From positions 4,152-68,151 of the forward strand of contig CACHFI010000001.1 in assembly GCA_902579065.1 (NCBI GenBank): 64,000 nt of DNA, in the 5' to 3' direction. Below, piece after piece: positions 1 to 64,000 of the stretch. The position numbers and the translations under genes were made by a program. This stretch comes from an uncultured Bacteroidota bacterium (GTDB lineage: Bacteria; Bacteroidota; Bacteroidia; Flavobacteriales; BACL11). The notes below the pieces were generated by a model. That model worked only from the letters and a program-made list of their open reading frames with translations, was not told the origin of the DNA and did not search any database. Every line of letters starts with the position of its first letter. Within the stretch, counting starts at the first letter, position 1.

Positions 1-1126
1 TGGAAAATCACTTTTTAATAAAACTATAAAAGATAGAAGAGCTAAAAGCCAAGATAAAATTGATTTGGAAGAGATAGATTTACAATTTAGTAAAGATGCA
101 GATGCTCTTAAAAATATTTTAGCAACCAAACTTTATAATGTAATTGGAGGTAAAGCTTCAAAAGGAGTTAAAAATATTTTAGGTGAGGAAATCATCAAGA
201 AAAGTACAAAGTTCACTAAGAAAATAATTTTAGGTATTGACTTTACAATGGTTGATCCAAACCAATGGACAGCAAGTGAACAAAATAATCTCTTAGTAAA
301 TAGAATTATTTCAAATTACCTAAGAAAGTATAATGAAATATTTGGTGATTATCGAAGAAAAAGATTTGCAATTACAGTTGGTGACGAACTTCCAACTGGA
401 GTTTTACAATTAGCAAAAGTACAAATTGCTCAAAAGAGAAAAGTTAAAGTCGGAGATAAGTTAGCAGGTAGACATGGAAATAAAGGTATTGTTTCTAGAG
501 TAGTTAGAGACGAAGATATGCCTTTCTTAGCTGATGGAACCCCTGTTGATATTATTCTAAATCCACTAGGAGTACCGTCAAGGATGAACTTAGGACAGAT
601 TTATGAAACCATTTTAGGATGGGCTGGTAAAGAGCTTGGTAAAAAATACTTTACACCAGTTTTTGATGGGGCAAATATTGATCAAATAAACAGTGAGACT
701 GATGAAGCAGGTTTACCAAGGTTAGGTCAAACTTTCCTATATGATGGAGGAACAGGAGAAAAATTTGAACAAGCTGCAACAGTTGGAATAATTTATATGC
801 TAAAATTAGGCCATTTAATTGATGATAAAATGCATGCAAGATCAATTGGTCCTTATTCTTTGATTACTCAACAACCGTTAGGTGGTAAGGCTCAGTTTGG
901 AGGACAAAGATTAGGAGAAATGGAGGTATGGGCTCTTGAAGGTTATGGAGCATCAAATATCTTACAAGAAATGCTTACTTTAAAATCTGATGATGTTATC
1001 GGAAGAGCTCAAGCATTCGAAAGTATTGTTAAAGGAAAAGAATTGCCATCTGCAGGTATACCAGAATCATTTAATGTACTATTACACGAACTAAACGGAT
1101 TAGGTTTAAAAATTTCATTTGAATAA
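1..1126 (+). CDS. rpoB: DNA-directed RNA polymerase beta subunit, C-terminal part (5' end lies outside the window)
   Basis: The reading frame starting at nt 2 is open from the window edge, with no stop before the listed TTG at 65. The translation carries conserved beta C-terminal blocks: [25 protein letters not shown] and [50 protein letters not shown]. rpoC follows immediately. Confidence 0.97.
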
Positions 1127-1130
1127 AAAT

Positions 1131-4100
1131 ATGAGAAACTCTAGAAATAATAAACAGACAAAAGACATCAATAGAATAAAAATTAGTCTTTCTTCACCTG
1201 AAGATATGCTTGAAAAATCATCTGGTGAGGTTGTAAAACCTGAAACAATAAATTACAGAACATATAAACCTGAAAGTGGAGGTTTATTTTGTGAAAGAGT
1301 TTTTGGTCCAACCAAAGACTTTGAATGTCATTGTGGAAAATACAAAAGAATTAGATACAGAGGTATTATATGTGATAGATGTGGTGTTGAAGTTACTGAG
1401 AAAAAAGTAAGAAGAGAGCGTGTTGGGCACATTAGCTTAGTTGTTCCTGTTGCTCATATTTGGTATTTTAAAACTTTACCTAATAAAATTGGTTATCTTC
1501 TTGGTTTGCCTTCAAAGAAACTAGACATGATAATTTATTATGAAAGATATGTGGTTATTAATGTTGGGGGAGAAACAATTTTAAATGATGAGGGTGAAGA
1601 GATTAAATATTTAGATTTTCTAACAGAAGAGGAGTATTTAAATGTTTTAGATAGAATATCTCCTGAAAATCAGTTTTTAGCTGATTCAGATCCAAATAAA
1701 TTTATTGCTAAAATGGGTGCAGAAGCACTTCACGATCTTTTAGCTAATCTTAATTTAGATGAGTTGTCTTATAATTTAAGGCATACTGCTGCAAATGAAA
1801 CCTCTCAACAAAGAAAGGCAGAGTCATTAAAAAGACTACAAGTAGTTGAGGCAATGCGTGAAGCTCAAACACATTCTGAAAATAATCCTGAATGGATGAT
1901 TGTAAAGGTTATTCCTGTAATTCCCCCGGAGCTAAGACCTCTTGTACCGCTTGATGGTGGAAGGTTTGCAACATCTGACTTAAATGATTTATACAGAAGA
2001 GTAATTATAAGAAATAACAGGCTTAAGAGATTAATGGAAATTAATGCTCCTGATATTATTTTAAGAAACGAGAAAAGAATGTTACAAGAGTCAGTAGATG
2101 CTTTATTTGATAATTCAAGAAAAGCTTCAGCAGTAAAAACTGATGGAAAACGTGCATTAAAATCATTATCTGATTCTTTAAAAGGAAAACAAGGTAGGTT
2201 TCGTCAAAATCTTTTAGGAAAAAGAGTTGATTATTCAGCCAGGTCAGTTATTGTTGTTGGACCAAGTCTAAATTTACATGAATGTGGTCTTCCTAAAGAT
2301 ATGTGTGCAGAATTATATAAGCCATTTATTATTAGGAAACTTCTTGAAAGAGGTATCGTTAAAACAGTTAAATCAGCTAAAAAAATCATTGATAGTAGAG
2401 AGCCTGTTGTTTGGGATATTCTTGAAAATGTAATGAAAGGCCATCCTGTATTATTAAATAGGGCTCCAACTCTACACAGATTAGGAATTCAGGCTTTTCA
2501 ACCAAAAATGATTGAAGGAAAAGCTATTCAATTACATCCACTTGCATGTGCCGCATTTAATGCAGATTTTGATGGTGATCAAATGGCAGTTCACTTACCA
2601 CTAGGATCAGCAGCGATTCTTGAAGCTCAGGTACTGATGCTTGCATCACACAATATTTTGAATCCTGCAAATGGCGCTCCAATAACAGTTCCTTCACAAG
2701 ATATGGTTTTAGGTCTCTACTACATGACTAAACATAAAAAGTCAACAGAAGTAGAATTGGTAAAAGGAGAGGGTAAAACATTTTATTCTTTAGAAGAAGT
2801 TAAAATAGCATATAATGAAGGCAAATGTGATTTACATGCAATTGTAAAAGTAAGAGCTAAAAAAGACAATGAATATAAAATAATTGAAACAACAGTTGGA
2901 AGAATATTATTCAACGAATATGTTCCAGGAGAAATTGAATTTGTTGATGAATTATTAACAAAGAAGGCTTTAAGAAATATAATTGGAGAAGTGTTAAATA
3001 AGTGTGGAGTTGCTAAAACTGTTCATTTCTTAGATGCAATAAAGAACATTGGTTTTGAAATGGCCTTTAAAGGTGGGTTATCCTTCAATTTGGGAGATGT
3101 TTTAGTTCCAGAAGAAAAAGAAAATCTAATTGAATCAGCTAATAAGAAAGTAGATGAAATTAGATCAAATTATCAAATGGGATTCATTACAAATAATGAA
3201 AGATATAACCAAGTTATAGATGTTTGGACAACTACAAATGCTAGGTTAACGGACATTGTTATGAGAAATATTAGTTCTGATAAACAAGGGTTTAATTCTG
3301 TGTATATGATGTTAGATTCTGGAGCTAGAGGTTCAAAAGAACAAATTCGTCAGTTATCAGGTATGAGAGGATTAATGGCTAAACCAAAAAAGTCTGGAGA
3401 TCATGGTGAATCAATTATTGAAAATCCAATTACTACTAACTTTAGAGAAGGTTTATCAATTTTAGAATATTTTATATCAACTCACGGTGCAAGAAAAGGA
3501 TTAGCAGATACAGCCCTCAAAACGGCTGATGCTGGTTATTTAACAAGAAGATTAGTTGATGTTGCTCAAGATGTTATTATAACAGAAGATGATTGTGGTA
3601 CACTAAGAGGTATTACAGTTACTGCACTTAAAAATAATGATGATATAATTGAAAGTCTAAGTGATAGAATTATTGGAAGAGTTTCTTTACATGATGTATA
3701 TAAACTTAATTCTGATGATGTTCTTGTTGCTTCAGGTGAGCTAATAACATATCAAATTGCAAAAGAAATTGAAAAGCAAGGTATAGAAAGCGTTGAAATT
3801 AGATCTGCTTTAACTTGTGCAACAAAAAGAGGTGTTTGTAGTAAATGTTATGGTAAATCATTAGCAACCGACAGGATGGCCCAAGTTGGAGAAGCTGTTG
3901 GTGTTATTGCAGCTCAGTCTGTTGGAGAGCCAGGAACACAATTAACACTACGTACTTTCCATGTTGGAGGAACAGCATCTAGATCTGAAGTTGATTCAAA
4001 TATTGTTGTTAAAAAAGAGGGTAAACTTGAGATTGAAGATTTAAAAACTGTTACCAATAAAAATTCAGAAGGTGATAAGGTAGAAATTGTTGTAAGTAGA

Positions 4101-5444
4101 ACTGCTGAAGCAAAAGTAATTGATGATAAAAATGGATTCATTCTTTCTACTAATATTATTCCTTATGGATCAGTTATTCTAAAAAAATCTGGTTCTGTTA
4201 AAAAGGGAGATGTTATTTGTGAGTGGGATCCATATAATGCTGTAATTGTTTCTGATATTTCAGGTAAAGTTCAATTCAATGACATTGAAGAAGGATTAAC
4301 AAGTAGAGTTGAATCTGATGAACAAACCGGACATAAGGAGAATGTTATCATTGATAGCAGAAATAAAAAATTGAATCCTTCCATTACAATTTTATCTAAA
4401 AAAGATGAGAAAGTGTTTAATGTTCCTGTTGGAGCGCACATTTCTGTTAATGATAAAGATAAGATTGATGCAGGTACAATTATAGCAAAGATTCCTAGAT
4501 CAGCAGGTTCTTCTGGTGATATTACTGGAGGATTACCTAGAGTTACAGAGATGTTTGAAGCTAGAAATCCATCTAACCCTGCTGTTGTAACAGAAATAGA
4601 TGGGATAGTTTCATTGGGTAAAATTAAAAGAGGAAATAGAGAAGTTATAATAACATCAAAAAGTGGAGAAGTAAAAAAATATCTGATAAAATTATCTAAA
4701 CATATTTTAGTACAAGAAAATGATTTTGTTAAATCAGGATCTCCTTTATGTGATGGAGTTATTACACCTTCTGACATATTAGCAATAAAAGGTGTTACTA
4801 CTGTTCAAGAATATATTGTTAATGAGATACAAGATGTGTATAGATTACAGGGGGTAAAAATCAATGATAAACATTTTGAAGTCTTGGTAAGACAAATGAT
4901 GAGAAAAGTTGAAATTATTGATTCAGGTGATACTTATTTCTTAGAAAAACAACTTGTTGGTAAAACTGAATTCAATGAACAAAACGACAATATCTTTGGA
5001 AAACAGTTTATTACAAATCCAGGAGATTCTACAGAATTTAAGGCTGGTCAGATTGTAAGTGTTAGAGAACTAAGAGAAGAAAATTCTAGAATTAAAAGAA
5101 AAGATGGTGTGATTATTGAATCTAGAGATGCTGTTCCTGCTGTTTCAAGTCCTGTTCTTCAAGGAATAACAAGAGCATCATTACAGGTAGATAGCTGGAT
5201 ATCTGCAGCTTCTTTCCAACAAACAACTAAAGTATTAAACGAAGCAGCAATTAATGCTAAGAGAGATCCATTAATTGGACTCAAGGAAAACGTTATCATT
5301 GGTAAAAAGATCCCAGCTGGAACTGGTTTAGTCAATGGTGAAGATGTTGTTGTTGGATCACAAGTTGAGATGGATCAATTAAATGAATCTGATGAAATTT
5401 CTGATGAAATTGAAGTGCTTGAAAATCTAACAGAAGAAAAATAA
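1131..5444 (+). CDS. rpoC: DNA-directed RNA polymerase beta' subunit
   Basis: Contains the catalytic [12 protein letters not shown] motif, the N-terminal zinc motif [23 protein letters not shown], and trigger-loop/bridge-helix blocks. The ORF track starts at TTG 1119, overlapping the rpoB stop. ATG 1131 (MRNSRNNKQ...) is the more likely start. Confidence 0.97.
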
Positions 5445-5447
5445 TAT

Positions 5448-5762
5448 ATGGATGATAATAAGAAAAAGGATGGTTTAAATATTGAGCTTTCTGAAGAAGT
5501 TGCTCAAGGAAGTTACAGTAATTTAGCAATAATTAATCATTCTCCTTCTGAGTTTGTTTTAGACTTTATTCAAATGATGCCCGGAGTTCCAAAAGCAAAA
5601 GTTAAATCTAGAATAATATTAACACCTCAACATGCAAAAAGATTAATGAAAGCTTTGAATGATAATGTTTCAAAGTATGAAGATCAGCATGGTGAAATTC
5701 AAGACTTAGATCCAGGAAAGGGAGTTCCAATTAATTTTGGTGGTCCTGCTGCTCAGGCATAA
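5448..5762 (+). CDS. DUF3467-family small protein, tightly coupled to rpoC
   Basis: 104-aa ORF starting 4 nt after the rpoC stop. The core SYSNLAIINHSPSEFVLDFIQMMPG...RIILTPQHAKRLMKAL matches my recollection of the DUF3467 family found downstream of rpoC in Bacteroidota. Confidence 0.7.
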   Translation: MDDNKKKDGLNIELSEEVAQGSYSNLAIINHSPSEFVLDFIQMMPGVPKAKVKSRIILTPQHAKRLMKALNDNVSKYEDQHGEIQDLDPGKGVPINFGGPAAQA

Positions 5763-5768
5763 ATTTCT

Positions 5769-7397
5769 TTATTCTTCTAAGAAAGGATATCTATAGTCAA
5801 TAGGTGGATTAAAAGTTTCTTTAATTGTTCTTGGAGAAACCCACCTAAGTAAATTTAGAACAGATCCAGCTTTATCATTTGTTCCAGATCCTCTTGAACC
5901 ACCGAAAGGTTGTTGTCCGACAACAGCTCCAGTTGGCTTGTCATTTATATAGAAATTACCTGCAGAATTTTCAAGTTTTTTTGTTGCTTGATCAATAGCA
6001 TATCTATCAGTTGAGAAAACAGCACCTGTTAGCGCATAATCACTTGTCTGATCAACAAGTTTTAAAGTTTCTAACCAATTATTTTCATCATAAACATAAA
6101 TTGTAATCACAGGACCAAAAATTTCTTCACACATTGTTTTAAATTTAGGGTCTTTAGTTACAATAATTGTTGGTTCAATGAAATATCCTTTAGTTTTATC
6201 ATAATTACCACCAGCTATGATTTCAGCATTGTTATCTTTTTTAGCAAAATCAATATATTCAGAAATACTATCAAAAGCACTTTCACTAATAACAGCATTT
6301 ATAAAATTTGTTGGATCTTCAGGGCTTCCCATTTTAAATGAACTTACATCATCCAAAATTTGTTTCTTTACTGTTTTCCAAATATTTGATGGTATGTAAG
6401 CTCTCGAAGCTGCTGAACATTTTTGTCCTTGATATTCAAATGCTCCTCTGGAGATACCGGTTGCAACTTGTAAAGGATTTGCTGATTTATGTGCAATAAT
6501 AAAATCTTTTCCACCGGTTTCACCAACTATTCTAGGGTAGCTTTTGTATTTAGAAATATTATTACCAATAGTTTTCCATAGATTTCTAAAAACGTGCGTC
6601 GATCCCGTAAAATGTAGACCAGAAAAATCTTTATGATTAAAAATAACTTCTCCAATTTCAGATCCAGATGAAGGAACCATATTAATTACTCCATCAGGTA
6701 ATCCAGCTTCTTTAAAAAGATCCATAATAACCTTTGCAGAATAAACTTGAGTTGAAGCAGGTTTCCATACAACTACATTTCCCATTAAAGCAGGTGCAGC
6801 GCATAAGTTTGCACATATTGAAGTAAAATTAAAAGGAGTTATAGCAAATACAAATCCTTCTAATGGACGATGTTCTAATCTGTTCCAAACTCCAGGAGAA
6901 GATTCAGGTTGTTCAGAATATAATTTTGTTACATATTCAGTATTAAATTTAAAAAAGTCAATTAATTCACATGCTGCATCAATTTCTGCTTGATATACAT
7001 TTTTTGATTGCGCAATCATTGTAGCGGCATTTAATTTATCTCTGTATGGACCAGCTAGTAATTCAGCGGCTTTTAAAAAAATAGCTACTCTATGATTCCA
7101 ATCTAAATTACTCCAATTCTCTTTGGCTTTTAAAGCACAATCTATAGCTGTTTCAATATTATTTTTGTCTGCTACATTGTAAGTACCTATTATATGATTA
7201 TGATCATGAGGTGGGTAGATGTTTTTTTTATTTTTAGTGTAAATTTCTTCACCACCAATATATAGAGGGATCTCTATATTTGAGTTATACATTTCCTTAT
7301 AGGATGATAATAGACTATTTCTTTCTAAACTTCCTTTAACGTATGATTTTACAGGCTCATTTGTAGCTATTGGTACATTGAAAACTCCTTTTGACAT
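5769..7397 (-). CDS. pruA: L-glutamate gamma-semialdehyde (1-pyrroline-5-carboxylate) dehydrogenase
   Basis: 542-aa aldehyde dehydrogenase superfamily protein. It has the catalytic region EYQGQKCSAASRAYIP, the block GETGGKDF, and the C-terminal QPFGGSRGSGTNDKAGS block typical of P5C dehydrogenases. Confidence 0.88.
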   Translation of the reverse strand: MSKGVFNVPIATNEPVKSYVKGSLERNSLLSSYKEMYNSNIEIPLYIGGEEIYTKNKKNIYPPHDHNHIIGTYNVADKNNIETAIDCALKAKENWSNLDWNHRVAIFLKAAELLAGPYRDKLNAATMIAQSKNVYQAEIDAACELIDFFKFNTEYVTKLYSEQPESSPGVWNRLEHRPLEGFVFAITPFNFTSICANLCAAPALMGNVVVWKPASTQVYSAKVIMDLFKEAGLPDGVINMVPSSGSEIGEVIFNHKDFSGLHFTGSTHVFRNLWKTIGNNISKYKSYPRIVGETGGKDFIIAHKSANPLQVATGISRGAFEYQGQKCSAASRAYIPSNIWKTVKKQILDDVSSFKMGSPEDPTNFINAVISESAFDSISEYIDFAKKDNNAEIIAGGNYDKTKGYFIEPTIIVTKDPKFKTMCEEIFGPVITIYVYDENNWLETLKLVDQTSDYALTGAVFSTDRYAIDQATKKLENSAGNFYINDKPTGAVVGQQPFGGSRGSGTNDKAGSVLNLLRWVSPRTIKETFNPPIDYRYPFLEE

Positions 7398-7434
7398 ATT
7401 CTATTTTTATTATTTAATTTTTTGATAAAGATAA

Positions 7435-8736
7435 TTAAAAAAGTTCTTTAGAAAGTTCCTCTGTAAAGCCAATTAATCTTTCAAATCTTTCATTTAAACT
7501 TTTGTAGTAAACATATATTTGATATTTGTTTCTTGTTTGGTAATGGGTTCCTTCAATTGATAATACATCAAGATAATTAAGTGAAGTGTCATTAATAGCA
7601 TAATGGTAATTGTAATATCCCTGCTTTAACTCAACTTTAGCTTCATATTTGTTTTTTTGAAAATTATATTCAAGTTTATAGTTTTCATTGATTTTCCAAT
7701 TATTTAACTCACCTATTATATATACATCTCCATTAGTTATAAAATCACTATTTAATTCAAAATTTACATTTACATATTCTGATTCAATATCAGAGTTTCT
7801 TGCTTCTTGAGATTTTATATAAAAATTTCCATTTAAATCAGGCTCAATAGAGTAATTATTAAATGTTCTTTTAAAATCAGGATAGAGAATAACCTCATAA
7901 TTAATTGAATCTTTAGTTATGTTGTTAACTCTATCTGAAAAATATCTAAGACTCTTTATGTCAAAATGTCTAAATTCATTATTACCATAAAAAGTATTTT
8001 CTTCATTATAATCATAGATTAATGTATTGTTTCTTATATACATAGGCAATAAGTCTCTTATTGCATTATCGTCTTTATTATTTTGTTTAATTACTATCTT
8101 TATTTGAGAAAAAGGATCAGTGATATTAAAATTTGGATGGTTAATTGAAAAATCTATTTCGTGCTTTGTTTTTCGATCAGCAGATAATGTAGCTTTTTTG
8201 ATATTCATATTTATATTTATCATGTTTTCAATTATCATGAACTTTTTTGTTATAATAGTATCACCATTAAGATCAAATATTTTTAATTTGTAATTTCCAG
8301 AAATTAGAGGTTTTAAATTTTCACTTGGAAAAATATATTTGTAATGTATGTAGTTTTTTAATGTGTTGAATGAAAATTCATAATCAATAATTTCATCTTT
8401 AATAAAACCATCAACAAATTCTGATTTCAATAAATTGCTTTTTTTTCCATCTGAATCATAATGATCTATTGTAACATAAAAAGTTGATAAATCATTACTT
8501 AAATCATCAAAACTAAGTTCTAATTTTTCATTTGAATTTAGATTAATAATTGGAAGACTCAACTCATCATTAATTTTATGAAGACGAATTGTCTTTAAAT
8601 CATACTCTATTTTGTTATACGCTTCAACAGTTGAATCAGTTTCATAACTTTTTGTTAATTTTTCTGTCTCTTGAATCATTTGTGATCGACAGCCAATTAG
8701 AGTAACGATTAATACGAAAAGTACTTTTTTATTCAT
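7435..8736 (-). CDS. Lipoprotein, DUF5103-like (T9SS plug-protein family candidate) with a C-terminal CBM48/AMPK-beta-like beta-sandwich
   Basis: Has a lipoprotein signal (MNKKVLFVLIVTLIGC). The length and the N-terminal IRLHKINDELSLPIINLNSNEKLELSFDDL pattern recall DUF5103. The C-terminus (VNFELNS...GDVYIIGELNNWK...KVELKQGYYNYHYAI) resembles a glycogen-binding-type fold. The family assignment is from memory and was not searched. Confidence 0.5.
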   Translation of the reverse strand: MNKKVLFVLIVTLIGCRSQMIQETEKLTKSYETDSTVEAYNKIEYDLKTIRLHKINDELSLPIINLNSNEKLELSFDDLSNDLSTFYVTIDHYDSDGKKSNLLKSEFVDGFIKDEIIDYEFSFNTLKNYIHYKYIFPSENLKPLISGNYKLKIFDLNGDTIITKKFMIIENMININMNIKKATLSADRKTKHEIDFSINHPNFNITDPFSQIKIVIKQNNKDDNAIRDLLPMYIRNNTLIYDYNEENTFYGNNEFRHFDIKSLRYFSDRVNNITKDSINYEVILYPDFKRTFNNYSIEPDLNGNFYIKSQEARNSDIESEYVNVNFELNSDFITNGDVYIIGELNNWKINENYKLEYNFQKNKYEAKVELKQGYYNYHYAINDTSLNYLDVLSIEGTHYQTRNKYQIYVYYKSLNERFERLIGFTEELSKELF

Positions 8737-8816
8737 TATAATTTAGAATCATTCTAAATAAACAATATCTCTAAAATTAAGACAGAAATATACGTGTTAT
8801 TTAATATGCAAATTTA

Positions 8817-8824
8817 TAAATTTG
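8817..8824 (+). promoter_or_regulatory. Bacteroidota-type -7 promoter box (TAAATTTG) upstream of nqrA
   Basis: Exact match to the TAnnTTTG consensus, 25 nt upstream of the nqrA ATG. No clear -33 TTTG partner was seen. Confidence 0.4.
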
Positions 8825-8849
8825 CACACGAAAAATCTAATTTATTTTA

Positions 8850-10203
8850 ATGTCGCAAAGCGTACGAATAAGAAGAGGGTTAAACATCAATTTATTAGGA
8901 GAGGCTGATAAAGTTTATGCTTCTGTAAAAAACCACAATATTTACGCTATTAAGCCAACTGATTTTCATGGTCTTACTCCAAAACTTTCCGTTAAAGTGG
9001 GTGACAAAGTTTTAGCAGGTTCTGTTATATTTTTTGATAAATACAATGAGAGAATTAAGTTCTGTTCTCCAGTAAGTGGTACTATAAAAGATATTGTAAG
9101 AGGAGAAAAGAGAAGAATTTTAGAGGTAATTATTGAGTCTGACAATGAGCAAAAAAAATGAATCCCATTCTCCATTAAATGTTAAAAACGCTAACAGAGA
9201 ACAACTAATTGATCACATGCTTTCTAATGGAGTTTGGCCTTTTATAAGACAAAAACCATACGACATTATTGCAAATCCATCAGATATGCCGAAAGCTATT
9301 TTTATTTCTGCATTCAAATCAGGACCATTAGCGATTGATAATGATTTTGCTCTTTATGGAATGGATGATCTTTTTCAGTCAGGATTAGATATAATTACTA
9401 AGCTTACAAATGGTAAAACTCACTTAAATTTAGATGGAAATACTAATTCCTCTAAGGTTTTTTCTGAAGCAAAAGGTGTGGAAATTAATTCATTTAGTGG
9501 TCCACACCCCGCTGGAAATGTAGGTGTTCAAATTCACCATATAAATCCTATTAATAAAGGAGATATTGTATGGTACTTAGAACCACAGGATGTTATTGTA
9601 ATCGCAAGACTTTTTAATGAAGGAAAATATGATGTTTCAAGAATTATTTCATTATGTGGCTCTGAGGTTTCCAAACCAAGATATTACAGAACTATTTCTG
9701 GGACATGTGTATCAAATTTAATTGCTGATAATGTTGAAAATGATAATAATAGAATCATATGTGGTGATGTTTTATCAGGAACCAAAATTGACAAGAACGG
9801 TTATTTAGGTTTTTATGATACTCAACTAACCGTAATTAAGGAAGGTAACGAACAAGAATTTTTAGGTTGGGCATTACCAGGATTTAATAAGTTTTCAATG
9901 TCTAAATCTTATTTTTCATGGTTATTTCCAAAGAGAAAGTATGATATTGATACAAATATGAGAGGAGAAGAAAGAGCATATGTTGTAACAGGTCAATATG
10001 AAAAAGTCTTGCCAATGGATATTTATCCACAACAGTTAATTAAGGCAATTATGATTGAAGATATTGATTTGATGGAAAAGTTAGGTTTATATGAAGTTGG
10101 TCCTGAAGATTTAGCATTATGTGAATTTGTATGTACTTCGAAGATTGAAGTTCAATCTATTATTAGACACGGTCTAGATTTATTAAGAAAGGAAAATTTA
10201 TAG
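8850..10203 (+). pseudogene. nqrA: Na+-translocating NADH:quinone reductase subunit A, interrupted by a frame change at an A8 run (as sequenced)
   Basis: ORF 8850..9161 encodes the NqrA N-terminus (IRRGLNINLLGEA...KPTDFHGLTPKL.VKVGDKV.AGS). ORF 9133..10203, in the +1 frame, encodes the remainder (GVWPFIRQKPYD...PKAIFISAF...GPHPAGNVGVQIHH). The junction is caa aaa aaa tga at 9150..9161. Removing one A gives a continuous protein of about 450 aa. Confidence 0.9.
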
Positions 10204-10206
10204 TTA

Positions 10207-11364
10207 ATGAAGTTATTTAAAAATATTTTATCGTCTGTTAAACCCCATTTTTCCAAAGGTGGAAAGCTAGAAAAGTTATATCCAGCATACGATGCTTTTG
10301 AAACTTTTTTATTTGTTCCAGATCATACTACACACAAAGGAACACATATTAAGGATGCAATCGATCTAAAACGAACTATGGCTCTTGTTGTTCTTTCAAT
10401 GTTACCATGTATATTGTTTGGTATGTGGAATATTGGTGATCAATATTACAAAGCATTAAATGTTGAAGCAACTTTTTTTGAAAATCTAACATTTGGATTT
10501 TGGAAATTTATGCCACTATTAATAGTATCTTATGCTGTTGGGTTATCTGTAGAGTTTGCTTTTGCAATTTCAAGAGGCCACCAAGTTAATGAGGGATATC
10601 TAGTTTCAGGAATGCTCATTCCTCTTATAATGCCTGTTGATGTACCATTATGGATGTTAGCAGTTTCTGTTGTTTTTGCAGTTGTTATTGGTAAAGAAGT
10701 TTTTGGAGGGACGGGAATGAATATTTTAAATCCAGCTCTTACAGCAAGAGCTTTTCTATTTTTTGCTCACCCATCCTACATGTCAGGAGACAAAGTTTGG
10801 GTACATGGTGCTTCAGTAGATGGATATTCTGGAGAAACAATTCTTGGTGCTTTGGCTGCAAATACCACAAATTGGAATAGTTTAATCTGGAATGCTTCCG
10901 AGGCTTTCTTTGGTTTTATTCCAGGTTCTGTTGGTGAAACATCTTTCTTAGCTATTTTAATTGGAGCTGCTATTTTGATACTTAGCGGAATTGGTAGTTG
11001 GAGGATTATATTATTTACATTTATAGGTGGTTATTTAACTGCTTTGTTATTTAACCTATGGGGTGCAAATGCTCTAATGTCAACACCTGCACATATTCAT
11101 CTAATAATAGGTGGATTTGCTTTTGGTGCTGTTTTTATGGCCACTGATCCAGTAACTGCAACACAAACAAATAAAGGTAAAATTATTTATGGCCTATTGG
11201 TAGGGTTTTTTGCTATAGTGATTAGAGTCTTTAATCCTGCATATCCTGAAGGGATGATGCTTGCTATCTTATTTATGAATGTATTTGCTCCACTAATTGA
11301 TCATTACATTATTGAAGGAAATGTAAAGAAAAGACTAAGTAGAATTAAAGTATTACCATCATGA
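10207..11364 (+). CDS. nqrB: Na+-NQR subunit B
   Basis: Polytopic membrane protein with HIKDAIDLKRTM, GKEVFGGTGMN.LNPAL and FMATDPVT blocks typical of NqrB/RnfD. It sits in the nqr operon. Confidence 0.93.
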   Translation: MKLFKNILSSVKPHFSKGGKLEKLYPAYDAFETFLFVPDHTTHKGTHIKDAIDLKRTMALVVLSMLPCILFGMWNIGDQYYKALNVEATFFENLTFGFWKFMPLLIVSYAVGLSVEFAFAISRGHQVNEGYLVSGMLIPLIMPVDVPLWMLAVSVVFAVVIGKEVFGGTGMNILNPALTARAFLFFAHPSYMSGDKVWVHGASVDGYSGETILGALAANTTNWNSLIWNASEAFFGFIPGSVGETSFLAILIGAAILILSGIGSWRIILFTFIGGYLTALLFNLWGANALMSTPAHIHLIIGGFAFGAVFMATDPVTATQTNKGKIIYGLLVGFFAIVIRVFNPAYPEGMMLAILFMNVFAPLIDHYIIEGNVKKRLSRIKVLPS

Positions 11365-12113
11365 ATGTAAATACTAATTCATATACAGTTGGTTTTGCGT
11401 GTGCAATGGTTGTTATTGTTGCTGCACTACTTGCATCAATGTCTATTCAATTAACTCCTCTTCAAGATAGAAACATTGAGCTTGAAAAGAAACAAAATAT
11501 TTTACAATCAGTCGGGGTCTACGTTGACAGAGAATCTTCAGAATCTTCATACAGTCAATATATTAAAGAAGAATTAGTCTTAGATAATCAAGGAAATGTT
11601 TTAGAAGGATCAGCATTTGATATTGATCTTGGTGATGAGTTAAGAAAAGATATAAAGGATCAAAAATTACCACTTTATATTAGTTTATTAGAAGATAGTT
11701 CGAAATGTTATATTATTCCACTCAGAGGAAAAGGGTTATGGGGTCCAATTTGGGGTTATATAGCTCTTAAAGAAGATGTAAATACAGTATTTGGAGCAGT
11801 ATTTGCTCACAAAGCTGAAACACCTGGACTTGGAGCTGAGATTAATCAAGGATTTTTTCAAGAACCATTTAAAGATAAAAAGATATATAATTCAGATGAC
11901 GAATTTGTTTCAATAACTGTTAAAAAAGGAGGAGCTCCAAAGGGAAGTTTACATGATGTAGATGCAATTTCTGGTGGAACAATAACCTCTGATGGTGTAA
12001 CAGATATGTTAAAAGAAAGAGTTGGAAGATATCTTCCATACTTGGAAAAATACAGAAAAGCAGAAACTGATACTACTTTAAATACTAACTTAATTTCTGA
12101 AGTATATGAGTAA
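11361..12113 (+). CDS. nqrC: Na+-NQR subunit C
   Basis: Has an N-terminal anchor, a KGLWGPIWGYIAL block and an FMN-attachment-like DAISGGTITS motif. It overlaps nqrB by 4 nt. Confidence 0.9.
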   Translation: MNVNTNSYTVGFACAMVVIVAALLASMSIQLTPLQDRNIELEKKQNILQSVGVYVDRESSESSYSQYIKEELVLDNQGNVLEGSAFDIDLGDELRKDIKDQKLPLYISLLEDSSKCYIIPLRGKGLWGPIWGYIALKEDVNTVFGAVFAHKAETPGLGAEINQGFFQEPFKDKKIYNSDDEFVSITVKKGGAPKGSLHDVDAISGGTITSDGVTDMLKERVGRYLPYLEKYRKAETDTTLNTNLISEVYE

Positions 12114-12750
12114 ATTTTCATTACTATCTAAAAAAAATAAGTCATTATTAACAGATCCTCTTGATGATAATAATCCAGTGACTGTACAAGTACTTGGAAT
12201 TTGTTCTGCTTTAGCAATTACTGTTCAGCTAAAGCCAGCTGTTGTAATGGCAATTTCTGTTTTATTTGTAATGTCAGTTGCTAATGTTGTAGTTTCATTA
12301 TTACGAAAATTTATTCCATCAAGAATAAGAATAATTGTACAGTTAGTTGTAATTGCTTCTTTGGTGATTATTGTAGATGAAGTTTTAAAAGCTTATGTAT
12401 ATGATGTAAGTAAAGAATTATCTGTATTTGTTGGACTAATTATTACTAACTGTATTATTATGGGTAGATTAGAAGCGTTTGCTTTAGCTAATTCACCATG
12501 GGAATCTTTTTTAGATGGTCTTGGTAATTCATTTGGATATGGTTGGATACTAATTGCAGTAGCCTTTTTCAGAGAATTATTTGGAGCAGGAACTCTTTAT
12601 GGTTATCCTGTTTTAGAAAAATTGGGTGTATACGAATTAGGTTACGAAAATAACGGAATGATGATTCTTCCTCCTATGGCTTTAGTTACTGTTGGAATAA
12701 TTATATGGGTACAGAGATCAAAAAATAAAAAACTAATAGAATCAAACTAA
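12106..12750 (+). CDS. nqrD: Na+-NQR subunit D
   Basis: NqrD/RnfE-type membrane protein ([30 protein letters not shown]). Operon position supports the call. Confidence 0.92.
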
Positions 12751-12754
12751 TAAT

Positions 12755-13372
12755 ATGCAAGAACTAGCAAATATATTTATCAAATCTATTTTTATAGATA
12801 ATATGGTTTTTGCCTACTTTTTAGGAATGTGTTCATATCTAGCTATCTCAAAGACAGTAAAAACATCTGTTGGTATGGGGCTTGCAGTAATATTTGTTCT
12901 TTCTATTACTGTTCCGATAAATTACATTCTAGTAAATTATGTTTTAGAGAAAGGTGCATTGGTTTGGTTAGGAGAAGAATTTAAAGACATTGACCTAAGT
13001 TTTCTCTCATTTATTATGTTCATTGCAGTAATTGCTTCTATGGTTCAACTTGTAGAAATGATTGTAGAGAAATTTTCTCCAGCTTTATACAGTTCTTTAG
13101 GAATATTTCTACCGCTAATAGCAGTTAATTGTGCTATTCTCGGTGGTTCTTTATTTATGCAAGAAAGAGCATATAATTCTATGACTGAAGCAGTTGTTTT
13201 TGGTTTTGGATCTGGAATAGGCTGGTTTTTAGCAATTGTTGGTATTGCTGCTATTAGAGAAAAAATTAGATATTCTCATGTTCCTGCTCCTTTAAGGGGG
13301 TTAGGTATAACATTTATTATTACTGGTTTAATGGGAATAGCGTTTATGAGTTTTATGGGAATCAAATTATAA
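12755..13372 (+). CDS. nqrE: Na+-NQR subunit E
   Basis: NqrE/RnfA-type membrane protein ([30 protein letters not shown]). Confidence 0.92.
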
Positions 13373-13376
13373 AAAA

Positions 13377-14690
13377 ATGATTTTTTTAAGTACATTAAAA
13401 ATATTTAGTAGTATAGTAGTTTTTCTACTGTTAATTTTAACATTAATTACAATTCTTTTATTTGTTAAAACAAAACTTTCCCCTGCTGGAAAGATTAAGA
13501 TTATGATTAATGGTGAAAAAGAAATTGAAGTTGATGGTGGTAGTACTTTACTTACAACTTTAAGTGATCAGGGTATCTTTTTACCATCAGCATGTGGAGG
13601 TGGTGGAACATGTATTCAATGTACTTGTCAAGTAAACTCTGGAGGAGGAGGTATTTTACCAACTGAAGAACCTCATTTCTCTCGAAAAAAGATTGCTGAA
13701 AATTGGAGGCTTGGCTGTCAAGTTAAAGTTAAAGAAGATATGGATATTACTATTCCTGAAGAGGTTTTTGGTGTAAAGGAATGGGAAGCAACAGTTGTTT
13801 CAAACTATAATGTAGCTACATATATTAAAGAATTTATAGTTGAGATACCTCAGAATATGGATTATTTAGCAGGCGGTTACATACAGATAAAAATTCCAGA
13901 AGGAGAAGTAAAGTATGCAGACATGGATGTTACAGCACATCCTACAGATCATCCTGGTGAGCCTGAAAAGTTTGAAAAAGACTGGGCTGAAGGAACTTAT
14001 GCTATGAGAAATCTTGTCATGAAAAATGATGAAGAAATTGTTAGAGCATATTCTATGGCTTCATACCCTGCAGAAGGAAAGAAAATCATGCTGAATGTAA
14101 GAGTTGCAGCTCCACCATGGGATAGAGATAAGAATGCATGGGCTGATGTCAATCCTGGTATTGCTTCCTCATATATTTTTGGATTAAAAGAAGGGGATAA
14201 GGTAACAATTTCAGGTCCTTATGGAGAATTTTTTATAAATGAAAGTGAAGCTGAGATGCTATACATAGGTGGTGGAGCAGGAATGGCTCCTATGCGATCT
14301 CATCTTTATGAATTATTTAAAACAATTAAAACAGGAAGAAAAGTTACATTCTTTTACGGAGGAAGATCACGAGCTGAATTATTCTATATTCATTATTTTA
14401 GAGATTTGGAAAAAGACTTTCCAAACTTTAAATTTCACTTAGTACTTTCAGATGCTATACCAGAAGATAATTGGGTAGAGAAAAAGAGTTTAGATGATCC
14501 AAATGGTGACGGTTTTGTAGGTTTCGTTCATCAAGTTGTAATTGATAAGTTTTTATCTAATCATGAAGCTCCTGAAGATATTGAACTATATTTCTGTGGT
14601 CCTCCACTGATGAACCAAGCAGTGATCAAAATGGCTGATGATTGGGGTATTCCTGATGAAAATGTTCGTTTTGATGATTTTGGAGGATAA
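13377..14690 (+). CDS. nqrF: Na+-NQR subunit F
   Basis: Has an N-terminal TM helix, a plant-type 2Fe-2S motif (CGGGGTCIQCTC...C) and FAD/NADH-binding blocks (RAYSMAS, GGGAGMAPMRS, CGPP.M). Confidence 0.95.
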   Translation: MIFLSTLKIFSSIVVFLLLILTLITILLFVKTKLSPAGKIKIMINGEKEIEVDGGSTLLTTLSDQGIFLPSACGGGGTCIQCTCQVNSGGGGILPTEEPHFSRKKIAENWRLGCQVKVKEDMDITIPEEVFGVKEWEATVVSNYNVATYIKEFIVEIPQNMDYLAGGYIQIKIPEGEVKYADMDVTAHPTDHPGEPEKFEKDWAEGTYAMRNLVMKNDEEIVRAYSMASYPAEGKKIMLNVRVAAPPWDRDKNAWADVNPGIASSYIFGLKEGDKVTISGPYGEFFINESEAEMLYIGGGAGMAPMRSHLYELFKTIKTGRKVTFFYGGRSRAELFYIHYFRDLEKDFPNFKFHLVLSDAIPEDNWVEKKSLDDPNGDGFVGFVHQVVIDKFLSNHEAPEDIELYFCGPPLMNQAVIKMADDWGIPDENVRFDDFGG

Positions 14691-14693
14691 GAT

Positions 14694-14972
14694 TTACTCC
14701 TCAATCTTTTCTACTTCAGTAATTTTGAATTTATTTTTTGTTCCACCTCCATTATGTTGCTGATATTTTAATTTTTGTACACATTCAAATTCTGAATGTT
14801 TAGTACAATATATGTTTATAGATTCTTTGTTTTTTAAATAAAATATCTTTTCATAATCTTTTTTATCAAATTTATGGTGTTTCAATTTAGTATCTATAAT
14901 ATTTCCATTTGAAAAGAAAAATGAAATATTAAATAATAATCCAATTAATGTACTTAGAAAAAGAATTTTCAT
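14694..14972 (-). CDS. Small secreted or membrane hypothetical protein
   Basis: ORF with a signal-like N-terminus (MKILFLSTLIGLLFNISFFF). An alternative ATG at 14987 overlaps the folP stop by 1 nt (TAATG). No recognisable domain. Confidence 0.5.
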   Translation of the reverse strand: MKILFLSTLIGLLFNISFFFSNGNIIDTKLKHHKFDKKDYEKIFYLKNKESINIYCTKHSEFECVQKLKYQQHNGGGTKNKFKITEVEKIEE

Positions 14973-14986
14973 CTTATAAAAATACA

Positions 14987-15814
14987 TTATTTTATTTGAT
15001 TAATTATTTTAATGCATTCTACTGCTTCATTTACATCGTGAACTCTTAAGATTTTAGCTCCTTTAATTAAACTTATAGTATTTACTACTGATGTTCCATT
15101 TAGTGCTTTATTAGCTGAAACATTCAATAAATTATAAATCATTGATTTTCTAGATGCTCCTACTAGAATTGGTAAATTTATTTTTTTGAATTCAGATAGA
15201 TTTTTTAAAATTTCATAATTATGTTCTAGTGTTTTTCCAAAACCAAATCCTGGGTCAATGATAATTTTATTAAATCCAATTGATTTTAGTTTTTGTATTT
15301 TTTCATCGAAAAACATTATAATTTCAGATATTATATTTTCATAAACTGGATTGTTTTGCATTGTAAGACTATCTCCTTTCATATGCATCATTATGTATGG
15401 CACATTAAGTTCTGCAATTGTTTCAAACATATTCTTATCTAATTCTCCGGCTGAAATGTCGTTTATTATATCTGCTCCATTTTTAATGCATTCTCTGGCA
15501 ACTTTTGATCTAAAGGTGTCGATTGAGATTTTAAGATTTGGAGTGATTTTTTTAATTATTTCAATTGTTGGTATTAATCTATCTAATTCAGTTTTTTCTG
15601 AAACAGGTATAGAGCCGGGTCTTGAAGATGAAGCTCCAATATCAATAATTTTTGCTCCTTCTTGTTCAATTTTTTTAATTTGTTTTTCTATTTTATCTTT
15701 TGTTATAAATTTTCCTCCATCATAAAATGAATCGGTTGTTATGTTTAAAATTCCCATAACAATTGGTGTTGAAAAATCAATAGAATTACTCATTTCTTTT
15801 TTTACTTTTGACAT
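14987..15814 (-). CDS. folP: Dihydropteroate synthase
   Basis: Contains IVMGILNITTDSFYDGG, IIDIGA.SSRPG, DPGFGFGK and SRKS blocks. The track start at 15910 adds an implausible 32-aa leader. ATG 15814 (MSKVKKE..) or ATG 15793 (MSNSIDF..) is more likely. Confidence 0.92.
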   Translation of the reverse strand: MSKVKKEMSNSIDFSTPIVMGILNITTDSFYDGGKFITKDKIEKQIKKIEQEGAKIIDIGASSSRPGSIPVSEKTELDRLIPTIEIIKKITPNLKISIDTFRSKVARECIKNGADIINDISAGELDKNMFETIAELNVPYIMMHMKGDSLTMQNNPVYENIISEIIMFFDEKIQKLKSIGFNKIIIDPGFGFGKTLEHNYEILKNLSEFKKINLPILVGASRKSMIYNLLNVSANKALNGTSVVNTISLIKGAKILRVHDVNEAVECIKIINQIK

Positions 15815-15833
15815 AATATTTAATTTATATTTA

Positions 15834-16397
15834 ATGTCTACAAAAACTGATTCAACAATGAACGAAACAATCCTCGAATATGATTCAATAATAAAAAAAT
15901 GTGAGGACATTTTTGCTAAAAAGATGAAAGATTATGGTAGTGCTTGGAGAATATTGAGAATAAGTTCTTTAACAGATCAGATTTTTATAAAAGCACAAAG
16001 AATTAGAAGTATTGAAAGTAAAGGAACTCAAAAAATTGATGAAGGTGTTATAAATGAATTCATTGGTATTGTAAATTATTCTGTAATTGGTTTAATTCAA
16101 ATTGATTTAGGGGTTTCTGAACAACCAGAAGATTTAGAATTTAAAAAGGTTATGAATATGTTTAATAAACACGTTTTATCTTCTAAAGATTTAATGGTTA
16201 ACAAAAATCATGACTATGGTGAGGCTTGGAGAGATATGCGAGTTAGTTCTTTAACAGATCTTATTCTTCAAAAATTACTTAGAGTAAAACAAATTGAAGA
16301 CAATAATGGCAGTACTATTATTTCTGAAGGTATTGATGCAAATTATTTAGATATGCTAAATTATGCTGTTTTTGCGTTAATTAAACTAAATAAATAA
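15834..16397 (+). CDS. DUF1599-family protein containing two internal repeats
   Basis: Two copies of the same module are present: KDYGSAWRILRISSLTDQIFIKAQRIRSIE from about 15930, and HDYGEAWRDMRVSSLTDLILQKLLRVKQIE from about 16209. The start was chosen at ATG 15834. A TACTTTTG -7-like box lies at 15803..15810. Confidence 0.75.
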   Translation: MSTKTDSTMNETILEYDSIIKKCEDIFAKKMKDYGSAWRILRISSLTDQIFIKAQRIRSIESKGTQKIDEGVINEFIGIVNYSVIGLIQIDLGVSEQPEDLEFKKVMNMFNKHVLSSKDLMVNKNHDYGEAWRDMRVSSLTDLILQKLLRVKQIEDNNGSTIISEGIDANYLDMLNYAVFALIKLNK

Positions 16398-16399
16398 TT

Positions 16400-17332
16400 A
16401 TGAAAAATATTACTTTAATAGCTCGTGTTTTAATTTCAGCTTTATTTCTACTTTCTGCTGTTGCAAAATTATACCCTACACCACTATATGGAATAACAAA
16501 AGTCTTTGAAGAAGGACAGCTTATTCCTATGGGCTTTAGTAGTGATTTTGCTCCATTTTTATCAAGATTGATTATCGGTTTTGAGTTTTTTATTGCTATT
16601 GCAATTTTACAAGGACATTATATAAAGAAATTAATTATTCCATCTACAATTTTACTTTTAACAGTTTTCAGTATTGATTTATCAATAGATATTTTTGGTG
16701 GAATAGATGAAAATTGTGGTTGTTTTGGTCAATTAATTCCAATGACTCCTATTGAAGCATTTATTAAAAACATTTTTACAATTTTAATTTTGATGTTTAT
16801 ATATAGAAATGTATCTGATAAAAAGGAAAGTAGTTTTTTATTATTACTAAATGGATATTTAATTATCTCTGTTTTAATGTTTTCCCTTCTTCCAATTGCA
16901 ACGAATTCAAATAACCGTCAGGTTTCTTCATTTTCAACTTATGTTGATTCAGAATTTGATATAAATAATGGACAAAAAATATTATGTTTTTTTGATGCTG
17001 GTTGTGATCACTGTATGGATGCTGCAAAATCATTAACTGAACTTGGTTTAGAGAATCAAACATTTCCTAAAGTTCATATTGTTTTTTCTGATACTGAGGA
17101 AGATAAAATTCCTGAATTTTTAGATTATTCTGGAACTGATTTTTCATATCAGGTTATGCCATTTTATAATGAAGATGAAGAGATAAATAGTTATTTAGAA
17201 GTATTAGGATTCGAATATGAAAATCCAGTAGTAATTTATTATAACAATGGAAATCAGATGAGATTTTATGATGGAACTGGATCAAATGAATTTGATCCGG
17301 TTAAATTCAAAGATTTATTTAATTACAATTAA
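16400..17332 (+). CDS. DoxX/MauE-like membrane protein with a C-terminal thioredoxin-like domain
   Basis: The N-terminal half has about 4-5 hydrophobic helices (ARVLISALFLLSAVAKLYP...). The C-terminal soluble part has a CDHC (CxxC) motif in an ILCFFDAGCDHC context typical of a thioredoxin fold. Confidence 0.55.
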   Translation: MKNITLIARVLISALFLLSAVAKLYPTPLYGITKVFEEGQLIPMGFSSDFAPFLSRLIIGFEFFIAIAILQGHYIKKLIIPSTILLLTVFSIDLSIDIFGGIDENCGCFGQLIPMTPIEAFIKNIFTILILMFIYRNVSDKKESSFLLLLNGYLIISVLMFSLLPIATNSNNRQVSSFSTYVDSEFDINNGQKILCFFDAGCDHCMDAAKSLTELGLENQTFPKVHIVFSDTEEDKIPEFLDYSGTDFSYQVMPFYNEDEEINSYLEVLGFEYENPVVIYYNNGNQMRFYDGTGSNEFDPVKFKDLFNYN

Positions 17333-18409
17333 TTGGTTAATTTTTTATTAAAGAAAATAAGCTACTCTTTTTTAGTCATTTTTGGTGTACTTACAATAGT
17401 TTTCTTTTTATTTAATGTGCTTCCTGGTGATCCAGCCAGAATGATGTTGGACAAAAGGGAAGATTCTGAACAATTAGCAATTATTAAAAAAAAATATGGT
17501 TTTGATAAACCAATTTTTACTCAATATTTTTATTATTTAAATGATTTATCTTTTTTATCGATTCATAGTAAAAGTCAAAATGATTTTACATATTTAGATC
17601 AAAAAAAATATGATTCAACAATACTTTTTGAATTTAACAATTTTTCAATAGTTTTTAAAAAACCTTACTTAAGAACTTCCTTTATTAAATCAAATTTAAA
17701 AGTTTCAAAAATTATTAAAACCACTTTTCCAAATACATTTGTTCTAGCATTATTAGCTATACTTTTTGGATTAATTTTTGGACTTATTTTAGGAGTTTTT
17801 TCAGCACTAAATAAAGATTCTATATTGGATAAGATAATTCTTTATTTTTCGGTTTTGGGAATGGCTCTACCATCATTTTTTAGTGCAATAATAATTGCTT
17901 GGGTTTTTGGATATTTATTAAATACATATACTGGTTTAAATATGACTGGTAGTCTTTATGAAATTGATGATTATGGAATTGGAAGAACCATACAGTTTAA
18001 AAATATAATATTACCTGCAATTACTTTAGGTATAAGACCTTTAGCTGTTATCATTCAATTAAGTAGAAATTCCTTATTAGAGGTTCTTTCAATGGACTAT
18101 ATTAGAACTGCAAAGGCAAAAGGTCTAAATAGGTTTGTTGTTGTTTTTAAGCATGCATTGTGGAATTCATTAAACCCTGTAATAACTGCAGTTTCTGGAT
18201 GGTTTGCATCATTACTAGCAGGAGCTGTATTTGTTGAATATATTTTTGCTTGGAATGGTCTTGGAAAAGAAATTGTTGATGCTTTAAATAATATGGATTT
18301 GCCAGTTGTCATGGGTTCTGTAATATTTATATCATTAATTTTTGTTATTATTAATATATTAGTTGACTTATTATATGCGTGGATAGATCCACGAGTTAGA
18401 ATAGAATAA
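17333..18409 (+). CDS. ABC transporter permease, OppB/DppB (binding-protein-dependent) family
   Basis: The N-terminus LLKKISYSFLVIFGVLTIVFFLFNVLPGDPA and the EAA-like loop DYIRTAKAKGL are typical of this family. The only in-frame start before the first TM helix is TTG 17333, directly after the upstream stop. Confidence 0.8.
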   Translation: MVNFLLKKISYSFLVIFGVLTIVFFLFNVLPGDPARMMLDKREDSEQLAIIKKKYGFDKPIFTQYFYYLNDLSFLSIHSKSQNDFTYLDQKKYDSTILFEFNNFSIVFKKPYLRTSFIKSNLKVSKIIKTTFPNTFVLALLAILFGLIFGLILGVFSALNKDSILDKIILYFSVLGMALPSFFSAIIIAWVFGYLLNTYTGLNMTGSLYEIDDYGIGRTIQFKNIILPAITLGIRPLAVIIQLSRNSLLEVLSMDYIRTAKAKGLNRFVVVFKHALWNSLNPVITAVSGWFASLLAGAVFVEYIFAWNGLGKEIVDALNNMDLPVVMGSVIFISLIFVIINILVDLLYAWIDPRVRIE

Positions 18410-18413
18410 AATT

Positions 18414-19166
18414 ATGAGAAAAAAAATTGTTGCTGGTAATTGGAAAATGAATTTAGATAAGATCAGTTCTAAAAATTTAGTTTTAGAAATTTTGGATAAG
18501 ACCGATAATAATGATATAAATATCATTATATCTCCTCCCTTTATTTATTTAGAAGATTCTGTAAAAGACTGTTTAAGAAGAGATAATGTTTTAATTGCTG
18601 CTCAGAATTGTAGTAGTTATGACAATGGAGCATATACAGGAGAAGTTTCAGCTAAAATGTTAAGTACTATTGGCGTTGATTATGTTATTATAGGTCACTC
18701 AGAAAGAAGACAATATTTTAACGAATCCAATGAAGTATTAAATGATAAATTAACTCAAGCTATATCAAATAATTTAAAGATCATTTTTTGTTGTGGAGAG
18801 GATTTAGAGCAAAGAGAAAATAATGAATATTTTGATGTAATTAAGGATCAGTTAAATTCAACAATTTTTTTATTATCTAAAGAAAACTTTAGAAATATAG
18901 TAATTGCATATGAACCCATTTGGGCAATTGGAACGGGTAAAACAGCGAGTTCAGATCAAGCTCAAGAGATACACTTTTATATTCGATCCTTGATTAAGGA
19001 TAAATATGGAGATAAAATAAGTAACGAAACAAGTATATTATATGGGGGAAGTTGTAAACCTTCTAATTCATTAGAAATATTTTCTCAACATGATATAGAT
19101 GGGGGGTTGATTGGAGGAGCTTCATTAAATTCAACAGATTTTGTATCAATAATTAAATCTCTATAA
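18414..19166 (+). CDS. tpiA: Triosephosphate isomerase
   Basis: Contains AGNWKMN, IIGHSERR, AYEPIWAIGTGKTAS and GGASL motifs. Confidence 0.95.
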   Translation: MRKKIVAGNWKMNLDKISSKNLVLEILDKTDNNDINIIISPPFIYLEDSVKDCLRRDNVLIAAQNCSSYDNGAYTGEVSAKMLSTIGVDYVIIGHSERRQYFNESNEVLNDKLTQAISNNLKIIFCCGEDLEQRENNEYFDVIKDQLNSTIFLLSKENFRNIVIAYEPIWAIGTGKTASSDQAQEIHFYIRSLIKDKYGDKISNETSILYGGSCKPSNSLEIFSQHDIDGGLIGGASLNSTDFVSIIKSL

Positions 19167-19996
19167 TGCAATATACAGAGGTAGACATTACACTTGAAAA
19201 AACTGTTCCATTCTCTGAAATAATTATAGCAAAACTAGATATCTTAAAATTTGATACTTTCCAAGAACATGATAATGGATTAAAATGTTATATACAAACA
19301 AATCTTTTAGACAAACAAAAATTGTCAAAGATTTTGGATGATGTTTCAAATCAAACAAAATTGGAATATTCATTAAGAAAAATGCCTGAAAAAAATTGGA
19401 ATTTGGAATGGGAAAAAAATTTCCAACCAATTGAAATTAATTCAAAGTGCTTTATTCGCTCAAATTTTCATGATCATAATGGCACATATGATCATGAAAT
19501 TATAATTACGCCAAAAATGTCATTTGGAACTGGTCATCATGAAACAACTTTTCTCATGATTAACAAAATGTATGATTTAAATTTCTCAAAAAAATCTGTT
19601 TTAGATATGGGTTGTGGTACTGGGATTCTTTCTATCTTATCGCATAAAATGGGGGCCAATAATGTACTTGGTATAGATATAGATGAATGGGCATATAAAA
19701 ACTCTTTAGAAAATTCAGTTTTAAATAAAATTCATGACATTGAATTTATTAAAGGAGATATTAATTCAATTAATAATTTTTCTTTTGATATAATACTTGC
19801 AAATATTAATAGAAACATAATTTTACAAGATCTCTCAGAATATTATAAATTATTAAGTAATGATGGGGAGATATTAATTTCAGGTTTTTTAAAGGAAGAT
19901 ATAGAGAAGATATCTAACGCTGCTTTGAAATTAGGAATAGTCATAATAAATAAAAAGAATAAAGGAAAATGGTATTTAATGCATTTAAAAAAGTAG
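19166..19996 (+). CDS. prmA: Ribosomal protein L11 methyltransferase
   Basis: PrmA-like layout with the FGTGHHETT block and a SAM-binding DMGCGTGILSI motif. Confidence 0.88.
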   Translation: MQYTEVDITLEKTVPFSEIIIAKLDILKFDTFQEHDNGLKCYIQTNLLDKQKLSKILDDVSNQTKLEYSLRKMPEKNWNLEWEKNFQPIEINSKCFIRSNFHDHNGTYDHEIIITPKMSFGTGHHETTFLMINKMYDLNFSKKSVLDMGCGTGILSILSHKMGANNVLGIDIDEWAYKNSLENSVLNKIHDIEFIKGDINSINNFSFDIILANINRNIILQDLSEYYKLLSNDGEILISGFLKEDIEKISNAALKLGIVIINKKNKGKWYLMHLKK

Positions 19997-22900
19997 TTCT
20001 AATAACAATATTATTTTTTATTAGTGTTTCATTATCTAATGCTCAGAATAAGATTAAAGCATTTTCTGAAGATTATAGTGTTTATTTAAATGAACTTTCA
20101 GAATTTATGTTTTCTTCTGATAATAATGATTTAAAATCTAACTTTAAAAACTTTAAAAAAATTTCATCAAAAGAGAATTATACCGATTCTCAAAAAAATA
20201 AAATAATATCTATTTCAAATAGAATGTTAAAAAAGAGATATAAGGCGTCTACACATTTTAATAATTTTGTTTTATGCCTTACTGCACTACACAATAATTC
20301 AATATCAAATGACAAAGTTTCTGATTGGCTTGATGTTGTTTCAACACTTGTTGATGAACATTCAAGTAAGAAATTATTAGTTTACTTTTATTTTTCTATA
20401 GATCTAGTTAATGAAAATATATTAAGAGAAACTAAAACTACAAGTTGGGTTATTTCTTCTAAAAGCTATGATTTTTCAATAAAAAATAATGAGCCTTTTA
20501 TAAGTTTTTCTGATGTAGATTTAACTTGTAGTTCTGATGGAGGTAAGATTGTAACATATTCAACAAGTGGATCATATTTCCCTTATTCTTATAAAATAAA
20601 CGGTAAAGGAGGGAAGATGGATTGGTCTCAGCTGGGCTTAAATTCAGATTCAATTTATGTAATTTTAGATGGATATTCTTTAGATGTAAGAACAGCAGCC
20701 ATTCAAGCAGATTCAGTATTGTTTACAAATAAGCTTATGTTTTCACTTTCATTAAAGGGCTCATTTGTTGATAAAATAACTAGAGGTAAACAAGCAGAAA
20801 GTTATCCAAAGTTTGTGTCGTATTCAAAGGATATTGTAATTAAGGATGTATATCCTCAGGTTGATTACAAAGGAGGGTATAAACTACAAGGAGTAAATTT
20901 TATTGCTGATGGAGGAAAATATGCTGATGCAAGATTAATTTTTAATAATAATGGCAAGAAAATATTTGTAGCAAATGCTAATAAGTTTAATTTAGGAGGA
21001 GATATTATTTCATCAAAGCAAGTAGGAATAAAAATTTATTTTGATAATGATTCACTCTACCATTCTAATTTGAAATTTAATTATGATAATAATAAGAGAA
21101 AGTTAAAGTTGTCAAAAGCTGGAAAATTTTCTTCCCCTATGTTAAACACTTATCACCAACTAAATATGAAGTTTGAATTACTTGAATGGGAAATTGATGA
21201 AAATATAATAACATTTGGTTCACTTCCTGGAACTTCTGTTTCTGAAGTTAATTTTGAGTCTGTTGATATGTATTTAGAAAATAGATTTGATGAGCTTCAA
21301 GGAATAGATGCTGTACATCCACTTATACTAATTGATAATTACATGAGAGATAAACAAGAATCAAAATTTTTTGTTGAAGATTTTGCTAGATATATAAAAT
21401 ATCCTTTTGTTCAAGTTCAAACTTATTTAATTGATTTAGCAAATAAAGGATTTCTCTTTTATGATTTTTCTGAAGATAGAGTAACTGTTTTGCCAAGTTT
21501 ATCAAGATATGTTTTAGCAAAATCCCAACAAGGAGATTATGATGTTATTCAATTTAATTCTAAAGTTATTGGTAATTCTCTTACTATGGTCAATGCTGTA
21601 TTAAATATTGAATCAAAGGATTTAATAATTAGAGGAATAAATCAAATTGCAGTAAGTGATTCGCAAAAAGTAGCCATATTTCCTAAAGGTGGAGAAATAA
21701 AGATTTTAAAGAATAGAGATTTTGTATTTAACGGAAGAATTTTTGCTGGTAATGGTAGAGTAAATCTATATGGTCAAGATTTTCATTTTAATTACGATGA
21801 ATTTAAAATTGACCTCAAAAAAATTGACTCTGTCCAATTATCAGTTCCAGTAAAACCTGTTCAGGTAGATATGTACAATAATCCTTTGCTAACAAGAATT
21901 AAAACAGTAATTGAAGCAGCATCAGGAGAATTAATAATTGATGAATCATCAAATAAATCTGGATTACGAAAACAAAATCACCCTGAGTATCCAATTTTTA
22001 AAAGCTTTAGCGATTCATATGTTTATTATGATAATCCTGATATTTTTGATGGAGTATATTCAAGAGATAATTTTTCTTTTCACCTAAAGCCATTTACAAT
22101 TGATAGTTTAGAAAGTTATAGTACTGATGGTTTATGGTTTGCAGGTACTTTTAAATCATCAAATATTTTTCCTGTATTTGATGACACTCTACGTATACAA
22201 TCAGATTATTCTTTAGGCTTTAAGAGAAATACTCCTATTGAAGGATTCCCATTATATGCTGGTAAAAGTAAATATTATAATGAAATTGAATTAGGTAATA
22301 ATGGGCTTAGAGGGAGTGGAAAATTTGAATTTTTATCTTCTGTTATCCATTCAGAAAAAATAATCTTTTTTCCAGATTCTACACAATTATTGTCAGATGC
22401 ATTTATAATTAATGAAGTTGCTCAGGGGATTGAATTTCCACAGACTTCAAATACTAAAACTTATTGTAATTATGAGCCATATAATGATAGATTAGAAGTT
22501 TTTCAAACACATGAGATGTTTGATGTTTATAATGGCCAAGCAAGTCATAAAGGTAATCTCCTTTTAAAACCTACTGGATTAACTGGAAATGGAATTATGA
22601 AATTAGATTTAGCTGAAGTGTCTTCAAAATTTTTCTCATTTAACTCTACCTGGTTCAAAGCTGATACAGCAAATCTGAATGTATTTGATAACTCTAGTAA
22701 TTTAGCATTTAGTGCTAAGAATTTAAGAGCAAATATAGATGTTAAAGATAGAGAAGGAATATTTTTCTCAAATGGAACAGGGTCATATGTTAATTTTCCT
22801 GCTAGTGAATACATTTGCTATATAGATCAGTTGAAATGGGAAATGGATAATGAGCAATTGACATTTGGAAATAATGATCCATTATCAACTAGTAGATCTG

Positions 22901-24396
22901 AATTTATTTCTGTAAATAAAGATCAGGATTCACTTTCTTTTTATGCAAAAAGTGCCGGATATAGTTTGAAAGATTTTATCATTTATGCTGAAGGTGTAGA
23001 TAGTATTCTTGTAGCAGACGCAGTAATTTTTCCAGATTCCGCAAAAATTACTGTTGCAAAAAATGCAAAAATTCAAACTTTAAATAATTCAAGAATTATT
23101 CTTGACTCTTTAGTAAGATATCATAATTTTAATAATGCATCTGTGGATATTATTGGTAAAAATAATTATAGTGCATCTGGAGATTACGTTTATAAAGATG
23201 CTTTAGAGAATGAGCAACCAATTTATTTTTCTGAAATAACAGTAAATATAGACACTGTTTCTGTTGCTAAAGGAAATGTCGATCAACAAAAAGACTTTAT
23301 GATTGGAAGCAGGTATAATTATTATGGGGATATTATATTGATTGGAGATAGAAAAGATCTTAAGTTCAAGGGTTATTTTAAATTGAGTCATAATTGTTCA
23401 GCTTTTTCTAAGAATTGGATTAGTTTTTCATCTTTTATAGATCCTTTTAATATTTCATTCAATTTCAATGACGAATTATACAATAATAATGATGATAAAT
23501 TATATTCTGGAATATATTATAACAGAGATTCATCAATTTACTATTCTACATTTTTAAGTACAAAGAAAAGAGCTAAAGACGTTGAGTTTTTCTCTGCTGG
23601 ATCTAGTGTATATTATAATAATGAATTAAGTTCATATATAGTTGGAGGCTTAGATTCATCATCTAATTATTTAATTTTAGATGAAAAAACATGTTCAGTT
23701 TCTGGATCAGGAACACTTGATTTGAATTTTAATCTTGGAAGAATAAATACTACTTCAGTTGGAAATATTTCAAATAAAAATGGAGAAATTTCATTTGATG
23801 GATTCTTGTTTTTAGATTTTGATTTTTCAGAAAAAGCATTGGAGATTATGGCTAATGATATTTTTTCAGCACCTGGAGATGAGATTTTTGAATATGATTT
23901 GAATTATGAAAACAATTTGTCCAAAATAGTAGGAAATAGTTCCAAAGAGGAATTAATGATTGACTTAGAGATAAATGATGCTTTTGAAAAGTTGCCAAAA
24001 CAAATGAAAAAAACGATTGCTTTAACAAAAATTAATTTTGTTTGGGATAAAAATAGAGAGGCATTTATTTCAAAAAATAATATTGGAATAGGTAACATTG
24101 GAGAAACTCAAATAAATGGCATGTTAAATGGTCATATTTTAATTGAGAAGGGCCGTAATACTGATATACTCAGTTTGTATCTCCAAACTGAGTTCTATGA
24201 TGAATATTTCTTTACTTATAAAAGTGGTGTGATGAGAGCAATTTCAACTAATCCTGAGTTTAATACAGCAATTACAGATGTTAAGGATACTAAAAGAAAA
24301 TCCAAATCTATTAAGGGAATGGATCCATTTAGATATATGTTGGCAAATGAAGATTCACCTGAGAAATTCTTAAAAAAAATAAATAAGAAATTCTAA
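19969..24396 (+). CDS. Very large (1475 aa) secreted or anchored hypothetical protein with no recognisable domain
   Basis: Long uninterrupted ORF with a signal-like N-terminus (KKVVLITILFFISVSLSNAQ). The composition is beta-rich and N/S/F/Y-rich. The start overlaps the prmA 3' end by 28 nt. Confidence 0.85.
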   Translation: MVFNAFKKVVLITILFFISVSLSNAQNKIKAFSEDYSVYLNELSEFMFSSDNNDLKSNFKNFKKISSKENYTDSQKNKIISISNRMLKKRYKASTHFNNFVLCLTALHNNSISNDKVSDWLDVVSTLVDEHSSKKLLVYFYFSIDLVNENILRETKTTSWVISSKSYDFSIKNNEPFISFSDVDLTCSSDGGKIVTYSTSGSYFPYSYKINGKGGKMDWSQLGLNSDSIYVILDGYSLDVRTAAIQADSVLFTNKLMFSLSLKGSFVDKITRGKQAESYPKFVSYSKDIVIKDVYPQVDYKGGYKLQGVNFIADGGKYADARLIFNNNGKKIFVANANKFNLGGDIISSKQVGIKIYFDNDSLYHSNLKFNYDNNKRKLKLSKAGKFSSPMLNTYHQLNMKFELLEWEIDENIITFGSLPGTSVSEVNFESVDMYLENRFDELQGIDAVHPLILIDNYMRDKQESKFFVEDFARYIKYPFVQVQTYLIDLANKGFLFYDFSEDRVTVLPSLSRYVLAKSQQGDYDVIQFNSKVIGNSLTMVNAVLNIESKDLIIRGINQIAVSDSQKVAIFPKGGEIKILKNRDFVFNGRIFAGNGRVNLYGQDFHFNYDEFKIDLKKIDSVQLSVPVKPVQVDMYNNPLLTRIKTVIEAASGELIIDESSNKSGLRKQNHPEYPIFKSFSDSYVYYDNPDIFDGVYSRDNFSFHLKPFTIDSLESYSTDGLWFAGTFKSSNIFPVFDDTLRIQSDYSLGFKRNTPIEGFPLYAGKSKYYNEIELGNNGLRGSGKFEFLSSVIHSEKIIFFPDSTQLLSDAFIINEVAQGIEFPQTSNTKTYCNYEPYNDRLEVFQTHEMFDVYNGQASHKGNLLLKPTGLTGNGIMKLDLAEVSSKFFSFNSTWFKADTANLNVFDNSSNLAFSAKNLRANIDVKDREGIFFSNGTGSYVNFPASEYICYIDQLKWEMDNEQLTFGNNDPLSTSRSEFISVNKDQDSLSFYAKSAGYSLKDFIIYAEGVDSILVADAVIFPDSAKITVAKNAKIQTLNNSRIILDSLVRYHNFNNASVDIIGKNNYSASGDYVYKDALENEQPIYFSEITVNIDTVSVAKGNVDQQKDFMIGSRYNYYGDIILIGDRKDLKFKGYFKLSHNCSAFSKNWISFSSFIDPFNISFNFNDELYNNNDDKLYSGIYYNRDSSIYYSTFLSTKKRAKDVEFFSAGSSVYYNNELSSYIVGGLDSSSNYLILDEKTCSVSGSGTLDLNFNLGRINTTSVGNISNKNGEISFDGFLFLDFDFSEKALEIMANDIFSAPGDEIFEYDLNYENNLSKIVGNSSKEELMIDLEINDAFEKLPKQMKKTIALTKINFVWDKNREAFISKNNIGIGNIGETQINGMLNGHILIEKGRNTDILSLYLQTEFYDEYFFTYKSGVMRAISTNPEFNTAITDVKDTKRKSKSIKGMDPFRYMLANEDSPEKFLKKINKKF

Positions 24397-24498
24397 ATAT
24401 TTTATTTTAATATTTTCTGATTTTCGCGAAGCTTTCGTTAATTATATTTTCTATTTTTGTTATAGAATTGCTCTTATAATTCATAAAAAAAATAATTT

Positions 24499-24768
24499 AT
24501 GTCACTAGATTACAACGAATCAAACAAAATTCATAAGAAAAGTATCGCTCTCAAAACATTATACTTGATTGATGATAATTTTAACACATTTGATCATGTT
24601 ATTGATTGTTTAGTCGCTATATGTGATCATTCTCCGATACAAGCAGAACAGTGTGCATTGTTAACCCATATTAATGGAAAATGCGATATTTTACGTGGAG
24701 AAATTTCAGAACTTAAACCATTTCAAGAAGATCTTGAACTTTATGGTTTAAATGTTCAAATTTTATAA
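24499..24768 (+). CDS. clpS: ATP-dependent Clp protease adaptor ClpS
   Basis: 89-aa protein with a ClpS core (L.LIDDN.NTFDHVIDCLV.IC.HS..QAEQCALL.H..G.C). Confidence 0.88.
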   Translation: MSLDYNESNKIHKKSIALKTLYLIDDNFNTFDHVIDCLVAICDHSPIQAEQCALLTHINGKCDILRGEISELKPFQEDLELYGLNVQIL

Positions 24769-24784
24769 TATCAAAAAACAAAAT

Positions 24785-24858
24785 GGCTCTGTAGCTTAAC
24801 TGGATAGAGCACCTGACTACGGATCAGGAGGTTAGGGGTTCGAATCCCTTCAGAGTCA
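24785..24858 (+). tRNA. tRNA-Arg (anticodon ACG)
   Basis: Folds as a cloverleaf by hand: acceptor GGCTCTG/CAGAGTC, D arm GCTT-AACTGGATA-GAGC, anticodon arm CCTGA-CTACGGA-TCAGG (anticodon ACG), and T arm AGGGG-TTCGAAT-CCCTT. The discriminator is A and no CCA is encoded. Confidence 0.93.
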
Positions 24859-24937
24859 CTTTTTTAAAAAATAATCAAACATCCTCGATTTTAATTTTAA
24901 TTTTTTTGCAAATTTGTTTAAATAAAATTCTAAAAAA

Positions 24938-25459
24938 ATGAAAAACTATATATTATTATTTATTTCAGTTATATTATTTAGTTGTTCTTCTGAAGTAACA
25001 AAAGTAACTTGGGATGATCCTAAAAGCATCGCATTAAATAAACATATTGAAAATTATGTAAATGAAGATTTTGAAGCTGTTAAAGAACTGTTTTCAAAAG
25101 ATTTAAAAATTTATGTTTCTGGACAAGATGAAGCCTATGACATAGAAGGAAGTATGGAAGCTATAAAACTTCACCATATGCTTTTCTCTAATATTTATAC
25201 AACATATGATGAGAATGATGAAAAAGGTATTATTTGCCAAACAATCTCATATCCCACTGGAGAAACATGGTCTCAAGTTTGGTTTGATTGGAATGCTGTT
25301 GGTAATTACACAGGAGATACTGTTAAAAATATGGTTCATATTTCTTACAAGTGGGAAGGTGATAAAATTTTGGAGGAGTGGCATTTTTCTGATGGTGCTG
25401 CATTTGATAATGAAGTTGAGGCCTATAATACTTCATTAGAAAACATGAAGATTAAGTAA
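24938..25459 (+). CDS. Lipoprotein, possibly with an NTF2/SnoaL-like fold
   Basis: Has a lipobox (LLFISVILFSC). The size of about 150 aa and the alpha+beta pattern suggest an NTF2-like fold. The domain call is weak. Confidence 0.6.
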   Translation: MKNYILLFISVILFSCSSEVTKVTWDDPKSIALNKHIENYVNEDFEAVKELFSKDLKIYVSGQDEAYDIEGSMEAIKLHHMLFSNIYTTYDENDEKGIICQTISYPTGETWSQVWFDWNAVGNYTGDTVKNMVHISYKWEGDKILEEWHFSDGAAFDNEVEAYNTSLENMKIK

Positions 25460-25519
25460 GCTTAATTTTACATGCATTGCACAGAATTTTTTTACGGTAT
25501 TTACATGTAAAATGAAAAT

Positions 25520-25881
25520 ATGTTAAGAAATATATTTTTACCACTTTTTTTTTTGGTATAATTAACACAACATTTGCTTCTTTTCCTGTAACTGAAAAAA
25601 ATGATGAAACTTATATCACTAATTCAACTACAGAAATAAATAACAGTTCTATTTACGGAAATTTATCATTAATTCTTTCTTTAATTTCTTTATTGCCTTG
25701 GCTTGAAATTGGTTTTCTTGGATGGCCTTTACTTTTTCTTTCTCTACCAGCACTAGTTTTAGGAATCATGTCTTTTAATACAAAAGGAAGATTAAAAGGA
25801 ATAATAGGCTCTGTAATAGGTTTTTTACATATCGTTTATTGGATATTAGTACTTCTTTTATTTTCTTCCCTTTTTGGCTGA
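25520..25881 (+). pseudogene. Small membrane protein gene interrupted at a T10 run (as sequenced)
   Basis: ATG 25520 gives MLRNIFLPLFF, then hits a stop at 25559. The frame beginning at 25555 continues as GIINTTFASFPVTEKNDE... into the listed ORF 25693..25881, which has two to three TM helices. A T11 or T8 run at 25545..25554 would give one ORF of about 120 aa with a normal signal or anchor. Confidence 0.6.
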
Positions 25882-25972
25882 TAATTAGTAGTATTTTTTT
25901 TCTGATTATTTTTATGTTTTTAATTACTGTGCTATGCATAGAATTAAATTTTTTCTTACTTAATTTCGCAGT

Positions 25973-26350
25973 ATGAATTTTTTAAGACTATTAATAATAT
26001 TTTTTCCAATGTTTTGTTTTGCTTCTTTTCCAATACAACAAGATATTCGATTTATTGATACTGTTCTGGTAAATGAAAAGGCGTATGAAGCTGTTGTAGT
26101 TGACTCAACCAGCAAGTATCCTCTTGAAAATGAATCCTTAACTGAATATAGGGCAAGATTAAAAAAACAATTATATAGTTCTTCTAGTAAAGAAACAAAA
26201 TACTCATTAGGAGTAAAAGTATTACTTATTATTGGTATTCTTATTTTACTTTTTTTAATTCTTGTTATTGTTGGAGCTAATGATACTAGCTCGAGTGGTA
26301 GAAGAAGTATTAATTTAAATGATGTATTGGATGATTGTTGTGGTCCTTAA
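25973..26350 (+). CDS. Small membrane-anchored hypothetical protein
   Basis: 125 aa. Has a signal-like N-terminus ending in CFASFPI, a central soluble part, a single TM helix (VKVLLIIGILILLFLILVIVG) and a C-terminal CCGP. Confidence 0.6.
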   Translation: MNFLRLLIIFFPMFCFASFPIQQDIRFIDTVLVNEKAYEAVVVDSTSKYPLENESLTEYRARLKKQLYSSSSKETKYSLGVKVLLIIGILILLFLILVIVGANDTSSSGRRSINLNDVLDDCCGP

Positions 26351-26355
26351 TCAGA

Positions 26356-27186
26356 TCACTTTTCAATATAAATAGTTATTGATTTATTTAAATCCAACTG
26401 AGTTAGAATAGGGTATTTTTTGTTTTTATCAATTAATTCTATTCTACTTGTATTGGGAGGAGATTTACCAAGGCTAGTAGCCTCTATAATAATCTTATTT
26501 TTTCCTTTGTTGAGTTTGTACTTGATTTTTTTAGCTTTATTTTTTGTTTCATAATTATCAAGAATTACATCACTATTTATTTCAAGATTAATTTTGTCTC
26601 CATCCTCTTGATTACTGTCCCAAATTTTGATTGTTAAATATTTTGCTTTCCAATTAATATTTAAATTATCACCATCTTTTAGAATTTTAGTTTCTATTAT
26701 CTCCTCTTTTTCTAGCTTTTTTTCTATTTTTTTCTCAATTTTTTTAATCTTTTTTTCAATAATTGATTTTTCAGCAAGTAAAATTTTTCCTTTAGCACAT
26801 TCACTACTATCTAAGAAATTTCCAGTAAAATTACCTTCTAACAGTTTTTTAGTAAATCTATTCTTTAGCTTTAAGTTCATTCTTATATAGCAGAAACTAT
26901 TAATAGGGGCTTCTGATTTTGTATAAATAATTTGCGTTTCTTGAAGCTGAAAACTTTTATCTTCTTTGAAATAAACACCTTTGATTTCACTTTTAGTTTC
27001 ATCTTTTGTTCCAAGATTTGTGAGAGAGTAACCTGAAACAATTCCGTTTTTTTCAATTAGATCCAATGAGAAACTCATTGGTTTATTATTTTCTAAAATT
27101 ATAGTTCCCAAATATTCTTGTGTATTAATTTGGGCATTAGTACTTTGATAAATAAAAATTATTGCAAGAAAAATTCTAAATTTCAT
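26356..27186 (-). CDS. Secreted hypothetical protein with two domains joined by a charged KKIEKK linker
   Basis: Has a signal peptide (MKFRIFLAIIFIYQSTNAQ), an N-terminal beta-rich domain, the linker EKKIKKIEKKIEKKLEKEE and a C-terminal beta domain (DGDKINLEINSDV...IIIEATSLGKSPPNTSRIELID). It overlaps the mpl 3' end by 11 nt. Confidence 0.65.
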   Translation of the reverse strand: MKFRIFLAIIFIYQSTNAQINTQEYLGTIILENNKPMSFSLDLIEKNGIVSGYSLTNLGTKDETKSEIKGVYFKEDKSFQLQETQIIYTKSEAPINSFCYIRMNLKLKNRFTKKLLEGNFTGNFLDSSECAKGKILLAEKSIIEKKIKKIEKKIEKKLEKEEIIETKILKDGDNLNINWKAKYLTIKIWDSNQEDGDKINLEINSDVILDNYETKNKAKKIKYKLNKGKNKIIIEATSLGKSPPNTSRIELIDKNKKYPILTQLDLNKSITIYIEK

Positions 27187-28495
27187 TATAATTTAATTTA
27201 TTGAAATTACCTGAGCTCATCATTAGCAAATTTGTGTTTTTTGTGTAAATGTCTTTTAAATGATTTATAAGCTCTTCTTTGTTATTAATAACTTTAAGAT
27301 TTTCATTTTTAAATGCAAGTTGTATATCCTCTTTACTTATTGGATCTAATCTTTTATGTTTTATGGCTTCTAAGCTAAAGTATACAATTGCCTGATCTGC
27401 ATTATTCATGCTATTTACATATTGAGATAGAAATCTTTTGTTTAAACTACTAAATGTATGAAGTTCCATACAAGCAACTAGCTTTCTGTCTTTAAATTGT
27501 TTTTTCACTGCATCTATTGTAGCTATTAATTTTGATGGAGAATGTGCAAAGTCTTTATAAATTGAAGAATTAGTGTCTTCTCTTATTAACTCTAATCTAT
27601 TAGATGCACCATTAAATGTTTTAATATTATTATAAAAATCAGAATTAGATACACCAAGTTCTTTACATACCAATCTAGCAGCATTAAGATTTTGTAAGTT
27701 GTGCTTGCCAAAAATTTTTAGGGGAATATTTTTTAAATATGTAGTTCCATTCTTAATCGTGTGATTAGGGGTGTTATAACTAATAGATTTACATTTAGTT
27801 TCCTCTTTCATTAATTTTTTTAAATCTGGATCTTCTTCACAAAAAATAAGGCAGTCAGAAACTAGGTTTTTAAAAATTCTAAATTGATCTATATAATTTT
27901 CAAATGTTGGAAAAACATTTATGTGATCCCATGCTATACCACTAATCACACCAATATTTGGTTTGTAAAGATGGAACTTTGGTCTTCTGTCAATTGGGGA
28001 TGAAAGATATTCATCTCCTTCTAAAATTATTATTGGAGCTTCTTCTGTTAATTTTACCATTACATCAAATCCATCAAGTTTAGCTCCAACCATATAATCA
28101 CATTCAATTTTTAAATTTTGAAGAACATGTAAAATCATAGCAGTTATGGATGTTTTTCCATGACTTCCTCCTATTACAACTCTTTTTTTGTTTTTACTTT
28201 GTTGATATAAATATTCTGGATAAGAATATATATTAAGACCAAGTTTTTTTGCTTTGATTAGTTCAGGGTTATCTTTTTTAGCATGCATTCCAAGAATTAT
28301 AGCATCTAAATCCTCTGTTATATTATCTTCAAACCAACCAATATTTTTAGGTAATAATCCATGCTTTTCAAGTCTGCTTTTTGACGGTTCAAATATTTGA
28401 TCATCAGAACCAGTAATTGTATATCCTTTAAAATGAAGTGCAAGAGCAAGATTGTGCATCGCACTTCCTCCTATAGCAATTAAATGAATTTTCAT
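27176..28495 (-). CDS. mpl: Mur ligase family enzyme, Mpl-like (UDP-N-acetylmuramate:L-Ala-gamma-D-Glu-meso-DAP ligase)
   Basis: The N-terminus MKIHLIAIGGSAMHNLALAL...GY.ITGSD and the P-loop GGSHGKTS match the Mpl/MurC-like layout, as does the 439-aa length. Confidence 0.8.
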   Translation of the reverse strand: MKIHLIAIGGSAMHNLALALHFKGYTITGSDDQIFEPSKSRLEKHGLLPKNIGWFEDNITEDLDAIILGMHAKKDNPELIKAKKLGLNIYSYPEYLYQQSKNKKRVVIGGSHGKTSITAMILHVLQNLKIECDYMVGAKLDGFDVMVKLTEEAPIIILEGDEYLSSPIDRRPKFHLYKPNIGVISGIAWDHINVFPTFENYIDQFRIFKNLVSDCLIFCEEDPDLKKLMKEETKCKSISYNTPNHTIKNGTTYLKNIPLKIFGKHNLQNLNAARLVCKELGVSNSDFYNNIKTFNGASNRLELIREDTNSSIYKDFAHSPSKLIATIDAVKKQFKDRKLVACMELHTFSSLNKRFLSQYVNSMNNADQAIVYFSLEAIKHKRLDPISKEDIQLAFKNENLKVINNKEELINHLKDIYTKNTNLLMMSSGNFNKLNYNEI

Positions 28496-28569
28496 AAAGA
28501 TGAAATTTACATTTTAAATGTATCATATAATTCAACTTTATTACTTTTGATTAGTTAAAATTTACTAAC

Positions 28570-29412
28570 ATGAGATTGTATACAATAGACACAGGATATT
28601 TTAAATTAGATGGAGGAGCCATGTTTGGTGTTGTTCCAAAAGTACTTTGGAGTAGAACAAATCCCTCTGATGAAAATAATTTATGTCCTTGGGCTATGCG
28701 ATCACTTCTTATCGAAGAGGGAGATAGATTAATTTTGATTGACAATGGTATTGGAGATAAGCAAGACGATAAATTTTTAAGACATTATTATTTACATGGA
28801 GATGATAATTTAAAAAACTCATTAAATAAATATGGATTTTCAGAAGATGACGTAACAGATGTTTTTTTGAGTCATTTGCATTTTGATCATTGCGGTGGTA
28901 GTGTAAAATGGAATAAAGACAAAACGGGTTTCGAAATGACTTTTAAGAATGCTAAATATTGGAGTAATCAGCAGCATTGGCAGCATGCATTAGATTCAAA
29001 TTATAGAGAAAAAGCATCTTTTTTAAAGGATAATATTTTGCCAATTCAAGAAAGTGGACATTTGAATTTTATAAAAAGAGGAGAAAAATTTCAGAGCTTT
29101 TTTGATGTTTTATTTGTGGATGGCCATACAGAAGCTCAAATGATCCCCCATATTAAATATAAAGACAAGACTATTATTTTTGCTGCTGATTTACTTCCAA
29201 GTACCGGACATATTCCTTTAGCATATGTTATGGGTTATGATGTTCAGCCTTTAAAAACTCTAGATGAAAAGAGTAAGTTTTTATTGGATGCAGCAAATAA
29301 TAATCATATTATTTTCTTACAACATGATAATTACAATGAGTGTTGTACTGTCAAGGTAGGAGATAAGGGAGTTATGCTTGATCAGACTTTTAAATTGTCG
29401 GATATTCTGTAA
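28570..29412 (+). CDS. MBL-fold metallo-hydrolase
   Basis: Has the HLHFDHCGG metal-binding motif plus downstream His and Asp residues. Confidence 0.8.
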   Translation: MRLYTIDTGYFKLDGGAMFGVVPKVLWSRTNPSDENNLCPWAMRSLLIEEGDRLILIDNGIGDKQDDKFLRHYYLHGDDNLKNSLNKYGFSEDDVTDVFLSHLHFDHCGGSVKWNKDKTGFEMTFKNAKYWSNQQHWQHALDSNYREKASFLKDNILPIQESGHLNFIKRGEKFQSFFDVLFVDGHTEAQMIPHIKYKDKTIIFAADLLPSTGHIPLAYVMGYDVQPLKTLDEKSKFLLDAANNNHIIFLQHDNYNECCTVKVGDKGVMLDQTFKLSDIL

Positions 29413-29415
29413 GAA

Positions 29416-29583
29416 TTATTTTAAATCTCTGTAAAGCTTTTCAAGTCCAATCCAAATTAAAATAACTGGCCAATAAGTTTTAATCAAATAGGTAATTGAA
29501 ATATCTAAATAACCTAAGTTATCAAGTAGAAAAATAATACCACTTACTATTAATATAATTGATAGGCCTATACTTTTATTCAT
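29416..29583 (-). CDS. Small (55 aa) two-helix membrane protein, DUF5668/LiaF-TM-like; absent from the ORF track
   Basis: Hand translation of the minus strand gives MNKSIGLSIILIVSGIIFLLDNLGYLDISITYLIKTYWPVILIWIGLEKLYRDLK. The LDNLGY...WPVILI.IGL pattern is typical of that small-membrane-domain family. Confidence 0.5.
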   Translation of the reverse strand: MNKSIGLSIILIVSGIIFLLDNLGYLDISITYLIKTYWPVILIWIGLEKLYRDLK

Positions 29584-29610
29584 TTTTAAAATTTAAGTGG
29601 AACTAATATT

Positions 29611-29618
29611 TATTTTTG
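29611..29618 (+). promoter_or_regulatory. -7 promoter box (TATTTTTG) upstream of ettA
   Basis: Matches TAnnTTTG, 17 nt upstream of ATG 29636. Confidence 0.35.
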
Positions 29619-29635
29619 TATAAAAATAATAAAAT

Positions 29636-31324
29636 ATGTCAGAAGATAAGAAAGTAATATTTTCTATGGTTGGAGTTTCTAAATCCTTCAATAACAATAA
29701 CAAACAAGTATTAAAAGATATTTATTTGTCTTTTTTCTATGGAGCTAAAATTGGTATAATTGGATTAAATGGTTCTGGAAAATCTACATTATTAAAAATA
29801 ATAGCTGGTGTTGAAAAATCATTTCAAGGAGATGTGCATTTTTCCGAGGGCTATAATATTGGATATTTAGAGCAGGAGCCAAAATTAGATGACTCAAAAA
29901 CTGTTATTGATATTGTTAAAGAAGGAATGCAAGAATCGGTTGATGTATTACAAGAGTATAATGAAATAAATAACAAGTTTGCATTACCTGAATATTACGA
30001 AGATGCTGATAAAATGGAAAATCTTATGAAGCGACAAGGTGAATTGCAAGATAAGATAGATGCATTAGGGGCATGGGATTTAGATACAAAGTTAAATATT
30101 GCAATGGATGCTTTAAGATGTCCTGAACCAGATACTAAAATATCAGTGCTTTCAGGAGGAGAAAGAAGAAGGGTCGCATTATGTAGACTGTTATTAAAAG
30201 AGCCTGAAATTTTATTACTTGACGAACCTACAAACCATCTAGATGCCGAATCAGTATTATGGTTAGAAGAACATTTATCCAAATATAAAGGAACAGTAAT
30301 TGCAATTACACATGATAGATATTTTCTTGACAATGTAGCTGGATGGATTCTTGAACTCGATAGAGGAGAGGGTATTCCATGGAAAGGAAACTACTCATCA
30401 TGGTTAGATCAAAAATCTAAAAGGTTAGCAAAAGAAGAAAAAGTTGAAAGTAAAAGAAGAAAAACTCTTGAAAGAGAGTTAGAATGGGTTAGGATGTCCC
30501 CTAAGGGAAGGAGAACAAAATCAAAAGCTAGATTGAGCAATTATGAAAAACTACTTGAAAATAAATCAAAAGACAAAGAAGAAAAAATTGAACTTTATAT
30601 ACCTCCAGGGCCTAGACTTGGAAATAATGTTATTGAATCAGTAAATGTGTCTAAATCATTTGATGATAAAATTTTATATGAAAATTTAGAATTTAAATTA
30701 CCACCAGCAGGAATTGTTGGTGTTATTGGACCTAATGGAGCTGGAAAGACTACTTTGTTTAGAATGATAATGGGGCAGGAATCTGCTGATACTGGATCAT
30801 TTAGTGTTGGAGAGACTGTTAAGATTGCCTATGTTGATCAACAACATGCAGACATTGATCCTAATAAAACAATTTGGGAACAAATAACTGATGGTCAAGA
30901 GCAAATTAATGTAGGTGGAAAGTTAATGAATTCAAGAGCTTACGTAGCTAAATTTAATTTTAGTGGTTCAGATCAAAATAAAAAAGTTGGGGTCCTTTCT
31001 GGTGGAGAGAGAAACCGATTACATTTAGCATTAACACTAAGAAAAGAAGCTAATGTATTACTTCTTGACGAGCCAACTAATGACCTGGACGTTAATACTT
31101 TAAGAGCACTTGAAGAAGGCTTAGATAATTTCGCGGGATGTGCTGTAATTATTTCACATGATAGGTGGTTTTTAGATAGGATTTGCACACATATCTTAGC
31201 ATTTGAAGGAAATTCAAGTGTTTATTATTATGAAGGTGGATTTTCAGATTATGAAGAAAATAGAAGAAACAGACTGGGAGATATATCACCAACAAGAATA
31301 AAGTATAAAAAGCTAAAGAGATAA
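29636..31324 (+). CDS. ettA: Energy-dependent translational throttle protein EttA (ABC-F ATPase)
   Basis: Two NBDs are present: Walker A GLNGSGKST and GPNGAGKTT, and signatures LSGGERRR and LSGGERNR. It has the inter-domain linker and the roughly 560-aa length typical of EttA/YjjK. Confidence 0.9.
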   Translation: MSEDKKVIFSMVGVSKSFNNNNKQVLKDIYLSFFYGAKIGIIGLNGSGKSTLLKIIAGVEKSFQGDVHFSEGYNIGYLEQEPKLDDSKTVIDIVKEGMQESVDVLQEYNEINNKFALPEYYEDADKMENLMKRQGELQDKIDALGAWDLDTKLNIAMDALRCPEPDTKISVLSGGERRRVALCRLLLKEPEILLLDEPTNHLDAESVLWLEEHLSKYKGTVIAITHDRYFLDNVAGWILELDRGEGIPWKGNYSSWLDQKSKRLAKEEKVESKRRKTLERELEWVRMSPKGRRTKSKARLSNYEKLLENKSKDKEEKIELYIPPGPRLGNNVIESVNVSKSFDDKILYENLEFKLPPAGIVGVIGPNGAGKTTLFRMIMGQESADTGSFSVGETVKIAYVDQQHADIDPNKTIWEQITDGQEQINVGGKLMNSRAYVAKFNFSGSDQNKKVGVLSGGERNRLHLALTLRKEANVLLLDEPTNDLDVNTLRALEEGLDNFAGCAVIISHDRWFLDRICTHILAFEGNSSVYYYEGGFSDYEENRRNRLGDISPTRIKYKKLKR

Positions 31325-31325
31325 A

Positions 31326-32402
31326 TTATCTCATTGAAAACCTAACTAGCACAAATGCGATTACTGTAAAAATTAGGTTAGGAATCCAAACCGCTATAAT
31401 TGGAAGTAAATTACTATTTGTTGCAAAGGTTGTAGATATTTGCATAAATAGAATATAAGCAAAACTCATAAGTAGGCCTAAACTTAATTGAATACCAGCA
31501 CCTCCTCTAATTTTTCTGGAACCAATAGCAACTGCAATAACAGTTAGAATAATAGTTGAGAAAGGATTAGCAATTCTCTTATGTTTCTCAATTTTATGAT
31601 AGACAATTTGAGCGGTTCCTTTTATTTCCTCTTGTTTAATATATTGATTTAGTTTTTTCATACCCATCGTTTCAACAAGACTTCTGTTTTTTGCAAGATC
31701 AGATGGGCTTAAATTAATAACAGTATCTATAATTGCACCTTTTATAATTTCATCATTTTTTTCTTGATATTTTCTTATAAAATAATCTCTTGCTTTCCAG
31801 TTATTATTTACAGTATCATATTCAATATAGTTTGCACTTAATTTACTTTTTAACACATTATTTTCAAAATTTTCTAGAGTAAATTTATAACCAATGTTTT
31901 TACTTCTATTATAACTTTCCATATACACATATTGATCTCTTTGTATTTGCATATGTATGTTTTTTATTCTCTTTTTTTGTTTTCTTTTAATGTATTTATT
32001 TTCAAAATCAATTCTTTCCTTATTAGTTTCTGGTATAATGAAATTTCCTAGTACAAAAGAAAGAGATGCTAAAAAAAACGCTGTCATAATAAATGGTCGC
32101 AATAATCTAGAAAAACTCATTCCAGAATTTAGTATTGCAATTATTTCACTATCACCAGCCATTTTGGATGTAAAATATATAACTGATATGAATATGAAGA
32201 GTGGACTAAAAAGATTTCCGAAGTAAGGAATAAAGTTTAAATAGTAATCGAAAATTATTTTATCTACTGATACATTGCTTCTTAAAAAATCATCAATTTT
32301 TTCAGAGATATCAAATACTATTACAATGATTAATATTAATGAGATTGTAAAGAAAAAAGTACTTAAAAATTTTTTAATAATGTACCAATCAAATTTTTTC
32401 AT
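31326..32402 (-). CDS. LptF/LptG-family LPS export permease
   Basis: The N-terminus MKKFDWYIIKKFLSTFFFT is typical of the YjgP/YjgQ family. The protein has six TM segments flanking a periplasmic beta-jellyroll region. Confidence 0.8.
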   Translation of the reverse strand: MKKFDWYIIKKFLSTFFFTISLILIIVIVFDISEKIDDFLRSNVSVDKIIFDYYLNFIPYFGNLFSPLFIFISVIYFTSKMAGDSEIIAILNSGMSFSRLLRPFIMTAFFLASLSFVLGNFIIPETNKERIDFENKYIKRKQKKRIKNIHMQIQRDQYVYMESYNRSKNIGYKFTLENFENNVLKSKLSANYIEYDTVNNNWKARDYFIRKYQEKNDEIIKGAIIDTVINLSPSDLAKNRSLVETMGMKKLNQYIKQEEIKGTAQIVYHKIEKHKRIANPFSTIILTVIAVAIGSRKIRGGAGIQLSLGLLMSFAYILFMQISTTFATNSNLLPIIAVWIPNLIFTVIAFVLVRFSMR

Positions 32403-33532
32403 TAGAGTCTTCTATCTAATTTTTTTACCATTTTATTCTTCCACTCATTAAAATTTCCTTCAGAAATATGTTTTTTACTTTCTTCTAATAACCATAAATA
32501 AAATCTAATATTGTGAAGTGTTGCAATTTGTTTTGCAAGAAGTTCATTGTTAGAGAATAAATGTCTCAAATAAGCTTTAGAGTATGTTTTATCGACGTAT
32601 GATGTTCCATTATCATCAATTAATGAAAAATCATTTTTCCATTTTTTGTTTTTGATATTTATGGTTCCTTCAGATGTGAATAACATTCCGTTTCTAGCAT
32701 TTCTACTTGGCATTACACAATCAAACATGTCAATTCCTAGTGCAATATTTTCAAGTAAATTTGTGGGAGTACCAACTCCCATTAAATATCTAGGCTTGTC
32801 TTTTGGAAAAATATTAGTAACTATCTCTGTCATTTCATACATTAAATCGTGTGGTTCTCCAACTGAAAGTCCACCAATTGCATAACCATCTAATTCATAT
32901 TTAACAATTTCTTCAGCAGATTGTTTCCTTAAATCTTTATAAACACTTCCCTGAACTATTGGGAATAACGATTGAGAAAAACTATATCTGCTAGAGGTAT
33001 TTTCAAATCGTTCACAACATCTTTTTAACCATCTATGAGTAAGATGCATTGAAGCTTTTGCATAATTATAATCACAAGGGTATGGGGTGCATTCATCAAA
33101 AGCCATTATTATGTCTGCTCCAATCATTCTTTGAACATCAATTGCGTATTCAGGAGTAAAAAAATGTTTTGAACCATCTATATGAGATTGAAACTCTACA
33201 CCCTTTTCTGATATTTTTCGATTATTTGATAAAGAGTACACTTGATATCCACCACTATCAGTTAATATTGGTTTTTCCCATCCTATAAATTTATGTAATC
33301 CTCTTGCTTTAGTTATTGTGTCAAGGCCAGGTCTCAGATAGAGATGATACGTATTTCCTAAAATTATTTGAGCTTTTGTATCATTTAAAAGTTCATGTTG
33401 ATGAACCCCTTTTACACTTCCTGATGTACCAACTGGCATAAAAATAGGCGTTTCTATTTCTCCATGATCAGTGATTATTTTACCTAATCGAGCATTTGAT
33501 TTCTTATCAGTTTTTAATAATGAGAATTCCAT
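32402..33532 (-). CDS. tgt: Queuine tRNA-ribosyltransferase
   Basis: Contains PIFMPVGT, TDSGG.Q, LMGVGTP and DCVMPSRNARNG motifs. Its stop overlaps the downstream start by 1 nt (TAATG). Confidence 0.95.
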   Translation of the reverse strand: MEFSLLKTDKKSNARLGKIITDHGEIETPIFMPVGTSGSVKGVHQHELLNDTKAQIILGNTYHLYLRPGLDTITKARGLHKFIGWEKPILTDSGGYQVYSLSNNRKISEKGVEFQSHIDGSKHFFTPEYAIDVQRMIGADIIMAFDECTPYPCDYNYAKASMHLTHRWLKRCCERFENTSSRYSFSQSLFPIVQGSVYKDLRKQSAEEIVKYELDGYAIGGLSVGEPHDLMYEMTEIVTNIFPKDKPRYLMGVGTPTNLLENIALGIDMFDCVMPSRNARNGMLFTSEGTINIKNKKWKNDFSLIDDNGTSYVDKTYSKAYLRHLFSNNELLAKQIATLHNIRFYLWLLEESKKHISEGNFNEWKNKMVKKLDRRL

Positions 33533-33598
33533 AAAACAAAAATAATCTAATTTGATACTTCTAGATTGATATATATCATAAATCTGATAAGATATTAT

Positions 33599-33606
33599 TA
33601 TTTTTG
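33599..33606 (+). promoter_or_regulatory. -7 promoter box (TATTTTTG) for the RNase P RNA gene
   Basis: Matches TAnnTTTG and ends 5 nt before the first base of the predicted P1 helix at 33611. Confidence 0.45.
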
Positions 33607-33610
33607 CTCT

Positions 33611-33909
33611 AATAGTTACTGATGCTATCGCTTTAATTTTTTAAAGAGGAAAGTCCGGACACCACAGAGTAGCATAGCGGATAACATCCGTCCAGTGCAA
33701 ACTGAGGACTAGTGCAACAGAAAGAATGTACAGTTAGGCTGTAGTGAAATCATGTAAACTCTATGCGGTGCAATGCCATGTATACCAAGATTTAAAAGAT
33801 TACTCGTCTTTCTTGGGGGGTGGGCAGCTTGAGGTAAAAGGTAACTTTTACTCTAGATAAATGATAGCACTTTTTAAAAAGAACAGAATCCGGCTTATGT
33901 GTAACTATT
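33611..33909 (+). ncRNA. rnpB: RNase P RNA (bacterial type A), compact version of about 300 nt
   Basis: Has the universal P4 strands GAGGAAAGTCCGGAC (5') and ACAGAATCCGGCTTAT (3'). Also has the conserved blocks AGTGCAACAGAAAG and GGGCAGCTTGAGG...CTAGATAAATGA. The P1 helix pairs AATAGTTAC (33611-19) with GTAACTATT (33901-09). Confidence 0.92.
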
Positions 33910-33914
33910 GTTTT

Positions 33915-33942
33915 AAGCCGACACTTAGGTGTCGGCTTTTTA
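33915..33942 (+). terminator. Rho-independent terminator after rnpB
   Basis: Perfect 10-bp stem AAGCCGACAC/GTGTCGGCTT with a TTAG loop, followed by a T run. Confidence 0.85.
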
Positions 33943-33954
33943 TATCTTTGTTTT

Positions 33955-34875
33955 ATGAAAATTAATCTGATTTTTTTGATTTGTTGTCTTATACATTTAA
34001 ATGTTTTACCTCAGGATACTTTATTGCCTGTTGTTATATTGGATGATGTTATAATCTCAGAAGAAAAAAATGGATTTTCAGTTGAGGATTTTATTTATTA
34101 TGTCAAAAATGACACAACTTTTTATAAAGGATTTAAACATTTAAGATATTATCAGCATAATTACTATAGTACATTAAATATTTATAATAAAAAAAATAAA
34201 AAAATTGGTTCTTTAAATCGATCAGGAGTCCATTTTTCGGATTCCAAAAAAGCATGGGTTGTTGATGATTCATTAAACTATTCTGGAAGAATTTACAAGA
34301 GAAGTGGGGATTATAGACATTATACAACTGAGGCATTTGATGAAGTTTTTTTTCCTTATGATAGTGTTGAAGTTTCTTTAAAAATAAATAAGAAAAAAAG
34401 CGAAAATGAAAGTCAAAATATGAGAGATGCAAAAACTATTGGTTTCTCTATTGGTACAGATAATGTTAAACAATCAAAAGGAGGAGCAAATAAAAGGTTT
34501 GCAATTTTTGATATTGATATGCAAAAGTATTATGATTATTTAATAAGTGATACAGTTTATTTAAATAAACCTTGTTATGTTTTTACTGTAAAGGTAAAAG
34601 AAAATCTTTCTGAAAAGGACAGTCAAAAAGCTCTCATAAGAAAGGTTTTGTCCTATTTTGATAAAGATAATTTTAATGTTATTTATAGAGAGTATGAGTT
34701 TACATACAAAAATTGGCTTATTGATTTAGATATGGATGTTATAGTTAATTTAGATTATGTTGATGACGTGCATGTTCCTACAAAAATTATGTATGAAGGT
34801 TTTTGGAAAGTTTTATTCTTTAAAAAAGAAAAAGCAGATTTTTTATTAAATCTCTCAAATTATGTCATAAAATAG
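33955..34875 (+). CDS. Secreted hypothetical protein (306 aa)
   Basis: Long ORF with a signal-like N-terminus (MKINLIFLICCLIHLNVLPQ). No domain recognised. Confidence 0.7.
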   Translation: MKINLIFLICCLIHLNVLPQDTLLPVVILDDVIISEEKNGFSVEDFIYYVKNDTTFYKGFKHLRYYQHNYYSTLNIYNKKNKKIGSLNRSGVHFSDSKKAWVVDDSLNYSGRIYKRSGDYRHYTTEAFDEVFFPYDSVEVSLKINKKKSENESQNMRDAKTIGFSIGTDNVKQSKGGANKRFAIFDIDMQKYYDYLISDTVYLNKPCYVFTVKVKENLSEKDSQKALIRKVLSYFDKDNFNVIYREYEFTYKNWLIDLDMDVIVNLDYVDDVHVPTKIMYEGFWKVLFFKKEKADFLLNLSNYVIK

Positions 34876-34910
34876 AATGTTTTTAATGTTTAAAATATTT
34901 ATAAAAATAT

Positions 34911-34940
34911 TTTGCAGTAAAGAAAAACGGCTTAAATTTG
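34911..34940 (+). promoter_or_regulatory. Bacteroidota-type promoter for rpmH (-33 TTTG, 18-nt spacer, -7 TAAATTTG)
   Basis: TTTG lies at 34911-14 and TAAATTTG at 34933-40. The rpmH ATG is 28 nt further downstream. Confidence 0.5.
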
Positions 34941-34967
34941 CCAACTAAATAAGAAATACTTAAAGTT

Positions 34968-35126
34968 ATGCCAAAAAGAACGTTTCAACCATCAAACAGA
35001 AAAAGAAAAAACAAGCACGGTTTTATGGACCGTATGTCTACTGCTGATGGACAAAAAGTTATCTCAAGAAGAAGAGCAAAAGGAAGAAAGAGATTAACAG
35101 TTTCTGATGAAATGGGTCATAAATAA
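34968..35126 (+). CDS. rpmH: 50S ribosomal protein L34; absent from the ORF track
   Basis: Hand translation gives [52 protein letters not shown], a canonical L34 sequence. Confidence 0.95.
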
Positions 35127-35150
35127 AATGATTTCTTAAACCAAAATATA

Positions 35151-35180
35151 AGTGTTGCTTTTGCAACACTTTTTTTTTTG
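35151..35180 (+). terminator. Rho-independent terminator after rpmH
   Basis: 8-bp stem AGTGTTGC/GCAACACT with a TTTT loop, followed by a 9-T run. Confidence 0.8.
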
Positions 35181-35267
35181 ATTTTTTTTAAAAACTTTTG
35201 AAAACTTTAAATACTAGAAAGTAAATCAATTAACAAAAAATGTAAATTCGCATTAATCGAAAAAAAT

Positions 35268-38114
35268 ATGCCAAAAAATAATTCAATAAAATCAATTTTA
35301 ATAATAGGCAGTGGGCCTATTGTTATTGGTCAAGCTTGCGAGTTTGACTATTCTGGATCACAAGCTGCAAGATCATTAAGAGATGAAGGGATAGAGGTTT
35401 CATTAATTAATTCCAATCCTGCAACAATCATGACTGATAAAGTTGTTGCTGATCATGTTTATTTAAAACCACTTACACCTGAATCAATTATTGAGATTCT
35501 GGAAGAAAGAGACATAGATGCTGTTTTACCAACAATGGGTGGGCAAACTGCTTTAAATCTATGTATTGATGTTGATGAAAAAGGTATATGGAAAAAATAT
35601 AATGTAGATATTATTGGAGTTGATATTGATGCGATTCATATTACTGAGGACAGAGAACAGTTCAGAAAACTTATGAACGAAATTGATATTCCTGTAGCTC
35701 CTGCTAAAATTGCAACTTCATTCTTACAAGGAAAAAAAATTGCACAAGAATTAGGCTTTCCTCTTGTAATTAGGCCTTCTTTTACTCTTGGAGGTAGTGG
35801 AGCTTCTTTTGTTCATACTAAGCAAGAATTTGAAGATCTTTTATCTAAAGGTCTACATGCTTCTCCAATTCATGAAGTTTTGATTGATAAAGCTGTCGTT
35901 GGATGGAAAGAATATGAATTAGAATTATTAAGGGACGATAACGATAATGTTATTATTATATGTAATATAGAAAATCTTGATCCTATGGGTATCCATACTG
36001 GAGATTCTATTACAATAGCACCATCAATGACATTGTCTGATTCTGCTTATCAAAGAATGAGAACAATGGCTATTAAAATGATGAGATCTATCGGGGAATT
36101 TGCTGGTGGTTGTAATGTACAATTTGCTGTCAGTCCTGATGAAAAAGAAGATATTATTGCTATTGAAATTAATCCAAGAGTATCTCGATCTTCAGCTCTT
36201 GCTTCTAAAGCCACTGGATATCCGATTGCAAAAATTGCTTCAAAATTAGCCATAGGATATACTTTAGATGAACTTAATAATCAAATTACTAAAAATACAT
36301 CTGCTTGTTTTGAACCAACTTTGGATTATGTTGTTATTAAGATACCAAGATGGAATTTTGATAAATTTAAAGGATCTGATACTAATCTTGGATTACAGAT
36401 GAAATCAGTTGGAGAAGTTATGGCAATTGGAAGATCATTTCAAGAGGCTCTACAAAAAGGTTGTCAATCTTTAGAAATAGGTAGAAATGGACTTGGTGCT
36501 GATGGAAGAGAAATAACTAATCAAGATGAGATATTAAAAAGACTAAAATATGCTAGTAGTGACAGAATTTTTAGAATTTATGATGCCTTTAGAATTGGTA
36601 TTCCAATTCAAAGAATTCATGATATAACAAAAATTGACTTTTGGTTTTTAAGACAAATAGAGGAACTTGTAGTATTTGAAAATGAGCTTAGAAAATATAC
36701 AGTTCAATCCATTTCAAAAGATTTATTATTGGAAGCTAAGATAAAAGGTTTTGCAGATAGGCAGATAGCTCATCTTTTAAATTGTTTAGAAAGTGAAGTT
36801 TTCAATCTTCGTCAAACAATGAATATTAATAGAGTTTATAAATTAGTAGATACCTGCGCTGCTGAGTTTGTAGCTAAAACACCATATTATTACTCTACTT
36901 TTGAAATGGACAAAGAAGTTAATGGAGAAAGATTTGCAGAAAATGAAAGTATTTCCTCAGACAAAGAAAAAATAATAGTTTTAGGATCTGGACCAAATAG
37001 AATTGGTCAGGGTATAGAGTTTGATTATTCATGTGTTCATGGTGTTCTTGCTTCCAAAGAATGTGGTTATGAAACAATAATGATAAATTGTAATCCTGAA
37101 ACAGTTTCTACAGATAATGATACAGCAGATAAATTATACTTTGAACCTGTATTTTGGGAACACATATATGATATTATTCTTCATGAAAAACCAAAAGGAG
37201 TTATTGTACAACTTGGAGGTCAAACAGCATTAAAACTAGCTGAAAAACTTGAAAGATATAATATCAACATTATGGGAACATCTTATAAAGCTTTAGATGT
37301 TGCTGAGGATAGAGGAAGATTTTCTGAACTTTTAGAAAAAAATAATATTCCATTTCCAAAATTTGCTGTTGCTCAAACTGCTGAGGAAGCAATTAATATT
37401 TCAAAAGACCTAAATTTTCCAATCTTAGTGAGACCTTCATATGTTTTAGGTGGACAGGGAATGAAAATTGTTATTAATGAAGATGAATTAGAGCATCATA
37501 TAATTAATCTACTAAAGGATATTCCTGGAAATCGAGTTCTATTAGATCATTATTTGGATAATGCAATAGAAGCAGAAGCTGATGCCATTTGTGATGGAAA
37601 GGATGTGTATATCATTGGTATCATGGAGCATATTGAGCCTTGTGGTATTCATTCTGGTGATTCTTACGCTGTGTTACCAACATTTGATCTAAGTGATAAT
37701 GTAAGGCAACAAATGATTGATATAACCAAAAAAATTGCTGTTGCACTAGAAACAGTTGGTTTAATTAATATCCAATTTGCAATTAAAGATGAAGTAGTTT
37801 ATGTTATTGAAGCTAATCCTAGAGCTTCTCGAACTGTTCCTTTTATTGCAAAGGCCTATGATGAACCTTATGTAAATTATGCTTCAAAAGTAATGCTTGG
37901 ACAAAATAAAGTTGCTGATTTTGAGTTTAATCCAAAGAAAAAAGGATATGCTATAAAAGTTCCAGTATTCTCATTTAATAAATTTCCAAATGTAAATAAA
38001 GAGTTGGGACCAGAAATGAAATCTACTGGAGAAAGTATATATTTTATTGATGATTTAATGGATGATTATTTTGTAAAAGTATATTCAGAAAGAAATTTAT
38101 ATTTGAGTAAATAA
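35268..38114 (+). CDS. carB: Carbamoyl-phosphate synthase large subunit
   Basis: 948 aa with duplicated ATP-grasp halves (IGSGPIVIGQACEFDYSGSQA and LGSGPNRIGQGIEFDY; EINPRVSRSSALASKATG and EANPRASRTVPF.AKA). Confidence 0.96.
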   Translation: MPKNNSIKSILIIGSGPIVIGQACEFDYSGSQAARSLRDEGIEVSLINSNPATIMTDKVVADHVYLKPLTPESIIEILEERDIDAVLPTMGGQTALNLCIDVDEKGIWKKYNVDIIGVDIDAIHITEDREQFRKLMNEIDIPVAPAKIATSFLQGKKIAQELGFPLVIRPSFTLGGSGASFVHTKQEFEDLLSKGLHASPIHEVLIDKAVVGWKEYELELLRDDNDNVIIICNIENLDPMGIHTGDSITIAPSMTLSDSAYQRMRTMAIKMMRSIGEFAGGCNVQFAVSPDEKEDIIAIEINPRVSRSSALASKATGYPIAKIASKLAIGYTLDELNNQITKNTSACFEPTLDYVVIKIPRWNFDKFKGSDTNLGLQMKSVGEVMAIGRSFQEALQKGCQSLEIGRNGLGADGREITNQDEILKRLKYASSDRIFRIYDAFRIGIPIQRIHDITKIDFWFLRQIEELVVFENELRKYTVQSISKDLLLEAKIKGFADRQIAHLLNCLESEVFNLRQTMNINRVYKLVDTCAAEFVAKTPYYYSTFEMDKEVNGERFAENESISSDKEKIIVLGSGPNRIGQGIEFDYSCVHGVLASKECGYETIMINCNPETVSTDNDTADKLYFEPVFWEHIYDIILHEKPKGVIVQLGGQTALKLAEKLERYNINIMGTSYKALDVAEDRGRFSELLEKNNIPFPKFAVAQTAEEAINISKDLNFPILVRPSYVLGGQGMKIVINEDELEHHIINLLKDIPGNRVLLDHYLDNAIEAEADAICDGKDVYIIGIMEHIEPCGIHSGDSYAVLPTFDLSDNVRQQMIDITKKIAVALETVGLINIQFAIKDEVVYVIEANPRASRTVPFIAKAYDEPYVNYASKVMLGQNKVADFEFNPKKKGYAIKVPVFSFNKFPNVNKELGPEMKSTGESIYFIDDLMDDYFVKVYSERNLYLSK

Positions 38115-38371
38115 TGCCATTTTTAAAAACATTAGCTATAATCTTTTTAGTTTACTATTTTTTTAAATATACTTTAAGATTATTAGCTCCTTTTATTTTA
38201 CAATCTTTTGCTAAAAAAATGCAGCAAAAATTTAATGATCAGTTTACTCAGCAGCATCAAAATAGTAAGAATAAGGAAGGTGATATTACAATTGAAGGAA
38301 AAAAAAATAATGCTAAATCAAAAGATCATAATGTAGGTGATTATGTTGATTTTGAAGAAGTAGAAGAATAA
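38114..38371 (+). CDS. DUF4834-family small membrane protein
   Basis: Has an N-terminal TM helix, a low-complexity middle and a C-terminal GDYVDFEEVEE motif characteristic of this family. Its start overlaps the carB stop. Confidence 0.65.
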   Translation: MPFLKTLAIIFLVYYFFKYTLRLLAPFILQSFAKKMQQKFNDQFTQQHQNSKNKEGDITIEGKKNNAKSKDHNVGDYVDFEEVEE

Positions 38372-38379
38372 AACTTATT

Positions 38380-40779
38380 ATGGAATTTAATAAATTAAGA
38401 CCTCATGCAATTATTATCGTTTTATTTGCATTAATTTCATTTTCTTATTTCACTCCTCTACTTGAGGGTAAAAGAATCGATGGACACGATGTAAAGACAT
38501 GGATTGGAATGTCTAAAGAAATTAGTGATCATAGAGAAAAAACTGGAGAAGAAGCACTTTGGACAAACTCTATTTTTTCTGGAATGCCAGCATATCAAAT
38601 ATCTGTTAAATATTCAAACCTTATTAAATATATTGACAAAGCTATTTCATTCGGATTTCCAAGACCAGCTAATCTGCTTTTTCTTTATTTACTTGGGTTT
38701 TATCTTTTACTTGTTTCATTAAATATTGATTATAGAATTGCTGCTCTTGGAGCTTTTGCATATGCTTTTTCTTCCTACTTTTTCATAATTATTCAAGCTG
38801 GTCATATGACAAAAGCTCATGCTATAGCTTATCTTCCAATGGTTGTAGCTGCTGTTTTGTATACTTACAGAGGTAAAATGTTATTGGGTGGAGTTTTGAC
38901 ATCTTTAGCCGTGGCACTACAAATATTTACAAATCATTATCAGATTACATATTATTTGATTTTAATTTTATTATTTGTTGGTTTTACTCAGTTTTATAAA
39001 GATTTTAAAGCAAAAACACTTCCTTCTTTTTTTAAAAAGACTGGAGTTTTATTTTTAGCAGCTTTTTTAGCAGCTGGTACTTCATATACTAGACTGAAAA
39101 CAACAATTGACTATGGCAAAGAAACTACTAGAGGAAAATCAGAGTTAACTAATAATATTGATAATAAAACAAAAGGTTTAGACAAGGATTATGCAACACA
39201 ATGGAGTTATGGTGTAGCAGAATCAATGACACTTTTAATTCCAAATTTTCATGGTGGAAGTAGCATGAGTAGTGTTCTATCAATTGATGATTCACAAACT
39301 TTAGAGTTTCTAAGAAAATTCAGAAATAAAAAATTAGCAAATGCCCTTCAGTTTAAGGCAGGATCATATTGGGGAGAACAGCCAATTGTTTCTGGACCAA
39401 CATATGTTGGAGCCATAGTTATATTTCTATTTATATTGGGGCTGCTGTTAGTGAAAAATGAATTAAGAATATGGATATTGTTGGCTACAATCATGTCTCT
39501 AATGCTAGCTTGGGGTAAGAATTTCATGCCTTTAACAGATTTCTTTCTGGATTATTTTCCTGGATACAATAAATTTAGAGCAGTTTCAATGATTTTAGTA
39601 ATTGCTGAGTTTACAATTCCGTTGTTAGCCTTTGTAGCATTAAATAAATTTCTTTCTTCTAATTCTAAGTTTGAAGATTTAAAGAAATTAAAAATTGCAT
39701 TTTATACCGCAGGAGGTATTACGCTAATTTTTGCACTCTTTCCAAATATGTTTTTAGATTTCTTGTCAGAAAAAGATCTAACACCTATATCTTCTGGAGT
39801 TAAAACTCCTGATGGTTTTCTTGACGGATTAATTGCTGATAGATCCTATTTATTGCAATCTGACTCATGGAGATCCTTTTTATTCATTTTATTATCCTTT
39901 GGTGTTTTATTTGCGTTTATCAAAGAAAAATTAAATAAGAAATATGCTATTTTATTAATTGGAGCATTATTAATAGCTGATATGTGGAACATTAATAAAA
40001 GATATCTTAATGATGAACACTTTGTTAGAAAAAATAAGGTAAAGAATCCATATAAACCTACCCAAGCAGATAATTTTATTTTAAAAGATAAGGATCCTAA
40101 TTTTAGAGTTTTTAATCAAAGTGTTAGTACATTTAATGATGCTAGTACTTCTTACTTTCATAAATCTATTGGAGGTTATCATGGAGCAAAACTTAAACGA
40201 TATCAAGAGCTAATAGAATTTCATATTTCAAGAGGCAATATGAGTGTTTTAAATATGTTAAATACAAAATATTTTATTACTCAAGATGGTCGTGCTCAAA
40301 TCAATGCTGGAGCTCTTGGAAATGTATGGCTTATTGAGGATGTTAAGATTGTAAAAAATGCTGACGAAGAAATTGCGGCTCTCGGCAATTTTGATCCTTC
40401 AAAAACAATCATTGTTGATGAAAGATTTAAAGATAATTTTAACAAGATCAGTTTTTCTTCTTTAGGGTCAATCAATTTAGATTCATATCAACCAAATAAT
40501 TTAAAATACACATCAAATCTAAATGAAGAAGGGTTAGCAATTTTTTCTGAAATATATTATAAAGACGGTTGGAATGCTTATATAGATGGGGTAAAAACTG
40601 AACATTTTAGAGCTAATTATGTTTTAAGAGCCATGAAAATTCCAGCTGGTAATCATACTATTGAATTTAAGTTTGAACCTTCAGTTTTTATTAGTGGTGA
40701 AAAAATTTCTTTAGCTTCATCCATTTCTTTAATACTCCTTTTAATTTTTGCTTGTTATAGGGAGTTTAAATTAAAATGA
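38380..40779 (+). CDS. YfhO-family polytopic membrane protein (GT-C-like glycosyltransferase candidate)
   Basis: 799 aa with more than 10 TM helices. The N-terminus (LEGKRIDGHDVKTWIGMSKEISDHREKTGEEALWTNSIFSGMPAYQIS) is typical of Bacteroidota YfhO proteins. Confidence 0.7.
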   Translation: MEFNKLRPHAIIIVLFALISFSYFTPLLEGKRIDGHDVKTWIGMSKEISDHREKTGEEALWTNSIFSGMPAYQISVKYSNLIKYIDKAISFGFPRPANLLFLYLLGFYLLLVSLNIDYRIAALGAFAYAFSSYFFIIIQAGHMTKAHAIAYLPMVVAAVLYTYRGKMLLGGVLTSLAVALQIFTNHYQITYYLILILLFVGFTQFYKDFKAKTLPSFFKKTGVLFLAAFLAAGTSYTRLKTTIDYGKETTRGKSELTNNIDNKTKGLDKDYATQWSYGVAESMTLLIPNFHGGSSMSSVLSIDDSQTLEFLRKFRNKKLANALQFKAGSYWGEQPIVSGPTYVGAIVIFLFILGLLLVKNELRIWILLATIMSLMLAWGKNFMPLTDFFLDYFPGYNKFRAVSMILVIAEFTIPLLAFVALNKFLSSNSKFEDLKKLKIAFYTAGGITLIFALFPNMFLDFLSEKDLTPISSGVKTPDGFLDGLIADRSYLLQSDSWRSFLFILLSFGVLFAFIKEKLNKKYAILLIGALLIADMWNINKRYLNDEHFVRKNKVKNPYKPTQADNFILKDKDPNFRVFNQSVSTFNDASTSYFHKSIGGYHGAKLKRYQELIEFHISRGNMSVLNMLNTKYFITQDGRAQINAGALGNVWLIEDVKIVKNADEEIAALGNFDPSKTIIVDERFKDNFNKISFSSLGSINLDSYQPNNLKYTSNLNEEGLAIFSEIYYKDGWNAYIDGVKTEHFRANYVLRAMKIPAGNHTIEFKFEPSVFISGEKISLASSISLILLLIFACYREFKLK

Positions 40780-42053
40780 AAAAGATTCTAATTATTTCAT
40801 ATTATTGGCCTCCAAATACTGGCTCTGGTGTTCAACGATGGTTGAAGTTTAGTAAATATTTAGTGGATTATAATTGGTTACCAATAATAGTTACGCCAAA
40901 AAATCCATACATTGAGTTAAAGGATTCTGAATTACTTAATGATGTTTCTGATAAAATTAAAGTAATAAAACTTCCAATTTGGGAGCCTTACTCTTTTAAA
41001 GACAAATTATTTGGAAAAGACAAAAAATCTCAAACTTCGGGTTTAATTTCAAAGGAAAACACATTTAAAGATAAACTTCTTAATTGGGTTAGAGGAAATT
41101 TATTTATCCCAGATCCAAAAAAATATTGGGTTAATCCTACAGTAAATAATCTTAAAAAAATAATAAAAGAACAAAAGATTAATTATATTGTCTCTACAGG
41201 ACCCCCTCATTCTATGCATTTAATTGCGTTGAAACTAAAGAAAATTTTTAGTGACCTAAATTGGATTGCTGATTTTAGAGATCCATGGACTAATTTGGAT
41301 ATTTTGAATGATTTTAATTTGTCTAAAAGATCTTTAAAAATTCATAAAAGTTTAGAGAATAATGTTTTAAAAAATGCAGATTTAGTTCTTACTGTTGGAG
41401 AGAGATGGGCAGCAGATTTTAAAGATTTAGGAGCAAAAAATGTTAAGGTCATTACTAATGGTTATGATAATGATGATTTTAAAGATTTTAAAGCTTTAGA
41501 TACTGATAAATTTATTTTAGGGCACTATGGTATAATGAATCATCTCAGAAACCCTTCTAATTTATGGAAAGCATTAAATGAACTATGCCTAGAGAATAAT
41601 GATTTTAATAAAAGTTTAGAAATTAGATTGTCAGGTAATATTGATAAAAATATTCTAAATGAAATAAGTAAATATCCATTTTTGAACTCTAAACTAGTTA
41701 ATTTAGGTTTTCTTAATCATAAAAAAGTCATTAAAGAATACTCTATGGCTAGTCTTTTATTACTATTATTGTTTGATTCAAAGAGCGGTGAGGGAAATTA
41801 TCCAGGAAAATTATTTGAATATATAGCAACAAAAAAACCTATTTTATCATTTGGACCAACAGAAAGCGATGTTAAAAATATTTTAAAAAATGGTTTTGGA
41901 ATTTATCATGCATATAATGGTGACGTTAATTCAATAAAAGAAAATATTTTATCTGTCTATAATCATAAGTATGTAAATAAAGGTTTAGATTCAACAAAAT
42001 ATTCTAGAAAAAATTTGACAAAAGAATTGGTTAAAATTTTAGAGGAACTGTAA
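40776..42053 (+). CDS. Glycosyltransferase (GT-B fold, GT4-like)
   Basis: The N-terminus KILIISYYWPPNTGSGVQRW and the C-terminal E..PGKLFEYIA motif are typical of the family. It overlaps yfhO by 4 nt. Confidence 0.75.
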   Translation: MKKILIISYYWPPNTGSGVQRWLKFSKYLVDYNWLPIIVTPKNPYIELKDSELLNDVSDKIKVIKLPIWEPYSFKDKLFGKDKKSQTSGLISKENTFKDKLLNWVRGNLFIPDPKKYWVNPTVNNLKKIIKEQKINYIVSTGPPHSMHLIALKLKKIFSDLNWIADFRDPWTNLDILNDFNLSKRSLKIHKSLENNVLKNADLVLTVGERWAADFKDLGAKNVKVITNGYDNDDFKDFKALDTDKFILGHYGIMNHLRNPSNLWKALNELCLENNDFNKSLEIRLSGNIDKNILNEISKYPFLNSKLVNLGFLNHKKVIKEYSMASLLLLLLFDSKSGEGNYPGKLFEYIATKKPILSFGPTESDVKNILKNGFGIYHAYNGDVNSIKENILSVYNHKYVNKGLDSTKYSRKNLTKELVKILEEL

Positions 42054-43513
42054 TGGGAGTTATTAGAAAACAAAGTATTAGTAATTCAATTATTTTCTAT
42101 TTGGGAATGACAATTGGAGCAATTAATACAGTTTTAATTTATCCTAATGTTTTTAATGATCAACCAGAACACTGGGGTCTTATTCAATTGATAGTTGCTT
42201 ATGGTTTAGTATTATCCACATTTACATCTTTTGGAATTCCAAAAGTTCTTTTGAAGTTTTTTCCAACTTACAGAGATAAATCAAAACTTTTGACATATAG
42301 TTTATTGATCCCCTCTTTTGGATTAATATCTGTTTTTATAATTTATTTATTTTTTAAAAATGAAATTTTTATTGCATTTAAAATGGATCCGCTTCTTCAA
42401 GAAAATTTCATATATGTTTTTGTTTTAATTTTTTGTATTTCATTTTATGAGATTTTTTCGGCTCTTTCTAGATCATTTCTAGATGCAATAACACCAGTTG
42501 TTTTGAATGAGTTTTTTTTAAAAAGTTACACATTAATTATATTACTTTTTCATGGGTTCAAGTTTATTGATTTTTCAACTTTTTTGATTTTATATATTTC
42601 TGGATATTTAATTAAATTATTTATACTTTCTATTATTAATTTTTACAATAAAAGACTTTCATTTACTTTAAAATTATCTGATCTAAATTATAGCGAATTA
42701 TTCAAATTTGGTTTGTACGTTTTTGCAGGTGGTTTATCAATTATGATTGTTACTAGACTAGATATGCTAATGATTGGGTATTTATTAGATCTCGAGCAAG
42801 TTGCATTTTACACATTAGCGTTTTATATTGGAAATGCAATAGCAATTCCAGGAAGATCTGTTATTTCAATATCTGTTCCTCTCATTTCTAAAGCTTGGGA
42901 AAATCAAGATATTAATGAAATTGATATGATATATTCAAAATCAGCTATTAATCAATTAATTGTTTCTGGACTTTTATTTTTGGTAGTTTGGTTAAATATT
43001 GATGACGTTCTTTCATTATTACCAGAAAAGTTTTCTTATGGGAAATGGGTCGTTTTTTATATTGGGTTAGCTCAGCTTGTAAATATGTCATGTGGCGTAA
43101 ATGGTGCAATAATTGTTAATTCTAAGTATTATAAATATGACTTATATACTAACCTTATTCTTCTAGCTATAACAATATTGTTAAATTTTCTTTTGATTCC
43201 AATTTTTGGAATAAATGGTGCAGCTATGGCAACTGCTTTTTCAATTATCTTCTTTAACCTTATTAGATTGATAATTATTTATAATAAGATTCAAATACAG
43301 CCATTTTCTTTAAAAACCTTATTAACTATTATACTATTAATATTAGTTTATTTAATATGCTTTAATCTTGATTTTGATAATGTCTTTATAAGTATAGTTG
43401 TCAAAACAATATTGTCAGCAACTTTATTTATTTCAATTTGTATTAAAGCTAATTTATCAGATGATATAAATAAATTAATTAGTGATGTTTATTTAAGAAT
43501 ATTTAAAAAATAG
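42053..43513 (+). CDS. MOP-superfamily polysaccharide/oligosaccharide flippase (Wzx-like)
   Basis: 486 aa with about 12-14 TM helices and the typical Wzx/polysaccharide-biosynthesis-protein layout. Confidence 0.7.
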   Translation: MGVIRKQSISNSIIFYLGMTIGAINTVLIYPNVFNDQPEHWGLIQLIVAYGLVLSTFTSFGIPKVLLKFFPTYRDKSKLLTYSLLIPSFGLISVFIIYLFFKNEIFIAFKMDPLLQENFIYVFVLIFCISFYEIFSALSRSFLDAITPVVLNEFFLKSYTLIILLFHGFKFIDFSTFLILYISGYLIKLFILSIINFYNKRLSFTLKLSDLNYSELFKFGLYVFAGGLSIMIVTRLDMLMIGYLLDLEQVAFYTLAFYIGNAIAIPGRSVISISVPLISKAWENQDINEIDMIYSKSAINQLIVSGLLFLVVWLNIDDVLSLLPEKFSYGKWVVFYIGLAQLVNMSCGVNGAIIVNSKYYKYDLYTNLILLAITILLNFLLIPIFGINGAAMATAFSIIFFNLIRLIIIYNKIQIQPFSLKTLLTIILLILVYLICFNLDFDNVFISIVVKTILSATLFISICIKANLSDDINKLISDVYLRIFKK

Positions 43514-44405
43514 CTTTTACTATTCCGCGAATTATCCAATAAGATTTTAAAAATTTAAATTTGTGATTTGGTATAAAGAATTGAAGAACTAGACTAAATA
43601 AAAGTTTCAAAAATTGAATGAATACTTTAATTTTTAAAATTATTATTGATGTTATTAGGTTTTCATGAAAAAGAGTTCTTTTAGCAAATTGATTTGCATT
43701 TAAAATTATTCTTTCTTTTAAATATTCCTTTTCAAGTTTGTAATAGGCTTCAGAATGTGTAATACTCATTTCAGAAATATTATAAAGTTTAACATCTTTA
43801 TTTTTCTTTATTAATTTGTAAAAGAAGTCTGGTTCCTCTCCAAGTCCAAGATTCCCGCCAGTCATACCAATTTCTGTGTTAAATTTTTCACTTTTTAAAA
43901 AAAGTTTTTTTGCAATACACATATTTCCTCCTGAAAACCCTTCTTTTGATTTAATTGTTCCTAAAAAACCATCAGAAACCTTAAATTCCCTTACAAAATA
44001 ATTTTTGTCAATCCATTTTTCAGGTTCATTTTCAAATTTTGGATATATTGGACCTCCGTAAATTATATTTTCATTTTGATTTTTAAGTTCATTTAAAAGC
44101 GCTTCAAGCCAATTCTTATTAATTACTGCATCATCATCAACAAATGCTAAAAACATACCTTTACATACTTCAAATGAAAGATTTCGAGCAAAGCTAATTC
44201 CTTGCCTTTTTTCAATAAAATAATTCACTTCGGGAAACTTCTTTTGTAATTCAGTTACGTAATCTTTGGTTGTATCAGTACTATTATTATCAATTATATT
44301 TATTTCTATAATCTTACTCCCTTGTGTTTGATCTAAAATAGATTTTAAACATTTTTTTAAATATTCAATTCTATTATATGTACAAATAGTTATGCTGAGA
44401 ACCAT
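43503..44405 (-). CDS. Glycosyltransferase family 2
   Basis: Has the GT-A N-terminus LSITICTYNR...L.SIL.QT and a DDD motif (FVDDDAVI). Confidence 0.82.
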   Translation of the reverse strand: MVLSITICTYNRIEYLKKCLKSILDQTQGSKIIEINIIDNNSTDTTKDYVTELQKKFPEVNYFIEKRQGISFARNLSFEVCKGMFLAFVDDDAVINKNWLEALLNELKNQNENIIYGGPIYPKFENEPEKWIDKNYFVREFKVSDGFLGTIKSKEGFSGGNMCIAKKLFLKSEKFNTEIGMTGGNLGLGEEPDFFYKLIKKNKDVKLYNISEMSITHSEAYYKLEKEYLKERIILNANQFAKRTLFHENLITSIIILKIKVFIQFLKLLFSLVLQFFIPNHKFKFLKSYWIIRGIVKAIF

Positions 44406-45073
44406 TCTTTTATTTTTTTTAGAATAAATTCTCTGTATGATTTTAACTTAGTGTTTTTTACAAAATCTTTTTCTATTATTCTCTCATTTTTAAATGAAAT
44501 AAAATCTAAAATTTCATTTTTTGTTTTAGAAGTATTAAAATTTGAGAGATTCCAAATTTTAATGTTATTAGGATATTTTAATTTTAGATTTTTTGTGGTT
44601 TTAATATAATCATCATAATATTTCTCAATAGCTTTTTGTTTATCTTTTATTGGATATTTAGGAAAACAAGGATCCCACCTTTCATCTAGATTCCAATCTT
44701 CTCCATTATGAGAATACCAATGATTTCTTCCTTGAGTTTTTTTAAGAAAACTATCAATTACCTCTTTTTTTCCCCTCTCTAATCCTATTATCTTAACATT
44801 ATTGTATTTTTTTATAATTAAATCAATATAGGGCAGGAAGTACATGCCAGTATCTCCAATAAAATCTATATTATCATCGTAGTTAATAAGGTAATCTAGC
44901 CATTTAAATAGTTCATCATCATCATTTTTCCATTTAATTAGTTTTCTTATTTTTTCCTTTTCTAATCTTCCTTCATGTAAAACTAACATGTTTTTTTGTG
45001 CTGATAAAAATGATGACAATGAAGCACTTCCGCTTCTTCCTGTTCCAATTGATATAATTAATTGTTTTTGCAC
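44390..45073 (-). CDS. Sulfotransferase-like P-loop protein (227 aa)
   Basis: The N-terminal LIISIGTGRSGSASL resembles the 5'-phosphosulfate-binding loop of PAPS sulfotransferases. The rest of the protein is divergent. Confidence 0.45.
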   Translation of the reverse strand: MQKQLIISIGTGRSGSASLSSFLSAQKNMLVLHEGRLEKEKIRKLIKWKNDDDELFKWLDYLINYDDNIDFIGDTGMYFLPYIDLIIKKYNNVKIIGLERGKKEVIDSFLKKTQGRNHWYSHNGEDWNLDERWDPCFPKYPIKDKQKAIEKYYDDYIKTTKNLKLKYPNNIKIWNLSNFNTSKTKNEILDFISFKNERIIEKDFVKNTKLKSYREFILKKIKEWFSA

Positions 45074-45074
45074 T

Positions 45075-45824
45075 TTAATAATCTATTAAACTATACCCAA
45101 AACTATTTACTTCATCTTCATATTTTTCAATAATTCCTCTAATCTTTCTTTTTGTAAAAAAGCTATTCTTTTTTTTCTCCCACATTTTAAAATATTTTTG
45201 ATTTATACCACCTCTGATTTCAACTTCAGTATTTATTATTTTAGTTTTTATAAATTCTGAAATTAATTTAAGAGTTTCATCTGTATTGTTAATTAAATCT
45301 TCATATCTAAAATTTATTGATCTTTTTAATTTTTTTTGATCATTATTGTAAATTTTGTGACAAACTATCCAATGATCAATCAATGATTCAAGTGATGTTT
45401 TAGACCATTTCTGTGTTGCTAATGAAGTTGCAATAGGGTGCCTAGTTATATTTATAAAATAACTATTTGGAAACATTTCTTGAAGGAACCTTGATTTTAA
45501 AATATTTGGAGGTGATTTTTCAACTAAATATTTCTTTTCAATGTTCCAATATTTTGACCATTCTTTAAATAACTTATTTCTATTCTTTTCGTTTATCAGA
45601 ATTGATGTTTCATTAAGTTGAGATTCTTTATTAAAACCAAATCTGCCAACACCACCAAAATTATATGCCGGCAAATAAACACTTTGTACAAATTGACCTT
45701 CATCTTCAATTTCATTAGTATTTGTTAAAGCAGAAAAATTCTCTTGTGTATCAAGGATTTTGTAAAATAGTGATGTTCCACTTCTGTGTAGGCCAGAAAT
45801 AAAGATGAAAATTTTATTCTCCAT
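45075..45824 (-). CDS. Sulfotransferase-family protein (249 aa)
   Basis: Has a 5'-PSB loop (IFISGLHRSGTSL) and a 3'-phosphate-binding-like ITRHPIATSLA (R-x-P...S) block. Confidence 0.7.
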   Translation of the reverse strand: MENKIFIFISGLHRSGTSLFYKILDTQENFSALTNTNEIEDEGQFVQSVYLPAYNFGGVGRFGFNKESQLNETSILINEKNRNKLFKEWSKYWNIEKKYLVEKSPPNILKSRFLQEMFPNSYFINITRHPIATSLATQKWSKTSLESLIDHWIVCHKIYNNDQKKLKRSINFRYEDLINNTDETLKLISEFIKTKIINTEVEIRGGINQKYFKMWEKKKNSFFTKRKIRGIIEKYEDEVNSFGYSLIDY

Positions 45825-45826
45825 TT

Positions 45827-48800
45827 TTAGAATAATTTATTTACACCAAATAACCACCTAAACTCTAAATATTCTTCATTTGCTGGTGGTCTGTTAAGAA
45901 AAAATGGAATATCTAATCTAAGAATAAGAGGTTTCATTTTGTATAATGGTTTTAATGAATATGTAATTCCAACACCTGCATCAGCTCTTAGATCAGTAAA
46001 AATTTCAGTGAAATTAGAACTATTAATATCTTTATTTGAAATAATTCCTGCATCTCCAAAAATATATGGTTTTAATTCATTGTTCATTAAGTGTATATGA
46101 AAATATTTTGATAAATCAATTTCTAAATTTATCGCTACACCACTTTTACCAGAATAATTAAATGATTCTATATTTCCATTCTCTTCTTGAGGAATCAAAT
46201 ATCCTGCATAACCTCTTAGATTTAATCCACCACTATGATGAAAATTATTTAATGTAGAGCCAAACCCAATATATTCATTTGGAATATAGCCTGTTGATCT
46301 TGTAAATTCATTATTCATTAAATCTTCATTATTACCTCCTGCAAAATATAACTTGCTTTCAGATGCCCAATTATCACCAGTTCCTATTTGTACAAATATT
46401 CTTGATTTTAGCTTTAAATCAAAAATAGAAGCGTTATTAATGTTTTTTAGTATAAATTTATTGTAGTTGTAATCTGAAAATAATGCAGAACTCATAGTGC
46501 TTAATTCAATTTCTCCTGAAATTTCATTAATCTTATATTTATGTTCTAACGATAAATCTATTCTGTTATTAAATTTATTTATATCCCAATACTCAGGATA
46601 TAACATATAATTTTCTCCTTTCGTCCTATAATATGATAGTAAACCAATTTCAATTTTACTTTTTTTATCTAATGTGTATTTTGAAAATGATATTTTATTT
46701 GTGTGTAAACCAGCTATAAAATCACTTTTTAATCCAACTCTGGCATATTTCATATAGTTGTCAAGATTTGTATTGTAATTAAGTTTATATGAATATAAAT
46801 CATAATTTTCTTTGTTTGTTAAATCTTCGTTTTGTAACTGTCCTGAATTAATCCAAAAATTAAAATCAAATAAATGATGATGATTTAGATAACCTCCATT
46901 TAGATTGACACCAATTTTTAATCCATCGTATGAATTCCACCAAAAATTGGGTCTATATTTGATTTCATAATTTCTCCAATCAGCTCTTTGATATAAAAGA
47001 TGATCGTAACTATATGTTTTGTTGATACTAGTACTATTGTCAGGCATATATATGTCTCCAAATCTAGTTGTGGGATCAATTATAACTTCTTTTATTCCTG
47101 TAGGTATGTCTAATGATATTTCGTATTTAGGGTTTAATTTGTCCCAGCCATGCCATTTTGGAAGAATTTCAGCATCAGTTTTTTTAACAAACCAGTTATT
47201 TGGAATATGATAATTATATTTTTTTAAATCATTTCCTATTACTGTAAAATCAATTGGCATTTGCATTCTTGATTTTCTTTTAAATATAATTATATCAGAA
47301 TCTTCATTCTTTTTAAGTTTTACAGAATAATCTAATCTTTTATCTGTATCTAACCACTGATCAAAAAACCAGTTTAGATCAACATTTGTATATTGAATAA
47401 TTGCATTTCTAAAATCTTCATTATATGGATGAGCTATTTTCCAGGTATTAAAATAATATTTCATCGCATCTAAAAATAATTCATCTCCTAACACATATTG
47501 AAGGTTATATAGCATAGTCGCTGTTTTATAATACACTTGTCTATATCCTCCACCATGACCTAGTGCACCATTAAAACAATCTGAATGAGTTGAGATGATT
47601 GGATCAGTTTTTCTAGTAGCTGATTCAATATATGCATTATAGACCTCAGTATCTATAGCTTTTTGAGGTTTATGAAATCTTTTTCTATAACTGTTTTTTG
47701 GTAAATCCTCCACTACATTTTCTCCATCAATTTCTATCATTGCCCATGCTGTAAGGAATTCTGTAAAGCCTTCATCTAGTAAAGCTCGATATGTTTCATT
47801 ATTTCCTACCTGACCAAAGAACCACATATGTCCAATTTCATGAGCTAGTAAATCCCTATAGCCTGGATCAGTACCACTGTCTAGAGTTATCATTGGATAC
47901 TCCATACCATCTCTTGCATCAGCAACAATAACTTTATGCCAAACATATCTTCCAAAATCTTCAGAAAAGACTCTCAAGCATTCTGCTCCAAAATCAGCTG
48001 CATTTTGCCATTTACTTGCATGTGGTTCTTGAACAAGAGAATAGCATACTTTGTCTTCCCATCGTGATTCACCAATTCTATAAGTTGGATCAGCAGTAAA
48101 TGCAAAATCATGTACATTTTCAGCATGATATTTCCAAGTTTTATGATCCTCTTTATTATATTCTATTATTGTTGAAGGAGGTGAATTAAAGGGTTTATCT
48201 TTAAAGTTTTTTACATCAAGCTTATCTCGTAAATCTTTTGGTAAAACTTCATCTCTATTAAGTAGGTTTCCTGTAGCTTCTACAATGAAATTGGATGCAA
48301 AAGTTAATTCAACATCAAAAGTTCCAAAGTTTCCATAGAATTCTCTCCCTAGATGTTGGTCAGTTGTCCATCCAAATTTAGCATCGTAAACTGAAATTCT
48401 CGGATACCAATGAACCCCATTATAGTGTCTATAGCCCCATGCATCGTATGATTTCATTCGTCTTCTAACTTCACCGCTATCAAAATATGTTTTGAATTTT
48501 ATTTCAAATGTTATTTTATCATTTGGAACCAATGGTTCAATTAAATAAACTTTTAAAATCGTATTGTCAAGTTCACTTTTAAGGTTCATTCCACTAATAG
48601 TTATTTTTTCTACTGTTGTTCCTAATTTTTTTGATTCGTATTTGCCATATTTTGGATTTTTTCCATTTTCTTTTTGCAGTTTATCATAATATGAATCTGG
48701 TTGAAAAGCATTTTGATATAAATGAAAGTAAACAAAATACAGTGTGTCTGGAGAATTATTCCAATAGGTTAGTTCTTCGTAGGCATCAATAATATCTGTT

Positions 48801-48994
48801 TCTTCATCAATATTTGCCTTTATGTTATAATATATATCTTGTTGCCAATATGCAGCATGAGGCATTTTGTTTTTCCAATAATTTGGATTATCAATTTTTC
48901 TGTAAGTATTAGGCTTTTGAAGTGGATCGTAAGCTACCTGAGAAAAGGCAAAATTTGATATAAAGACTAAAAAAGTTAATATATATTTTTTCAT
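45827..48994 (-). CDS. M1-family zinc metallopeptidase domain fused to a C-terminal Omp85-like outer-membrane beta-barrel
   Basis: Has a signal peptide (MKKYILTFLVFISNFAFSQ). The gluzincin signature HEIGH-X18-E lies at nt 47828-47842, with a DGMEYP exopeptidase-like motif. In the C-terminal roughly 400 aa, there are GGLNLRGY (nt 46208-46231, like the Omp85 loop-6 (V/I)RG(Y/F) motif), IFGDAG (nt 46046-46060, like the FxDxG motif) and a terminal ...FGVNKLF. Confidence 0.7.
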   Translation of the reverse strand: MKKYILTFLVFISNFAFSQVAYDPLQKPNTYRKIDNPNYWKNKMPHAAYWQQDIYYNIKANIDEETDIIDAYEELTYWNNSPDTLYFVYFHLYQNAFQPDSYYDKLQKENGKNPKYGKYESKKLGTTVEKITISGMNLKSELDNTILKVYLIEPLVPNDKITFEIKFKTYFDSGEVRRRMKSYDAWGYRHYNGVHWYPRISVYDAKFGWTTDQHLGREFYGNFGTFDVELTFASNFIVEATGNLLNRDEVLPKDLRDKLDVKNFKDKPFNSPPSTIIEYNKEDHKTWKYHAENVHDFAFTADPTYRIGESRWEDKVCYSLVQEPHASKWQNAADFGAECLRVFSEDFGRYVWHKVIVADARDGMEYPMITLDSGTDPGYRDLLAHEIGHMWFFGQVGNNETYRALLDEGFTEFLTAWAMIEIDGENVVEDLPKNSYRKRFHKPQKAIDTEVYNAYIESATRKTDPIISTHSDCFNGALGHGGGYRQVYYKTATMLYNLQYVLGDELFLDAMKYYFNTWKIAHPYNEDFRNAIIQYTNVDLNWFFDQWLDTDKRLDYSVKLKKNEDSDIIIFKRKSRMQMPIDFTVIGNDLKKYNYHIPNNWFVKKTDAEILPKWHGWDKLNPKYEISLDIPTGIKEVIIDPTTRFGDIYMPDNSTSINKTYSYDHLLYQRADWRNYEIKYRPNFWWNSYDGLKIGVNLNGGYLNHHHLFDFNFWINSGQLQNEDLTNKENYDLYSYKLNYNTNLDNYMKYARVGLKSDFIAGLHTNKISFSKYTLDKKSKIEIGLLSYYRTKGENYMLYPEYWDINKFNNRIDLSLEHKYKINEISGEIELSTMSSALFSDYNYNKFILKNINNASIFDLKLKSRIFVQIGTGDNWASESKLYFAGGNNEDLMNNEFTRSTGYIPNEYIGFGSTLNNFHHSGGLNLRGYAGYLIPQEENGNIESFNYSGKSGVAINLEIDLSKYFHIHLMNNELKPYIFGDAGIISNKDINSSNFTEIFTDLRADAGVGITYSLKPLYKMKPLILRLDIPFFLNRPPANEEYLEFRWLFGVNKLF

Positions 48995-49881
48995 ATTTTA
49001 TCTGTTAAGTTTTTTTTTGCATTGAATATGCTAGCATTAAGTTCAAATCCTATCAATAAGAAAATGGCGTTAAAATATATCCAAAGTAAAATTATAATTA
49101 ATGTACCAATAGATCCATAAATTTTATTGTATTGAGAAAAGTTATCAATGTAGTAACTAAAAACAATGGATGTTAAAATAATAAATAATGTTGCAAGAAT
49201 TGCACCTGGAGAAAATATTTTTATTTGGCTTTTAATAGCAGGTCCTAAATTAAAAATTGTGGTAATTCCTAAAAATAACATGAAAATTAGGATTACCCAC
49301 TTTGCAGAGTTTAATAAAACAAGTTTATTTTCATTAATTAATTGATAATCTATCATGAAAATTATTGCAGCTTTTCCGAATATAATTAATATTATAGTTA
49401 GAAAAACTAAAGCTGAAATAACAATAGTTAAAAGAATTGATAGCATTTGATGTTTTATAATTGACTCATTTTCTCTAATATGATATGATGAGTTAAAAGC
49501 TTGAATTAGTGAGCTCATACCGTTGGTGGAAAAGTATAATGCTAAAATAAATCCTATTGATAATAGTCCGCCCCTTTGATTATTTATTATGTCCTCAAGT
49601 GTTGAAAATGTTGCAGAGTTAGTAGATGGAGGTAATACATTTGAAATTATTTCCATTAGGGTTTGTTGAAAACCATCAATTGGTATATAAGGTATTAAGG
49701 TAAAAAAAACAATTATTGAAGGAAAGAAAGCAAGAAAAAAGTTAAATGCTAAAGAAGATGCTCTAGTTGTGATAGCTCCTTCTTGTAATCCTTTTATAAA
49801 AAAAACGGAAACATCATATAAACTAAGGCCAGTAAAACCTAAAGGTTTAATTTTTTTTACAACCTCAATTAATTTATTCAT
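48991..49881 (-). CDS. YihY/BrkB-family inner membrane protein
   Basis: Has six TM helices. The N-terminal ITTRASSLAFNFFLAFFPSII and C-terminal YGS.G..I..L.W.Y blocks are typical of the family. Confidence 0.8.
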   Translation of the reverse strand: MNKLIEVVKKIKPLGFTGLSLYDVSVFFIKGLQEGAITTRASSLAFNFFLAFFPSIIVFFTLIPYIPIDGFQQTLMEIISNVLPPSTNSATFSTLEDIINNQRGGLLSIGFILALYFSTNGMSSLIQAFNSSYHIRENESIIKHQMLSILLTIVISALVFLTIILIIFGKAAIIFMIDYQLINENKLVLLNSAKWVILIFMLFLGITTIFNLGPAIKSQIKIFSPGAILATLFIILTSIVFSYYIDNFSQYNKIYGSIGTLIIILLWIYFNAIFLLIGFELNASIFNAKKNLTDKI

Positions 49882-50720
49882 TTGGCTTTAAGGCTTAGAT
49901 CAAAGTTTCTAATAGAGTGAGTTAAAGTACCTAATGAAATATAGTCAACTCCACATTTTGCATATTCTAAAATGTTATTTTCGGTTATACCTCCGGATGA
50001 TTCTGTTTCAAAGCGATTATTAATAAAATTTACAGCTTGTTGTGTTTGTTTATAATCAAAATTGTCTAATAGTATTCTAGTTATTCCTCCTTCATTTATT
50101 ATTTCTTTAATTTCATCTAAGTTTCTAGTTTCCACAACTATATCAAGATTTAAATCATGATCCTTTAGGTATTTTTTGGTTCTTTTGATTGCTTGAGATA
50201 TTCCTCCACAAAAGTCAATATGATTATCCTTAATCATAATCATGTCATCCAAAGCATATCGATGATTTACTCCACCTCCAATCTTAACTGCCCATTTTTG
50301 TATGTGTCTGTTTAATGGAAAAGTTTTTCGTGTATCTAGAATTTTTGTTTTGGTAGAGGATATTTTATTACATATATTTTTTGTTTTAGTAGCAATTGCA
50401 CTCATTAGTTGCATACAATTCAAAACAAGTCGCTCAGCTTTTAAAATAGATTGAGTAGACCCTTTAATTTTTAAAACTATATCATTCATTTTAACAGTGT
50501 CTCCATCATTCAATTTTATATCAATTTCTAATTTATCATCAACTTTTTTGAAAATATAATTTGCTAATTCAGTTCCAGCAATAATTCCATTATCTTTAGC
50601 AATAATATTTGCTTCACTTACATTATTATTATTTATGCACGCTAAGGATGTGAAATCTCCTTTTCTTATATCTTCATTAAGAGAATCATTAACAAATTTT
50701 TCAAGTTCTTTATTAATCAT
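49878..50720 (-). CDS. nadC: Nicotinate-nucleotide diphosphorylase (carboxylating)
   Basis: Contains AER..LN, LDTRKT.P, KWAVKIGGG.NHR and IKDNHI blocks. ATG 50720 (MINKELEKF..) is preferred over the track start at 50747. Confidence 0.9.
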   Translation of the reverse strand: MINKELEKFVNDSLNEDIRKGDFTSLACINNNNVSEANIIAKDNGIIAGTELANYIFKKVDDKLEIDIKLNDGDTVKMNDIVLKIKGSTQSILKAERLVLNCMQLMSAIATKTKNICNKISSTKTKILDTRKTFPLNRHIQKWAVKIGGGVNHRYALDDMIMIKDNHIDFCGGISQAIKRTKKYLKDHDLNLDIVVETRNLDEIKEIINEGGITRILLDNFDYKQTQQAVNFINNRFETESSGGITENNILEYAKCGVDYISLGTLTHSIRNFDLSLKAK

Positions 50721-50759
50721 TAAATGGTAAATTACTAATATTGTCAAAAATACAAAATA

Positions 50760-51233
50760 ATGAAGATTTTATTGTTGTCCAATGGTAGGACATCGGATGA
50801 AAATATTAGAAAACAGTTGTTAGATTTTAATAAAAGATTGTCTCATTATATTGATTTTAATCATTTAGAAATTCCAAATGTTAAGAATGCAAACAATTTA
50901 AATTCATCTCAGCTTAAGCAAAAGGAAGGAGATATGATTAATAAATATATTTTGAAGGGAGATTATATTATATTATTAGATGAAAATGGTAAATCCTACA
51001 GCTCAATTGAATTTTCAAAGAAAATTGAAAATTTTATGATTAATAGCTTTAAACGTATTGTTTTTATTATTGCAGGGGCATATGGTTTTTCTGATAAAGT
51101 TTATAGTATGGCAGATGAAAAAATATCGTTATCTAAAATGACCTTTAATCATCAAATGATAAGAGTATTTTTCTATGAACAACTTTATAGAGCATTTACA
51201 ATTATTAAAAATGAAAAATATCATAATCAATAA
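50760..51233 (+). CDS. rlmH: 23S rRNA (pseudouridine1915-N3)-methyltransferase
   Basis: 157-aa SPOUT protein with F.IAGAYGFS and LS.MTF.HQM.RV...EQLYRA blocks. Confidence 0.9.
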   Translation: MKILLLSNGRTSDENIRKQLLDFNKRLSHYIDFNHLEIPNVKNANNLNSSQLKQKEGDMINKYILKGDYIILLDENGKSYSSIEFSKKIENFMINSFKRIVFIIAGAYGFSDKVYSMADEKISLSKMTFNHQMIRVFFYEQLYRAFTIIKNEKYHNQ

Positions 51234-51814
51234 TGAATATTGTTTTTGTTACAAATAATCAAAACAAACTCAGTGAGATTAAAAATTTAGTTTCATCAAA
51301 TTATAATATTTTAAGTTTAAAAGATATTGATTTTCACAATGATATTGAAGAAACAGAAAATACATTAGAGGGAAATGCTATGCTTAAAGCTAAATGTATT
51401 CATTCAAGATTTGGGCTTGATTGTTTTGCAGATGATACGGGTTTAGAAATTGATGTTTTAGATTGCAAACCAGGAGTTTATTCAGCAAGATATGCTGGTC
51501 CACAATGCAATGCAAAAGACAATATTGAAAAAGTATTATCAGAGTTAAAAAATTTCGAAAACCGAAATGCTAAATTTATTACTGTAATAGCATTAATTTT
51601 AAACGGAAAACAAATTTTTTTTAAAGGAGAGTGTAAAGGGTATATAACAAAAATTCCTAGAGGACAAGATGGATTTGGTTATGATCCAATTTTTCAACCT
51701 CTAACATCGAAATTAACTTTTGCAGAAATGAATCAGTCTGAAAAGGGAAAAATTAGTCACAGAGGAATTGCTGTAAAAAAATTAATTGATTATTTAAATA
51801 AACAAAATAATTAA
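51233..51814 (+). CDS. rdgB: Non-canonical purine NTP pyrophosphatase (RdgB/HAM1 family)
   Basis: Contains FVTNN.NK..E, ADDTGLE and GFGYDPIF...SHR motifs. Confidence 0.9.
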   Translation: MNIVFVTNNQNKLSEIKNLVSSNYNILSLKDIDFHNDIEETENTLEGNAMLKAKCIHSRFGLDCFADDTGLEIDVLDCKPGVYSARYAGPQCNAKDNIEKVLSELKNFENRNAKFITVIALILNGKQIFFKGECKGYITKIPRGQDGFGYDPIFQPLTSKLTFAEMNQSEKGKISHRGIAVKKLIDYLNKQNN

Positions 51815-52287
51815 ATTTTAAAAAAGTTTTTTAACTCTTCTGAGTTGGGAATCAACTTTGAAATATCTCCATTATTATTTATAATATCTCTAACGATTGT
51901 GGATGAAATATGAGAATACTTTGGTAATGTTGGTATTAGCAGAGTTTCAACTTTAGAATTTAATTCTCTATTGTTCTGTGCTATCTTTTTTTCAAATTCA
52001 AAATCTTTTTCATCTCTTACACCACGAATAATAAAATTAGACTCATATTTATTACACAAATCAACAGTTAATCCTGAGTAATTAATCACTTTTATTTTTG
52101 TTATTTCTTTAAAAATATTTTCAATCCACTCTTTGTTTTTTTCAGCTGGATAGCTATTGTCTTTTAAAGAGTTCTTTCCTATGGCAATAATTATTGTGTC
52201 AAATAGAGGAATCATTCTTTTAATTATGGAATAATGTCCATATGTAAAAGGCGAAAAAGAACCAGGAAAAACAGCAATTTTTTTCAT
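51811..52287 (-). CDS. coaD: Pantetheine-phosphate adenylyltransferase
   Basis: Contains the AVFPGSFSPFTYGH nucleotidyltransferase motif and ISST.VR. Its stop overlaps the rdgB stop within TTAA. Confidence 0.92.
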   Translation of the reverse strand: MKKIAVFPGSFSPFTYGHYSIIKRMIPLFDTIIIAIGKNSLKDNSYPAEKNKEWIENIFKEITKIKVINYSGLTVDLCNKYESNFIIRGVRDEKDFEFEKKIAQNNRELNSKVETLLIPTLPKYSHISSTIVRDIINNNGDISKLIPNSEELKNFFKI

Positions 52288-52292
52288 ATTAC

Positions 52293-52817
52293 TTATATGT
52301 TAAACATAGTAAAAAAAACACTTCCATATTTTCTAACTTCCATATTTTTTTCATCAAATCTTGTTGTTTTATCATGTTCAATAATTAAACATCCATCCTT
52401 ATTTAAAATTTTTCTTTCAATAATTAAATCTTTTAAATCATGATATCTTTTGTAATTATATGGAGGATCCATAAATATAATATCAAAATTCTCATCAGTT
52501 TTTTCTATGAACTTAAATGAATCTGATAATATAGTTTTTATTTTAAAATTTAGATTTTGATTTGTCTTTTTAATGAAGTTAATACATTTAGGATTTATAT
52601 CGACTGCTGTAATTTCATAAGTATTTCTTGATGAAAATTCATAGCTTAAGTTGCCGGTTCCGCTAAAAAGATCTAAAATTCTTTTTTCAGATAAGTTGTA
52701 TCTGTTTTCAAGAATATTAAAGACACTTTCCTTTGCTCTATCTGTTGTTGGTCTGACTGGTAAACTTTTAGGTGCTTGAATTTTTTTTCCTTTGTGATTA
52801 CCCGAAATTATACGCAT
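52293..52817 (-). CDS. rsmD: 16S rRNA (guanine966-N2)-methyltransferase
   Basis: Contains MRIISG..KG..I......RPTTDR.KE.VFN, LDLF.GTG and DPPY motifs. Confidence 0.9.
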   Translation of the reverse strand: MRIISGNHKGKKIQAPKSLPVRPTTDRAKESVFNILENRYNLSEKRILDLFSGTGNLSYEFSSRNTYEITAVDINPKCINFIKKTNQNLNFKIKTILSDSFKFIEKTDENFDIIFMDPPYNYKRYHDLKDLIIERKILNKDGCLIIEHDKTTRFDEKNMEVRKYGSVFFTMFNI

Positions 52818-53632
52818 AAAAATTGTCTATATAGAATGTTGTAACAATGATCTTCGATATTATTAAATTCATTACTGCATGATATGTCTTTTAGTTTATT
52901 GCCGAATTTTATATTTCTAATATATTGATAAAGAATATTATATTCTTTTTTACTAATATTTCCATAAATAACCGTATTTATTTCTTCATTAGAAAAATTA
53001 AGTTGTTGAATTGAAAAAAGAACATAAAATAATAAATCTTCCTTTGTTTGATATTCAAATTTATTTTGAAAAATAAGCTTATTACCTTTCGTAACAACAA
53101 TATTGATGTATGAATCTTTTAAAAACAAAAACATTGTTTCTTGTAGATTATTTAATGATAAAAAATTATTAATTAAAATAGAGCTGTTCGAACGAATAAT
53201 TGCTTCAGGAATTACATTTTTAACAGTTTGAAAAATTGTATTTGGTATTCCGTATAAATTGATAATTTTAGATTTAAGTTCATCTATTACTAATTCTTCG
53301 TTTGTTAATGAATGATTAACCAAAAAAATATTTTTCTTATCTTTTTCATTATATAATTCTTTTGGAATAAGTGTGTTAGGAAAATTAACAAACGAAATTG
53401 ATTTTGATAAAAACTCTCTCGTTATAAATTCATCCTCGTTAAGGATCTTTAATAGATTTTGTGATTTATAGTTTTGAGAAAATAATAAATAACATCTGTA
53501 TTTGTTTTTGTCAACAATACAATATGAAATTGATTTGTCACTAAGTTCTATTGAAAGATGATAGTTTGAAATCTGTAGTGAATCAAATGTACTATCTTTA
53601 ATTAGGGTTTTATTATTCTCCCCAGTTACCAT
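52808..53632 (-). CDS. DUF3822-family protein
   Basis: 274 aa. Its position directly upstream of rsmD and coaD and its general pattern match what I recall for DUF3822 in Bacteroidota. Not searched. Confidence 0.5.
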   Translation of the reverse strand: MVTGENNKTLIKDSTFDSLQISNYHLSIELSDKSISYCIVDKNKYRCYLLFSQNYKSQNLLKILNEDEFITREFLSKSISFVNFPNTLIPKELYNEKDKKNIFLVNHSLTNEELVIDELKSKIINLYGIPNTIFQTVKNVIPEAIIRSNSSILINNFLSLNNLQETMFLFLKDSYINIVVTKGNKLIFQNKFEYQTKEDLLFYVLFSIQQLNFSNEEINTVIYGNISKKEYNILYQYIRNIKFGNKLKDISCSNEFNNIEDHCYNILYRQFLCV

Positions 53633-54248
53633 TTAATGAAGCTTCTGTCATTGACCCAACTTTTAAAAAGCTGTTTAAATCGTATTTTTTATTTTCAGCA
53701 TCCAATCCATTAAATACATCTTTGAATGTTACTGAGATTTCAAATACTTGAACACTAACTTTACCTTTTTCAATAACATTGGCATCAATGTTGTATTGTT
53801 TATTTGTATTAGGAATTTCAGTTATGGAATTTATGTCAAAAGGATATTGATTATTTCTTGTTTTTAAATATGTTTCATTAAAAATAGATTCTTTGGCAGA
53901 AACATAAAATGTATCTCTACTTATTAAACCCATTTCTAAGGCTTGCGCATCGCTAATTTGCTGACCATTAATCAAAGAGTCTGGAGTTTCACCTACAGAT
54001 TTGATTATTGTTGTTGAATCATTTTCTAAAAAATCAATTAATGAAGTGAAATTATCAGCAAAAACTTCATTTTCTCTTTTATAGGCAATTTGCAATGTTC
54101 TCAGATCTTTAAGTTTTTGAACGTTTTCAGCAATTCTTTCCTTTGCTAGTTTATTGAATTCAACTTCACTACTAATGCTATCGTAAACAAAAAAAGCAAG
54201 TATTAAGTTAATTGGGATGAGAATTAGAGTGATCTTTTTAGCGTTCAT
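53613..54248 (-). CDS. Membrane-anchored hypothetical protein
   Basis: Has an N-terminal anchor (MNAKKITLILIPINLILAFFVY), a coiled region, then a soluble domain. The start was chosen at the second ATG; the track start is 54272. Confidence 0.6.
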   Translation of the reverse strand: MNAKKITLILIPINLILAFFVYDSISSEVEFNKLAKERIAENVQKLKDLRTLQIAYKRENEVFADNFTSLIDFLENDSTTIIKSVGETPDSLINGQQISDAQALEMGLISRDTFYVSAKESIFNETYLKTRNNQYPFDINSITEIPNTNKQYNIDANVIEKGKVSVQVFEISVTFKDVFNGLDAENKKYDLNSFLKVGSMTEASLNGNWGE

Positions 54249-54330
54249 TTTGTTGTTATTTAATTGGTGCAAATTTACAATTTTTGATGAAAGTATTTTA
54301 AATTGTTGTTTCTTTGTATAAAATGCATTT

Positions 54331-54882
54331 ATGTTTAGATTTTTATCAAAATTAATTTTTAAGATTAATGGCTGGAAGGTCGAAGATACGGTAACCTATC
54401 CTAAAAAATGTATAATTATAGCTGCTCCTCATACTTCGAACTGGGATTTTTTAATTGGAAGATGTTATGGTTATATTCAAAAAATTTATCCAAAATACTT
54501 AATAAAAAGTGAACTTTTTTATCCTATTTTAGGAACTATTTTAAGGTTAAATGGAGGTATACCTGTATACAGAAGGCAAAAAAATAATGTTGTTGACCAA
54601 ATTGTAGAAAGATTTAATAATTCTGAAACCTTTAGATTGGGAATTGCTCCTGAAGGAACTAGAAAAAGAGTCCCAAAATGGAAAACGGGATTTTATCATA
54701 TTGCATTTAAATCTGGAGTGCCCATTGTTTTTTGTAAGTTTGATTTCAAAACAAAAACTGTTGGTGCATTTGATATAATTAACCCTTCCGGAGATTTTAA
54801 ATCTGACATGAATTATATTGAAAATGCTTTTAAAGATTTTCAAGGTAAAATTATTGAAAATTATAATCCTAAAATTTATTAA
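54331..54882 (+). CDS. PlsC-family acyltransferase (1-acyl-sn-glycerol-3-phosphate acyltransferase-like)
   Basis: Has the HxxxxD-type motif AAPHTSNWDF and PEGTR in the expected order. Confidence 0.75.
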   Translation: MFRFLSKLIFKINGWKVEDTVTYPKKCIIIAAPHTSNWDFLIGRCYGYIQKIYPKYLIKSELFYPILGTILRLNGGIPVYRRQKNNVVDQIVERFNNSETFRLGIAPEGTRKRVPKWKTGFYHIAFKSGVPIVFCKFDFKTKTVGAFDIINPSGDFKSDMNYIENAFKDFQGKIIENYNPKIY

Positions 54883-54975
54883 TAAATTGTTTAAAACATC
54901 TTTTGAAAAGCTTTTTGTTTTTCATTAGACTACCTTGTAAATTATATCTTTGTTTATACATAAATTTTTAAATGA

Positions 54976-57207
54976 ATGGATAATCAAAACAATATTTCAA
55001 CTGTAGAGCAGGCACAAGAAATGGGTTTGTTGCCTGAAGAATTTGATAGAATTAAAGAGATATTAGGGAGAACTCCTAACTTTTGTGAGCTAAGTATTTT
55101 TGGTGTTATGTGGTCTGAACATTGTTCATATAAAAATTCAATAGTATGGCTTAAGAAATTACCTAAAGATGGTCCTCATATGCTTGTTGAAGCAGGAGAA
55201 GAAAATGCGGGTCTAGTAGATATTGGTGATGGATTAGCATGTTGTTTTAAAATAGAATCACATAATCATCCATCAGCTTTAGAACCTTATCAAGGCGCTG
55301 CTACTGGAGTGGGAGGTATAAATAGAGATATTTTTACAATGGGTGCTCGCCCAATAGCTCAATTGAATTCTCTTCGTTTTGGAAACATTGATTTAGATAG
55401 AACAAAGTGGCTTGTAAAGGGTGTTTCAAAAGGGATAGGAGATTATGGTAATGCATTTGGAATTCCTATTGTTGGAGGAGAAATTTTCTTTGATAAATGT
55501 TATAATACAAATCCTTTAGTAAATGCATTTTCTGCGGGAATTATGAAAAAGGGCGAAATGATTTCTGCAACATCTACAGGAGTTAATAATCCTATTTTTA
55601 TTGTTGGTTCTAGAACAGGAAAAGATGGTATACATGGTGCCTCTTTTGCCTCAAAAGATATTACAGAAGATTCTGCTGAAGATTTACCTGCTGTTCAAGT
55701 TGGAGATCCATTTCAAGAAAAACTATTGCTAGAAGCAACATTAGAGTTAGCAAAAACAGATGCAATTGTTGGAATGCAAGATATGGGTGCAGCTGGAATT
55801 ACATGTTCAACCAATGAGATGAGTGCTGCTGGAAAACATGGAATGATTATTAATTTAGATAAAGTTCCAACTAGACAAGCTAATATGAAAGATTGGGAAA
55901 TTTTATTATCTGAATCTCAAGAGAGAATGTTAGTTGTTGTAGAAAAAGGGAAAGAAAATATTGTTAAAGAAATTTTTGACAAATGGGATCTATCTTGCGA
56001 AGAAATAGGGGAAGTAACAAAGGGAGATAGAGTTAAGTACTTTATGCACGGAGATTTAGTTGCTGATGTGCCATGTGCTGATCTTGTTTTAGGTGGAGGA
56101 GCTCCTGTATATCACAGAGAATATTCAGAACCAGCTTATTTTAAGCGTTTTCAGCAATTTGATATCAATAATATTGAAGAACCATATGATCTTGTATCAG
56201 TTGCAAAATTTCTAACATCAAGTCCAAATATTGCCTCTAAAAGATTTGTTTATGAGCAATATGATTCAATGGTTGGTACAGCTAATATGTCTACAAATTT
56301 TCCAACTGATGCAGGTATAGTTAATTTAAAAGATTCAAAAAAGGCATTAGCAATGACTGTTGATTGTAATGCGAGGATGGTTAATGCAAATCCAGAAGAA
56401 GGTTGTGCTATGGCTGTAGCTGAAGCAGCTCGAAATATAGTATGTTCAGGTGGTATGCCATCAGCAATAACTAATTGTTTAAATTTTGGTAATCCATATA
56501 ATCCAGAAGTTTATTGGCAATTTGTTGGTTCAATTAAAGGAATGGCAAAATCGTGCAAAAAATTTAGTACTCCAGTTACTGGAGGAAATGTCAGTTTTTA
56601 TAATCAATCTGCTATTGATGGAGTAGAGGTTCCTGTTTTTCCAACACCAACTATTGGTATGTTGGGTATTATAGAAGATAAGGAAAATATCATGTCATTA
56701 GCATTTAAAAATTCTGATTCATTAATCTATTTAATTGGGGAATCAAAAAATGATATTAGTTGTTCAGAATACTTAGCATCATATCATAATTTTCACGAGT
56801 CATCAACGCCTCCTTTTGATTTAGATATTGAATATGAATTACAACAAACCACTTCTAATTTAATTAAAGATAAATTGATTCTTTCTGCTCATGATGTAGC
56901 TGATGGAGGGTTATTTATTGCTCTTTTAGAAAGTTCAATGTATAATGATTTAGGATTTTCTATAAATACATTGGATAATATAAGGCAAGATGCATTTCTA
57001 TTTGGTGAATCTCCCTCAAGAATTGTTGTTTCGATAGAACCAAAAAATAAAGATGCATTTGAAAAATTTATGCTTTCAACTAATACTGCATTTAATCATT
57101 TAGGAAATGTTACTTCGGGAGATATTATAATTGATAATGAATCATTTGGAAATTCAGAGGAATACAAAAATATATACGATACTTCTATATCCGAAAAGAT
57201 GAAATAA
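54976..57207 (+). CDS. purL: Phosphoribosylformylglycinamidine synthase subunit PurL (short, FGAM synthase II type)
   Basis: 743 aa with two AIR-synthase-like repeats. Contains CSYK.S, ESHNHPSALEPYQGAATGVGG..RD and DMGAAG motifs. Confidence 0.93.
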   Translation: MDNQNNISTVEQAQEMGLLPEEFDRIKEILGRTPNFCELSIFGVMWSEHCSYKNSIVWLKKLPKDGPHMLVEAGEENAGLVDIGDGLACCFKIESHNHPSALEPYQGAATGVGGINRDIFTMGARPIAQLNSLRFGNIDLDRTKWLVKGVSKGIGDYGNAFGIPIVGGEIFFDKCYNTNPLVNAFSAGIMKKGEMISATSTGVNNPIFIVGSRTGKDGIHGASFASKDITEDSAEDLPAVQVGDPFQEKLLLEATLELAKTDAIVGMQDMGAAGITCSTNEMSAAGKHGMIINLDKVPTRQANMKDWEILLSESQERMLVVVEKGKENIVKEIFDKWDLSCEEIGEVTKGDRVKYFMHGDLVADVPCADLVLGGGAPVYHREYSEPAYFKRFQQFDINNIEEPYDLVSVAKFLTSSPNIASKRFVYEQYDSMVGTANMSTNFPTDAGIVNLKDSKKALAMTVDCNARMVNANPEEGCAMAVAEAARNIVCSGGMPSAITNCLNFGNPYNPEVYWQFVGSIKGMAKSCKKFSTPVTGGNVSFYNQSAIDGVEVPVFPTPTIGMLGIIEDKENIMSLAFKNSDSLIYLIGESKNDISCSEYLASYHNFHESSTPPFDLDIEYELQQTTSNLIKDKLILSAHDVADGGLFIALLESSMYNDLGFSINTLDNIRQDAFLFGESPSRIVVSIEPKNKDAFEKFMLSTNTAFNHLGNVTSGDIIIDNESFGNSEEYKNIYDTSISEKMK

Positions 57208-57208
57208 T

Positions 57209-59662
57209 CTAGAATCTAAAAATAAATTTTAGATTTAATTGTCTTCTTGTTAAGTAATTTGGAACGGCAAATTGTCTTCCTCCTACATCAGAAACCCACA
57301 AATAAGATATAGTGTTATTTATGTCTAGCAAATTGAATACTTCTGCGCTAATCCATGCTGAATTAAATACATTCATAAATTTTACTTTTGCCCTTTTATT
57401 TTCAGATTTTAAAACTGCTGAAAATCCAACATCTACTCTTCTATAATCAGGTATTCTTAAAATATCTTGGTATTTTTCTGATTTTGGAGGTCCAAAAGGA
57501 AGACCTGAACCATAAATCATATTTAAGTGCATTTTATAATTCATATTTCCAGGTATATAATCTTGAAAAAACAGACTAAAGTTAACTCTTTGATCAGTTG
57601 GTCTTGGTATGTAACCTGGGTAAACTGTATTTCCATTATTGTCAATATATGAATCACCAATTATATCTTCTTCAGTTTGCATTATTGATAAACTTGCCCA
57701 ACTTTCAACACCAGAAACAAATTCACCATTAATTTTTACATCAATTCCAGTTGCATACCCTGATGAGTTATTTTCTGCAAGATATTGAATCCTTACGTTA
57801 TCTACTTTATATGGAATTAGATTATCTAATTGCTTGTAATATATTTCAGTTATCCATTTAAATGGTCTTCCCCATTTGTAAAAAAGATAATCTGATCCTA
57901 AGACATAATGAATAGATTTTTGTGATTCAATATTTTGGTTTAATTCTCCATTTGGATATCTCAATTCTCTGTAAAATGGAGATTGATAATAAATTCCAGA
58001 AGCTAATCTAAATACAATATCTTTTTCCCATTTTGGAGCATAGGCTAATGAAAATCTAGGAGAAACTAAGAGTTCACTATTGTATGACCAATAACTAGAT
58101 CTAGTTCCAGCTGATATAGATAAATTATTTATATCTTGATTGTATTCAAGATAGCCAGATTGTCTAGTACTTGATATATTTATATCTGTTTTTAATAATT
58201 CGTCCATCAATACTTGTTGATTTGGATTAGAAGGATTTCCTATCGAGTCATATGGATGAGGAAGGGTAAAGCCAGCAGAATCAATTAATGTCCACTCACT
58301 AATTTTGTCAATTATATTTTCATTTTGAGATTTTAATCCCCAATTAATATTTATTTCATTTTGATCGTAATTTCCTTTGTGGGAGAAATTAATAACTCTT
58401 GCATCTAAGGAGTTCCTTGCATGATTAATATATTTTCCAACACCTCTATCAAAAGCAACATCTCCAAAATTATCAGAGCCTAAATTATTATCAAGTTGAT
58501 ATAGCCAATATTCACCTAAAATATCAAAATTTTCTGCTTCAAAAGTTTGAAAGGCTGAGCTTGTTAGTTCAAGTTGAAGTTTTGTGTTTGGATTATATTT
58601 TGTGGAAATAGCACCAAAATATGTTTGATATTTATCTAGTTCTTGTCCTTCAAAAAAAATGGTTAATCTTAGTGCTTCATTAAAGGTTCCAAAATCAGTG
58701 TTCCTGTTTTGAGGAATCATTTGATACCTATTACTTGAAATATTTGTTAAAAGGCTTATATCCCAATTTGTACTTAATTTATAATTTATAAACGTTTGAA
58801 GATCAGAAAATCTTGGAGAATATTCTGCATCTGTATCTAAGCTATTAAGAATATATTGATTTGATTTATGTCTTAATCCTAAGAGATAGCTCAATCTTCT
58901 ATTTTTACTAATTCCTTCTAGATGTGCTGATCCACCCAAAAGACTGAAACTGACTGAGCTAGAATTTTTCTTTGGTTGTTTATATTTTATGTCTAAAACA
59001 GATGACATTTTATCTCCATATTTTGCAGAAAAACCTCCTGCTGAAAACAAAATACTTCCAACTAAATCAGTATTTACGAAACTTAAACCCTCTTGTTGAC
59101 CAGAATGAATTAAAAAAGGTCTATATACTTCAATCCCGTTCACATAAACAAGATTTTCATCAAAATTTCCTCCTCTGACTGAATACTGAGAGCTTAACTC
59201 ATTTGCAGAACTAACACCAGGAAGTGTTTTTAAGACAGATTCTATTCCGCCACCAGATCCGGGAATTACTTCAACATGTTTGGTTTTAATTCTGCTGAGA
59301 TTACTTTTTCTACTTTTTTGATCTTTGACAATAATACTGTTTAACATGGTGTTGGACTCCTTTAAAACAATATTTAAAATATATTGTTGACCTTTTTTAA
59401 GCATTGGAATTCTAATTTTTTCAGTTTCATATCCAATAAAACTAAAAGCAAGAATATAAGATCGATTTGCTTTTATTGAAATATTATATTCTCCTTTGTT
59501 GTTTGATGTAATACCTCCTTTTAGGTCTATTACAGAAATGTTAACTGCTTCTAGTGGTTTATTGTTTACATCAGTAATTTTTCCTTGTATGTTTTGAGCA
59601 GAGGAAACTAGTGTAGTAAAAAAAAGAAAGTAAATAAAAATATAGGCTTTCATCTGATACAA
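57209..59662 (-). CDS. TonB-dependent outer membrane receptor with an N-terminal carboxypeptidase-regulatory-like domain
   Basis: Has a signal peptide, a CarbopepD_reg-like beta-sandwich (IQGKITDVNNKPLEAVNISV), a plug region (SIRGG..DENLVYVNGIEVY) and a C-terminal ...LKFIFRF. Confidence 0.85.
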   Translation of the reverse strand: MYQMKAYIFIYFLFFTTLVSSAQNIQGKITDVNNKPLEAVNISVIDLKGGITSNNKGEYNISIKANRSYILAFSFIGYETEKIRIPMLKKGQQYILNIVLKESNTMLNSIIVKDQKSRKSNLSRIKTKHVEVIPGSGGGIESVLKTLPGVSSANELSSQYSVRGGNFDENLVYVNGIEVYRPFLIHSGQQEGLSFVNTDLVGSILFSAGGFSAKYGDKMSSVLDIKYKQPKKNSSSVSFSLLGGSAHLEGISKNRRLSYLLGLRHKSNQYILNSLDTDAEYSPRFSDLQTFINYKLSTNWDISLLTNISSNRYQMIPQNRNTDFGTFNEALRLTIFFEGQELDKYQTYFGAISTKYNPNTKLQLELTSSAFQTFEAENFDILGEYWLYQLDNNLGSDNFGDVAFDRGVGKYINHARNSLDARVINFSHKGNYDQNEININWGLKSQNENIIDKISEWTLIDSAGFTLPHPYDSIGNPSNPNQQVLMDELLKTDINISSTRQSGYLEYNQDINNLSISAGTRSSYWSYNSELLVSPRFSLAYAPKWEKDIVFRLASGIYYQSPFYRELRYPNGELNQNIESQKSIHYVLGSDYLFYKWGRPFKWITEIYYKQLDNLIPYKVDNVRIQYLAENNSSGYATGIDVKINGEFVSGVESWASLSIMQTEEDIIGDSYIDNNGNTVYPGYIPRPTDQRVNFSLFFQDYIPGNMNYKMHLNMIYGSGLPFGPPKSEKYQDILRIPDYRRVDVGFSAVLKSENKRAKVKFMNVFNSAWISAEVFNLLDINNTISYLWVSDVGGRQFAVPNYLTRRQLNLKFIFRF

Positions 59663-59736
59663 AAGTATGATTTTATAGCTACAATATAACTTTAGATTAA
59701 CTAGATTATTATGTATTTTTTATACTTTTATAATCT

Positions 59737-60168
59737 ATGGAAATAAAGATTAAAAAAATTTTAGTTTTATGTACAGGAAATTCTTGTAGATCTCAAATGG
59801 CACATGGATTTTTAGAAGCTATGACTGATTATCAAATTTTTAGTGCTGGAACAAAACCAGAACCGGTTAATAAATATGCAGCAGAGGTAATGAAGGAATT
59901 AGATATTGATATTTCTACTAATTCTTCAAATCATATTGATGAATATGTTGATCAGGAAATCACTTTAGTATTGACAGTATGTGATAATGCCAAAGAAATA
60001 TGTCCTGTTTTTCCGGTTAAAACCAACTTTATACATTTCAGCTTTGATGATCCAGCAGATGCCAAAGGAACTTATGAAGAAAAGATAGTCGTTTATAGAA
60101 AAATAAGAGATCAAATACAGGATTTTATAAAAAGCAAATTTTTAGAAATAATCAATAATAAAATTTAG
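59737..60168 (+). CDS. arsC: Arsenate reductase, thioredoxin-coupled LMW-PTP family
   Basis: Has the CTGNSCRS P-loop plus the downstream cysteine pair in LTVCDNAKEICPVF that is characteristic of ArsC rather than a plain LMW-PTP. Confidence 0.8.
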   Translation: MEIKIKKILVLCTGNSCRSQMAHGFLEAMTDYQIFSAGTKPEPVNKYAAEVMKELDIDISTNSSNHIDEYVDQEITLVLTVCDNAKEICPVFPVKTNFIHFSFDDPADAKGTYEEKIVVYRKIRDQIQDFIKSKFLEIINNKI

Positions 60169-61828
60169 CAGAATATTTTTTGATATTATTTAACATATCA
60201 GTCACCTCTAAAGTAAATTGATTTTCTCCTTTTTTTACAATTTTATTAAAATCATATTTTAATAATTTTCTTTTGTGATCATATTCCATTAGTATCCATT
60301 GATTATTTATTCTTCCTTCATATTTTTTAATACCACTTTCTTTATCTTCAATTAAACATTTGATTGTTTTTTGTTTTTTAATTTCCTTTCCTGGATAAAT
60401 ATTTATGCCAGTAATTTTTGGCTTTAAAGTATCAGCAGCTATTGCAAAATCACCAAATTGACTAATTTTTGCAGTTAAAAAGTTATTTTCCCACTTATTT
60501 CCAAAGTATTGAAATTTATTGTTTTTGAGCTTTGCTATGTAAACCTTGTCTTTTAATTTATCTGGTACATTTGATCTTATTGACAATTTCGCTGATTTGT
60601 GTAAAGGGACTGTTTCAAAATGACATTGATATACTTTTCCATAGACACCCTCAACTGAATCTTTCTCTTGGTAGTTAAATTCTATAGTTTCATAAAGATA
60701 ATTTTTCTTAATAGAAAGTTTAAAATCTTCATTTGAAAATTCATTGTCATGATACCAATTAAAAGTTTTAGTAATTGAATTGCTATCTACTATACTAGTG
60801 TCATTATAAATTAGATCTGTTTCTTTAATAATAAATGAAAGATCTGATTTATTATCATATGAGTCATAAACTTCAAATTTTATTTTATGAAATTTATTTT
60901 CATTTAATTTTATAAATCCATTATTAAGAATTGTTTTATAGTTTTTTAGTGAGTTATTTGGTAACCTAAAACATCTATGAAACTTTCTTTTACTCAATAT
61001 TTTCTCTTCATAGTCGATATGTGCATTGATGTATTTGTTTTTGCTAAAATCAAGTTTATCTAATTCAAAATGATAAATCAATACACTATCAACAAATAGT
61101 TTAATTTTATTTACTCCATTTTTATTATAAGCATCATTTGATTTATCATATGTATATATTCCCAATGCTATATCTTCATTTGCATAAATAGTGTCCTCAA
61201 AGTAATATTGATTATTCTTCTTTTTGATTTTGTGTTTAGATGATAGTTTAGAATTATTTACATCAAAAACTTTTATTTCTTTGATGATAGGAGAGATGTT
61301 ATCAATAACCTTAAAACCAAAATCAAGAGGATCAAGAGGGTGTTCAGTTTTTGTATCTCTAATTTCAAAGTGTAGGTGAGCCCCTTGACTACTTCCACTA
61401 TTTCCAGAAAGAGCAATAATTTCTGCTTGTTTTACCATTATGCTATTAGCTTTAGGAAAAATATTTATTTCAAATTTTTCTCTCTTATAGTGTTCTTTTT
61501 TAACTATTGAATCAATCTTTGCAGAAAATTGCTTTAGATGAGCATAAACTGAAGTTTTTCCATCTGGATGATTTATATATACTGCTTTACCATATCCATA
61601 AGAAGAAACTTTTATTCTTGAAACGTATCCATCAGCAATAGCATATATGTTTTGACCTTCAACTCCTTTTGTTTTAAAATCTATTCCAGCATGAAAATGG
61701 TTTCCACGTAGTTCCCCGAAAGTACCAGATAGTAACAATCTAAAATCAAGAGGATTTATATAATCTTGAGCAAATGCATGTTGATTTGAAAATAAAATAA
61801 CTATTAAAAAGATTAAGACTTTTTTCAT
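60152..61828 (-). CDS. M23-family metallopeptidase with a long C-terminal extension
   Basis: Has a signal peptide, HFHAGIDF and GNSGSSQGAHLHFEIRD motifs, then about 380 aa of beta-rich sequence of unknown function. Confidence 0.85.
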   Translation of the reverse strand: MKKVLIFLIVILFSNQHAFAQDYINPLDFRLLLSGTFGELRGNHFHAGIDFKTKGVEGQNIYAIADGYVSRIKVSSYGYGKAVYINHPDGKTSVYAHLKQFSAKIDSIVKKEHYKREKFEINIFPKANSIMVKQAEIIALSGNSGSSQGAHLHFEIRDTKTEHPLDPLDFGFKVIDNISPIIKEIKVFDVNNSKLSSKHKIKKKNNQYYFEDTIYANEDIALGIYTYDKSNDAYNKNGVNKIKLFVDSVLIYHFELDKLDFSKNKYINAHIDYEEKILSKRKFHRCFRLPNNSLKNYKTILNNGFIKLNENKFHKIKFEVYDSYDNKSDLSFIIKETDLIYNDTSIVDSNSITKTFNWYHDNEFSNEDFKLSIKKNYLYETIEFNYQEKDSVEGVYGKVYQCHFETVPLHKSAKLSIRSNVPDKLKDKVYIAKLKNNKFQYFGNKWENNFLTAKISQFGDFAIAADTLKPKITGINIYPGKEIKKQKTIKCLIEDKESGIKKYEGRINNQWILMEYDHKRKLLKYDFNKIVKKGENQFTLEVTDMLNNIKKYSAKFYY

Positions 61829-61906
61829 TTAAATATTTATAATGTTAGTTTGATTGTAGAGTTGTTAAATGAATAATTAAATAAATATTTAATTAACCAA
61901 AAATAT

Positions 61907-61914
61907 TAAATTTG
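61907..61914 (+). promoter_or_regulatory. -7 promoter box (TAAATTTG) for the coiled-coil gene and zapA
   Basis: Exact TAnnTTTG match ending 8 nt before ATG 61923. It covers the GTG start proposed by the ORF track. Confidence 0.4.
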
Positions 61915-61922
61915 TGTTATAT

Positions 61923-62210
61923 ATGTCTTTAAATAAAATAATATCTAACATAGAAATTAAATTAAATAATTTACTTTCTTCTCATAATAAATTAAAAGAA
62001 ATTAATGAGAGTTTGAATGCTGAAAAAGTAAATTTTATTTCAGAAATTGAAACGAAAAATAAAGAGATTGATGCTCTCAAGGATAAGATTAAGATTATGA
62101 GTATTTCTAAATCTGTTGATGCCTCCAAGGGTGATATTAGACAAACCAAATTAAAAATCAATGAATACATTAGAGAGATTGATAAATGTATTGCACAACT
62201 AAATAATTAA
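61923..62210 (+). CDS. Small coiled-coil protein upstream of zapA
   Basis: About 95 aa and heptad-rich (LNNLLSSHNKLKEINESLNAEKVNFISEIETKNKEIDALKDKIK). Its stop lies 2 nt before the zapA start. Confidence 0.65.
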   Translation: MSLNKIISNIEIKLNNLLSSHNKLKEINESLNAEKVNFISEIETKNKEIDALKDKIKIMSISKSVDASKGDIRQTKLKINEYIREIDKCIAQLNN

Positions 62211-62212
62211 TT

Positions 62213-62497
62213 ATGGATAAATTATCAATAAAATTAAATATAGCTAATAGATTCTATCCTATGAAAATTGAAAGAAGCTCAGAGGAAATTATTAGAAATT
62301 CAGTAAAAAAAATTGATGACCGTTTAAAATTTTATGAGGATAATTATGCTATAAAAGATAAGCAAGATCTTCTTGCTATGTGTCTAATTGAATATGCATC
62401 TAAGCTTGAAAAAATTAACCAAAATAAATTTATTTCTGATGATGGAATTTCAGATAAATTAACTAAATTAGATGAGTTATTATCTGAGTTCAAATAA
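62213..62497 (+). CDS. zapA: Cell division protein ZapA
   Basis: 94 aa with a ZapA-like N-terminal pattern (IKLNIANRFYPMKIERSSEEIIR.....ID) and a C-terminal helix. Confidence 0.75.
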   Translation: MDKLSIKLNIANRFYPMKIERSSEEIIRNSVKKIDDRLKFYEDNYAIKDKQDLLAMCLIEYASKLEKINQNKFISDDGISDKLTKLDELLSEFK

Positions 62498-62515
62498 TAA
62501 CAAATAAGTTCTTTA

Positions 62516-62705
62516 AATAATTCCTGCATTATTTTTACTATTAAACTCAACACTAGTTCTAATTTGAGTTTATCTTGATGTGTTAAAAACAGGCCTCAAT
62601 AATTTTTTATTCATTGACTATTCAATGACAGTGGAAGTTTGCAACACATTAGCAACTCTATCCATTTTATTATGGAGTTTAATTTGTACTTGATGCAGGA
62701 TTATT
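62516..62705 (+). ncRNA. ssrS: 6S-like RNA (candidate SsrS / 6S-Flavo type)
   Basis: Hand folding gives a 6S-like layout. A long closing helix pairs AATAAT/ATTATT, CCTGCAT/ATGCAGG, TAC/GTA and ATTAAACTC/GAGTTTAAT. A large central bubble of about 25 x 23 nt follows. An inner helix pairs ATGTGTT with AACACAT. The terminal hairpin is TCATTGA-CTAT-TCAATGA. It lies directly downstream of zapA, as ssrS does in E. coli, and is followed by a strong terminator. Confidence 0.65.
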
Positions 62706-62706
62706 A

Positions 62707-62740
62707 TAAAAAAAGGGAAGCATTTGCTTCCCTTTTTTAG
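62707..62740. terminator. Bidirectional rho-independent terminator between the 6S-like RNA and the convergent T9SS cargo gene
   Basis: An A8 run is followed by the stem GGGAAGC/GCTTCCC with an ATTT loop, then a T6 run. Confidence 0.85.
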
Positions 62741-62757
62741 TTTTATGAAAAAAGTTA

Positions 62758-64000
62758 TTATTCAATAATAATTTTTTTCTTAACTGAAGAAATTCTTGAT
62801 TTAACATCAACTATATATACACCTTTTGATAAACCACTTGTATTAAGCTTTGTTGTTGTTCCGTTATTAACTTTTTTACTTAATACTTTTTGTCCTGACA
62901 AGTTGTATACTTCAACACTATTAATTAATTCAGCATAACTAACAATATTAATATTGTTTTTAGCAGGGTTTGGATAAATATGAGTTGTTGTTTCTATTAC
63001 TTCATTAAAATCAGTTGATCCTCCTAATCCTAAAACTTCGTACATTCTTGGATTTAAGTATCCATGAATTGTATCTAAGTATAGCATTGGAATAGAATCA
63101 GATCCTGAATTTGGTGAACCTAGTAATGAATTTGCAGCACCATAGCCAGCCGGTGCACCATTTACGGCAGCAAACATCATATCATATGTAGCAAGATCCC
63201 ACCAATCCCATGGTGATGACTCATGATAAGGCATTTCTCCAAAAGCATTTGGTACCGTATCTGGATCTGGAGTATCAAAAACATATAAACCGTCATATAC
63301 TAATGATCCATCATTTAATGGATGATTCCAGTTACTGTTATATGAGTTTGCCATGTGAGTTAATGTATCATTTAATCCAGCTTGGTTAAATGCATTATTG
63401 TTACCCCATAATGTATTGTAGTGGTTAGCTACTCTTGATCCAATTACATCTGGAATAACAATGTCTCCAGTAGTAGGAACAATAATTACTCCCTCATCAA
63501 TAGCAGCAAATGGATCATTTTCACAATGGAAAGAAACATGAGGTACTTGATTACCATCTAGCCAGTCAAGGTCTGCTAGAGTACCACCTAAATTAAATGC
63601 CATACTTACATCATTACTATAAGATGGGTTATTTGGGAAGTTCCATAGCACGTCAGCTGGAAAGTTAAATGGAGGGAAATTAGCAGGATAATAAGTCGTG
63701 TCAGTTCCATCTAAGTTACCATATCCATAAGTAACTGGACCTGGGATTGGAAATTGAGGTGAAATTAAAGGAACATGATTTGATGGATCTGGGTCAGATG
63801 TATCCCAAAATTTTGGATATATAAATAACTCAGAAACTGTATCTAAGGTAATGTATCCCATTGAGAGATATGCACCAGTTCCTTGACCTCCTAGAACTAT
63901 TTTACTGTCATCAATTCCATAAGTGTTTCCATCTTCAGCAACAGTTTTTCTTAGATATCTTACCATTGCTTTAGTGTCATGAATTCCTCTATATGCAGCT
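62758..64000 (-). CDS. Secreted protein with a T9SS C-terminal sorting domain (5' end lies outside the window)
   Basis: The C-terminal roughly 80 aa (IYPNPAKNNINIV....VEVYNLSGQKVLSK......T.KLNTSGLSKGVYIVDVKS) match the Por_Secre_tail-type CTD. The frame stays open upstream of the listed ATG (63966) to the window edge. Confidence 0.85.
   Translation of the reverse strand, partial: AAYRGIHDTKAMVRYLRKTVAEDGNTYGIDDSKIVLGGQGTGAYLSMGYITLDTVSELFIYPKFWDTSDPDPSNHVPLISPQFPIPGPVTYGYGNLDGTDTTYYPANFPPFNFPADVLWNFPNNPSYSNDVSMAFNLGGTLADLDWLDGNQVPHVSFHCENDPFAAIDEGVIIVPTTGDIVIPDVIGSRVANHYNTLWGNNNAFNQAGLNDTLTHMANSYNSNWNHPLNDGSLVYDGLYVFDTPDPDTVPNAFGEMPYHESSPWDWWDLATYDMMFAAVNGAPAGYGAANSLLGSPNSGSDSIPMLYLDTIHGYLNPRMYEVLGLGGSTDFNEVIETTTHIYPNPAKNNINIVSYAELINSVEVYNLSGQKVLSKKVNNGTTTKLNTSGLSKGVYIVDVKSRISSVKKKIIIE

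What the first reader, a model, noticed from the sequence alone, without database searches (positions are those of the whole stretch)
45827..48994. M1 gluzincin peptidase fused to an Omp85-like beta-barrel: a possible self-anchoring or self-exporting surface peptidase
The N-terminal roughly 650 aa carry a signal peptide, DGMEYP and HEIGH-X18-E, the M1 aminopeptidase-N-type signature. The C-terminal roughly 400 aa are rich in alternating beta-strand patterns. They contain the two motifs that lock loop 6 to the barrel wall in Omp85/BamA/TpsB proteins: GGLNLRGY ((V/I)RG(Y/F)-like) and YIFGDAG (FxDxG-like). The protein ends in an aromatic residue (..NKLF).

A catalytic passenger joined to an Omp85-type barrel is the architecture of type Vd secretion, exemplified by the patatin-Omp85 protein PlpD. 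An M1 peptidase as the passenger is a combination I do not recognise as characterised. For a marine flavobacterium, it would put an aminopeptidase on the cell surface independently of the T9SS.
Basis: partly seen in the sequence, partly recalled or inferred. Interest (0 to 1): 0.6.

Follow-up and report, generated by a model that had tools for sequence, protein, structure and literature searches.

The report
Aminopeptidase fused to Omp85 membrane barrel
One gene of a marine Flavobacteriales genome encodes a zinc aminopeptidase permanently joined to a BamA-like outer-membrane barrel; this architecture is widespread in Bacteroidota, goes unrecognised by annotation, and probably holds the enzyme at the inner face of the outer membrane rather than exporting it.

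Summary
The ORF (45827-48994, minus strand, 1055 aa) has a signal peptide and an M1 zinc-peptidase module. That module carries DGMEYP, HEIGH-x18-E and a catalytic Tyr488. A roughly 380-residue C-terminal region follows and models confidently as a 16-stranded beta-barrel. Foldseek against the PDB matches the barrel to BamA/TamA (best 50 listed hits, E about 3e-9, probability 1.00). The LRGY motif sits in the long loop between strands 11 and 12, and FGDAG sits in strand 13, as in Omp85 proteins. The window protein itself misses the Pfam Omp85 model, but three family relatives pass its threshold.

The fusion is not rare: more than 3900 protein clusters and at least 575 species genomes carry it, and sources label it only 'M1 family aminopeptidase'. 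The same barrel also occurs alone and with unrelated N-terminal domains.

There is no POTRA domain and no lumen-spanning linker. The cited prototype, PlpD, is now reported to keep its enzyme domain in the periplasm. My best reading is an outer-membrane-anchored, periplasm-facing aminopeptidase whose barrel replaces M1 domain IV. Surface display is not excluded. I rate it a new variant of a known kind, of moderate to high interest.

The parts
45827..48994 (-). Whole gene: 1055-aa M1 peptidase-Omp85 barrel fusion protein plus stop codon
   Evidence: ORF list and translation. Full-length homologues of 1050-1100 aa are found in more than 3900 clusters.
48941..48994 (-). Residues 1-18, Sec/signal peptidase I-type signal peptide (MKKYILTFLVFISNFAFS), with predicted cleavage before Gln19. 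There is no lipobox Cys.
   Evidence: Read directly from the sequence. No signal-peptide predictor was available. The Gln at +1 fits the Bacteroidetes Q-rule (PMC5837995, PMC10653852).
48836..48940 (-). Residues 19-53, strongly conserved N-terminal extension (YDP..PNTY..NPNYWKN..YWQQD) that the model cannot place
   Evidence: Sixteen columns are invariant in A1, yet pLDDT is 40-48. Its role is unknown.
47351..48835 (-). Residues 54-548, M1 domains I (beta-rich, about 54-300) and II (thermolysin-like catalytic, about 301-548)
   Evidence: Pfam Peptidase_M1 matches residues 381-547 at E 2.5e-12. Secondary structure comes from the model. Foldseek aligns about 650 columns to IRAP/ERAP1/ERAP2/tricorn factor F3 at E 7e-17.
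47894..47911 (-). DGMEYP (residues 362-367), a variant of the M1 GxMEN exopeptidase motif. Met-Glu is kept and Asn is replaced by Tyr.
   Evidence: G363, M364, E365, Y366 and P367 are invariant. The local model confidence is low (pLDDT below 50).
47771..47842 (-). HEIGH-x18-E zinc-binding and catalytic motif (H385, E386, H389, E408)
   Evidence: all four residues are invariant. By eye it aligns in register with the PepN sequence HEYFHNW...LKEGLT printed.
47531..47533 (-). Tyr488, predicted transition-state-stabilising tyrosine
   Evidence: phmmer aligns QVYYKTA with TVYEKGA of E. coli PepN, placing Tyr488 opposite what I take, from memory of PepN numbering, to be its catalytic Tyr381. Invariant in A1.
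47006..47329 (-). Residues 556-663, all-beta sandwich corresponding to M1 domain III. It is not a POTRA domain.
   Evidence: The model shows seven strands and a single 4-residue helix. No Pfam hit appears even at E<=10.
46970..47005 (-). Residues 664-675, 12-residue connector (DHLLYQRADWRN) between the sandwich and barrel strand 1
   Evidence: W673 is invariant. The segment is confidently placed even in the barrel-only model (pLDDT about 82).
45830..46969 (-). Residues 676-1055, 16-stranded Omp85-type outer-membrane beta-barrel ending in Phe
   Evidence: Sixteen long strands in both models. The barrel model has pLDDT 88.0 and pTM 0.85. Foldseek's best 50 listed hits are BamA/TamA barrels at E 2.9e-9 to 1.2e-7 and probability 1.00. 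Relatives P0317, P0345 and P0349 pass the Pfam Omp85 gathering score.
46145..46369 (-). Residues 876-950, long loop between strands 11 and 12 (the loop-6 equivalent). It contains GGLNLRGY at nucleotides 46208-46231.
   Evidence: Strand order. G922, G923, N925, R927 and Y929 are invariant. R927 is 100% conserved in both fused and unfused barrels.
46046..46066 (-). YIFGDAG (residues 977-983) in strand 13, the Omp85 FxDxG motif
   Evidence: Strand 13 spans residues 974-986. Y977, F979 and D981 are 100% conserved in both groups; G983 is 88% conserved in the fused and 100% in the unfused barrels. hhalign aligns the motif with FFWDMG of E. coli BamA.
48991..50747 (-). Upstream genes of the same tightly packed transcription unit: nadC (49878-50747) and a YihY/BrkB-family inner-membrane protein (48991-49881). 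The YihY/BrkB stop codon overlaps the peptidase start codon.
   Evidence: The order nadC-yihY-fusion is kept in 25-29 of 81 related loci. A functional link is not shown.

Best explanation
The gene encodes a two-module outer-membrane protein.

Proposed route and topology:
- The protein is exported by Sec and its signal peptide is cleaved before Gln19 (inferred).
[quoted passage not shown] The conserved LRGY loop 6 is locked to the FGDAG motif of strand 13. The fold is shown by modelling; the membrane location is inferred.
- The N-terminal 650 residues form an M1 zinc aminopeptidase made of domains I-III. The usual helical domain IV is missing and the barrel occupies its place in the chain.
- In every solved Omp85 protein the chain enters strand 1 from the periplasmic side. 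Here there is no POTRA domain, no plug helix, and only a 12-residue connector. The peptidase therefore most likely stays on the periplasmic face, rigidly tethered under the outer membrane.

Proposed function (inferred): the enzyme trims N-terminal residues from oligopeptides that enter the periplasm through TonB-dependent or other importers, and so feeds amino-acid uptake. The barrel acts mainly as a permanent membrane anchor, and possibly as a substitute lid for the active-site cleft.
For: M1 identity:
- Pfam Peptidase_M1 scores 47.3 bits against a cut-off of 27.7.
- Foldseek matches IRAP/ERAP1 at E 7e-17 over about 650 columns.
- HEIGH-x18-E, Glu365 and Tyr488 are invariant.

Barrel identity:
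- Sixteen strands, with the long loop between strands 11 and 12.
- The best 50 listed Foldseek hits are BamA/TamA, at probability 1.00.
- Three relatives pass the Pfam Omp85 threshold. They match the barrel profile at E 5.5e-101, 6.9e-21 and 1.1e-14.
- RefSeq names a 37%-identical barrel homologue 'BamA/TamA family outer membrane protein'.

Barrel autonomy:
- Versions with a signal peptide followed directly by the barrel exist, as do versions with unrelated N-terminal domains of about 230 aa.

Periplasmic side:
- Connections after even-numbered strands are short (2-8 residues, one of 13). Connections after odd-numbered strands are mostly longer. This is consistent with strand 1 starting in the periplasm.
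- No POTRA domain was found.
- The PlpD enzyme domain is periplasmic (PMC11116518).
- Bacteroidetes are described as processing imported oligopeptides with periplasmic exopeptidases (PMC10653852).

The family is large and conserved at full length, so the fusion is under selection.
Against: - The side of the membrane was not tested. I could not read model coordinates or predicted aligned errors.
- The comparison of conservation in fused versus unfused barrels showed no clear docking face for the M1 module.
- The exopeptidase motif is atypical (DGMEY rather than GxMEN). The active-site segments are modelled with low confidence (pLDDT below 50 at residues 361-377 and 398-403). Exo- versus endopeptidase activity, and activity itself, are therefore unproven.
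- The window protein itself does not reach any Omp85 sequence profile. hhalign against E. coli BamA gives only 5% probability, so homology rests on the fold, the motifs and intermediate sequences.
- A 12-residue extended connector could in principle span a barrel lumen.
- A barrel kept merely as an anchor would not obviously need its fully conserved loop-6 lock.
Confidence: 0.55

Rival explanations
1. Surface-displayed peptidase. After the barrel is inserted, it translocates its own N-terminal M1 module through the lumen, as was originally proposed for type Vd/PlpD or as in two-partner secretion. This would put an aminopeptidase on the cell surface independently of the type IX secretion system.
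For: - The domain order, catalytic module at the N-terminus and Omp85 barrel at the C-terminus, is that of PlpD.
- Aminopeptidases can be passengers of type V systems, for example the P. aeruginosa autotransporter with arginine-specific aminopeptidase activity (PMC3426542, listed).
- The protein has no T9SS C-terminal domain and no lipobox, so if it is on the surface it must get there by itself.
- The conserved loop-6 lock and the short strand 16 are features of transport-competent Omp85 proteins.
Against: - No POTRA domain was found, which all known Omp85 translocases use.
- The connector is only 12 residues long.
- The PlpD passenger is now reported to be periplasmic and not secreted (PMC11116518).
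- A 650-residue three-domain zinc enzyme would have to cross unfolded, without an evident energy source.
- BamA/TamA-type barrels are described as closed to the outside (Heinz and Lithgow, PMC4104836).
Confidence: 0.2
2. Channel-coupled peptidase. The barrel is not just an anchor but a conduit or docking site. Peptides would pass through or along the barrel and be delivered straight to the active site sitting at its periplasmic mouth. The barrel would stand in for M1 domain IV as the wall of the substrate cavity.
For: - The barrel follows domain III exactly where domain IV would be.
- The connector and the strand at residues 659-663 are confidently docked on the barrel even in the barrel-only model.
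- The whole-protein pTM of 0.69 suggests a defined arrangement between the modules.
Against: - By analogy with BamA/TamA, whose lumen is described as closed to the outside (PMC4104836), the conserved RGY/FxDxG lock suggests loop 6 fills the lumen here too.
- No coordinates were available to check for a pore or to see the orientation of the active site.
- The same barrel exists without any peptidase.
Confidence: 0.1
3. Envelope-biogenesis or quality-control factor. The barrel would retain an Omp85-like interaction with nascent outer-membrane proteins or lipoproteins. The M1 module would process or degrade their N-termini, rather than serving nutrition.
For: [quoted passage not shown]
- Heinz and Lithgow suggested periplasmic quality control for another enzyme-Omp85 fusion (PMC4104836).
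- The gene lies among envelope and polysaccharide genes: a YihY/BrkB protein, a sulfotransferase, a GT2 glycosyltransferase and a Polysacc_synt flippase-like protein.
Against: - No POTRA domain was found for binding substrates.
- Most Bacteroidetes exported proteins are protected by N-terminal pyroglutamate (PMC10653852).
- Only the upstream neighbours nadC, yihY and rlmH are conserved. The downstream envelope genes are not.
Confidence: 0.1
4. The C-terminal region is not a membrane barrel but soluble beta-sandwich or other beta domains, and the motifs are coincidental.
For: No Pfam, NCBIfam or PDB sequence-profile hit was found for residues 655-1055 of the window protein.
Against: - The model is a confident 16-strand barrel (pLDDT 88, pTM 0.85).
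- It matches BamA/TamA at probability 1.00.
- The motifs are invariant across distant relatives.
- Relatives pass the Pfam Omp85 threshold.
Confidence: 0.02

Closest known systems
PlpD of Pseudomonas aeruginosa (patatin-like Omp85 protein, 'type Vd')
   Same: A single polypeptide with an N-terminal hydrolase and a C-terminal 16-stranded Omp85 barrel. It is probably a membrane-tethered periplasmic enzyme rather than a secreted one (PMC11116518).
   Different: The enzyme here is an M1 zinc aminopeptidase, not a patatin lipase. There is no POTRA domain between enzyme and barrel. The barrel is too divergent to reach Pfam PF01103. The family belongs to Bacteroidota, not Proteobacteria. Dimerisation was not examined.
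'noNterm' Omp85 proteins (Heinz and Lithgow 2014, PMC4104836; Leptospira paralogues, PMC11358297)
   Same: An Omp85 barrel without POTRA domains. Unfused members of this very barrel subfamily consist of a signal peptide followed directly by the barrel.
   Different: The window protein carries a 650-residue catalytic module in front of the barrel. The function of noNterm proteins is itself unknown.
BamA / TamA barrels
   Same: Best structural matches. They share the 16 strands, loop 6 with the RG[YF] motif, FxDxG in strand 13, and similar strand 14-16 signatures, including the C-terminal aromatic residue.
   Different: About 12% sequence identity. No POTRA domains. No evidence for insertase function or for partner lipoproteins.
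M1 aminopeptidases (E. coli PepN, ERAP1, IRAP, tricorn-interacting factor F3)
   Same: Domains I-III, the HExxH-x18-E zinc site, the Glu of the GxMEN motif and the catalytic Tyr.
   Different: The helical C-terminal domain IV is absent and is replaced in the chain by a membrane barrel. The exopeptidase motif reads DGMEY. The spacing between that motif and HExxH is about 13 residues shorter than in PepN. Sequence similarity to solved M1 enzymes is marginal (E 0.05).
P. aeruginosa autotransporter with arginine-specific aminopeptidase activity (type Va; PMC3426542)
   Same: An aminopeptidase covalently joined to a C-terminal outer-membrane barrel.
   Different: From general knowledge of classical (type Va) autotransporters, that protein has a 12-stranded barrel crossed by a helical linker and a surface-exposed passenger; I recall the passenger as an M28-family peptidase but did not check this here. 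The present barrel has 16 strands and is of the Omp85 type.
Omp85 'Metallo' subfamily of Heinz and Lithgow (PF00149 domain + Omp85)
   Same: Another enzyme-Omp85 fusion of unknown topology, for which a periplasmic role was proposed.
   Different: It has a different enzyme fold (PF00149, which as I recall is a metallophosphoesterase family). Its barrel is recognised by PF01103.

Membership tests
Peptidase family M1 (gluzincin aminopeptidases) | HExxH followed 18 residues later by Glu (zinc ligands and catalytic Glu) | tested here: met
   H385-E-I-G-H389 ... E408. All four residues are invariant in 48 homologues.
Peptidase family M1 (gluzincin aminopeptidases) | GxMEN exopeptidase motif that binds the substrate's free amino terminus | tested here: inconclusive
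   The motif reads D-G-M-E-Y (residues 362-366). Met-Glu is kept and invariant, Asn is replaced by Tyr, and the spacing to HExxH is about 13 residues shorter than in PepN. The local pLDDT is below 50.
Peptidase family M1 (gluzincin aminopeptidases) | Catalytic tyrosine about 80-100 residues after HExxH | tested here: met
   Y488 aligns with the Tyr of TVYEKGA in E. coli PepN, which I take from memory to be the catalytic Tyr381. It is invariant.
Peptidase family M1 (gluzincin aminopeptidases) | Profile and fold match to M1 enzymes | tested here: met
   Pfam PF01433 scores 47.3 bits against a cut-off of 27.7. Foldseek matches IRAP/ERAP1/F3 at E 7e-17 to 1e-13.
Peptidase family M1 (gluzincin aminopeptidases) | C-terminal helical domain (ERAP1_C-like domain IV), typical of the family but not universal | tested here: not met
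   No helical domain follows residue 548 and there is no Pfam hit. The barrel follows domain III instead.
Peptidase family M1 (gluzincin aminopeptidases) | Zinc-dependent aminopeptidase activity | not testable with these tools
   Needs an enzyme assay.
Omp85 superfamily | 16-stranded transmembrane beta-barrel with the BamA/TamA fold | tested here: met
   Sixteen strands in two independent models. The best 50 listed Foldseek hits are BamA/TamA at probability 1.00, with TM-score about 0.5 normalised to the query.
Omp85 superfamily | Long loop 6 between strands 11 and 12 carrying (V/I/L)RG(Y/F) | tested here: met
   The loop spans residues 876-950 and carries L926-R-G-Y929. R927 is 100% conserved in both fused and unfused barrels.
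Omp85 superfamily | (F/G)xDxG motif in strand 13 | tested here: met
   F979-G-D981-A-G983 lies in strand 974-986. F979 and D981 are 100% conserved in both groups; G983 is 88% in the fused and 100% in the unfused barrels. hhalign aligns the motif to FWDMG of E. coli BamA.
Omp85 superfamily | Sequence-profile match (Pfam PF01103 Omp85 above the gathering score) | tested here: not met
   The window protein has no hit even at E<=10. Only 2 of 41 barrel relatives in A3 hit the model. Relatives P0317 (29.1 bits), P0345 (28.0 bits) and P0349 (44.5 bits) do pass the cut-off of 24, so homology is supported transitively.
Omp85 superfamily | [quoted passage not shown] | tested here: not met
   No POTRA profile hit. 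Residues 556-663 are all-beta with no beta-alpha-alpha-beta-beta unit. This is the same situation as in the described 'noNterm' subfamily.
Omp85 superfamily | C-terminal aromatic residue / beta-signal for BAM-dependent insertion | tested here: met
   The protein ends ...GVNKLF; the family consensus is ...GINRAF.
Type Vd secretion (PlpD-like) | Patatin-like passenger | tested here: not met
   The passenger is an M1 peptidase.
Type Vd secretion (PlpD-like) | Single POTRA domain between passenger and barrel | tested here: not met
Type Vd secretion (PlpD-like) | Passenger translocated to the cell surface | not testable with these tools
   Needs topology experiments. For PlpD itself the passenger was found to be periplasmic (PMC11116518).
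Classical (type Va) autotransporter | 12-stranded C-terminal barrel crossed by an alpha-helical linker | tested here: not met
   The barrel has 16 strands and no helix precedes strand 1. All of the best 50 listed structural hits are Omp85 proteins.

The most novel reading that the evidence does not exclude
An Omp85 barrel has taken the place of domain IV of an M1 aminopeptidase, creating a new kind of outer-membrane machine in which barrel and enzyme work together. Two forms of this are possible. In one, the barrel gates or delivers peptides to an active site docked at its periplasmic mouth. In the other, a POTRA-less Omp85 barrel really does export its own 650-residue enzyme to the surface. 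Either would be a function not known for the Omp85 scaffold, and it would be present in hundreds of Bacteroidota species.
Probability: 0.25. Interest if true: 0.8.

Novelty: new variant of a known kind. Interest (0 to 1): 0.6.

Why it matters
The Omp85 superfamily is usually defined as a barrel plus POTRA domains, and its members are seen as insertases or translocases. PlpD recently showed that the scaffold can instead tether an enzyme in the periplasm.

This family would be a second example, and a far more widespread one. It uses a different enzyme and has no POTRA domain at all. It is invisible to the standard Omp85 profile, so censuses of the superfamily and genome annotations ('M1 family aminopeptidase') miss it.

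For marine Flavobacteriales and other Bacteroidota that live on proteins and peptides, it identifies a conserved, membrane-fixed aminopeptidase. Whether the enzyme sits in the periplasm or on the surface changes how cell-associated peptidase activity is interpreted. The question is directly testable in cultured carriers. The family also offers a natural experiment on what M1 domain IV does, because a membrane barrel replaces it here.

Tried and rejected
- Sequence profiles on the C-terminal region alone (Pfam at E<=10, NCBIfam) gave nothing.
- A 16-sequence barrel profile searched against all PDB sequences gave nothing even at E<=10. The full-length profile against PDB also gave nothing at E<=0.001.
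- hhalign of the barrel profile against the E. coli BamA barrel gave probability 5% and E 0.0075. Strands 13-15 were in register but loop 6 was misaligned, so this is too weak to count as evidence.
- The search for related loci with the diverse barrel alignment failed for lack of a conserved stretch. The full-length alignment was used instead.
- I tried to infer which face of the barrel the M1 module touches. I compared positions conserved in 43 fused barrels with those in 16 unfused or differently fused barrels. Almost all conserved positions are shared core motifs. Only Y702 and W714 stand out, so the test is inconclusive.
- The His-rich turn (NHHH, residues 703-707) looked specific to fused forms among close relatives, but it is not conserved in distant fused members. 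I dropped it.
- I looked for a functional operon link. Only the upstream nadC, yihY and rlmH order is conserved, and the downstream sulfotransferase and glycosyltransferase genes are not. No function was inferred from the neighbours.
- Four literature searches for this fusion found no description of it. The one paper holding both domain names does not mention the combination.
- P0295, which looked like a natural 'signal peptide + barrel' deletion variant, sits on a single 2.7-kb contig in a cluster whose other complete members are 1081 aa long. It is probably an assembly or deletion artefact.
- P0144, with transmembrane segments, a VWA domain and the barrel, was likewise set aside as a possible gene-call fusion.

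Full report
**1. The observation**

The coordinates 45827-48994 hold one uninterrupted ORF of 1055 codons. It lies on the minus strand, which the finding did not state. All quoted sequence features are present, and I verified their window coordinates:
- a signal-peptide-like N-terminus, MKKYILTFLVFISNFAFS, followed by Gln
- DGMEYP (residues 362-367)
- HEIGH-x18-E (residues 385-408)
- GGLNLRGY (residues 922-929)
- YIFGDAG (residues 977-983)
- the C-terminal ...NKLF

The window has 28% G+C and is tightly packed. The start codon of this gene overlaps the stop codon of the upstream gene.

The motifs are not chance matches. In an alignment of 48 full-length homologues (55-96% identity) every residue of the zinc site and of both barrel motifs is invariant. 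The barrel motifs stay invariant or nearly so in relatives of only 20-40% identity.

**2. The N-terminal module**

- Pfam finds Peptidase_M1 over residues 381-547 (E 2.5e-12; 47.3 bits against a cut-off of 27.7).
- Sequence similarity to solved M1 enzymes is marginal (E 0.05).
- The full-length AlphaFold2 model (pLDDT 74.8, pTM 0.69) matches IRAP, ERAP1, ERAP2, puromycin-sensitive aminopeptidase and tricorn factor F3 over about 650 alignment columns, at E 7e-17 to 1e-13.
- A phmmer alignment to E. coli PepN puts Tyr488 opposite what I take, from memory of PepN numbering, to be the catalytic tyrosine. By eye, the printed PepN sequence also shows HEIGHMW...LDEGFT in register with HEYFHNW...LKEGLT.
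- The exopeptidase motif is a variant. Met-Glu is kept, Asn is replaced by Tyr, and the spacing to HExxH is shorter. The segments around the active site are the least confident parts of the model. Peptidase activity is therefore likely, but strict aminopeptidase specificity is an inference.
- After the catalytic domain comes an all-beta sandwich (residues 556-663) corresponding to M1 domain III.
- The helical domain IV that normally caps the active site is absent.

**3. The C-terminal module**

The window protein gives no hit to any Omp85, POTRA or other barrel profile, even at E<=10. A family profile finds nothing among PDB sequences. The structural evidence, however, is clear:
- Both the full-length model and a separate model of residues 655-1055, built on a more diverse alignment, show 16 long strands. 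The separate model has pLDDT 88.0, pTM 0.85 and no residue below 50.
- Foldseek against the PDB returns 102 hits at E<=0.001. The best 50, which are the ones listed, are all BamA or TamA barrels (E 2.9e-9 to 1.2e-7, probability 1.00, TM-score about 0.5).
- The one long loop (residues 876-950) lies between strands 11 and 12 and carries LRGY. FGDAG lies in strand 13. These are the positions of loop 6 and of the FxDxG motif that lock together in Omp85 proteins. That positional rule is established knowledge of BamA, TamA and FhaC structures.

Sequence evidence arrives through intermediates:
- A profile of the barrel finds P0317, P0345 and P0349 at E 5.5e-101, 6.9e-21 and 1.1e-14.
- These three pass the Pfam Omp85 gathering score, with 29.1, 28.0 and 44.5 bits against 24.
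- P0345 is itself an M1-plus-Omp85 protein, from a KSB1 genome.
- RefSeq names a 37%-identical barrel homologue from Salibacter halophilus 'BamA/TamA family outer membrane protein'.
- Direct hhalign against the E. coli BamA barrel is weak (probability 5%), although strands 13-15 align in register.

Only 2 of 41 barrel relatives reach the Pfam model. That explains why annotation calls these proteins only 'M1 family aminopeptidase'.

**4. Distribution and modularity**

- The full-length fusion is common. A search of 5.8 billion protein clusters gave more than 3900 matches, and the listed best hits are nearly all 1050-1100 aa long.
- At least 575 species-representative genomes encode a relative of the full-length protein. 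Among the 80 loci kept, nearly all matches span the whole protein, and they come from Flavobacteriales, Chitinophagales and Sphingobacteriales. The cultured Taibaiella soli is among them. The nearest genome is a marine Flavobacteriales MAG at 85% identity.
- An exhaustive search with the barrel alone found 326 representatives at 50% clustering and no classical Omp85 proteins.
- Among these representatives are complete proteins made of a signal peptide followed directly by strand 1: P0132, P0133, P0215, P0269, P0292, P0339 and P0341-P0343. There is also a group with an unrelated N-terminal domain of about 230 residues and no family match: P0125, P0134, P0138, P0139, P0296 and P0297.
- The Salibacter member of that second group sits at the same genomic position as the window gene, after rlmH and nadC. 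Its similarity to the window protein starts exactly at strand 1.

The barrel is therefore an autonomous module that has been combined with different N-terminal parts. The gene order rlmH | nadC - yihY/brkB - fusion gene is kept in 25-29 of 81 related loci, down to about 45% identity. The downstream sulfotransferase and glycosyltransferase genes are not conserved. I draw no functional conclusion from the neighbours.

**5. How it most likely works**

Shown or strongly supported:
- It is one polypeptide.
- It has an M1 catalytic module with a complete zinc site.
- It has an Omp85-type barrel with the loop-6 lock and a C-terminal aromatic residue.
- No POTRA domain was detected.

Inferred:
- Export by Sec, with cleavage before Gln19. 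This fits the Bacteroidetes Q-rule (PMC5837995, PMC10653852).
- Insertion of the barrel by BAM.
- Location of the M1 module on the periplasmic side.

The argument for the periplasmic side has five parts:
- In all solved Omp85 proteins the chain enters strand 1 from the periplasm and the N-terminal domains are periplasmic.
- Here, connections after even-numbered strands are short and those after odd-numbered strands are mostly longer, including loop 6. This fits the same orientation.
- Only 12 residues join the sandwich domain to strand 1, and no plug helix or POTRA domain is present.
- The one studied enzyme-Omp85 fusion, PlpD, was long taken as the type Vd secretion prototype. It has now been shown experimentally to keep its enzyme domain in the periplasm (PMC11116518).
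- Bacteroidetes are described as importing oligopeptides and trimming them with periplasmic exopeptidases (PMC10653852).

I therefore favour an outer-membrane-anchored, periplasm-facing aminopeptidase (confidence about 0.55). The barrel would serve as a permanent anchor and perhaps as a replacement for domain IV.

Rivals, in order of weight:
- Self-export to the surface, about 0.2.
- A channel-coupled peptidase, about 0.1.
- An envelope quality-control role, about 0.1.
- 'Not a barrel' is effectively refuted.

I could not read model coordinates. A conservation comparison between fused and unfused barrels did not reveal a docking face. The topology therefore remains the key open point.

**6. 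Comparison with what is known, and novelty**

- The protein works like PlpD in architecture, but it fails two defining features of the type Vd family: the patatin passenger and the POTRA domain.
- It meets the structural and motif criteria of the Omp85 superfamily but lacks a POTRA domain, like the 'noNterm' subfamily (PMC4104836, PMC11358297).
- It meets the catalytic criteria of family M1 but lacks domain IV.
- Heinz and Lithgow's census lists ten Omp85 subfamilies, including patatin and PF00149 'Metallo' fusions. It does not mention M1 peptidases.
- Four full-text searches found no description of this fusion. Absence from that library is not proof of absence from the literature.

I classify it as a new variant of a known kind: a previously unrecognised, widespread, POTRA-less enzyme-Omp85 architecture.

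**7. Verdict**

Interest is 0.6. A specialist in Omp85 or type V systems would find a second, abundant enzyme-Omp85 family without POTRA notable, and its topology is directly testable. It is nevertheless an extension of a known theme rather than a new category.

Noticed in passing
Locus L001, 5001-6821 (Salibacter halophilus WP_151169609.1 = P0296): At the same genomic position as the window gene (after rlmH and nadC), Salibacter has a 606-aa protein. Its barrel is 37% identical to the window barrel from strand 1 onward. Its 220-residue N-terminal part is unrelated to M1 and matches no family. A group of similar proteins of about 615-630 aa exists (P0125, P0134, P0138, P0139, P0297).
   Followed up: partly
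Proteins P0132, P0133, P0215, P0269, P0292, P0339, P0341-P0343: These are complete 'signal peptide + barrel only' members of the same barrel subfamily (about 400-445 aa). They amount to a noNterm Omp85 group that also escapes Pfam PF01103.
   Followed up: partly
Window 48836-48940 (residues 19-53 of the fusion protein): The N-terminal extension YDP..PNTY..NPNYWKN..YWQQD is very strongly conserved: 16 columns are invariant among 48 homologues. Yet it is modelled with pLDDT of only 40-48. A conserved but unplaced segment could be an interaction or regulatory element.
   Followed up: no
Protein P0295 (425 aa, ENA contig of 2.7 kb): The first roughly 40 residues of a fusion protein are joined directly to barrel strand 1 at a shared WKNY/WRNYE microhomology, removing the whole M1 module. 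The other complete members of its 90% cluster are 1081 aa long, so this is probably an assembly artefact or a rare deletion.
   Followed up: partly
Window 48991-50747 and 50760-51233; loci L003-L070: The gene order rlmH (divergent) | nadC - yihY/brkB-family inner-membrane protein - fusion gene is conserved in 25-29 of 81 related loci. In the window the neighbouring genes overlap by 4 nucleotides. The meaning of the YihY association is unknown.
   Followed up: partly
Window 19969-24396 (+): This 1475-aa ORF has no Pfam hit at E<=1e-5 and no NCBIfam hit at E<=0.01. It is the largest unannotated protein in the window.
   Followed up: no
Window 44390-45073 (-) and 45075-45824 (-): Directly downstream in the same strand run are a sulfotransferase-family protein and a 227-aa protein with no family match. 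A GT2 glycosyltransferase follows. None of the three is conserved next to the fusion gene in related genomes (at most 1 of 81 loci).
   Followed up: partly
Window 57209-59662 (-): This 817-aa protein has CarboxypepD_reg and TonB-dependent-receptor Plug domains, so it looks like a SusC-like or TonB-dependent importer. It lies about 8 kb from the peptidase gene. No link was tested.
   Followed up: no
Protein P0144 (637 aa): It has N-terminal transmembrane segments and a VWA domain followed by the same barrel. An inner-membrane anchor joined to an outer-membrane barrel is topologically odd, so this is possibly a gene-call or assembly fusion.
   Followed up: no
Whole window: G+C is 28%. Genes are tightly packed, and many starts and stops overlap. 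This is typical of a streamlined marine Flavobacteriales genome. The closest genome hit is MAG MED638, at 85% protein identity.
   Followed up: partly
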